From assembly GCA_964016885.1 (NCBI GenBank), contig OZ024742.1, forward strand, positions 365,986,001 to 366,050,000: a stretch of DNA of 64,000 bases, read 5' to 3'. The position numbers and the translations under genes were made by a program. Below are positions 1 through 64,000 of the stretch, one piece after another; the first letter of the stretch is position 1, and each line of letters begins with the position of its first letter. The DNA is from Eledone cirrhosa (taxonomy: Eukaryota). Below the pieces are notes generated by a model, which was not told the origin of the DNA, did not search any database, and saw only the letters and a program-made list of their open reading frames with translations.

Positions 1-3000
1 AAGATTTATAGAGAGTTATAACAGAGTAGAGCATTACAGCAGAGAGTTATACAGAGCTATAGCAGAGTAGAGCTTTTCAGTAGTAGAGAGTTATTAAGAG
101 TTATAACAGGGCAGAGCATTACAGCAGAGAGTTATAGAGAGTTATAACAGAGCAGAGCATTACAGCAGAGAGTTATGGAGAATTATAACAGAGTAGAGCA
201 TTATAGCAGAGAGTTATAGAGAGTTATAGCAGAGTAGAGCATTACAGCAGAGATTTATAGAGAGTTATAAAAGAGCAGAGCATTGCCTCGGAGAGTTATA
301 GAGAGTTATAATAGAGCAGAGCATTACAGCAGAGAGTTATAGAGAGTTATAACAGAGCAGAGACTTGCAGGAGAGAGTTTAGAGAGTTATAACACGGCAG
401 AACATTACAGCAGAGAGTTATAGATAGTTATAACAGAGCAGAGCATTACAGAAGTGAGTTATAGAGAGTTATAACAGGGCAGAGATTTACAGAAGAGAGT
501 TATAGAGAGTTATAACAGAACAGAACATTACAGCAGAGAGTTATAGACCGTTATAGCAGAGCAGAGCATTACAGAAGAGAGTTATAGTGCGTTATATAAA
601 AGCAGAGCATTACAGCAGAGAGTTATAGAGAGTTATAACAGGGAAGAGCATTACAGAAGAGAGTTATAGAGAGTTATAACATAGGAGAGCATTACAGCAG
701 AGAGGTTTAGAGAGTTATAACAGATGAGAACATTACAGCAGAGAGTTATAGAGCGTTATAACAGAAAAGGGCATTTCAGCAGTGAGTTATATAGAGTTAT
801 AACAGAGGAGAGCATTACAGCAAAGTGTTATAGAGCGTTATAGCAGGGGAGAGCATTACATCAGAGAGTTATAGAGTGTTATAATAGAGTAGAGCATTAC
901 CGCAGAGAGTTATAGAGAGTTATAACAGGGCAGATCATTACAGCAGAGAGTTTTAGAGAGTGATAACAGAGCAGAGCATTACAGAAGAGAGTTATAGAGA
1001 GTTATAACAGGGCAGAGCAGTACAGCAGGGTATTATAGAGAGTTATATCAGAGTAGAGCATTACAGCAGAGAGTTATAGAGAGTTATTACAGAGTAGATC
1101 TTTTCAGTAGAAAGTTATTAAGAGTTATAACAGGGCAGAGCATTACAGCAGAGAGTTATAGAGAGTTATAACAGAGAAGAGGATTACAGAAGAGAGTTAT
1201 AGAGAGTTATAACAGGGCAAAGCATTACAGCAGAGACTTTTAAATAGTTATAACAGAACAGAGATTTATAGAGAGTTATAACATAGCAGACCATTACAGC
1301 AGAGAGTTATAGAGAGTGATAACAGAGTAGAGCATTACAGCAGAGAGTTATGGAGAGTTATGACAGAGTAGTGCATTACAGCAGAGAGTTATAGAAAGTT
1401 ATAACAGAGGGGAGCAGTACAGCAGAGAGTTATAGAGAGTTATAACAGGGCAGAGCATTACAGAAGAGAGTTTTTATAGAGTTATAACATAGGAGAGCAT
1501 TACAGCAGAGAGTTATAGAGAGTTATAACAGAGCAGAGCATTACAGCAGAGAGTTATAGAGGGTGATAACAGGGCAGAGCATTACAGAAGAGAGTTTTTA
1601 TAGAGTTATAACATAGGAGAGCATTACAGCAGAGAGTTATAGAGAGTTATAACAGAGGAGAACATTAGAGCAGAAAGTTATAGAGAGTTATAACATTACA
1701 GCAGAGAGTTGTAGAGAGTTATAACAGGGCAAAGCATTACAGAAGAGAGTTATATAGAGTTATAACATAGGAGAGCATTACAGCAGAGAGTTATAGAGAG
1801 TTATAACAGAGGAGAATATTACAGCAGAGAGTTATAGAGCGTTATAACAGAAAAATGCATTTCAGCAATGAGTTATAGAGAGTTATAACAGAGGAGAGCA
1901 TTACAGCAAAGTGTTATAGAGAGTGATAAAAGAGCAGAGCATTACAGAAGAGAGTTATAGAGAGTTATAACAGGGCACACCATTACACCAGAGAGTTATA
2001 GAGAGTTATAACAGAACAGAACATTACAGCAGAGAGTTATAGAGAGTTATAACAGAGTGGAGCATTACAGAAGAGAGTTATAAAGAGTTATAAAAGAGCA
2101 GAGGATTACAGAAGAGAGTTATAGAGAGTTATAACAAAAAAGAGCATTACAGCAGAGAGTTATAGAGAGTTATAAAAGAGCAGAGGATTACAGAAGAGAG
2201 TTATACAGAGTTATAACAGAGTAGAGTACTACAGAAGGGAGTTATAGAGAGTTATAGCAGTGGAGAGCATTAGAGCAGAGAGTTATAGAGAGTTACAACA
2301 GAGTAGAGCACTACAGCAGAGAGTCATATAGAGTTATAACAGAGCAGAGCATTGCAGGAGAGAGTTTAGAGAGTTATAACAGGGCAGAACAATACAGCAG
2401 ACAGTTAGTGAGAGTTATAAACAGAGCAAGGCATTACAGCAGAGAGATATAGAGAGTTATAAAAGATCAGAGCATTACAGACGTGAGTTATAGAGAGTTA
2501 TAACAGAGGAGAGCATTACAACACAGAGTTATAGAGAGTTATAACAGAGCAGATAATAACAGCAGAGAGTTATACAGAGTTATAAAAGTGCAGAGCATTA
2601 CAGCAGAAAGTATAGAGAGTTATAAAAGAGCAGAGCTTTACAGAAGAGAGTTATAGAGCGCTATAGCAGAGCAGAGCATTACAGAAGAGAGTTATGGAGA
2701 GTTATAGCAGAGGAGAGCATTACAGAAGAGAGTTATACAGAGTTATAAAAGAGCAGGGCATTACAGCAGAGAGTTATAGAGAGTTATAAAAGAGCAGAGC
2801 ATTACAGCAGAGAGTTATAAAAGAGCAGAGCATTACAGCAGAGAGTTATAGATCGTTATAGAAGAGCAGAGCATTACAGTAGAGAGTTATAGACAGTTAT
2901 ATAAGAGCAGAGCATTACAGTAGAGAGTTATAGATAGTTATAACAGTGACCATTACAGCAGAGAGTTATAGAGCGCTATAGCCGAGCAGAGCTTTACAGC

Positions 3001-6000
3001 TGAGAGTAATAGAGAGTTATAACAGAGCAGAGCATTACCACAGAAAGTTGTAAAGAGTTATAACAGGGCAGAGCATTACACCAGGGAGTTATAGAGAGTT
3101 ATAACAGAGGAGAGCATTACCGAAGAGAGTTAAAGTGAGTTATAACAGGGCAGCGCATTACAGAAGAGAGTTATAGAGAGTTATGAAAGAGCAGAGCATT
3201 ACAGCAGTGAGTTATATCACGTTATAGCAGAGCAGAGCTTTACAGCAGAGAATTATAGAGAGTTATAACACGGCAGAGCATTACAGCAGAGAGTTGTAGA
3301 GAGTTATAGAGAGTTATAACAGGGAAAACATTACAGCAGAGAGTTATAGAGAGTTATAACAGAGGAGAGCATTATAGCATAGAGTTATAGAGAGTTATAA
3401 CAGAACAGAGCATTTCAGCAGTGAGTTATAGAGAGTTATAACAGAGGTGAGCATCATGGCAGAGAGTTATAGAGAGTTATAACAGAGCAGAGCATTACAG
3501 CAGAGAGTTATAGAGAGTTATAGCAGAGTAGAGCATTACAGCAGAGAGTTATAGAGAGTTATGGCAGACTAGATTATTACAGCAAAGAGTTATAGAGAGT
3601 TATAGCAGAGTAGAGCATTACAGCAGAGAGTTATAGAGAGTTATAATAGAGCAGAGCATTACAGCAGAGAGTTATAGAGAATTATAAAAGAGCAGAGCAT
3701 TACCTCAGAGAGTTATAGAGAGTTATAACACGACAGAACATTACAGCAGATAGTTATAGAGAGTTATAACAGAGCAGAGCATTACAGCAGAGAGTTATAG
3801 AGAGTTATAACAGGGCAGCGCATTACCGCAGAGAGTTATAGAGAGTTATAACAGGGCAGAGCATTACAGCAGAGAGTTATAGAGAGTTATAACAGAGGAG
3901 AATATTACAGCAGAGAGCTATAGAGAGTTATAACAGAGCAGAGCATTACAGCAGAGAGTTATAGAGAGTTATACCAGAGGAGAATATTACAGCAGAGAGC
4001 TATAGAGCGTTATAACAGAGCAGAGCATTACCTCAGAGAGTTATAGAGAGTTATAATAGAGCAGAGCATTACAGCAGAGAGTTATTGAGAGTTATAACAG
4101 AGCAGAGCCTTGCAGGAGAGAGTTTAGAGAGTTATAACACGGCAGAACATTACAGCAGGTAGTTATAGAGAGTTACAACAGAGCAGAGCATTACAGCAGA
4201 GAGTTATAGAGAGTTATAACAGGGCAGCGCATTACCGCAGAGAGTTATAGAGAGTTATAACAGGGCAGAGCATTACAGCAGAGAGTTATAGAGAGTTATA
4301 ACAGAGGAGAATATTACAGCAGAGAGCTATAGAAAGTTATAACAGAGCAGAGCATTACAGCAGAGAGTTATAGAGAGTTATAACAGAGGAGAATATTACA
4401 GCAGAGAGCTATAGAGAGTTATAACAGAGCAGAGCATTACCTCAGAGAGTTATAGAGAGTTATAATAGAGCAGAGCATTACAGAAGAGATTTATCCAGAG
4501 ATATAACAGAGCAGAGCACTAGAGAAGAGAGTTGTAGAAAGTATATACAGGGCTGAGCATTACAGAAGTGAGTTATAGAGAGTTATAACAGAGTAGTGCA
4601 TTACAACAGAGAGTTATATAGAGTTATAGCAGATGAGAGCATTACAGCAGAGAGTTATAGAGATTTATAACATAGGAGAGCTTTACAGCAGAGAGTTATA
4701 GAGAGTTATAACAGATTAGATCATTACCACAGAGAGTTATAGAGCTTTATAGCAGAGCAGAGCATCACAGACGAGAGTTATAGAGAGTTATAACAGAGGC
4801 GAGCATTACAGCAGAGAGTTAAGAGAGTTATAACAGAGCAGAGCATTACAGCAGAGAGTTATTGAGAGTTATAAAAGAGCAGAGCATTATAGCTGAGAGT
4901 TATAGAGAGTTATAACAGGAGAATATTACAGCAGAGAGTTATAGAGAGTTATAAGAGAGCAGAACATTACAGAAGCTAGTTATAGAGCGTTATAGCAGAA
5001 GAGAGTATTACGCCAGGGAGTTATAGAGAGTTATAACAGAGTAGAGCATTACAGCAGAGAGATATAAAGAGTTATAACATAGGAGAGCATTACAGCAGTG
5101 AGATATAGAGAGTTATAACATGGCAGAGCACTACAGAAAAGAGTTATAGAAAGTTATAACAAATGAGTGCATTTCAGCAGAGAGTTATAGAGAGTTATAA
5201 CAGAGCAGAGCATTACACCAGGGAGTTATAGAAAGTTATTACAGAGCAGAGTATTACAGCAGAGAGTTATAGAGCGTTGTAGCAGAGGAGAGCATTACAG
5301 GAAAGAGTTATAGAGAGTTATAAAAGAGCAGAGCATTACAGAAGAGAGTTATAGAGAGTTATAACAGAGCAGAGCATTACAGAAGCGAGTTATAGACAGT
5401 TCTAATAGGGCAGAGCATTACTGCAGAGAGTTATAAAGAGTTATAACAGAGGAGAGCATTACAGCAGAGAGTTATAGAGAGGTATAAATGAGCAGAACAT
5501 TACAGCAGAGAGTTATAGAGAGTTATAAGAAAGAAGAGCATTACAGCAGAGAGTTATAGATAGTTATAAAAGAGCAGAGGATTACAGAAGAGAGTTATAC
5601 AGAGTTATATCAGAGTAGAGTACTACAGAAGAGAGTTATAGAGAGTTATAATAGAGCAGAGCATTACATCAGAGAGTTATATAGAGTCATAGCAGATGAG
5701 ATCATTAGAGCATAGAGTTATAGAGAGTTATAACAGAGTGGAGCATTACATCAGAGAGTCATAGAGAGTTATAACAGAGCAGAGCATTGCAGGAGAGAGT
5801 TTAGAGAGTTATAAAAGGGCAGAACAATACAGCAGACAGTTAGTGAGAGTTATAAACAGAGCAAGGCATTACAGCAGGGAGATATAGAGAGTTATAACAG
5901 AGCAGAGCATTACAGACGTGAGTTATAGAGAGTTATACCAGAGGAGAGCATTACAACACAGAGTTATAGAGAGTTATAACAGAGCAGAGAATTACAGCAG

Positions 6001-6693
6001 AGAGTTATAGAGAGTTATAAAAGAGCAGAGCATTACAGCAGAATGTATAGAGCGTTATAAAAGGGCAGAGCATTACAGCAGAGAGTTATAGAGCGCTATA
6101 ACAGAGCAGAGCATTACAGAAGATAGTTATAGAGAGTTATAGCAGAGGAGAGCATTACAGAAGAGAGTTATACAGAGTTATAAAAGAGCAGAGCATTACA
6201 GGAGAGAGTTATAGAGAGTTATAAAAGAGAAGAGCATTACAGCAGAGAGTTATAGATCGTTATAGCAGAGCAGAGCATTACAGAAGAGAGTTATTTAAAA
6301 TCAGAGCATTACAGTAGAGAGTTATAGATAGTTATAACAGTGAGCATTACAGCAGAGAGTTATAGAGAGTTATAACAGAGCAGAGCATTACAGAAGAGAG
6401 TTATTGAGATTTATAGCAGAGGAGAGCGTTACAGTAGAGAGTTACACCGAGTTATAACATAGTAGAGCATTACAGAAGAGAGTTATAGAGAGTTATAACA
6501 GAGCTGAGGATTACCATAGAGAGTTATAAAGAGTTATAACAGGGCAGAGCATTACACCAGGGAGTTATAGAGAGTTATAACAGAGGAGAGCATTACAGAA
6601 GAGAGTTATAGAGAGTTATAACAGAGCAGAGCATTACAGAAGTGAGTTATTGAGAGTTATAACAGGGCAGAGCATTACAGCAGAGAGTTATAG
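1..6693. repeat. Satellite array, 41-bp unit (AGAGAGTTATAGAGAGTTATAACAGAGCAGAGCATTACAGC), truncated by the window start
   Basis: Period read directly (TACAGCAGAG at 1501 and 1542); roughly 160 diverged copies. Confidence 0.95.
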
Positions 6694-9271
6694 AACGTTA
6701 TAACAGAGTACAACCTAATAACAGAGTACAACGTTATAACAGAACAGAGCGTTATAACAGAGTACAACGTTATAACAGAGTACAATGTTATAACAGAGTA
6801 CAGTGTTATAACAGAGAACATCGTTATAACAGAGTACAATGTTATAACAGAGTAGTGTTATAACATAACAGAGCGTTATAATAGAGTACAACGTTATAAC
6901 AGAGTACAATGTTATAACAGAGTACAGTGTTATAACAGAGTAGTGTTATAACATAACAGAGCGTTATAACAGAGTACAACGTTATAACAGAGTACAATGT
7001 TATAACAGAGTACAGTGTTATAACAGAGTACATCGTTATAACAGAGTACAATGTTATAACAGAGTAGTGTTATAACAGAACAGAGCGTTATAACAGAGTA
7101 CAACGTTATAACAGAACAAAGCGTTATAACAGAGTACAACGTTATAACAGAGTACAATGTTATAACAGAGTACAGTGTTATAACAGAGTACAGTGTTATA
7201 ACAGAGTACATCGTTATAACAGAGTACAATGTTATAACAGAGTAGTGTTATAACAGAACAGAGCGTTATAACAGAGTACAACGTTATAACAGAACAGAGC
7301 GTTATAACAGAGTACAACGTTATAACAGAGTACAATGTTATAACAGAGTACAGTGTTATAACAGAGTACAGTGTTATAACAGAGTACATCGCTATAACAG
7401 AGTACAGTGTTATAACAGAGTACAACGTTATAAGAGAGTACACCGTTATAACAGAGCTCAGCGTTATAACACAGTACAACGTTATAATAAATTACAACGT
7501 TGTAACAGAGTACAGCGTTATAACAGAGTACAGTTTTATAACATAGCAGAGCGTTATTACAGAGTACAAAGTTATAACAGAGTACAGTGTTATATCAGAA
7601 TATAGCGTTATAACAGTGTACAATGTTATAACTGAGTGCAGCGTTGTAACAAAGTACACCGTTATAACATATTGCAACGTTATAACAGAGTATACCGTTA
7701 TACCAGAGTACAGCGTTATAACAGAGTACAGTTTTATAACAGGATACATCGTTATAACAGAGTACAGTGTTATAACAGAGTACACCGTTATAAAAGAGTA
7801 CACCGTTATAACAGAGTACAACGTTATAACAGAGTACAAAGTTATAACAAATTACAGTGTTATAACAGAGTACGGTGTTATAACAGAGTACAACGTTGTT
7901 ACAGAGTACAGCATTGTAACAAAGTTCAGCGTTGTAACAAAGTACACCGTTCTAACAGAGTATAGCGTTATAACATAGTATACCGTTATAACAGAGTACA
8001 GTGTTATAACAGAGTATACCGTTATAGCAGAGTACAACCTTATAACAGAGTACAGTGTTATAACAGAGTAAAACGGTATAACAGTGTACAGCGTTATAAC
8101 AGAGTACAACGTTATAACAGAGTATACCGTTATAACAGAGCACAGTGTTATAACAGAGTATACAATTATAACAGAGTACAACCTTATAACAGAGTACAGT
8201 GTTATAACAGAGTACAGCGGTATAACGGAGTACAGTGTTATAACAGAGTACAACTTTATAACAGAGTACAACGTTATAACAGAATACAACGTTATAACAG
8301 AGTACAACGTTATAACAGAGTACAACGTTATAACAGAATACAACGTTATAACAGAGTATACCGTTAGAACAGTGTACAATGTTATAACAGAGTACAGCAT
8401 TATAACAGAGTACAACGTTATAACAGAGTACAGCGTTATAACAGAGTACAACGTTATAACAGAGTACAGCGTTATAACAGAGTACAATGTTATAACAGAG
8501 TACAACGTTATAACAGAGTACAGCGTTATAACAGAGTATAACGTTATAACAGAGTACAATGTTATAGCAGAGTACAACGTTATAACAGAGTACAGTGTTA
8601 TAACAGAGTATACAATTATAACAGAGTACAACCTTATAACAGAGTACAGTGTTATAACAGAGTACAGCGGTATAACGGAGTACAGTGTTATAACAGAGTA
8701 CAACTTTATAACAGAGTACAACGTTATAACAGAATACAACGTTATAACAGAGTACAACGTTATAACAGAGTACAACGTTATAACAGAATACAACGTTATA
8801 ACAGAGTATACCGTTAGAACAGTGTACAATGTTATAACAGAGTACAGCGTTATAACAGAGTACAACGTTATAACAGAGTACAGCGTTATAACAGAGTACA
8901 ACGTTATAACAGAGTACAGCGTTATAACAGAGTACAATGTTATAACAGAGTACAACGTTATAACAGAGTACAGCGTTATAACAGAGTATAACGTTATAAC
9001 AGAGTACAATGTTATAGCAGAGTACAACGTTATAACAGAGTACAGCGTTATAACAGAGTACACTGTTATAACAGAGTACAACGTTATAACAGAGTACAGC
9101 GTTATAACAGAGTACAATGTTATAACAGAGTACAACGTTATAACAGAGTACAACGTTATAACAGAGTACAACGTTATAACAGAGTATAACGTTATAACAG
9201 AGTATAATGTTATAACAGAGTACGGTGTTATATCAGAGTACAGCGTTATAACAGAGTACAACGTTATAACA
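6694..9271. repeat. Satellite array, 18-bp unit (GTTATAACAGAGTACAAC)
   Basis: Direct periodicity; gives the spurious YSVITL/VITEYN hexapeptide ORFs. Confidence 0.95.
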
Positions 9272-10143
9272 CATTAGTTTCCAGTGTTCTACTTACTTCA
9301 TCTTGTCCTTCTATGGTTTAACTAGAACCGAATCGAAACGAAGAGGAGACATAGAGGGCCAAAATAATAATTGTGAAGGTCATAGAATGTGTGACGAAAG
9401 AACTGATAATTAGTTAGCCATCCATTTGCTAAACCAGCCGAGGCATGGATTAGTTACCTGTCTAGTGAAACTGAAGTAAAACTCAGCTGACGTGTGCCCC
9501 CCCCCCCCCCCCCCCGTCTACCGTGACACTTGAATATGGCACACTTCTACCTGGAAACAGACAGATAAAGCCAGCCAGACAGAGACAGACAGAAAGATAG
9601 ACAGGTAGAGGCAGAGAGTGCCAAACAGATACAGAAAGACAGATATAAACAGAGGCAGGCAGATACAGATACAGTGACAATGACAGTGACAGACAGACAG
9701 ATAGATAGATGTAGAAGGACAAACATGTAGATAGAGAGACAAACATAAGTACATATTTGTGTGTATGTGGGAGTTTATGTATTGGAGTGTTACAAGATGG
9801 GAGCCGTATTTCTGTTTTCTTGTGCGTGAGTAATTCAAAAATATAATCTAACAAACAAAGTAAATAGTTTCAGGAAAGGTCACCTTATAGAATTAGAAAT
9901 TGAACAGAAAGCCGTCCATTACATACGTCTTGTTGACTTGTTGAAAGTTTTCCTTTCAAAATCGTCCATTGCTGTAGGAGTGCTATGTGCTCTGTTAATT
10001 ATAAACAGTTGTTTGAGAACTAGTTTTCATCATAGATATATATACTAACTTCTGATTGATTTATTTATTGATCTTGTATTGCCAGACTTCTACAGAATAA
10101 CACAGAACACACTACCAGCTACTAACAACAACAATGTATTTAT

Positions 10144-10601
<458 letters not shown>

Positions 10602-10619
10602 ATATATATATATATATAA

Positions 10620-11382
10620 TCTGGGTAATATTAAATATTATCCAATTACGAATATGAGAATAGCTCAATGTAAAATAACAAGTATATTACAGAGTCGAAA
10701 TACATTATAAATACTAATCAAAGAGTGTTTAAATCATTTAATCACTTACGATCGTTTCATCCTAGCACAAGACCGATTTCATCGGAGTATATAACAAAGT
10801 TTGAAACACAAATATAATATCAGAAGTTTGTCATAAGAAAATTAGGAGCATACATAATATGGGAAGTAAGCATAAGTATCAACATTTGTATAAAAAAAGA
10901 TAGCAGTTGAACCTTTCATATCCATTCTTGGAGGTATCTTTTGGAGGTGTATTTTTGTGTTTTGGGATTTGTGTTTGGGCTGCACACCTGCTCTTGTTGG
11001 TTTTGTGGACTTTTGTCATGCTTATGATATATGTTTACTTACTAATTATGATATATGACTTGCACTATACGTAACCTTTCTATAGCAACATGCTTTTAAA
11101 ATAGTTAATGCTTTTAGCTGCTCCTGATTTGATTTTATTGCATTTATATGCTCATATTTTTCACATGCTTCTTCCACATTTTGCTATCTTTTCTTATATA
11201 ATTGTTGATACTTATGCTTACTTCCCATATTATGTATCCGCCTAATGTTCTCATGACAAACTTCTGATATTATATTTGTGTTTCAACCTTTATTATATAA
11301 TCCGATGAAGCGGCCTTGTACTAGGATGAAACGATCGTAAGTGTTTAAATGTTTTAAACACTCTTTGATTGTTATTTATAAA

Positions 11383-11383
<1 letters not shown>
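10620..11383. mobile_element. Older fold-back element in (TA)n: ~200-bp inverted arms (10705-10905 / 11182-11381), ~280-bp spacer, one-sided tail 10620-10704
   Basis: Arms are diverged reverse complements; TA tracts flank both ends. Confidence 0.7.
11298..11343 (+). ncRNA. Hammerhead-like motif, CCGATGA core variant (mirror 10743-10789 on the minus strand)
   Basis: CCGATGA...GAAA-CGATCG-TA-AGTG; palindromic stem III ACGATCGT; stem I TACT/AGTG in the left-arm copy. Confidence 0.55.
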
Positions 11384-11458
<75 letters not shown>

Positions 11459-11729
11459 AAATATATTGAAAACAAAGCGAGGTTTCACATTCTACTCAAC
11501 CACCTATTATATATATATTATGTGTACATACATATATGTGTGTGTACGCGTATATACGTGTGTGTGCGTATATATACGTGTGTATATATATATATGTGTG
11601 TGTGCGCATGTGAGTGTGAATATTTGTTCGGCTGTGTAACGCCCGGGGCGAAATTAATTTGCTCTATAATCATATCTGGCTAGTCACCTTTTTTGAAAAT
11701 TAAAATTCTCCCTACCGATTACCATTATT

Positions 11730-12300
11730 TTGGTGCCGTTCCAGAGACGTTGGTCACCCGATGTACAAGTAAACAAGAGCATACCGTCTCTATTTACGGT
11801 TTCTAATATATCAGACCAAATTTCATATTTCCGAATGATGGAAGGCAGAAATCTGAATTAAGTGGAACAGTTGGTGCAATAATGCACCAACTTCAGCATT
11901 CTGTCATCCGCAGAAGGAAGGTAAATATAAAAGCGAAACACGCTATCTTCAGTTCGGGTTTCTTGCCAACCCTTACCTATGGTCATGAATCTTGGATCAT
12001 GACCGAAAGAATACGATCGCAAATGCAAGCAGCCGAAATTAGGTTCCTCTAATCGGTCTTTGGAGTAACATTACCCAATAGGGGCCGTTGCTCGGAGATC
12101 CGAGATTCACTCTTCGTAGAGCTGTTACTTCCTCACATCAAGGGGTCACAGCTCCTATACTATAGGCATGTGGTTGGAATGTCTGAGGAAATAATCTCTG
12201 GACAGATTTTACAGGAAAATAAAAGCAGTACAAGACGCAGACGTACACCAGGCACAATATTGTTGGGTATCTTGCAGGATAAATTTGAGACTGTTGTTTC
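11730..12300 (+). mobile_element. RTE-clade LINE fragment (C-terminal RT/thumb region), decayed
   Basis: Frame from 11834 reads ...KAKHAIFSSGFLPTLTYGHESWIMTERIRSQMQAAEIRFL*SVFGVTLPNRGRCSEIRDSL..., matching the RTE 'PTLTYGHExW.MTER.RS..QAAEM.FL' motif; in-frame stop at 12050. Confidence 0.85.
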
Positions 12301-12309
12301 TAACAGATC

Positions 12310-13506
12310 CCTGTCTGAGGACTACCCTCCCTCTGACAGAATTGTCTGACGACTACCCTCCCTCTGACAGGAATATCTGAGGACTGCCCTCCCTCTGACA
12401 GAAGTGTCTGGGGACTACCCTCCCTCTGACAGAAGTGTCTGAGGACTGCCCTTCTTCTGAGAGAAGTGTCTGACGACTACCCTCCCTCTGACAGAAGTGT
12501 CTGAGGACTACCCTCCCTCTGACAGAAGTGTCTGAGGACTGCCCTTCCTCTGACAGACGTGTCTGACGACTACCCTCCCTCTGACAGAAATGTATGACGA
12601 CTGCCCTCCCTCTGACAGAAATGTATGACGACTGCCCTCCCTCTGACAGAAATGTATGACGACTGCCCTTCCTCTGACAGAAGTGTCTGAGGACTACCCT
12701 TCCTCTGACAGAAATGTATGACGACTACCCTTCCTCTGACAGAAGTGTCTGACGACTGCCCTTCCTCTGACAGAAATGTCTGAGGACTACCCTCCCTCTG
12801 ACAGAAATGTATGACGACTGCCCTTCCTCTGACAGAAGTGTCTGACGACTACCCTCCCTCTGACAGAAGTGGCTAAGGTCTGCCCTTCCTCTGACAGAAG
12901 TGTCTGACGACTACCCTCCTTCCGTCAGAATTGTTTGACCACTACCCTCCCTCTGAGAGAAGTGTCTGACGACTACCCTCCCTCTGACAGAAGTGTCTGA
13001 CGACTACCCTCCCTCTGACAGAAGTGTCTGACGACTACCCTCCCTCTGACAGAAGTGTCTGGGGACTACCCTCCCTCTGACAGAAGTGTCTGAGGACTGC
13101 CCACCCTCTGACAGAATTGTCTGACGACTACCCTCTCTCTGCAAGAAGTTTTTGACGACTACCCTCTCTCTGACAGACGTGTCTGAGGACTGCCCTTCCT
13201 CTGACAGAAGTGTCTGAAGACTACCCTCCTTCTGGCAACAAGTGTCTGAGGACTGCCCTTCCTCTGACAGAAATGTCTAACGACTACCCTCCCTCTGACA
13301 GAAGTGTGTGACGACTACCGTTCTGACAGACGTGTCTGATGACTGCCCTTCCTCTGACAGAATTGTCTGACGACTGCCCCTCCCTCTGACAGAAGTGTCT
13401 GAGGACTGCCCTTCCTCTGACAGAACTATCTGACGACTAACCTCCCTCTGACAGAAGTGTCTGAGGACTGCCCTTCCTCTGACAGAAATGTCTGAAGACA
13501 ACCCTC
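12310..13506. repeat. Minisatellite, 31-bp unit (AGTGTCTGACGACTACCCTCCCTCTGACAGA), ~38 copies
   Basis: Period read at 12961/12992. Confidence 0.95.
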
Positions 13507-13788
13507 ACATAGTCTTAAGAGTAATTGGATGGAAGAGAAGGGAAAAAACAACAACTGTTTAATTATAACTGACTCGGTAGGTTGTGTTTTAATAAGAATG
13601 TATACCTAAAATTTTAAATACTACAAACAATGGCATTTCATTCACAGAGATTTATTGACACGAACTCTAGGTATTTCCCAAGTAACCAAGGTAACAGAGT
13701 GTAGAGGGAGGAGGGAGAGAGACGATGAGTGGAAATATATAGAGAAAGATAGGAAAGAGAAAGAAAAAGAGAAAGATAGGCATGGATG

Positions 13789-14385
13789 ATGGGAGAGATT
13801 GATTTGAATGTAAAATGCGAGAGATTGATTTGAGTGTAAAATAGGAGAGATTGATTTGAGTGTAAAATGGGAGAGATTGATTTGAGTGTAAAGTGGGAGA
13901 GATTGATTTGAGTGTAAAATGGGAGAGATTGATTTGAGTGTAAAGTGGGAGAGATTGATTTGAGTGTAAAGTGGGAGAGATTGATTTGAGTGTAAAATGG
14001 GAGAGATTGGTTTGAGTGTAAAGTGGGAGAGATTGATTTGAGTGTAAAATGGGAGAGATTGATTTGAGTGTAAAGTGGGAGAGATTGATTTGAGTGTAAA
14101 ATGGGAGAGATTGATTTGAGTGTAAAATGGGAGAGATTGATTTGAGTGTAAAATGGGAGAGAATGATTTGAGTGTAAAGTGGGAGAGATTGATTTGAGTG
14201 TAAAATGGGAGAGATTGATTTGAGTGTAAAATGGGAGAGATTGATTTGAGTGTAAAATGGGAGAGATTGATTTGAGTGTAAAATGGGAGAGATTGATTTG
14301 AGTGTAAAATGGGAGAGATTGATTTGAGTGTAAAATGGGAGAGATTGATTTGAGTGTAAAATGGGAGAGATTGATTTGAGTGTAA
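13789..14385. repeat. Minisatellite, 26-bp unit (GGGAGAGATTGATTTGAGTGTAAAAT), ~23 copies
   Basis: Period read at 14221/14247; very homogeneous. Confidence 0.95.
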
Positions 14386-15444
14386 TAACGGAAAGAAAGA
14401 TAGGAGTGGAAAGAGAGAAATATAGAGACAGAGAGGTAGACAGATAGAAAGGCGGACAGGCAAACTGAAAGCGACACAGAGTAGAGTATCAAGCATGTAA
14501 ATTTACACGATAAAATGCCTGCCCTTCCTATCAGAAGGATTCACACTGGGAATCTCTGAAAACGCCCATCAATCATTTTAAAGTTTCGTTCCGTTTTCGT
14601 TTTTTATTAACTCTGTTACTAGGTTTGGTTTATTTCATTTTTGATATTTCGTTTATCTCAGATTTTTGTACTCGTTACTTTTTAATTTATACTTGTGTAT
14701 CCCCCCCCCACCCCACCCCACACACACACACCTTGACAGTCTTCTTTCTAATTACAGTTTATAGTTATCACAGATATACCTCTCAAATTCCAGGTTCTTT
14801 TATCTCAGCTATTTCACCGATTCCCAGTTATATTCGACAGATACTTCCTTCTATAGACGTTTCTTATTGTTGTTTTCATATAAGATAGTGACGATTGCGT
14901 TGATATATTGCCCTAATGTTTTCAAACATCTCTACTTGGTAAACACCAAAATAAACGCTAAAACTATTATAAAACAGAGATAGAGGAAGCCAATATTTTT
15001 TCATAAAACTGAATTAGATTTGTGTGGCTTTTTTTGTTTGTTTGTATTATTACTTTTTTTCGTGTTTTGTTATTTTCAGGGGCAAAGAAAGAAAATTTAC
15101 AAAACTGACAAAACTACGTTAAAATAATCTGGAATTATTGAATGAATGAAAATCAAATGTGACTCATTTTTACAAACGTGCATTGACACAAGCAGATGGT
15201 GGGTCTTCCGTCGGTTTTGACGAATAGCATTCAGTTGTTCGATCAACTAAACATCTGATTCAGTGAGACCACATTATGTAACAAGGCTGGATTTTAAAAT
15301 TACAGGTACATCTATCCGAAGGGCTCCCACACAGTTTCCGCCAACCCAATTGACTGACACACTAATATAAAAGGCGACAACTTTTACAGACTCATAAGAA
15401 CCTCGTGGTGAATGTTTTGTGGTAGTCGCTGTGGCTCACTCCAA

Positions 15445-15665
15445 AAACCAATTCAGTCTCGCGTTTCATACTTTCGAGGTTGATCAAAATAAAAGTACCA
15501 GTCTAGTACTGGGATCGAGTCTTCTTCTATGTTTCTTTCTTACTTCCTATGTCTCCTTCTTTGGAAGAATTCGGCTATGTTCAGACCAGGAGAGGGTCTG
15601 AGCTCCATCAGGTTTAAAATACCTGTGACATGCTATATTTCGACGGCACCCATACTTACACTAAT
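15445..15665 (+). mobile_element. SINE-like copy with unexpanded CT-rich internal segment
   Basis: TTTCATACTTTCGAGGTTGATCAAAATAAAAGTACCAGT core shared with other SINE copies, then a CT-rich stretch and CCTTCTTTGGAAGAATTCGG. Confidence 0.6.
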
Positions 15666-15865
15666 ATCAAGAGGAGATATCGAAAATGAGTTAATTTTCT
15701 AATTCACCTCAAAACCTTACAGATATGAGCATGCCATCTATAAATCTGTTTCCATATGAAATAAGGTTCAGGAAATTAGTGGAGTAAATTGTATTTGGTA
15801 TGGACATGTCACCCCCGATGGATTGTGGGGGCATTTTGTTACTTCTGATCAAGCCCGTCTTTACC

Positions 15866-15916
15866 TTCTCTATATGTGAGCACAACTGATTGGTTCTAGA
15901 GAAGGGCAGAGAGTGA

Positions 15917-15996
<80 letters not shown>

Positions 15997-16725
15997 GAAA
16001 GAGAGAGTGATAGAGAGGGCGAAAGAGAGAGTGATAGAGAGGCAGAAAGAGAGAGTGATAGAGATAAAGAAAGAGAGAGTGATAGAGAGGAAGAAAGAGA
16101 GAGTGATAGAGAGGGCGAAAGAGAGAGTGATAGAGAGGCAGAAAGAGAGAGTGATAGAGAGGAAGAAAGAGAGAGTGATAGAGAGGGCGAAAGAGAGAGT
16201 GATAGAGAGGCAGAAAGAGAGAGTGATAGAGAGGAAGAAAGAGAGAGTGATAGAGAGGAAGAAAGAGAGAGTGAGAGAGAGGGTGATAGAGAGGAAGAAA
16301 GAGAGAGTGATAGATAGGGAGAAAGAGAGAGTGATAGAGAGGGCGAAAGAGAGAGTGATAGAGAGGGAGAAAAAGAGAGTGATAGAGATAAAGAAAGAGA
16401 GAGTGATAGAGAGGAAGAAAGAGAGAGAGTGATAAAGAGGAAGAAAGAGAGAGAGTGATAGAGAAGGTGATAGAGAGGAAGAAGGAGAGAGTGATAGAGA
16501 GGGCGAAAGAGAGAGTGATAGAGAGGGAGAAAGAGAGAGTGATAGAGAGGAAGTGAGAAAAAGATGAAATCGATCTAATGTTACAATGGTATGTTTTTAT
16601 CAACCTCAATTCGATGAAACCAAAGTTGATTTGGGCAGGTTTTCGACTCGGAATCAGAGAATCGGAACGAATACTGCCAAACATTCTAACGACTCTCAAT
16701 TGGCCGCCTTAACAGAGGAGAGGTT
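15866..16725 (-). mobile_element. SINE-like copy whose CT-rich segment has expanded into (TA)n, (GA)n and a 24-bp minisatellite
   Basis: Minus-strand flanks match the 15445 and 42190 copies (…GGTTGATAAAAACATACC…ATCGATTTC…CTCACTTCC [array] CCCTTCTCTAGAACCAATCAG). Confidence 0.55.
15993..16550. repeat. 24-bp purine-rich minisatellite (GAGAGAGTGATAGAGAGGAAGAAA) preceded by (TA)n(GA)n at 15918-15992
   Basis: Direct; 8-aa ORF periodicity. Confidence 0.9.
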
Positions 16726-17204
16726 CAGGTGTAATACATCCATCAAAAGCAGTAATTTAAAATTCTACCGAACTTTCGTTACAATCTAATTAATAATTTT
16801 CTCAACTTTGATTTGGGTGTGTTATTGAACCTCCATCGATTTTGACACTGTCAGAAGTACCTGTCCCCTTAATGTAGTTTTAAGGAGATTTAACGTGACA
16901 TAGGCTGAGATCTACTTGTTCGAACAACAGGACAGCTTGCTGGTGAAATTAGCATGCAAGTGGTTGAGTATTTCTCTGACCCATGCACCCTTAACTTTAT
17001 TCTCAGAGAGATTAGGTGTGAGGCATTATATGACAAGGTCGCTCTCTTGAATTATAGGTACAACTCATTGTTATCGCAACATCAGTTAAGGTGTTTCGCT
17101 CAGAGGCCCCATCGAAAATCGTACTCAGAATCTTACAACCATAAGTTGAACACCCTAACCTGTAAGCCACACAATTTCGCAATATGTTTATAAAGCAGCT
17201 TTAC

Positions 17205-17325
17205 AGTCTGAGTTCAAATCCCGCTGAGGTTAACTTTGCCTTTCATCCTTACGGGGTCGATAAAATAAAGTACCAGTAATACACTTGGATTATTGCTGGC
17301 CTTGTACCAAAAGTAGAAACAATAT
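17205..17325 (+). mobile_element. tRNA-derived SINE copy (B-box plus conserved core)
   Basis: GAGTTCAAATCC B-box then TTTGCCTTTCATCCTTACGGGGTCGATAAAATAAAGTACCAGT; many copies in the window. Confidence 0.75.
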
Positions 17326-17411
17326 GTTTCTAAAGCAGCTAAACATGGTTCCATATGTAGCAACGTTAGATCTGATATTTAGCTACCAGACAAGAATACA
17401 TGACTTAAAAT

Positions 17412-17600
17412 TAATTGTTTCTACTTTAGGCACAAGGCCAGCAATTACCCAGTGCATTACTGGTACTTTATTTGATCGACCCCGTAAGGATGAAAGACAA
17501 AGTCAACCTCGGCGGGATTTGAACTCAGATCATAAAGGGACGTAACTATGCTGGAAAGCATGGCGTCCGACCCTCTACCGATACTGCCAATCCACCGCCC
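17412..17600 (-). mobile_element. tRNA-derived SINE copy, inverted relative to the 17205 copy
   Basis: Reverse complement closely matches 50590-50752. Confidence 0.75.
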
Positions 17601-17913
17601 TGACTTAAAATTAAAGGCATCTACCCAACAACAACAACAACAACAGCAGTAATAAAGCAAGAGATATTTCTCCTGAAAGTTCTACATAAATATGTTTGAA
17701 GTAGAAATTACCAATTGTAAGATATGGTCAAATAGGGAGAGAGAGCGTGAGGTATATGGCAGAGAGAGAGGGAGAGAGAGAGAGAAGGGGAGATGGAGTG
17801 AGATAGAGAGAAAGAGTGGGAGTGGGAGACATGGACAGAGAATCAGAGAGCTACAAATGGAAAAGAGAGAGAAAGAGAGAGAGGAGGATTGGGAGAAATG
17901 GAGAGAGAAAGGG

Positions 17914-17986
<73 letters not shown>

Positions 17987-18121
17987 AAGTGAGAAGGAGG
18001 AAGTGAAAGACATAAAGTGAGAGAGAGGAAGTAAAGGGAAATTATCAATATTAATTTTGAGAAGAAATTATTGTTACCTCTTTCACCAACATATCGTCCT
18101 CCATGTCGTAGACATCGGTAA

Positions 18122-18378
18122 CATCATCACCATCACCACCATCACCACCACCATCACCACCATCACCACCATCATCACCACCATCACCACCACCATCACC
18201 ACCATCACCACCATCATCATCACCACCATCATCCCCATCATCACCACCATCATCATCATCATCACCATCACCATCATCACCATCATCACCATCATCATCA
18301 TCATCATCACCATCATCATCATCACCACCATCACCACCATCATCACCATCACCATCACCATCATCACCATCATCATCA
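18122..18378. repeat. (CAT/CAC)n trinucleotide microsatellite
   Basis: Direct. Confidence 0.95.
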
Positions 18379-18439
18379 TAATAACGTCTACTTCCCCAAG
18401 CAAACAGAAGTATGACGAGAGCAGTAAATCTTAATGACT

Positions 18440-19130
18440 TATATATATACCACTGTAGGGGGAGTGTGGGGTATATATACCACTGTAGGGGGAGTGTGGG
18501 GTATATATACCACTGCAGAGGGAGTGTGGAGTATATATACCGCTGCAGAGGGAGTGTGGAGTATATATACCAGTGCAAAGGGAGTGTAGGGATTATAAAC
18601 CCCTGCAGAGGGAGTGTGGGGAATATATACCACTGCAGAGGGGGTGTAGTGTATATATACCACTGTAGAGTGAGTGTGGGGAATATATACCATTGCAGAG
18701 GGAGTGTAGGGTATACATACCACTGCAGAGGGAGTGTGGGGAATATATACCAGTGTAGAGGGAGTGTACGGTATATATACCACTGTAGAGGGAGTGTGGT
18801 GAATATATACCACTGTAGAGGGAGTGTAGGGTAAAAATACCACTATAGAGGGAATGTGGCGTATATATACATCTGTAGAGGGAGTGTAGGGAATATATAC
18901 CACTGTAGAAGTGTGGGTAATATATACCACTGCAGAGGGAGTGTGGCTAATATATACCACTCTAGAGGGAGTGTAGGGTATATATGCCACTGTAGAGGGA
19001 GTGTACGGTATATATACCATTGCAGAGGGAGTGTGGCTAATACACACCACTGTAGAGGGAGTGTAGGGTATATATGCCACTGTAGGGGATGTGTGGGGAA
19101 TATATGCCACTGTAGGGGGAGTGTAGGTAA
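18440..19130. repeat. Minisatellite, 30-bp unit (GTATATATACCACTGTAGAGGGAGTGTGGG)
   Basis: Direct; 10-aa periodicity YIYHCRGSVG. Confidence 0.92.
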
Positions 19131-19254
19131 TACCGGAAAGTTGTAGGTGGTGTTCATATTAATGAAATATAATTGACTGCTGTCAACTGTTGGGGAAGAT
19201 TGTGATGTCGATGATAGGATTGGTTATATAAGAGTGGATTACATGTGTTGTGAG

Positions 19255-19364
19255 ATGGGAGAGAGGGAGAGAGAGGGAGAGAGAAGGGTGACAGAGAGAG
19301 AAGGGTGACAGAGAGAGAAGGGGAGAGAGAGTGGGTGAGAGAGGAAGCTGGGCGAGAGAGAGAG

Positions 19365-19455
<91 letters not shown>

Positions 19456-19785
19456 CTGGGCGAGAGAGAGAGGGGGTGAGAGAGAGGGGGATAGGGGCTG
19501 GTGAGAGAGAGGGAGAGAGAAGGGTGAGAGAGTGGGAGAGGGAGCTGGATGAGAGAGAGGGTGAGTGAGAGAGATTAGAGTGTAGGAGAGAGAAGGAGCT
19601 GGGTGAGCGAGAGGGGTGAGAGAGAGAGAGGTGAGAGAGAGAGGGGTGAGATAGAAAGGGGTGAGAGAGAGAGAGGTGAGAGAGAGGGTGAGGGAGAGAG
19701 GGGTGAGAGAGAGAGGTGAAAGAGTGGGAGAGAGAAAGAGCTGGGTGAGCGAGAGGGGGTGAGAGAGAGAGGGGGTGAGAGAGAG
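19255..19785. repeat. GA-rich low-complexity tract with (GA)n core
   Basis: Direct. Confidence 0.9.
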
Positions 19786-20145
19786 TCAAATGATTGTTTA
19801 ATAGCGAATGTATAATAGAATTTCCAAGAGTTTGAATCAATAGGCGAGGATTACCTTATATGACATCATTGTATGATATAAGGGTGGGGATAACTCCTTA
19901 TGATCCAATATAACAAGGTAACAATATGAGGTAAATTACTGTAGACAACAAAGAGAACCGACTGAGACGTTAAGAATGTTGGACAGAATGGCTGGGGGAG
20001 AGGTCTTTATTCCGGTTCTCTTCGCTATCAATTTAAATCCTTGCAAGGTCAAATTTGACTTTTATCCCATAGCACTTAAATACAGCCCAATACTAGGGTC
20101 GATTCTCTGCATGTATGTATGCATGTGTATGTATATATATATATA

Positions 20146-20183
<38 letters not shown>

Positions 20184-20187
<4 letters not shown>

Positions 20188-21391
20188 AAAGTTTTATTTA
20201 AGATTGTTGGGTTACAACGAGTAAATATTTTATAACTGATATAAAAGCACTCAACAGTTTCTGGAGTAGGTTTACGATATTAAACAAATGGAAACTATAT
20301 TTATAAAACCATATTTATTTCGTTATATATATTTCTGGGATATCATATTAAAAATATGTTATGCCTTCCTCAGACAAAATACAATACATAAGCTGTTTTA
20401 TAAATAATTAGTGACATACCTTGTAATAATGCAACTTCCTTTTAAAAAGTTGATTTGGTAGTGAAACTGTTATGATAGTTATATAGAAAGAAAACGAAGA
20501 TGAGAAGAAGAAGATGAAGAGATGTATGTAAATAAAAAAAGAAGAAGATGAAGAGATGTATGTAAAGAAAAAAGAGATGTATGTAAAGAAAAACAACGGA
20601 GCGAGATAGAGAGACAAGGAGAGAGAGAAATACATTGATGGTGAAAAACATAGTAGGCTGCTTTTTGACAGATGATCATCGTATATGTGAGAGGTTAAGG
20701 GAAGGGATACAGTTAAATTAGTGTAAGGAGAAAAAGAAAGAAAGATGATATATTTAAAATATATTAAAAATATATTATGTCTCATCCATTTGAATTATCA
20801 ATTTTTATGAATTAGGTATTATAATGTACATTATAATGTACATTATAATACCTAATTCATAAAAATTGATAATTCAAATGGATGAGACATAATATATTTT
20901 TAATATATTTTAAATATATCATCTTTCTTTCTTTTTCTCCTTACACTAGTTTAACTGTATCCCTTCCCTTAACCTCTCACATATACGATGATCATCTGTC
21001 AAAAAGCAGCCTACTATGTTTTTCACCATCAATGTATTTCTCTCTCTCCTTGTCTCTCTATCTCGCTCCGTTGTTTTTCTTTACATACATCTCTTTTTTC
21101 TTTACATACATCTCTTCATCTTCTTCTTTTTTTATTTACATACATCTCTTCATCTTCTTCTTCTCATCTTCGTTTTCTTTCTATATAACTATCATAACAG
21201 TTTCACTACCAAATCAACTTTTTAAAAGGAAGTTGCATTATTACAAGGTATGTCACTAATTATTTATAAAACAGCTTATGTATTGTATTTTGTCTGAGGA
21301 AGGCATAACATATTTTTAATATGATATTCCAGAAATATATATAACGAAATAAATATGGTTTTATAAATATAGTTTCCATTTGTTTAATATC

Positions 21392-21394
<3 letters not shown>
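20184..21394. mobile_element. Fold-back element in (TA)n: 1122-bp spacer-less palindrome (20273-21394) plus one-sided ~90-bp tail
   Basis: Mirror ORFs 20408-20785(-) and 20882-21259(+); centre TTA|TAA at 20833/20834; only about 2 mismatches seen; hammerhead near each outer end. Confidence 0.8.
21286..21351 (+). ncRNA. Type I hammerhead ribozyme motif (mirror 20316-20381 on the minus strand)
   Basis: TATTTTGT-CTGAGGA-A GG..ATAACATATT ttt AATATGATAT..CC A-GAAA-TATATA-TA-ACGAAATA; 8-bp stem I, long stem II, palindromic stem III, AATAAA overlapping its 3' end. Confidence 0.75.
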
Positions 21395-21436
<42 letters not shown>

Positions 21437-21442
<6 letters not shown>

Positions 21443-22451
21443 TTAGAAACACACAGATACATGCGGACACACACATATACATGAATGCATCCACATCCAA
21501 CCGTGAGTTAATGGTGCCAACCTCACCGATGTTGCTCAATGAATGACTGGGACAGACCAATCCGGTTGAACCAGACTGAACCAGTATCAGAGTTAAAAAT
21601 ACATTATGAAGAGAGAAGGAACATTTAGATATAATTAGTAATAAAATGTATCATACCTAAACTGCTCCTAGATTCCTCGACTACGTAGTTTCGTGGCATA
21701 AACAAAAACAGTACATCATAAAGATATAAAGCCTTTGCGAGGTCTGCCGACTTATCAAGAGGATACCTCATTTTATAGCTTCAAGAACGCCTCTACACGA
21801 CGTGAGAAAGAATCCCAAAAGGCGGAGGGGAGATAGTCACGCGATATAACGATCGAGAAACAGAGCTAAGCCTCTTATAACCCCGAAGAAAATACCACGG
21901 AGGCGGAGGGGGTATTTATATCGAAGCCGTAGAAGAGGTGGTAAAGGAGGCGAGAAGTATGAGTAATGGCAGCTTACCAGCAGTCACTACACTTCAAAGA
22001 TTACTCGACCAGAGGGAGTTATGAACAATATATTTAGAAACACTACTTTGAAGTGTAGTGACTGCTGGAAAGCTGCCATTACTCATACTTCTCGCCTCCT
22101 TTACCACCTCTTCTACGGCTTCGATATAAATACCCCCTCCGCCTCCGTGGTATTTTCTTCGGGGTTATAAGAGGCTTAGCTCTGTTTCTCGACCGTTATA
22201 TCGCGTGACTATCTCCCCCTCCGCCTTTTGGGATTCTTTCTCACGTCGTGTAGAGGCGTTCTTGAAGCTATAAAATGAGGTATCCTCTTGATAAGTCGGC
22301 AGACTTCGCAAAGGCTCTATATCTTTATGATGTACTGTTTTTGTTTATGCCACGAAACTACGTAGTCGAGGAATCTAGGAGCAGTTTAGGTATGATACAT
22401 TTTATTACTAATTATATCTAAATGTTCCTTCTCTCTTCATAATGTATTTTT
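21437..22451. mobile_element. Fold-back element in (TA)n: 405-bp arms (21595-21999 / 22046-22451), 46-bp spacer, one-sided tail
   Basis: Near-perfect reverse-complement arms; TA tracts on both sides. Confidence 0.8.
22283..22372 (+). ncRNA. Type I hammerhead ribozyme, U3-A8 core variant with long loop II (mirror 21674-21763 on the minus strand)
   Basis: TCCTC-TTGATAA-GTCGGCA…TGCCAC-GAAA-CTACGTAG-TC-GAGGA; palindromic stem III ACTACGTAGT; GUC site. Confidence 0.8.
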
Positions 22452-22466
22452 TATATATATATATAT

Positions 22467-22532
22467 AAAAGGCTTCTACAGGACTAGAACTGTTTCATTC
22501 GGGCGAAATCATCAAGAAGCCCGGGATAAACT
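22467..22532 (-). ncRNA. Solo 66-bp insert between TA tracts consisting almost only of a hammerhead motif (same family as 10401)
   Basis: Minus strand GGGCTTC-TTGATGA-T TTC GCCC GAA T-GAAA-CAG TTCTAGTC CTG-TA-GAAGCC; stems conserved and loop II changed relative to the 10401 copy. Confidence 0.7.
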
Positions 22533-22560
22533 TATATATATATATATACACACATACGCT

Positions 22561-23048
22561 AAGAACATGAAGGCCCACATCACCAGCAGCCCTAGGAGCA
22601 ACACCCCAGCAGGGTGCTCTTGCCGTAAGCCTGAAGCTTGCTCCCTTCAACAGCAATGCAACACACCAGCTGTAATTTATGAAGCCGATCAAATCAACCA
22701 CAGGAGGTCAAATCCTATGTGAGCATGGCGGAGCGCCGATTTAAGGAACGTTTCCTGAACCATCAGTCGACCTTTAGGTACCCGGACAGACGTTCATCCA
22801 CGAAACTCGCGAGCCACGTATGGTCCCGCAAGGACTCAAGTATAGACTACTCCATTCAATGGAGAGCCATCACTAAGTCCAAGCCATACGCAAGGGGAAA
22901 TCCGACGTGTGGCTTATGTATTGACGAACGAATAACCATTCTAAAGAGATTATGCAATAGTGATTGCCTAAACACGAGACATGAATTTTTCACACGTTGT
23001 CCACACATCTCCAAACACCTCTTGCATAACTACAAAGCTCCGGATTGA
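22561..23048 (+). pseudogene. Frameshifted PLE GIY-YIG endonuclease domain
   Basis: Frame 1: KNMKAHIT…GCSCRKPEACSLQQQCNTPAVIYEA (CxCx5Cx5C, 'VIY'). After a frameshift near 22690: KSYVSMAERRFKERFLNHQSTFR…LASHVW…IQW…CGLCIDERITI…LNTRHEFFTRCPH. Confidence 0.85.
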
Positions 23049-23202
23049 ATCATTGTAATTTTCTTATCAACTAAAAACTTTTCGGACTTTCACAGTTATC
23101 TCCCTTACATCTCTCGCACGCATTCTAGTATTGCCTGTGAAGTGACCGGGTTTCTGCGCATGCGCGTTCGTAGTGTTGTCCTTCCTGTTCCTATAACCAT
23201 GC

Positions 23203-23252
23203 CCATTACGAGCTGAGGATCCGCTAAGGTGAAACAATTGTTCTCAGTATGG
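23203..23252 (+). ncRNA. Minimal type I hammerhead in the PLE 3' terminal repeat
   Basis: CCATTACGAG-CTGAGGA-T CC GCTAA GG T-GAAA-CAATTG-TT-CTCAGTATGG; bulged stem I, palindromic stem III. Confidence 0.7.
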
Positions 23253-23341
23253 TGAACTAACTGTTGTGTAACCACTTCTACCTAACTCGTCCCATGGACT
23301 GAGTGCTCTACCACTACGGATATTACCTTCCAGTGTTCCAC

Positions 23342-23429
<88 letters not shown>

Positions 23430-23432
<3 letters not shown>

Positions 23433-23585
23433 ATAAGAAACGGAGAATCAGTTGTGCGACGAATTAGAATTTATTAGACATATTACAATCATTTCTCTGG
23501 CGACCAGCTCGAGGTACGATCGATGTGATGATCGAACCGGACTCTGAAATCGCAAGTTTTTCAGATACGTCTTTATCCCTCCAAA
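23430..23585 (-). mobile_element. Short insert between TA tracts carrying a decayed hammerhead (23476-23572) with extended stem II, followed by AATAAA
   Basis: Minus strand AGACGTAT-CTGAAAA-ACTTGCGAT…GGTTCGATC…GATCGTACC…GTCGCCAGA-GAAA-TGATTG-TA-ATATGTCT-AATAAA; 8-bp stem I pairs fully. Confidence 0.65.
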
Positions 23586-23728
23586 TATATATATATATAT
23601 ATACCCACACGAAATCTTTCTCTCTCTCTATTTAACGCATCACTGCCTTCCTTTTGGTTGGTATATTAAGGCATTGAGTGACTGGGAAAACTATCGAAGG
23701 TATTTCCGTCCTATCCAATGACTTCGCT

Positions 23729-23730
<2 letters not shown>

Positions 23731-23783
<53 letters not shown>
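23731..23783. repeat. (TTA)n microsatellite
   Basis: Direct. Confidence 0.95.
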
Positions 23784-23788
<5 letters not shown>

Positions 23789-24154
23789 CAAATTAGTATT
23801 TGTGCTCCAACATACCGTTATACACAGGACTTTTATGAAAAATATTTGACAACGTTCCACTATGAATATTTCTAATGTTGTGGCCACAGTCACACATCCT
23901 TAGTATCAGCAAAAATCAGGGGAAGCACCTGACAGCGAGAGAGAGAGAGATATTGGTTGTCTTCAGACATGGAAAGGGATAAGTGAGGTTTAAATGCCTA
24001 AGACACTCCGACTGAAACACGAGTTAAAGGACCCCACGTACATCACATACCATTGCACTAAGCTATGATGTGTATGAGAGAAACATAATCCTTCTCTAAT
24101 TCAGGAAGTTAATCAATACCAAAATGAAGTAAATAACATCACTAGAAACATGAA

Positions 24155-24300
24155 AGAGGCGGAGAATTGACAGTGGTTAGTGCACGGGAGAGAATTGTTC
24201 ACGGTATCTTGCTTTGTGTTCTGAGTTCAAATCCCTCCCAAGTCAAATTTAATTTTCATCATATCGAGCTCGACAAATAAAACACAAATCAAGCACTGGC
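24155..24300 (+). mobile_element. Diverged tRNA-derived SINE copy
   Basis: A-box-like GGCGGAGAATTGACAGTGGTTAG and B-box GAGTTCAAATCC plus a degenerate core. Confidence 0.55.
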
Positions 24301-25348
24301 TTATTTAAAGCATTGAGTGACTGGGAAAACGATCGAGTTAATTAGTATTCTATCTTTCTCACTGCCCCCTCCCCCAGCGAGTGAGTGCGTGCTTGTGAGT
24401 GTGCCTGAGTGCATGCCTGAGTGTATGCTTGTTACGTGCGTCTTTGTATGTGTGTATGTGTGTATGTGTATGTGTGTGTTAGTTTGTGTGTGTGTAAATA
24501 CCGATTATATGAACAAGCGGCAGTAAATTATGAAGGAAAACAAACTTAATAAAACCAATGTTGAAATTATAGATCTCATCTCTTTTTCTATTTTTAGTAA
24601 ATGGAATTAATTTTTCTGTGTTTAATAAAGTTGCTTTCGGTTAGAAAAAACATCTTGGCGTCTCACTTTAAATATGTCCACTTTCAAGTATGTTTTTCTG
24701 GCTTTAAATTAAACAAGATGAATGTAGCTGTGTAATTAAACACGGCGTTTCCAGGCTTTCAATTTCATCTAAAAAACTATTCCCAGATGTAACACTGTTT
24801 TGTTTGGTTTTATACATTTTTCTTTATCGTAATCTACTTATTGGGATACAGAAAAAGATTTATTAAGGATGTGGTTAACAGCTGTGGTAAGAAACACTCA
24901 GGAGAGCTGGGCAACAGAAGGTCATCAGAGAAGAGAGCCCCGCCTCAAGCCAGTGTTTCGGCCCTTTTTAAATAAAGAACAGAGAGAAAACCTTCAGTAA
25001 AGAATAAATATGATTCCTGGATGCTGGGAGATGTTACAACAGTGTCATGGTATGGCGGTAGTTGTGGCGTTGATAACAAAAGGAAACATTGAGTTTCAGT
25101 GTAGACCATTAACTCGGGACCTGGTAATATCAATATTGTTAGACACCGCTGGGGCGAGAGATGGGGTCAGTAAACGCCAACATCGTTGAAACCTACATTT
25201 GATAGCTGATGGAGGGAACGTGGTGGTTTTTGAATTATTTAAATGTTGAGGGCATTAATAATATTATGGCAATTTATCTGAAATTCCCTTTTTTATGAAT
25301 CCCTACCCTAGCAGGTAGAGATTCATAAAAAAGGGAATTTCAGAACTC

Positions 25349-25440
25349 TCTGAGTTCAAACCCTACCAAGATCAACTTTGCCTTGCATACATTCGAAGTC
25401 GATAAAAAAAAGTACCAGTCAAGTACTGGGGTCGATTATT
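25349..25440 (+). mobile_element. SINE core forming the left flank of the 11-kb array
   Basis: GAGTTCAAACCC…ACTTTGCCTTGCATACATTCGAAGTCGATAAAAAAAAGTACCAGTCAAGTACTGGGGTCGAT. Confidence 0.65.
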
Positions 25441-28400
25441 CCTCTCTATCTCTTTCTCACTCCTATTCTCTCTCTCTCTATATCACTTTCTCACTCCCAT
25501 TCTCTCTCTCTATATATCACTTTCTCACTCCCATTCTCTCTCTCTCTCTATATCTCTTTCTCACTCCCATTCTCTCTCTCTCTCTATATCACTTTCTCAC
25601 TCCCATTCTCTCTCTCTATATATCACTTTCTCACTCCCATTCTCTCTCTCTCTCTATATCTCTTTCTCACTCCCATTCTCTCTCTCTCTCTATATCACTT
25701 TCTCACTCCCATTCTCTCTCTCTATATATCACTTTCTCACTCCCATTCTCTCTCTCTCTCTATATCTCTTTCTCACTCCCATTCTCTCTCTCTATATATA
25801 TCTCTTTCTCACTCCCATTCTCTCTCACTCTATATCTCTTTCTCACTCCCATTCTCTCTCTCTCTCTATCACTTTCTCACTCCCATTCTCTCTCTCTCTC
25901 TCTATCTCTTTCTCACTCCAATTCTCTCTCTCTATATCTCTTTCCCACTCCCATTCTCTCTCTCTATATCTCTTTCTCACTCCCATTCTCTCTCTCTATA
26001 TATATCTCTTTCTCACTCCCATTCTCTCTCTCTATATCTCTTTCTCACTCCCATTCTCTCTCTCTCTCTATCTCTTTCTCACTCCTATTCTCTCTCTCTC
26101 TCTCTATCTCTTTCTCACTCCCATTCTCTCTCTATATATATCTCTTTCTCACTCCTATTCTCTCTCTCTCTCTCTATCTCTTTCTCACTCCCATTCTCTC
26201 TCTCTCTATATATCTCTTTCTCACTCCTATTCTCTCTCTCTCTCTATCTCTTTCTCACTCCCATTCTCTCTCTCTCTCTCTATCTCTTTCTCACTCCCAT
26301 TCTCTCTCTCTCTATATCTCTTTCTCACTCCTATTCTCTCTCTCTCTCTCTATCTCTTTCTCACTCCCATTCTCTCTCTCTATATATCTCTTTCTCACTC
26401 CCATTCTCTCTCTCTCTCTCTCTATCTCTTTCTCACTCCCATTCTCTCTCTCTCTATATCTCTTTCTCACTCCCATTCTCTCTCTATATATATCTCTTTC
26501 TCACTCCCATTCTCTCTCTCTATATATCCCTTTCTCACTCCCATTCTCTCTCTCTATATATCTCTTTCTCACTCCCATTCTCTCTCTCTCTATATATCAC
26601 TTTCTCACTCCCATTCTCTCTCTCTCTATATCTCTTTCTCACTCCCATTCTCTCTCTCTCTCTCTATCTCTTTCTCACTCCCATTCTCTCTCTCTCTCTA
26701 TCTCTTTCTCACTCCCATTCTCTCTCTCTCTATATCTCTTTCTCACTCCTATTCTCTCTCTCTCTCTCTATCTCTTTCTCACTCCCATTCTCTCTCTCTC
26801 TATATCTCTTTCTCACTCCCATTCTCTCTCTCTCTCTATCTCTTTCTCACTCCCATTCTCTCTCTCTCTATATCTCTTTCTCACTCCCATTCTCTCTCTC
26901 ACTCTTTCTATCACTTTCTCACTCCCATTCTCTCTCTCTATCTCTTTCTCACTCCCATTCTCTCTCTCTCTCTATATCACTTTCTCACTCCCATTCTCTC
27001 TCTCTCTCTATATCACTTTCTCACTCCCATTCTCTCTCTCTCTCTATATCACTTTCTCACTCCCATTCTCTCTCTCTATATATATCACTTTCTCACTCCC
27101 ATTCTCTCTCTCTATATATATCACTTTCTCACTCCCATTCTCTCTCTCTCTCTTTCTATCTCTTTCTCACTCCCATTCTCTCTCTCTATATATCACTTTC
27201 TCACTCCCATTCTCTCTCTCTATATATCTCTTTCTCACTCCCATTCTCTCTCTCTCTCTATATCACTTTCTCACTCCCATTCTCTCTCTCTCTCTCTCTA
27301 TCTCTTTCTCACTCCCATTCTCTCTCTCTCTCTATCACTTTCTCACTCCCATTCTCTCTCTCTATCACTTTCTCACTCCCTTTCTCTCTCTCTCTCTATC
27401 TCTTTCTCACTCCCATTCTCTCTCTCTCTCTATCTCTTTCTCACTCCCATTCTCTCTCTCTCTCTATCTCTTTCTCACTCCCATTCTCTCTCTCTCTCTA
27501 TCACTTTCTCACTCCCATTCTCTCTCTCTCTCTATCTCTTTCTCACTCCCATTCTCTCTCTCTCTATATATCTCTTTCTCAATCCCATTCTCTCTCTCTC
27601 TCTCTATCACTTTCTCACTCCCATTCTCTCTCTCTCTCTATCTCTTTCTCACTCCCATTCTCTCTCTCTCTCTATCACTTTCTCACTCCCATTCTCTCTC
27701 TCTCTCTATCTCTTTCTCACTCCCATTCTCTCTCTCTCTCTATCACTTTCTCACTCCCATTCTTTCTCTCTATATATCTCTTTCTCACTCCCTTTCTCTC
27801 TCTCTCTCTATCTCTTTCTCACTCCCATTCTCTCTCTATATATATATCTCTTTCTCACTCCCATTCTCTCTCTCTCTATCACTTTCTCACTCCCATTCTC
27901 TCTCTCTCTCTATCACTTTCTCACTCCCTTTCTCTCTCTCTCTATCTCTCTTTCTCACTCCCATTCTCTCTCTCTCTCTATCTCTTTCTCACTCCCATTC
28001 TCTCTCTCTCTCTATCTCTTTCTCACTCCCATTCTCTCTCTCTCTCTATCGCTTTCTCACTCCCATTCTCTCTCTCTATCGCTTTCTCACTCCCATTCTC
28101 TCTCTATATAGATCTCTTTCTCACTCCCATTCTCTCTCTCTCTATATCACTTTCTCACTCCCATTCTCTCTCTCTCTCTATCTCTTTCTCACTCCCATTC
28201 TCTCTCTCTCTCTATCTCTTTCTCACTCCCATTCTCTCTCTCTCTATCTCTTTCTCACTCCCATTCTCTCTCTCTCTCTATCTCTTTCTCACTCCCATTC
28301 TCTCTCTCTCTATCTCTTTCTCACTCCCATTCTCTCTCTCTCTCTATCTCTTTCTCACTCCCATTCTCTCTCTCTCTCTCTCTCTAATCACTTTCTCACT

Positions 28401-28612
28401 CCCATTCTCTCTCTCTCTCTATATCACTTTCTCACTCCCCATTCTCTCACTCTCTATATCTCTTTCTCACTCCCATTCTCTCTCTCTCTCTATCTCTTTC
28501 TCACTCCCATTCTCTCTCTCTCTCTATCTCTTTCTCACTCCGATTCTCTCTCTCTCTATATCTCTTTCTCACTCCCATTCTCTCTCTCTCTCTATCTCTT
28601 TCTCACTCCCAT

Positions 28613-28643
<31 letters not shown>

Positions 28644-31600
28644 CTTTCTCACTCCCATTCTCTCACTCTCTCCATCTCTTTCTCACTCCCATTCTCTCTC
28701 TCTCTCTCTATCACTTTCTCACTCCCATTCTCTCACTCTCTCTATCTCTTTCTCACTCCCATTCTCTCTCTCTCTCTCTATCACTTTCTCACTCCCATTC
28801 TCTCACTCTCTCTATCTCTTTCTCACTCCCATTCTCTCTCTCTCTATATATCTCTTTCTCACTCCCATTCTCTCTCTCTCTCTATATTCACTTTCTCACT
28901 CCCATTCTCTCTCTCTCTATCACTTTCTCACTCCCACTCTCTCACTCTCTCTATCTCTTTCTCACTCCCATTCCTCTCTCTCTCTCTATCTCTTTCTCAC
29001 TCCCATTCTCTCTCTCTCTCTATCTCTTCTCACTCCCATTCTCTCTCTCTCTCTATCTCTTTTCTCACTCCCATTCTCTCTCTCTCTATCTCTTTCTCAC
29101 TCCGATTCTCTCTCTCGCTATATCTCTTTCTCACTCCCATTCTCTCTCTCTATATATATCACTTTCTCACTCCCATTCTCTCTCTCTCTCTATCTCTTTC
29201 TCACTCCATTCTCTCTCTCTCTCTCTCTCTCTATCACTTTCTCACTCCCATTCTCTCACTCTCTCTATCTCTTTCTCACTCCCATTCTCTCTCTCTCTCT
29301 CTATCTCTTTCTCACTCCCATTCTCTCTCTCTCTCTATCTCTTTCTCACTCCCATTCTCTCTCTCTCTCTATCTCTTTCTCACTACCCATTCTCTCTCTC
29401 TCTCTATCTCTTCTCCTCCCATTCTCTCTCTCTCTATCTCTTTCTCACTCCATTCTCTCTCTCTCCTCTCTCTCTATATATATCACTTTCTCACTCCCAT
29501 TCTCTCTCTCTCTCTATCTCTTTCTCACTCCCATTCTCTCACTCTCTCTATCTCTTTCTCACTTCCATTCTCTCTCTCTCTATATATCACTTTCTCACTC
29601 CCATTCTCTCTCTCTATATATCTCTTTCTCTCTCCCATTCTCTCTCTCTCTATATATCTCTTTCTCACTCCCATTCTCTCTCTCTATATATCACTTTCTC
29701 ACTCCCATTCTCTCTCTCTCTATATATATATCACGTTCTCACTCCCATTCTCTCTCTCTCTATATATCACTTTCTCACTCCCATTCTCTCTCTCTCTATA
29801 TCTCTTTCTCACTCCCATTCTCTCTCTCTCTCTATCTCTTTCTCACTCCCATTCTCTCTCTCTATATATATCTCTTTCTCACTCCCATTCTCTCTCTCTC
29901 TCTCTATCACTTTCTCACTCCCATTCTCTCTCTCTCTCTATCTCACTCCCATTCTCTCTCTCTCTCTATCACTTTCTCACTCCCATTCTCTCTCTCTCTC
30001 TATCTCTTTCTCACTCCCATTCTCTCTCTCTCTCTCTCTCTCTATCACTTTCTCACTCCCATTCTCTCTCTCTCTCTATCTCTTTCTCACTCCCATTCTC
30101 TCTCTCTCTCTATCTCTTTCTCACTCCCATTCTCTCTCTCTCTCTCTATCACTTTCTCACTCCCATTCTCTCTCTCTCTCTATCTCTTTCTCACTTCCCA
30201 TTCTCTCTCTCTCTCTCTATCTCTTTCTCACTCCCATTCTCTCTCTCTCTCTCTATCACTTTCTCACTCCCATTCTCTCTCTCTCTCTCTCTATCTCTTC
30301 TCACTCCCATTCTCTCTCTCTCTCTATCTCTTTCTCACTCCCATTCTCTCTCTCTCTCTATCACTTTCTCACTCCCATTCTCTCTCTCTCTCTATCTCTT
30401 TCTCACTCCCATTCTCTCTCTCTCTCTCTATCACTTTCTCACTCCCATTCTCTCTCTCTCTCTATCTCTTTCTCACTCCCATTCTCTCTCTCTATCACTT
30501 TCTCACTCCCATTCTCTCTCTCTATATATCTCTTTCTCACTCCCATTCTCTCTCTCTCTCTCTATCTCTTTCTCACTCCCTTCTCTCTCTCTCTCTATAT
30601 CACTTTCTCACTCCCATTCTCTCTCTCTCTCTAATCACTTTCTCACTCCCATTCTCTCACTCTCTCTATCTCTTTCTCACTACCATTCTCTCCTCTCTCT
30701 CTCTATCACTTTCTCACTCCCATTCTCTCTCTCTCTCTATCACTTTCTCACTCCCATTCTCTCTCTCTATCACTTCTCACTCCCATTCTCTCTCTCTATA
30801 TATCTCTTTCTCACTCCCCATTCTCTCTCTCTCTCTCTATCTCTTTCTCACTCCCATTCTCTCTCTCTCTCTATATCACTTTCTCACTCCCATTCTCTCT
30901 CTCTCTCTATCTCTTACTCACTCCCATTCTCTCTCTCTCTCTCTATCACTTTCTCACTCCCATTCTCTCTCTCTCTCTATCTCTTTCTCACTCCCATTCT
31001 CTCTCTCTCTCTATATCACTTTCTCACTCCCATTCTCTCTCTCTCTCTATCACATTCTCACTCCCATTCTCTCTCTCTATAAATCTCTTTCTCACTCCCA
31101 TTCTCTCTCTCTCTCTATCACTTTCTCACTCCCATTCTCTCTCTCTCTCTATCTCTTTCTCACTCCCATCTCTCTCTCTCTCTATCACTTTCTCACTCCC
31201 ATTCTCTCTCTCTCTCTATCTCTTTCTCACTCCCATTCTCTCTCTCTCTCTCTCTCTATCACTTCTCACTCCCATTCTCTCACTCTCTCTAACACTTTCT
31301 CACTCCCATTCTCTCTCTCTATCACTTTCTCACTCCCATTCTCTCTCTCTATATATCTCTTTCTCACTCCCATTCTCTCTCTCTCTCTCTATCTCTTTCT
31401 CACTCCCATCTCTCTCTCTCTCTATATCACTTTCTCACTCCCATTCTCTCTCTCTCTCTATATCACTTTCTCATTCCATTCTCTCTCTCTCTCTCTATCA
31501 CTTTCTCACTCCCATTCTCTCTCTCACTCTCTATCACTTTCTCACTCCCATTCTCTCTCTCTCTCTATCTCTTTCTCACTCCCATCTCTCTCTCTCTCTC

Positions 31601-33076
31601 TATCACTTTCTCACTCCCATTCTCTCTCTCTCTATCACTTTCTCACTCCCATTCTCTCTCTCTATCACTTTCTCACTCCCATTCTCTCTCTCTATATTAT
31701 CTCTTTCTCACTCCCATTCTCTCTCTCTCTCTCTCTATCTCTTTCTCACTCCCTTCTCTCTCTCTCTCTATATCACTTTCTCACTCCCATTCTCTCTCTC
31801 TCTCTATCTCTTACTCACTCCCATTCTCTCTCTCTCTCTATCACTTTCTCACTCCCAATCTCTCTCTCACTAACACTTTCTCACTCCCATTCTCTCTCTA
31901 TATATATCTCTTTCTCACTCCCATTCTCTCTCTCTCTCTCTATCTCTTTCTCACTCCCATTCTCTCTCTCTCTCTATATCACTTTCTCACTCCCATTCTC
32001 TCTCTCTCTCTATCACTTTCTCACTCCCATTCTCTCTCTCTCTCTATCTCTTTCTCACTCCCATTCTCTCTCTCTCACTCTATCACTTTCTCACTCCCAT
32101 TCTCTCTCTCTCTCTATCACTTCTCACTCCCATTCTCTCTCTCTATCACTTTCTCACTCCCATTCTCTCTCTCTCTCTATATCACTTTCTCACTCCCCAT
32201 TCTCTCTCTCTCTCTATCACTTTCTCACTCCCGATTCTCTCTCTCTCTCTATCTCTTTCTCACTCCCATTCTCTCTCTCTCTCTCTATCACTTTCTCACT
32301 CCCATTCTCTCTCTCTCTCTATCCTTTCTCACTCCCATTCTCTCTCTCTCTCTATCACTTTCTCACTCCCATTCTCTCTCTCTATATATCTCTTTCTCAC
32401 TCCCATTCTCTCTCTCACTCTCTATCACTTTCTCACTCCCATTCTCTCTCTCTCTCTATCTCTTTCTCACTCCCATTCTCTCTCTCTCTCTATCACTTTC
32501 TCACTCCCATTCTCTCTCTCTCTCTATCTCTTTCTCACTCCCATTCTCTCTCTCTCTCTATCACTTTCTCACTCCCATCTCTCTCTCTCTCTATCTCTTT
32601 CTCACTCCCATTCTCTCTCTCTCTCTCTATCACTTTCTCACTCCCATTCTCTCTCTCTCTCTATCACTTTCTCACTCCCATTCTCTCTCTCTATCACTTT
32701 CTCACTCCATTCCTCTCCTCTATCACTTTCTCACTCCCATTCTCTCTCTCTATATATCTCTTTCTCACTCCCATTCTCTCTCTCTCTCTCTATCTCTTCT
32801 CACTCCATTCTCTCTCTCTCTCTCTATCACTTTCTCACTCCCATTCTCTCTCTTCTCTCTATCACTTCTCACTCCCATTCCCTCTCTCTCTCTATCTCTT
32901 TCTCACACCCATTCTCTCTCTCACTCTCTATCACTTTCTCACATCCCATTCTCTCTCTCTCTCTATCACTTCTCACACCCATTCTCTCTCTCTATCACTT
33001 TCTCACTCCCATTCTCTCTCTCTATCACTTTCTCACTCCCATTCTCTCTCTCTATATAACTCTTTCTCACTCCCAT

Positions 33077-33109
<33 letters not shown>

Positions 33110-36100
33110 TTCTCACTCCCATTCTCTCTCTCTCTCTCTATCACTTTCTCACTCCCATTCTCTCTCTCTCTCTAACACTTTCTCACTCCCCATACTCTCT
33201 CTCTATCACTTTCTCACTCCCATTCTCTCTCTCTATCACTTTCTCACTCCCATTCTCTCTCTATATATATCTCTTTCTCACTCCCATTCTCTCTCTCTCT
33301 CTCTCTCTATCTCTTTCTCACTCCCATTCTCTCTCTCTCTCTATATCACTTTCTCACTCCCATTCTCTCTCTCTCTCTATCTCTTTCTCACTCCCATTCT
33401 CTCTCTCTCTCTCTATCACTTTCTCACTCCCATTCTCTCTCTCTCTCTATCACTTTCTCACTCCCATTCTCTCTCTCTATCACTTTCTCACTCCCATTCT
33501 CTCTCTCTATATATCTCTTTCTCACTCCCATTCTCTCTCTCTCTCTCTATCTCTTTCTCACTCCCATTCTCTCTCTCTCTCTATATCACTTTCTCACTCC
33601 CATTCTCTCTCTCTCTCTATCTCTTACTCACTCCCATTCTCTCTCTCTCTCTATCACTTTCTCACTCCCATTCTCTCTCTCTATCACTTTCTCACTCCCA
33701 TTCTCTCTCTATATATATCTCTTTCTCACTCCCATTCTCTCTCTCTCTCTCTATCTCTTTCTCACTCCCATTCTCTCTCTCTCTCTATATCACTTTCTCA
33801 CTCCCATTCTCTCTCTCTCTCTATCACTTTCTCACTCCCATTCTCTCTCTCTCTCTATCTCTTTCTCACTCCCATTCTCTCTCTCTCTCTCTATCACTTT
33901 CTCACTCCCATTCTCTCTCTCTCTCTATCACTTTCTCACTCCCATTCTCTCTCTCTATCACTTTCTCACTCCCATTCTCTCTCTCTCTCTATATCACTTT
34001 CTCACTCCCATTCTCTCTCTCTCTCTATCACTTTCTCACTCCCATTCTCTCTCTCTATCTCTTTCTCACTCCCATTCTCTCTCTCTCTCTCTATCACTTT
34101 CTCACTCCCATTCTCTCTCTCTCTCTATCTCTTTCTCACTCCCATTCTCTCTCTCTCTCTATCACTTTCTCACTCCCATTCTCTCTCTCTATATATCTCT
34201 TTCTCACTCCCATTCTCTCTCTCTCTCTCTATCACTTTCTCACTCCCATTCTCTCTCTCTCTCTATCTCTTTCTCACTCCCATTCTCTCTCTCTATCACT
34301 TTCTCACTCCCATTCTCTCTCTCTATCACTTTCTCACTCCCATTCTCTCTCTCTATATATCTCTTTCTCACTCCCATTCTCTCTCTCTCTCTCTCTCTAT
34401 CTCTTTCTCACTCCCATTCTCTCTCTCTCTCTCTATCACTTTCTCACTCCCATTCTCTCTCTCTCTCTATCACTTTCTCACTCCCATTCTCTCTCTCTAT
34501 CACTTTCTCACTCCCATTCTCTCTCTCTATCACTTTCTCACTCCCATTCTCTCTCTATATATATCTCTTTCTCACTCCCATTCTCTCTCTCTCTCTCTCT
34601 CTATCTCTTTCTCACTCCCATTCTCTCTCTCTCTCTATATCACTTTCTCACTCCCATTCTCTCTCTCTCTCTATCTCTTTCTCACTCCCATTCTCTCTCT
34701 CTCTCTCTATCACTTTCTCACTCCCATTCTCTCTCTCTCTCTATCACTTTCTCACTCCCATTCTCTCTCTCTATCACTTTCTCACTCCCATTCTCTCTCT
34801 CTATATATCTCTTTCTCACTCCCATTCTCTCTCTCTCTCTCTATCTCTTTCTCACTCCCATTCTCTCTCTCTCTCTATATCACTTTCTCACTCCCATTCT
34901 CTCTCTCTCTCTATCTCTTACTCACTCCCATTCTCTCTCTCTCTCTATCACTTTCTCACTCCCATTCTCTCTCTCTATCACTTTCTCACTCCCATTCTCT
35001 CTCTATATATATCTCTTTCTCACTCCCATTCTCTCTCTCTCTCTCTATCTCTTTCTCACTCCCATTCTCTCTCTCTCTCTATATCACTTTCTCACTCCCA
35101 TTCTCTCTCTCTCTCTATCACTTTCTCACTCCCATTCTCTCTCTCTCTCTATCTCTTTCTCACTCCCATTCTCTCTCTCTCTCTCTATCACTTTCTCACT
35201 CCCATTCTCTCTCTCTCTCTATCACTTTCTCACTCCCATTCTCTCTCTCTATCACTTTCTCACTCCCATTCTCTCTCTCTCTCTATATCACTTTCTCACT
35301 CCCATTCTCTCTCTCTCTCTATCACTTTCTCACTCCCATTCTCTCTCTCTCTCTATCTCTTTCTCACTCCCATTCTCTCTCTCTCTCTCTATCACTTTCT
35401 CACTCCCATTCTCTCTCTCTCTCTATCTCTTTCTCACTCCCATTCTCTCTCTCTCTCTATCACTTTCTCACTCCCATTCTCTCTCTCTATATATCTCTTT
35501 CTCACTCCCATTCTCTCTCTCTCTCTCTATCACTTTCTCACTCCCATTCTCTCTCTCTCTCTATCTCTTTCTCACTCCCATTCTCTCTCTCTCTCTATCA
35601 CTTTCTCACTCCCATTCTCTCTCTCTCTCTATCTCTTTCTCACTCCCATTCTCTCTCTCTCTCTATCACTTTCTCACTCCCATTCTCTCTCTCTCTCTAT
35701 CTCTTTCTCACTCCCATTCTCTCTCTCTCTCTCTATCACTTTCTCACTCCCATTCTCTCTCTCTCTCTATCACTTTCTCACTCCCATTCTCTCTCTCTAT
35801 CACTTTCTCACTCCCATTCTCTCTCTCTATCACTTTCTCACTCCCATTCTCTCTCTCTATATATCTCTTTCTCACTCCCATTCTCTCTCTCTCTCTCTAT
35901 CTCTTTCTCACTCCCATTCTCTCTCTCTCTCTCTATCACTTTCTCACTCCCATTCTCTCTCTCTCTCTATCACTTTCTCACTCCCATTCTCTCTCTCTCT
36001 CTATCTCTTTCTCACTCCCATTCTCTCTCTCTCTCTCTATCACTTTCTCACTCCCATTCTCTCTCTCTCTCTATCACTTTCTCACTCCCATTCTCTCTCT

Positions 36101-36504
36101 CTATCACTTTCTCACTCCCATTCTCTCTCTCTATCACTTTCTCACTCCCATTCTCTCTCTCTATATATCTCTTTCTCACTCCCATTCTCTCTCTCTCTCT
36201 CTATCTCTTTCTCACTCCCATTCTCTCTCTCTCTCTCTATCACTTTCTCACTCCCATTCTCTCTCTCTCTCTATCACTTTCTCACTCCCATTCTCTCTCT
36301 CTATCACTTTCTCACTCCCATTCTCTCTCTCTATCACTTTCTCACTCCCATTCTCTCTCTCTATATATCTCTTTCTCACTCCCATTCTCTCTCTCTCTCT
36401 CTATCTCTTTCTCACTCCCATTCTCTCTCTCTCTCTATATCACTTTCTCACTCCCATTCTCTCTCTCTCTCTATCTCTTTCTCACTCCCATTCTCTCTCT
36501 CTAT
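25441..36504. repeat. ~11-kb polypyrimidine satellite, variable ~28-40-bp unit TC(T/A)CTTTCTCACTCCCATT(CT)n(AT)1-3
   Basis: Direct; constant CTTTCTCACTCCCATT core with a variable CT-run length. Confidence 0.97.
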
Positions 36505-37449
36505 CCTTCTCTGGAATAAATCTGGAGAGGAGAAAAAAGTTTTTTTTAAAGGAATACTCTAGAAACGCTGTATGCCAATAGGGCGTCACCACTACTCCCC
36601 CGGGAGTTATGGGTCCATACATAATACTCTACCACACGTTGCTTCTGTGTGTGTGTGTTTTCGATTCGTATTTTGACATATGAAGGTCCAATCGTTCAGA
36701 CATTTACCTATAATGGTTTTATGCAAACCCACACACATCGCAAATCACAGCATGGTTGGTGTTATCTTGAAACGAATTTCAAAAGTTCCCTGATTTCCGT
36801 TAGCTTATCAAACATTCAGGGCTTCTGATAATGTATTACGACAGATTTCTCTATAATCTCTGATACGACACCATTCTTTCCAAACTTCTTATGCGTATGT
36901 TTTAATTGCATCAATATCATTCAATATATCAGTGTTTTAAAGTTAAGCTGAAAATTCATAGATTGACTATGAAGGAATGATGTTAGTGCTGTGAAATCTT
37001 ACATTAATTTCAACATTATTTCTTTCCGGGGCTATGTTGAAAATTTGGTCATTCCATGAGAGCATCTTGGTCAGCCTATGAACTTTTCAGTCGACTTTCG
37101 CACTGTAACAGAAATTATTTGAGTGGAGAAATATTCCTGTCGATGTTCTTCACTCAACAGAATTGCAGGATTAGTTCACCAACACCTCACCCCACACACA
37201 AAGTGGTACATGTAGACCACGAGTAGATGAATAATATTTTACCAGGCATGAATAAAAGCTTAAGGCTGGCACCTATATAGTATCCAGGGCTCGGATACAT
37301 AGAATAAGATGGAATGGTCTCCCGCTCGATATTAGAGTAAGACCAGGCTCGTTCCTAACATAATGCTGCAATTTAGCGAAGAAGTCAGTAGCTATGGATA
37401 ACATTTTTATGGTCTCATCATCTAAGGAGTGAACACTTTAACCACTAAG

Positions 37450-37580
37450 CCTGGCTTAGTGGTTACAACTTTCGACTCACGATTGTAACGTCATGAGTTC
37501 GATTCCGAGTAGCGCGTTGCATCTTTGAGCAAGACACTTTTTTCATGTTGCTTCAGTTCACTCCCCTGGCAGAGAATGGG
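37450..37580 (+). mobile_element. Second tRNA-derived SINE family (related copies near 49860-49960 and 50755-50880)
   Basis: TGGCTTAGTGGTT A-box, GAGTTCGATTCC B-box, TTGAGCAAGACACTT core. Confidence 0.6.
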
Positions 37581-38490
37581 TTACACATATAATCAAATGG
37601 CCATTATACATATATACAGACACACATATATACAGACACACATATATACAGACTCACATATATATACACACATATATAGACAAACATATATATACACACG
37701 CACGGACACATATTTATATATATACACATATATACACACACACGCATATATATGCACACGGTTATGTATTCTTCTATATATACACAAATACAGATTTACA
37801 TAAATGTGTGTGCGCATGTGTATATACCGATTAAGATGTTTATGTTAAACTTAAACGAAGCTTTTTTTATACCCGTAACACATGACAAAAATATAATTTA
37901 TTTGTACGAAATGGCAGGTGACAATTGTCTCAAAGTGTATATTATGTTGAAAATAATAGCTTGTGGACTGCAATTGCAATGTATCGTTTTGGTGAGAAGC
38001 TTTATTTCAGGAATTTGGTTAAGAGCCAGCGTCAATAAATTTTTCTTAGATCACACTCTCGCTATCAATCCATCTATCTATCTATCTGTCGACCTATATA
38101 TCTATCTCTATTAATCTATCTATCTATCTCTCTATCAATCTCTCTCTCTATCAATCAATCTCTCTATCTATCTATCCACCTATCCATCTGTCTCCCTCTC
38201 CCACACTCTCCTCAATATATCTATCGCTCTCATTTCCCCTGCACTCCATCATCTGCCAAATTCTTGAAATGGTTGTCATCTCAGCCATATCCTGTTCTTT
38301 AATCCACCATATCAGTCATGTTCATAAAACTCTCATCAGAAATATCTTACACTGGTTAACTCTATGAAACCCTGCCAACTGTTCATTTCTTTATTATGGT
38401 TATTCTGCTTAAAGAATTCTCTTCTCAATCTCTCCTACAGAATTGCATTCTCATCAAGTCTCTTCTACTGTAGGATTAACCAATATTTCA

Positions 38491-38873
38491 TACTTTTGGG
38501 TCTCAAATAATTGGACGGGGTGGAATAAGCGGGAGGTTGGAAGACCGGTATTTTTCTAGATTGCCTCCGTTGATTCTTTTTTTTTTACCCAGAATTAGTC
38601 GTTTAATTTACATATTGAGACCCCAACCCATCCTATTTAATTTATATCACTTATGAGATTTCTTGTAATGTGTTTTTATCATTTATAATGTTTTGGGGTT
38701 TTTTTTTATTGTATAAAGAAAATTAATTGTCGCAGGGATGCTACCACATAAAATAAAGTTCCGCCGGAAATATATTAACAAAATTTGATATGTGTATGGG
38801 GTGGGGTGGAATAAGATTAAGAATAACATTAAAAAGTGGGGGGTGGGAGACGATTACTCAAGACCCGAGAGTA
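38491..38873. mobile_element. Candidate MITE with imperfect ~21-bp TIRs and TA ends
   Basis: TACTTTTGGGTCTCAAATAAT … ATTACTCAAGACCCGAGAGTA (about 16/21 complementary). Confidence 0.45.
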
Positions 38874-39232
38874 AGTGATAGCAGGCAGTAACTGAAGTAG
38901 TGGGAGGTAGGGGGGGGGGTTAGTGAGTGAAGGTAGTGTGAGGTAGTGTGACATGTGTCTAGTTATCATGACTTAACGCTTCAACAAAAACCGAGGTCGA
39001 CAAAATGAGTCCCAGACTTGAGGATATAATTCCTGGATTCGATATGATCGACTAAATCAATAGTGTCCTAGCATGGCCGCTGTCAAGAGACTGAAACTAC
39101 TTATATAATATGAAAGAGTGCAAACAGTTTCTTTCACACATACACGCTATATATGTAAATGTAAATATATGTGTATATATATATATAAGTATAATTATAA
39201 TTATAAAATATGGAGAAGGAGCACACGAGTTG

Positions 39233-39311
<79 letters not shown>

Positions 39312-39318
<7 letters not shown>

Positions 39319-39847
39319 CGTAAAGAAAGCCACAACAATGCAGAGGGAAATCTCGAGGTAGGAAGTGAATGATAGATAGGAGAAACAGGAGAAAGTGAAA
39401 ATTGAGAGAGACAAAGATGAAAACAAAACAAAGGTAGAAGGGTTACCGTAGTAGAGATTTAATCCCAATATTTCGGGCTCACGCCCATCAACGGGGGAAA
39501 GTTCCAAAAGGGGGGGAAACAGGCCAAGCGGAGAAAGTTGTGATGTCGTTAATAACGGCATTCCTGTCTTAACGACATCACAACTTTCTCCGCTTGGCCT
39601 GTTTCCCCCCCTTTTGGAACTTTCCCCCGTTGATGGGCGTGAGCCCGAAATATTGGGATTAAATCTCCACTACGGTAACCCTTCTACCTTTGTTTTGTTT
39701 TCATCTTTGTCTCTCAATTTTCACTTTCTCCTGTTTCTCCTATCTATCATTCACTTCCTACCTCGAGATTTCCCTCTGCATTGTTGTGGCTTTCTTAACT
39801 ACGTATTTTACACATTTCACAATGCTTCAAGCAAACTTTAACACCCT

Positions 39848-39850
<3 letters not shown>
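39312..39850. mobile_element. Fold-back element in (TA)n: ~240-bp arms (39312-39552 / 39569-39810), 16-bp spacer, 40-bp one-sided tail; degenerate hammerhead-like motif at 39623-39658 (+) and 39463-39498 (-)
   Basis: Mirror ORFs in the ORF track; TCCC-CCGTTGA-T-GGGC GTGA GCCC-GAAA-TATT-GGGA. Confidence 0.7.
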
Positions 39851-39897
<47 letters not shown>

Positions 39898-39901
<4 letters not shown>

Positions 39902-40377
39902 AATAGGGAGAAAAAAACGATTATTAGGAAGAAACATTTTTTTTTTTTTCTTTATTTTTTTCTCTTTTTTCTGGGTTAGAAAATGTTTAAAATAAAATAT
40001 TTTACTTTGTGCGAAGTGTTAAGGTATTAGTTAATTTATTTATTAATTAACAATAGCATTGATTTATTTATTAATTTATTTAATAATTGTCAATTAGCGG
40101 TTTCAGCATTTTATACATTATGAAAGGAGGGAATTTGTATTGGTATAAAATGAAGGAGAGAAGATGAGGTGATGTTGAACATTTTATTGAAATGGGAAAG
40201 AAAGAATAATATTATTTTATTTACAGGCATAGTTCTTGAGGATAAGCAGTTCAAAAAGTGTTATTATGGCAGGAACGCTTAGAGAAGTTGATCCATGATG
40301 GAGGCAAATGGTAGTCTGGAGTTGGATAAAGGAAAAAATATATTTTTCTTCCTAATAATCGTTTTTTCTCCCTATTT

Positions 40378-40380
<3 letters not shown>
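39898..40380. mobile_element. TIR-bounded AT-rich element in (TA)n (MITE-like or short-arm fold-back)
   Basis: TGTAAATAGGGAGAAAAAAACGATTATTAGGAAGAAA … TTTCTTCCTAATAATCGTTTTTTCTCCCTATTTACA. Confidence 0.65.
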
Positions 40381-40462
<82 letters not shown>

Positions 40463-40466
<4 letters not shown>

Positions 40467-40796
40467 AAAGTGAGGTTTTTTTACAAAATGAAAAAAAACG
40501 TGGTGTCCCACACGAGTGAAATTATAAAGAAAAAAGATGAAATCGAGAATGCAACTGGAGTCTTTTTTTTTAAATATATTTATTTGGTTCCTTTACCGGT
40601 TTCGCAGTTCTTGTGCTTTTCATGAGTAGAATTGAGATGGAGGGTTTGTGGTTTTTCTCGCATCTGATGCGAGAAAAACCACAAACCCTCCAATTCTACT
40701 CATGAAAAGCACAAGAACTGCGAAACTGGTAAAGGAACCAAATAAATATATTTAAAAAAAAAGACTCCAGTTGCATTTTCGATTTCATCATTTTTC

Positions 40797-40801
<5 letters not shown>
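40463..40801. mobile_element. Fold-back element in (TA)n: palindrome 40524-40801 centred on 40665, 60-bp one-sided tail; decayed hammerhead-like motif in each arm
   Basis: GCATC-T-GATGC centre; CTCATGA-AAA-GCA…TGC-GAAA-CCGG/CTGG-TA then AATAAA. Confidence 0.7.
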
Positions 40802-40840
<39 letters not shown>

Positions 40841-40843
<3 letters not shown>

Positions 40844-41103
40844 CACAAGAATCAAAGCTATGTTCAAAGCATTTATTCACTTACAATTGTTTCATCCAAA
40901 CCTAGGCTTGCAATCTTCGGAGCATTTTTCAATGTTTGTACATATAATTGACTTCCTATCCAACGCAGGAGACATACAGATACAACTGCTCTGTAGAGCA
41001 ACTGATGTTATTACATTGAGCTATTTATATTACTGGTAATAAGGTAGTAATAAATTAATGACCTTCCCTGTTTATAGTTTAAAATATACATAACTATAAA
41101 TAG

Positions 41104-41108
<5 letters not shown>
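40841..41108 (-). mobile_element. Single-copy insert between TA tracts with a hammerhead motif at 40878-40924 (CCGAAGA core)
   Basis: Minus strand TGCT-CCGAAGA-TTG CAAGC CTAG GTTTG GAT-GAAA-CAATTG-TA-AGTG-AATAAA; same layout as the 11298 motif. Confidence 0.6.
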
Positions 41109-41186
<78 letters not shown>

Positions 41187-41559
41187 ATATATATATTATC
41201 GTTTGTGTGTGTGCTTATTACTGAGTTGGACGAAGTTTTAAAACGTGACTTGTATTTTAATACAATACCTACAAATATGTAAATTGAGTCAGCGAGAAAT
41301 ATGAACTTTGTGATAAGTTATAGATTATAATATACTTTAACTTTACATTAACATATTTCTAATGAAAGACACTGGCTAAGTTTTTCAAATAATTTCGAAA
41401 TTAACAATTTCAAGTGATATAACCTTTTTCATAATTAAGTTTGTGTTTGGAATATTAATTTAGAGACTCTTACATAAAACTATGATGAACGTTACTTTTT
41501 TAATAAATAATTAGTAGGATATGATATGGTATGGTTCAGTAAGCCCTGAGGTACTTGTA

Positions 41560-42190
41560 GGGGTGACGTATTGCCGGCGCTTCTTAAGCACTTTAAAGCT
41601 GGCGGCGTCTCTTGGGTATTTTAAAGCTGGCGGCACTTCTTGGGTACTTCAAACCTGGCGGTGCTTCTTGAGTACTTTAAACCCGGCGTCACTTATTGGG
41701 TACTTTAAACCTGACGGCACTTCTAGGGAACTTTAAATCTGGCGGCGCTTCTTGGACACTTTAAACCTGGCGGTACTTCTTGGGTACTTTAAAGCTGGCG
41801 GTACTTCTTGGACACTTAAAAGCTGGCGGTGCTTCTTGAGTACTTTAAACCTGGCGGCGTTTCTTGGGCACTTGAAACCTGGCAGTACTTCTTGGGTACT
41901 TTAAAGCTGGCGGTGATTCTTGGGCACTTTAAGCCTGGCGGTACTTCTTGGGTACTTTAAACCTGGCGGTACTTCTTGGGTACTTTGAAGCTGGTGGCAC
42001 TTCTTGGGTACTTTAAGCCTGACGGCACTTCTTGGGTACTTTAAGCCTGGCGGTGTTTCTTGGGTACTTTGAAGCTGGCGGCGCTTCTTGGGTACTTTAA
42101 GCCTGACGGCACTTCTTAGGTACTTTAAGCTTGACGGCACTTCTTGGGCACATAAAACCTGACGGCACTTCTTGCGTACTTTAAGCCTGG
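41560..42190. repeat. Minisatellite, 28-bp unit (TTAAACCTGGCGGTACTTCTTGGGTACT)
   Basis: Period read at 41761/41789. Confidence 0.92.
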
Positions 42191-42352
42191 TAACCCCCAA
42201 CACTCTCCAGGTCTGAGTACAGCAGATTTCTTCCAGAGAAGGCGAGAAAGAGAGAGAAAGGAAGTGAGAAAGAGATATAGAGGAAGAATCGATCTCAGTA
42301 TTTGACTGTTACTTTGTATATCAACCTCGAAAGGACGAAAGGCAAAGTTGAC
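42190..42352 (-). mobile_element. SINE-like copy with unexpanded CT segment (sister of the element hosting the 11-kb array)
   Basis: Minus strand …GATCGATTCTTCCTCTATATCTCTTTCTCACTTCCTTTCTCTCTCTTTCTCGCCTTCTCTGGAAGAAATCTG…. Confidence 0.65.
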
Positions 42353-42756
42353 CAATAAATATATAATAGACACTAAAATAAACAGTTTCGTATCTTAAAC
42401 CCAGTGGCTGTGTCAGGCAGTCTGGTGTGTAAAGGGTTAGTGTTAACTGAAATATAACTTGAGAACAATTTAGGGAAAGGTACAGCCCAGGCTACAGCAG
42501 GTTATTCTATAACAGAGTCATTAAAGATCAGAACGAAATATATTCCCTTATTCCGCTCACTTTGTTTCCTCTTCTACTTTAAAATATCTTCCATTCTTCT
42601 GCTTCGTCTCACAATTTCTCTCAGTTTATCTGCTTAAATATGTGTGTGTATGTGTGTGTGTATGTGTCTGCATTGTATACGATGCACATATACATATACA
42701 TAATCATGTATAAATATATATATACCTACACATATAGCTATATATATACCCTTACT

Positions 42757-42815
<59 letters not shown>

Positions 42816-42938
42816 GTATATCTTTATAACGAGTTGAGAAATATTTCATATACATAAAAATAATATATATATACACACACACGGTATTATCAAAAAGCGA
42901 GAGAAGTCTACTTAGCATATCAAATACACCACAATTAT

Positions 42939-42993
<55 letters not shown>

Positions 42994-43819
42994 CAAGCGG
43001 TAGAAAGTCTGCTTCACATATGTACTGCTTCACATGTGACTACTTCACATATGTACTACTTCACATCTTATGAGGTTGAACAATGTTTCTGGTTTTACTT
43101 TGCCACAGCAGGTTTGAGGTGAAAGGTTCTCTAGGACAGAAACTATACAGTAATGACTGCTTCACATAGATGTATATATGAGAGAGAGAGAGGGGGATAG
43201 ACAGAGAGTGTGAGAGAGACAGACAGAGTGAGAGAGAGAGGGACAGAGAGAGAGTGGGAGAGTGGGAGTGACAGAGAAAGAGTGCAATGCTTTAACACCT
43301 CCAATTCACCACCTTTATATTGCATGATTATATTTAAACCACACACACACATACATACACACACATATACACACATACACAGACACATATACCCCCCCCC
43401 CCCCCACACACACACACATACATACACACATACACACACACACAATTAGGCCTAAGTCTACAAATATTTATACTTTCCTGTTTGGTTCTAAATTATTCGA
43501 ACATTTTTCAAGACGCTGTCAGATCCTCAACAAAGACATTTTTTTTTTCAGTTTTTTTCCATTCTCGGAAAAGAACAAACATTATTCTTCAACATAGGAG
43601 TGATGCTGAGAAAAGTGATATATATCGATAGAAGTGTGCGGGTGGCGGGGTGGTGATGGGGGATTTGGCACATTTTGAAAGTACTACTGAGATGGAGGCG
43701 GATATTTTTGTTTGTGGCTGCGCGTCTCCCCCTCCCCGTCTCTTTCTACAATAATAAACGGGGATTTCCTTGTTCACTGTTAGAAAGTATTGAAGTATTT
43801 AAGACTATTCGTAATATAA

Positions 43820-44050
43820 TCGGCTTGTCTCTCCACAGCCCCGGCGGGCAGCATAGAGAAGGCGTTTCCCTGGTGGACGGCAAGGGAGACGCGCTGAAAG
43901 AGCCACTCCAGCTCGCGGGGCTCACACCTGCGGCTGGCCAGCTCAGCGCCTATGGTGGTGAGTAGGGAGGTAGCCCTAGGACCGAGGACATCAGAAGTCC
44001 CCACTGCCAAAGGTACAACCGCAAACCTGTCGGAGAGCGACCGGTATTTG
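43820..44050 (-). mobile_element. CRE-like non-LTR retrotransposon fragment (C-terminal restriction-like endonuclease end)
   Basis: KYRSLSDRFAVVPLAVGTSDVLGP…ELEWLFQRVSLAVHQGNA matches the CRE-type 'KY…F.P.AVET.G..G…LFQR.S.A.QRGNA' motif. Confidence 0.75.
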
Positions 44051-44196
44051 AAGCATTCTCTAAGACATTGTAACAATTCCCATTTATAAACACTACAATA
44101 TTGGCTTCATTGCATCTTGACCTTCTCAAGTCTTGGACATCACATCTTATACTAACTCGAGATTGGTCTTTTTACTCTGTTTTCATCTGTCTTGGT

Positions 44197-44236
<40 letters not shown>

Positions 44237-45149
44237 AGCTCTCTCTCTCTCACTAGCGTTCTCTCCCTCTCTCTCTCTCTCTAACCCCGCCACCATCACC
44301 ATTCTGTTTCTCTCTATGTCTCTTCCCCCCATCTCTATATCTACAAACTTACTCCTGGGAAATGTCTCGTCTAATGTTCCCTATATCGATATAGGATAGC
44401 ATGAGAAGTTCTTAGTCTCCTGATAAATATGTTATTACTATGGTTTATGATAATAAACTTGTATAGATTTAGTAGTAAAAATATAGCACAACTCTCGCCC
44501 AAATCCCCAAACATTTACCAATAATTCTTCAAAAACATCTTGTGTAGTTTTAAGATAAAAGAGTTTATTCGACATATCTAACACATTTGTTTACAATCGA
44601 ACTAGTTGACCCCCTGGAAATTTCCTGGCTTAATTAGAAACCACAATTATCAAATATCAATAAGGTATTTTAAATGTATTTATAGGATATATACACACTA
44701 TACACAGTAATAAGGGAGATGAAAACAAACTTTAGGAGTTGCCGCTACCAATAACATCACTTTCTCAATCATTTACACATTATTACAATCCGCTTTCCAT
44801 AAAGTCTTGTGACTCCATAGAATTACAATGTGTGTTGTGAGTGTGCGCGCGCACACACACACACACACATACATACACACACACATACACACACCGTCGC
44901 GAATAGAAATGGCCGAAATGGGGTTGCTTCTGACAGGAGCCGCTGGAGGGAGTGTCTGAGGACACTGCCCCCACGACCCTTTCAGTAATAATTGGGCGAA
45001 GAAGAAGCTATAAAAACAAAGGTTCGACATTACTGCTATGACATCCAGACACACAAATACACACACTTATCTGTTTTTCATAAAGATTTGTTGCAATGTG
45101 TATGTTTATATGGTTCCGTAACTTCTGTTGGAGTCGGGGGGGGGTAATG

Positions 45150-45660
45150 ACATACGGCCTTTCTTCGGCATTTTAAGCCCGGTGGAGCCCTTCCTTCCAG
45201 AGAAGGATTGATAGTGAGAGCGTTCTCTGCCTACCCGTTGGCCCACCTGTGATATGGAGCCACGAGCTTGCTTCTTGCTGCTGATACGGCCATACCTTCA
45301 GCCACTGGGGTCCAGCCGGTTAACCCTTTGGGCCCCCTCCTATTTGCTCTTGGTATAGGCCACATTGCTCGGAGTATCACGGTCCCTCTCAACGTTTGGT
45401 ACCTGGAGGATGCTAACTTGGGCGGGCCCGTGGAGACTATCTGCCATGACCTACAATCGGTGGTTCCTGCTCTGGCGAGAATCGGCCTTCTGGTGTCCTT
45501 GACCCTAGAACTTCCTCCCTACTTACCACCATAGGCACTGAGCTGGCCAGCCGCAGGTGTGAGCTTAGCGAGATGAAATGGCTCTTCCAGCGTATTTCCC
45601 TTACCATCCTCTGGGGAAATGATTTATTCATTCTGTACGCCGGGGCCGGCCAGCATGCGA
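45150..45660 (+). mobile_element. CRE-like retrotransposon fragment: RT core fused by internal deletion to the C-terminus
   Basis: IPSATGVQPVNPLGPLLFALGI (GVQQGDPLGPLLF) and WYLEDANLGG (YLDD); then IGTELASRRCE…WLFQRISLTILWGN, homologous to the 43.9-kb fragment. Confidence 0.8.
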
Positions 45661-45848
45661 GACCCCATTTGCTCATAATAGAGAGAGATGGGGAGGGCGA
45701 GAGAAATGGGGAGGGCGAGAGAAATGGAGGCGATGTCAGTGGGAGTTCGGCTCTTCTGTGCTTAGACCTGGTGTACAGCATCAGTTATCCGTAAGGAGGT
45801 AGTGATTCATCTACTATTATCGAGTAAATGTCTGTCTTATTGTTGCCA

Positions 45849-46334
45849 TTAACTCTTTGAATGCCATAATATTTCACCATTGCATTTTTTTTTTTTTAAA
45901 TTTTTTTCATTCTTTCTGATTAAAAATATTTAGAACCAAATTTGACCCAAACCTATTTTAATCAAAACAAATTATAGACGATGTCTAGCGGCCGAGGGGC
46001 TTAAGGCTTCACATTTTAATGCATTAGTGATATTGGTACCAGTACTTTAGTGTTTATTTAAACCCATTTATTACTAATGAAAGATACTGAAAATAATTAT
46101 GAATTTAGGAGGATTTAGTAATATAAATATATTTCTCGCTAATAAGCTGATGTTTGGACCAAAGTTTTAGTAATATAATTACATTCCCCGTTAGTAAGCG
46201 GGTTTTTAGGACAAAGATTCCTAAAATAAAATTATCATGGAAGGGTGTTTTGATAAATATAAAACACTTTAGAATATTCAGCTTTTTATAGAACTACGAT
46301 CGGTTCCAGACAGTTTGGTATGCAAAATGGTTAA
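45849..46334. mobile_element. Possible piggyBac-type MITE (TTAA-flanked, weak TIRs)
   Basis: TTAA-CTCTTTGAATGCCA … TGGTATGCAAAATGG-TTAA. Confidence 0.3.
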
Positions 46335-47322
46335 TGACCCCATTAGAATGAAAGACCTCCGGAAAAATTAGATTCAGAGTGTAATGGGACATAACCAAAT
46401 ATCTTAGAAAGAAGCATTTGTTTTTCTTTTTACATTGAACTTATTTTACTGATATAACTGTCCATAAGACATTTGAAATAATGGTTGCTAATTTAAGTAA
46501 AGTGCCAGTATTTTAGGGTAGCGATTAGTCTAATATATCGACGTTAGTACTTGATTGGTATTTTTTTATATCGAAGCTTAAGTTATGGTCGGCTCTACAC
46601 CCGATGATGCTTCTGGGATCACTGACCTAGGATGATCTCAGTCTCATTGAGCAAGAGCAAGAAATAGCAGGAAGGGTTAGGGTGAAATTTAAAATTGATC
46701 TCGGAGAGATTTTGAACTAGGAACGTAGAATTAAACCAAACACAGAAACATACACACGTACACACGTATATATAGTACACATGTATGTTGTCTATATTAT
46801 ATAACACTAGTCTAGTGACCCGCCATTACAGTAAAAGTTACGTTGTGTAAATCTTTGATTGTCTTTTGGGAAAATCCAAATCAAATCTCGGAATTGTTTA
46901 TTTTATGGCGTTTCTTCTTTTCTCTGATAGACATTAAATTATAGACGAGTCTCCACAGAACCTACCCTCCCCCTCCTTATATAATCCACCTTCAATATCT
47001 TACATCATATTATGTCTACTGTACCAAGTTACATAATATCTGATTAGATTTTATTTATCTTGGATTATTCATAGAATCCGTAAATAAATTTAATCAAATA
47101 TTTACTGATATTCCTAAGAATATCTTGTTTTAGCGTCTAACCAAATTATAAATTATTCCGATAGTTCGATTTTTCTTAACACAAATAATCAGGAATTCAT
47201 TTATAAGTTCGATTTTCTCGCTTGTGATCTATGTATTAGTAAATATTTCGTAGGCAGGAAAAAGCTTCGATAAAATTTGAGTTCAATACGGTCAAGGATG
47301 TCGATAAGAATGTTTTGTTGTG

Positions 47323-48972
47323 TTTATAGTAAACTACAAGATATACCAGCAGCCCCTAATTTACGCCATATCCTCTTCTAAAGGTACATTTATAGTAAAC
47401 TACAAGATATACCAGCAGCCCCTAATTTACGCCATATCCACTTCTAAAGGTACATTTATAGTAAACTACAAGATATACCAGAAGCCCCTAGTTTACGCCA
47501 TATCCTCTTCCACAGGTACATTTATAGTAAACTACAAGATATACCAGCAGCCCCTAATTTACGCCATATCCTCTTCTAAAGGTACATTTATAGTAAACTA
47601 CAAGATATACCAGAAGCCCCTAGTTTACGCCATATCCACTTCTAAAGTTACATTTATAGTAAACTACAAGATATACCAGCAGCCCCTAGTTTACGCCATA
47701 TCCTCTTCTAAAGGTACATTTATAGTAAACTACAAGATATGCCAGCAGCCCCTAATTTACGCCATATCCACTTCTAAAGGTACATTTATAGTAAACTACA
47801 AGATATACCAGAAGCCCCTAGTTTACGCCATATCCACTTCTAAAGGTACATTTATAGTAAACTACAAGATATACCAGCAGCCCCTAGTTTACGCCATATC
47901 CTCTTCCTCAGGTGCATTTATAGTAAACTACAAGATATACCAGCAGCCCCTAATTTACGCCATATCCTCTTCCACAGGTACACTTATAGTAAACTACAAG
48001 ATATACCAGCAGCCCCTAATTTACGCCATATCCTCTTCCACAGGTACATTTATAGTAAACTACAAGATATACCAGCAGCCCCTAATTTACGCCATATCCT
48101 CTTCTAAAGGTACATTTATAGTAAACTACAAGATATACCAGAAGCCCCTAGTTTACGCCATATCCTCTTCCACAGGTACATTTATAGTAAACTACAAGAT
48201 ATACCAGCAGCCCCTAGTTTACGCCATATCCTCTTCCACAGGTACATTTATAGTAAACTACAAGATATACCAGCAGCCCCTAGTTTACGCCATATCCTCT
48301 TCTAAAGGTACATTTATAGTAAACTACAAGATATACCAGCAGCCCCTAGTTTACGCCATATCCTCTTCCATAGGTACATTTATAGTAAACTACAAGATAT
48401 ACCAGCAGCCCCTAATTTACGCCATATCCTCTTCCATAGGTACATTTATAGTGAACTACAAGATATACCAGCAGCCCCTAGTTTACGCCATATCCTCTTC
48501 TAAAGGTACATTTATAGTAAACTACAAGATATACCAGCAGCCCCTAATTTACGCCATATCCTCTTCCATAGGTACATTTATAGTAAACTACAAGATATAC
48601 CAGCAGCCCCTAATTTACGCCATATCCTCTTCTAAAGGTACATTTATAGTAAACTACAAGATATACCAGCAGCCCCTAATTTACGCCATATCCTCTTCTA
48701 AAGGTACATTTATAGTAAACTACAAGATATACCAGCAGCCCCTAATTTACGCCATATCCTCTTCTAAAGGTACATTTATAGTAAACTACAAGATATACCA
48801 GCAGCCCCTAGTTTACGCCATATCCTCTTCTAAAGGTACATTTATAGTAAACTACAAGATATACCAGCAGCCCCTAATTTACGCCATATCCTCTTCCATA
48901 GGTACATTTATAGTAAACTACAAGATATACCAGCAGCCCCTAATTTACACCATATCCTCTTCCATAGGTACA
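47323..48972. repeat. Minisatellite, 66-bp unit, ~25 highly similar copies
   Basis: 22-aa periodicity FIVNYKIYQQPLIYAISSSKGT. Confidence 0.95.
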
Positions 48973-49059
48973 CACAGTGTAGCGAACTGCTGTTAATTAA
49001 ATATTTTATTTCCACATTGGAGAACGATACCAACTTGTAAACACATATTTGATTAGATT

Positions 49060-49635
49060 TGTCTTTTATTCTTACAGAGGTCGCTGAAATAAAGTACCAG
49101 TAACTTACTGGGGTTGATTTAATCGACTTTCCCCTCCTCCTAAAATTGTCCTTGAGCCGGAATGAGAAATCGTTATTACAGATATGTTCAGGAAAGTGTA
49201 TTGGATTGGCATGAGTTGGTAGAGTGTCGGACGAATGCTTTGCAGCATAGAGTTTAGACCCTTTACATTCTGAATTCAAATTATATCGAGGTAAACTTTG
49301 CCTTTCAACCTAACGGGGTCGATAAAATAAAGTACCTGTAATGCACTTGTGTTGACTTGATCGACTTTCTCAATCCATTCAATTTGCTGGCCTTGTGTCT
49401 CAATCAACCATTATAACAGAAATGCCCAGGACGGTGGATTGGTTGCATCGGTAGAGCGCCGGAGGAAAGGCTTTGCGGTATTTAGTTACGTATTTGAGTT
49501 CAAATTCTGCCGAGGTGATCCTTGCCTTTCAGCCTCCCAGGGTCTATGAAATAAAGTAGCAGGTAAGTACTGGTGTCAATATAATCAACTTTCCCTCCCC
49601 TTAAACTGTTGTCCTTGTGCTACTGTTAGAAAGAA
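49060..49635 (+). mobile_element. Three tandem tRNA-derived SINE copies
   Basis: Core …GGTCGATAAAATAAAGTACC… recurs near 49080, 49320 and 49545; B-boxes near 49272 and 49496. Confidence 0.65.
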
Positions 49636-50589
49636 TTAATATAAATACGTCCACGTCTCACGACCTCTTCACGGTAGTCTAGCAGTAAATCTAGGAGTTT
49701 TGTTGTTTAGCCCCAAGTAAACATTGTTTGAGTCACCCTGTGGGTTTAGATCAAATCGGCCAACCAGTTTAAGACGACCCACAAGCATCTAGTCTTTTGG
49801 TGTCTTTAGCGAGGTCCCAATCTGTTATGAAAGCACATGGTCCATTCGTCAGGGCATTGACCTCATGGTAATAAGATGGTGGGGGAGGGGGTTGATTCCT
49901 GAACCGAGCGGCAAGTTGTGTTCTTGAGCAAGACACACCAGTTCACGCCCCTTTTCATTAAGATGCCCGAGAAACCCTCTCTTAGATGCAACAACGTGGG
50001 AGGCCAGCTACACCTACATAGAAATGAGATGTTAAATTTGTTTCATTTTTGCTCCTATACATACATGCAGAGAGAGAGGAGAGCAATGAAGAAAATGGCT
50101 GAAAGATGAGAAAAGTTAGCGATTGAAAGGGAAAGAAGAAAAATAAAACGTAAAACGAGAGAATAAAAGATTAAAATGGTGAATGAGATTGAGAGAACAA
50201 ATAGCATATTAGAGGAAAGTTTGCTTAATATTAATAATATTCTACCTTTGATATTTTCGTAAATCTTTCCAAGAGGGACCTCATAGAGAGACAAAGAAAA
50301 CAAACTTCCTGATAATCTGAAAAATGTTTCCTAAACAAAATATATATTCTTTGAAACAAAAATTACAAGAACAACAACAATAATGATGATAATAATAATG
50401 ATAAAAACTAAATAAAATGGAAACAAAAATATTGAAAAATAATTTTGGCAATCTATATGTGATACCCCAAAAGTACAATAATATTTCTTTGTTCTCAGTC
50501 GGAATGGTGGTTCCAATTCGCTCACTAAACAAAAGAAATGCTGTATGTGTCTGCGAAATCATCTGAATTCGATATTTTCTGCATTATTG

Positions 50590-50752
50590 TTTAGGGCGCC
50601 ATGCTTTCCAGCATAGTTACGTCCCTTTGCGGTCTGAGTTCAAATCCCGCCGAGGTTAACTTTGCCTTTCATCCTTACGGGGTCGATAAAATAAAGTACC
50701 AGTAATGTACTGGGTAATTGATGGCCTTGTGCCAAAAGTAGAAACAATTATT
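50590..50752 (+). mobile_element. tRNA-derived SINE copy
   Basis: GAGTTCAAATCCCGCCGAGGTTAACTTTGCCTTTCATCCTTACGGGGTCGATAAAATAAAGTACCAGT. Confidence 0.75.
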
Positions 50753-51019
50753 GTTTAGGGTGGTTAGGACGTTGAACTCACAAAAATAAGTACATGGGCT
50801 CGAATCGAGAGACGGATGGTGCCTTGCGTTCTTGAGGCAAATACTTTATTTCACGTTGCTCTTTCTGCCAGGAGTTTCAACGAGAATATAGAATGAGTGA
50901 TTGAAAGATGAATGGAAACATTGTTATATTGATCTCGACTGACCAGCAACTACTTTGCCAGGAGTGGCGACAGATCGATAGTATCAGCAATAGATTGGTT
51001 GATCTATGAAGGACTCGGA

Positions 51020-52226
<1,207 letters not shown>

Positions 52227-52309
52227 AATTGAACTGGATGACTTGGCCGTATCTGTGACGAGATAAAAGAGTCTAATAAAGGGTTGTAGAAATCTACTGA
52301 AGGGAAATG

Positions 52310-55300
52310 GATGGGTAACTGTAGACAGGGGATTGACCCCTCATGGTGGGTAGACAGGGGAGTTGACCACTCATCGTGGGTAGTCAGGGGAGTTGAGCCC
52401 TCATCGTGGGTAGACAGGGGAGTTGATACCTTATAGTGGGTAACTGTAGACAGGGGAGTTGATGCCTCCTGGTGGGTAGACAGGGAAGTTGACCCCTCAC
52501 GGTGGGTAACTGTAGACAGGGGAGTTGACCCCTCGTGGTGAGTAGACAGGGGAGTTGACCACTCATGGTGGGTAACTGTAGACAGGGGAGTTGACCCCTC
52601 GTGGTGAGTAGACAGGGGAGTTGACCACTCATGGTGGGTAACTGTAGACCAAGGAGTTGATGCCTCCTGGTGGGTGAACAGCGGAGTTGACCCATCATGG
52701 TGGGTAACTGTAGACAGGGAAGTTGACCCCTCATTGTGGGTAAATGTAGTCAGGGGACTTGATGCTTCGTGGTGGGTAACTGTAGACCAGGGGAGTTGAT
52801 CCCTCATGGTGGGTAACTGTAGACAGGGGAGTTGACCCCTCATAGTGGGTAGACAGGGGAGTTGACCCCAGATGGTGGGTAACTGTAGACAGGGAGTTGA
52901 CCCCTCATAGTGGGTAGACAGGGGAGTTGACCCCAGATGGTGGGTAACTGTAGACAGGGAGTTGACCCCTCATAGTGGGTAGACAGGGGAGTTGACCCCA
53001 GATGGTGGGTAACTGTAGACAGGGAGTTGACCCCTCATAGTGGGTAGACAGGGGAGTTGACCCCAGATGGTGGGTAACTGTAGAAAGGGGAGTTGACCCC
53101 TCATTGTGGGTAGATAGTAGATAGGGGAGTTGACCCCAGATGGTGGGTAACTGTAGACAGGGAAGTTGACCCCTCATGGTTGGCAACTGTAGACACGGAG
53201 TTGATCCTTCATGGGGTGTAGACGGGTGAGTTGACACCTCAATGTGGGTAACTGTAAACATGGGAGTTGACCCCTCATGGTGGGTAGCCAGGGGAATTGA
53301 CCCCTCGTGGTGCGTAACTGTAGACAGGGGACTTGATGCCTGAGGTGGGTAGACAGGGGAGTTGACACATCATGGTGGGTAACTGTAGACAGGGAAGTTG
53401 ACACCTCGTGGTGGGTAACTGTAGACAGGGGAGTTGACACCTCGTGGTGGGTAACTCTAGACAGGGGAGTTGACACCTCGTGGTGGGTAACTCTAGACAT
53501 GGGAGTTTATCGCTCATGGTGGGTAACTGTAGACAGGAAAGTTGACTCCTCACTGTGGGTAACTATAGGCAGGGAGTTGATGCCTAATGGTGGGTAACTG
53601 TAGACAGGAAAGATGATCCCTCATGGTCGCTAACTGTAGACAGGGGAGTTAACTCCTTATGGTGGGTAACTGTAGAAGGGAAGTTGATCCTTCGTGGTGG
53701 GTAACGGTAGACAGGGAAGTTGATCCCTCGTGGTGGATAGACAGAGGAGTTCATCCCTCTTGGTGGGTAACTGTAGACAGGGGAGTTGATCACTCGTTGT
53801 GGGTAAATGTAGACGGGCGAGTTGATCCCTTATTGTGGGTAACTGTAGAGAGGGAAGTTGATCCTTCAATGTGGGTAACTGTAGACAGGGAAGTTGACCT
53901 CTCGTTGTGGGTAAATGTAGACAGGGGAGTTGATCCCTAGTGGTGGGTAGACAGGGGAGTTAATCCGTCTCGATGGGTAACTACAGACAGGGGAGTTGAC
54001 CACTCATAGTGGGTCACTGTAGACAGGGGATTTTACCCCTAATGGTGGGTAACTGTAGACAGTGGAGTTGACCCCTCATCGTGGGTAACTGTAGACAGGG
54101 GAGTTGACCACTCATCGTGGGTAGAGAGGGGAGTTGAGCCCTCATCATGGGTAGACAGGGGAGTGGACGCCTCATTGTGGGTAACTGTAGACAGGAAGTT
54201 GATCCTCATGTGGGTAGACAGGGGAGTTGATACCTTATGGTGGGTAACTGCAGACAGGGGAGTTGATGCCTCCTGGTGGGTAGACAGGGAAGTTGACCCC
54301 TCACTGTGGGTAACTGTAGACAGGGGAGTTGATGCCTCCTGGTGGGTAGACAGGGAAGTTGAACCCTCACGGTGGGTAACTGTAGACAGGGGAGTTGACC
54401 CCTCGTGGTGAGTAGACAGGGGAGTTGACCACTCATAGTGGGTCACTGTAGACAGGGGATTTTACCCCTAATGGTGGGTAACTGTAGACAGGGGAGTTGA
54501 CCCATCAAGGTGGGTAACTGTAGACAGGGAAGGTGATCCCTCATGGTAGTTAACTGTAGACAGGGGAGTTGATCCCTCATGGTGGGTAGACATGGCAGTT
54601 GATCCCTCATGGTGGGTAGACATGGTAGTTGATCCCTCATGGTGGGTAACTGTAGACAGGGGAGTTGACCCCTCGTGGTGGGTAACTGTAGACAGGGGAG
54701 TAGATCCCTCGTGGTGGGTAGACAGGGGAGTTAATCCGTCTTAATGGGTAACTATAGACAGGGGAGTTGACCACTCATTTGTGGGTCACTGTAGACAGGG
54801 GATTTTACCCCTTATGGTGGGTAACTGTAAACAGGGGAGTTGATGCCTCATGGTGGGTAGACAGGGGAGTTGACCCATCAAGGTGGGTAACTGTAGACAG
54901 GGAAGTTGATCCCACATGGTAGGTAGACAGGGGATTTGATCCCTCAGAGTGGGTAACTGTAGACAGGAGAGTTGACTCCTCGTGGTGGTTAACTGTAAAC
55001 AGGGGAGGTGACCCCTCTGGTGGGTAACTGTAGACAGGGGAGTTGATCCCTCATGGTGGGTAAACAGGGGAGTTGACCCCACATGTGGGTAGACAGGGCA
55101 GTTATCCTTTCTTGTGGGTAACTGTAGACATGGAAGTTGATCCCTAGTGGTGGGTAACTATAGACATGGGAGTTGATCCCTAGTGGTGGGTAACTGTAGA
55201 CAGGGGAGTTGATCCTTCCTTGTGGGTAACTATAGACAGGGAAGTTGATCCCTCATTGTGGGTAACTGTAGACAGGGGAGTTGACCCCTCTGGTGGGTAA

Positions 55301-64000: not shown

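What the first reader, a model, noticed from the sequence alone, without database searches (positions are those of the whole stretch)
20130..23602. Train of five different ribozyme-carrying elements nested in one TA microsatellite
Five consecutive inserts (20184-21394, 21437-22451, 22467-22532, 22552-23344, 23430-23585) are each separated by a TA tract, and each has its own hammerhead variant (7 motifs in 3.4 kb). This suggests repeated targeting of one (TA)n tract, with each insertion leaving TA targets on both sides, i.e. a self-renewing insertion hotspot.
Basis: partly seen in the sequence, partly recalled or inferred. Interest (0 to 1): 0.75.

Follow-up and report, generated by a model that had tools for sequence, protein, structure and literature searches.

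The report
Penelope-like retroelements stacked in TA microsatellite
Five unrelated pieces of Penelope-like jumping genes, each ending in a predicted self-cutting RNA (hammerhead) motif, sit side by side in a TA repeat, most likely because these elements are known to aim at TA repeats and each landing leaves TA on both sides for the next, so this is a tidy example of known biology rather than a new system.

Summary
Five unrelated inserts lie between six TA tracts and carry seven hammerhead-type motifs: five have an intact 3-8 core pair, two are damaged. They lie side by side, not nested, and two are head-to-head palindromes, hence seven motifs from five events. Insert 4 is the 5'-truncated end of a Hydra-clade Penelope-like element (PLE), a clade already described as (TA)n-targeting and hammerhead-bearing, also in octopus. 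In public runs inserts 2 and 4 are dispersed multicopy families, and insert 4's two fixed 3' ends abut TA. Insert 2 is a structured, non-coding unit of about 590 nt, retrozyme-like. Two more such trains lie in the window. Sequential targeting of one tract is the best explanation, but it is inferred: no read spans the junctions, no empty allele was seen, and the order of insertion is unknown. Modular arrays built through TA tracts are published for plant DNA transposons (SaTars). Verdict: new members of known kinds, modest interest.

The parts
20132..20184 (.). TA tract 1 (53 bp, one interruption); abuts the long 3' end of B1
20185..21392 (.). B1: spacer-less head-to-head palindrome (arms 20273-20833 and 20834-21394), AT-rich, no coding remnant found; the left (minus) arm carries about 90 nt of extra 3' tail
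20316..20381 (-). Hammerhead-type motif, B1 left arm: C3-G8 core at 20373, 8-bp helix I, long helix II closed A.A, palindromic TATATA loop III, predicted cut after 20324
21286..21351 (+). Hammerhead-type motif, B1 right arm: core at 21294, predicted cut after 21343
21393..21436 (.). TA tract 2 (44 bp)
21437..22451 (.). B2: inverted pair (arms 21595-21999 and 22046-22451, 46-nt spacer). The minus strand 22026-21437 is a 590-nt non-coding unit preceded by the last 17 nt of a previous unit (head-to-tail junction); 158-nt tail on the left arm only; multicopy family in two organisms
21674..21763 (-). Hammerhead-type motif, B2 left arm: U3-A8 core at 21758, G10.1-C11.1, 59-nt domain II, palindromic CTACGTAG helix/loop III, predicted cut after 21679
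22283..22372 (+). Hammerhead-type motif, B2 right arm: U3-A8 core at 22288, predicted cut after 22367
22452..22467 (.). TA tract 3 (16 bp)
22468..22532 (-). B3: 65-bp fragment that is little more than a hammerhead (core at 22515, U3.G8; helix II closed U.U). A relative at 10335-10468 has C3-G8 and compensatory changes in helices I and II
22533..22548 (.). TA tract 4 (16 bp); lies between the 5' ends of B3 and B4
22549..23344 (+). B4: 5'-truncated 3' end of a Hydra-clade PLE; family 3' ends at about 23280 (short) and 23344 (long, 64-nt tail)
22546..23048 (+). Frameshifted remnant: CxCX5C linker (frame from 22546) and C-terminal GIY-YIG endonuclease (stop-free 22683-23045) without CCHH, with CxxC and CxH round the conserved E and N
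23207..23249 (+). Hammerhead-type motif of B4: C3-G8 core at 23213, helix II closed U.U, palindromic CAATTG loop III, predicted cut after 23242
23345..23429 (.). TA tract 5 (85 bp)
23430..23584 (-). B5: 155-bp fragment with a damaged hammerhead-like motif (core at 23564, C3.A8; 8-bp helix I; 62-nt domain II); family not tested
23585..23603 (.). TA tract 6 (19 bp); lies at the 5' end of B5

Best explanation
The region is one (TA)n locus hit five times by Penelope-like retroelements or their non-autonomous derivatives. Steps: (1) a PLE protein's GIY-YIG endonuclease nicks a TA tract (published preference; inferred here). (2) Its reverse transcriptase copies the element RNA from one of two fixed internal start sites behind the hammerhead, which gives a short end or a tailed end; copying usually stops early, leaving 3' fragments (ends and 3' bias shown for the B4 family, mechanism from PMC11167929). 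(3) Often both target strands are primed, giving a head-to-head pair with one tailed and one short end (geometry shown, mechanism inferred). (4) The insertion splits the tract, so TA stays on both sides, can regrow by slippage and serves the next element, while earlier inserts, poor in long TA, are not interrupted (inferred). The hammerheads are passengers of the elements' 3' repeats, not a function of the array.
For: B4 protein: 3495 relatives at E<=0.001; 41% identity to the C-terminus of P0129, which has DKT, YRDD and the linker; 136 of the best 150 carry CxxC..E..N..CxH; this fits the Hydra definition, where almost all families insert in (TA)n. L001/L002 (41% identity) show the same order: endonuclease, U.U-closed hammerhead with CAATTG, tail, TA; the B2 arm and B4 are multicopy (X1 8133 contigs; X19 29656 reads, 85% running on into unlike sequence); depth rises to B4's 3' end; loose ends behind 23280 are TA runs (X1 59 contigs, X19 1126 reads, X5 1 contig); 3 X4 contigs show the tailed end running into TA; 6 of the 15 joints shown are strand switches inside B4. 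All 10 hits of the first scan lie in TA-bounded inserts; 12 of 16 hits of the looser scan lie in the three trains, which cover 6685 of 64000 bp. 6 of 6 head-to-head inserts have a tail on one side only (41-158 nt). Tracts 4 and 6 touch only 5' ends, so they were not made at a 3' end.
Against: No contig or read spans the stretch, and nothing was laid across B3 and its two short tracts, which the tool skipped as repeats. B1, B3 and B5 were not tested as families, and no coding remnant ties B1, B2, B3 or B5 to a PLE clade. B1 and B2 do not differ in arm divergence (p=0.14). The clustering test rests on six hand-defined loci in a window chosen for its train. One insert of the 39-41 kb train has short terminal inverted repeats and no hammerhead, so that train is not PLE-only. 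The best run holds only 0.48 of the words and may be another species.
Confidence: 0.78

Rival explanations
1. A permissive neighbourhood, not self-renewal: the region next to the rDNA is repeat-rich, holds many TA tracts and tolerates insertions, and the elements landed in tracts that were already separate or were later brought together by deletion.
For: The window is full of satellites and microsatellites; the clustering test is weak and ascertained; B3 and B5 are very short and could be deletion remnants.
Against: No host DNA is recognisable between any two inserts, only TA; B4 stops at its family's tailed terminus and B2's left arm at its unit end; the pattern repeats in three trains, and the clustering remains without the focal train (p=0.026).
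Confidence: 0.1
2. Assembly artefact: separate repeat copies were joined at TA tracts, or the spacer-less palindrome B1 is a fold-back read.
For: Contiguity is untested; PLE structures are known to trouble assemblies (PMC8557442); B1 is 99.6% palindromic with no spacer.
Against: The window resolves an 11-kb and a 6.7-kb tandem array, which suggests long reads (inference); two junction tracts are only 16 bp; B1's arms differ at 2 sites and end at different points, like the other palindromes; other copies of the B4 family also show strand-switch joints.
Confidence: 0.06
3. The train, or part of it, moved as one block (read-through transduction or segmental duplication).
For: A single-copy state was not shown; the PLE transcripts described are long and tandem.
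Against: Orientations are mixed; 85% of X19 reads run on into unlike sequence; at 22255 all four runs read only the other letter, so no multicopy unit with the window's B2 was seen (contigs drop rare variants and the runs may be of another species).
Confidence: 0.04
4. The TA tracts are written by the elements: the telomerase-related reverse transcriptase stutters on a UA-rich end and adds (TA)n at each insertion.
For: Family 3' ends abut TA; the three long tracts touch tailed 3' ends.
Against: Tracts 4 and 6 touch only 5' ends; TA tracts without inserts exist in the window; in the other trains long tracts also touch short ends; a PLE protein nicks AT-rich DNA in vitro.
Confidence: 0.02

Closest known systems
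Hydra clade of Penelope-like elements (Craig et al. 2021, PMC8557442; includes Hydra-1_Obim from Octopus bimaculoides)
   Same: C-terminal GIY-YIG without CCHH, CxCX5C linker, CxxC and CxH round E and N, 3' hammerhead, (TA)n insertion, inverted 5'-truncated copies, tail at one end. The U...U closure of helix II in B3 and B4 is the commonest form in their File S2.
   Different: B4's hammerhead differs by eye from that of Hydra-1_oBim, so it is another family. Tails in this window run 41-158 nt against 30-40 described. In the parts read the paper does not describe mixed-family arrays. Only B4 can be placed in the clade.
Minimal hammerheads of metazoan PLEs (Cervera and de la Pena 2014, PMC4209133)
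   Same: Type I, tiny palindromic helix III, U3-A8 core variant (B2), pairs of motifs 100-700 bp apart on opposite strands, many families per genome.
   Different: B1 and B5 close helix II with A.A and B2 and B5 have 59-62-nt domains II; I did not see these forms in the parts read. Lunse et al. 2016, which lists many variants, was not available.
SaTar modular arrays in guayule and rice (Valdes Franco et al. 2018, PMC5907723)
   Same: Linear arrays of unrelated elements, each flanked by microsatellite, often (TA)n, none interrupting another.
   Different: SaTars are non-autonomous Mutator-like DNA transposons with terminal inverted repeats in plants; here the modules are retroelement 3' ends with hammerheads in an animal.
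Non-LTR retrozymes (Cervera and de la Pena 2020, PMC7229834; preprint 10.64898/2026.07.22.740005)
   Same: B2 is non-coding, multicopy, strongly structured (z=-5.6), has a type I hammerhead and a head-to-tail junction.
   Different: About 590 nt against about 220-390 nt in the passages read; seen here as one unit plus an inverted copy, not as a tandem array; no RNA or circle was seen.

Membership tests
Hydra-clade PLE (B4) | GIY-YIG endonuclease at the C-terminus, after the reverse transcriptase | tested here: met
   The ORF ends at 23048 and is followed by a 3' UTR; it aligns with residues 495-596 of P0129, downstream of its RT; same order in L001. Pfam alone gave no significant hit.
Hydra-clade PLE (B4) | CxCX5C linker | tested here: met
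   CSCRKPEAC in the frame from 22546
Hydra-clade PLE (B4) | No CCHH cysteines between GIY and YIG; CxxC and CxH round the conserved E and N | tested here: met
   CGLC..E..N..CPH in the ORF; no cysteine pair between VIY and YV, though a frameshift lies there; 136 of 150 relatives share the motif
Hydra-clade PLE (B4) | DKT and RWK motifs; placement in the RT tree | tested here: inconclusive
   The RT is lost in the window. Relative P0129 has ADKT. No tree was built.
Hydra-clade PLE (B4) | 3' hammerhead and (TA)n insertion | tested here: met
Naiad, Nematis, Neptune (considered for B4) | N-terminal endonuclease (Naiad); CCHH motif and CX2-5CxxC linker (all three) | tested here: not met
   The endonuclease is C-terminal, lacks CCHH and has CxCX5C
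PLE or PLE derivative (B1, B2, B3, B5) | RT or endonuclease remnant | tested here: not met
   tblastn of 150 Hydra-type proteins hits only B4; other PLE clades were not used as queries
PLE or PLE derivative (B1, B2) | Inverted 5'-truncated copy, tail at one end, 3' hammerhead | tested here: met
Type I hammerhead | Core CUGANGA/GAAA/UH with the 3-8 pair and three helices | tested here: met
   5 of 7 motifs; B3 has U3.G8 and B5 C3.A8
Type I hammerhead | Covariation | tested here: inconclusive
   Two compensatory changes between B3 and its 10.4-kb relative; helix II differs but pairs in B4 and L001/L002; too few sequences for statistics
Type I hammerhead | Self-cleavage | not testable with these tools
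   needs in vitro transcription
Non-LTR retrozyme (B2) | Non-coding unit with a hammerhead in head-to-tail tandems of two or more units | tested here: inconclusive
   One 590-nt unit plus 17 nt of the previous one; runs support the junction (loose ends behind 22043; a 577-nt contig in X5); no full dimer seen
Non-LTR retrozyme (B2) | Expressed as linear and circular monomer RNA | not testable with these tools
   no RNA holder listed
SaTar (MULE) array | Modules are MULEs with terminal inverted repeats and 10-bp target duplications | tested here: not met
   B1 and B2 are arm-long inversions with unequal ends; B3-B5 have no terminal repeats
SaTar (MULE) array | Unrelated, non-nested modules linked by microsatellite | tested here: met
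   it works like a SaTar array without being one

The most novel reading that the evidence does not exclude
TA-tract trains are a genome-wide, datable record of a PLE community in this lineage: Hydra-clade elements plus large (about 600 nt) retrozyme-like passengers such as B2. Their palindromic inserts record a concerted two-strand priming: one protein dimer copies one already diverged RNA from its two start sites onto both target strands. That would explain why 6 of 6 inverted inserts have exactly one tailed end and why B2's arms share 13 of 14 checked non-family letters.
Probability: 0.35. Interest if true: 0.55.

Novelty: new member of a known kind. Interest (0 to 1): 0.3.

Why it matters
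If true, it carries the microsatellite-linked modular array known from plant DNA transposons over to animal retroelements, and explains why such genomes hold many unclassified short repeats and palindromes between TA tracts. Each train would be a small natural experiment on the open question of how PLEs make inverted, one-tailed insertions, and B2 is a candidate larger retrozyme. Each ingredient (TA preference, hammerheads, inverted copies, tails, modular arrays) is already published, so a specialist would find it neat, not surprising.

Tried and rejected
Rfam at gathering score and at E<=10: no ribozyme family. My first scan demanded a 10.1-11.1 pair and found only B1. Pfam did not recognise the endonuclease. 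The word-based protein search among longer proteins found 0 of 34 candidates. No whole genome is held, so no genome-wide junction count was possible. An exact B4 hammerhead pattern found 0 stretches in metagenome contigs; a looser one found 2 viral loci that look like chance matches inside coding DNA; L003 was uninformative. No RNA holder listed. I first took B4 for Naiad, then Nematis, from recall; both were rejected on the paper's definitions. Novelty of the U.U-closed hammerhead was rejected (File S2). An age order B1 after B2 is not supported (p=0.14). Four loose-scan hits outside the trains have 35-41-nt non-palindromic domains III and were read as chance; the hit at 11250 is a mis-pairing with the 11302 motif. 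Look-ups of earlier findings by place and by sequence were empty. Lunse et al. 2016 is not held.
Full report
Setting. The window is repeat-rich animal DNA with long satellites and many microsatellites. It ends in an rDNA unit whose 18S match spans 2473 nt against a model of 1831. From recall this looks like a cephalopod; I did not test that. No whole genome is held.

Observation. Six TA tracts (53, 44, 16, 16, 85 and 19 bp) separate five inserts: B1 20185-21392, B2 21437-22451, B3 22468-22532, B4 22549-23344, B5 23430-23584. The inserts share no blastn similarity with each other. B1 is a spacer-less palindrome of 561-bp arms with 2 differences; B2 has arms of about 405 bp with 5 differing columns round a 46-nt spacer. 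Rfam reports no hammerhead. A relaxed type I scan gave 10 hits in 64 kb, 6 of them here; shuffles reached the observed score in 0 of 200 (B1, B2, B3) and 2 of 200 (B4), and B5 had no hit. A looser, post hoc scan found the B5 motif (0 of 100 shuffles). So seven motifs exist, from five events. Five have an intact 3-8 pair (C-G in B1 and B4, U-A in B2); B3 has U.G and B5 C.A. Breaking this pair kills a PLE hammerhead in vitro (PMC11167929), so B5 is probably dead (inference). B3 and its relative at 10.4 kb differ by compensatory pairs in helices I and II. Single-motif folding gives no support, as expected for motifs thought to act as dimers. Cleavage is untested.

What B4 is. The stop-free frame 22683-23045 has 3495 relatives at E<=0.001 and matches the C-terminus of P0129, a 658-aa protein with ADKT and YRDD (41% over 103 aa). 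A CxCX5C linker lies just upstream in another frame; other copies have about 16 more letters at that point. There is no CCHH, and CxxC and CxH flank the conserved E and N, as in 136 of the 150 best relatives. These are the features of the Hydra clade, almost all of whose families insert in (TA)n, with one family from Octopus bimaculoides (PMC8557442). L001 and L002, at 41% identity, show endonuclease, a U.U-closed hammerhead with the same CAATTG loop, a tail and a TA tract. The U...U closure is common in the paper's File S2. None of the 150 proteins hits the other four inserts.

Families in public runs. I laid 4 of the 21 listed runs on 21950-23344, which is 1395 of the region's 3470 bases; B1 and B5 were not examined. 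The B2 arm and B4 are multicopy in organisms A and B: 8133 contigs in X1, 216 in X4, 50 in X5, and 29656 reads in X19, 85% of which run on into unlike sequence. Depth rises towards B4's 3' end. Loose ends behind 23280 are TA runs (X1 59, X19 1126, X5 1), and 3 X4 contigs show the longer end running into TA as at 23344. So the family has two fixed ends 64 nt apart, both on TA, matching the two reverse-transcription start sites that explain PLE tails. 6 of the 15 joints shown are strand switches in B4 (29 more not shown), so inverted copies are a family habit. Against: no piece spans the stretch, nothing was laid across B3 and its two short tracts, and the best run holds only 0.48 of the words.

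What B2 is. The spacer holds a 17-nt copy of the left arm's 3' end (family D8), and X1 contigs continue it with tail sequence; X5 has one 577-nt contig covering arm, tail-sized extension and spacer. The minus strand 22026-21437 is thus a 590-nt unit whose end is joined to its own start. Its longest stop-free frame is 71 aa and it folds at z=-5.6 (0 of 100 shuffles). It is a candidate retrozyme-like passenger; no dimer or RNA was seen. Of 14 positions that I picked from the 40 rows shown (187 not shown) where runs read another letter, 13 have the non-family letter in both arms. The arms therefore come from one diverged template, or were homogenised later; either way B2 is one event.

The pattern in the window. 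Two more trains exist: 10232-11436 (2 inserts) and 39235-41177 (4 inserts). 8 of the 11 inserts carry a motif by scan; two more show damaged cores by eye; one has 47-bp terminal inverted repeats and no motif. 12 of 16 loose-scan hits fall in the trains, 6685 of 64000 bp. All 6 head-to-head inserts have a tail on one side only (69, 86, 90, 158, 41, 65 nt); the terminal-repeat element was left out; p=0.016 if ends were drawn independently at one half. Arm divergence runs from 0 of 67 to 17 of 201 substitutions across the window, so insertions are of different ages, but B1 and B2 do not differ (p=0.14). Inserts per TA locus (2, 0, 5, 4, 0, 0) are overdispersed under equal targets (p=0.021; 0.026 without the focal train) and ordinary if each insertion adds a target (p=0.36). 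The loci were defined by hand in a window chosen for its train, so this is suggestive only.

Mechanism. Shown: anatomy, Hydra identity of B4, family ends on TA, inverted habit, separate recurrence of B2 and B4. Taken from papers: nicking of AT-rich DNA, internal start sites, extension of both strands, and that the hammerhead is not needed for insertion in vitro. Inferred: that all five inserts used PLE proteins, that they hit one tract in turn, and that the split tract regrows. Tracts 4 and 6 touch only 5' ends, which favours TA as target over TA written by the enzyme.

Comparison with what is known. (TA)n preference, inverted truncated copies, one-sided tails and 3' hammerheads: PMC8557442. 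Minimal and U3-A8 hammerheads and opposite-strand pairs: PMC4209133. A tendency of PLEs to insert into or next to earlier PLEs: PMC6765202. Non-nested arrays of unrelated elements linked by (TA)n: PMC5907723, for plant MULEs. I found no paper on mixed-family PLE trains in TA tracts in searches; the library lacks most subscription journals.

What I saw of each paper. PMC8557442: abstract, passages, sections 3, 11, 12, supplement searches and part 2 of 59; figures not seen. PMC4209133 and PMC11167929: parts 1-2 of 4. PMC5907723: parts 1-2 of 6 and passages. PMC7229834 and PMC6765202: passages. Preprint 10.64898/2026.07.22.740005: part 1 of 5 and passages; its supplements are closed and may list similar units. 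PMC13282606: part 1 of 3 and passages; its repeat library was not read and may already hold these families. Lunse et al. 2016: title only.

Verdict. A real feature made of new members of known kinds. Interest 0.3. The one-tailed geometry and the B2 unit are the parts worth a genome-wide look.

Noticed in passing
window 10232-11436: Second TA train: a 67-bp-arm perfect palindrome related to B3 (10335-10468) and an older inverted pair (10705-10905 / 11182-11381, 17 substitutions in 201) with CCGATGA-core hammerheads.
   Followed up: partly
window 39235-41177: Third TA train of four inserts: two palindromes whose hammerhead-like cores are damaged in the same way in both arms, one element with 47-bp terminal inverted repeats (39899-40387, possibly a DNA-transposon MITE), and a single fragment with a CCGAAGA-core hammerhead at 40920-.
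   Followed up: partly
window 10785-, 11302+, 40920-: Three hammerhead-type motifs share a C at core position 4, and the palindromic loop III switches between CGATCG and CAATTG; a natural core variant that I did not find in the parts of papers read.
   Followed up: partly
window 20273-21394 and 21595-22451: Read-through transcripts of B1 or B2 would form 400-560-bp hairpins that bury the hammerhead and could yield siRNAs (inference).
   Followed up: no
window 57773-64000: rDNA unit with strongly expanded 18S (2473 nt), preceded by 36-bp subrepeats at 52307-56179.
   Followed up: no
window 25442-36502, 2-9271, 12312-13506, 47323-48972: Long resolved tandem arrays (34/70-bp CT-rich, 41- and 18-bp, 31-bp, 66-bp). 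The 31-bp unit contains CTGA(G/C)GA, which gives false hammerhead cores.
   Followed up: no
window 17207-17269, 17449-17537, 24212-24299, 25349-25429, 50625-50713: Copies of a short interspersed repeat, SINE-like from recall.
   Followed up: no
L001 276-1789, L002 1-1547: Near-intact Hydra-type PLE 3' half from marine metagenomes, with hammerhead, tail and TA tract.
   Followed up: yes
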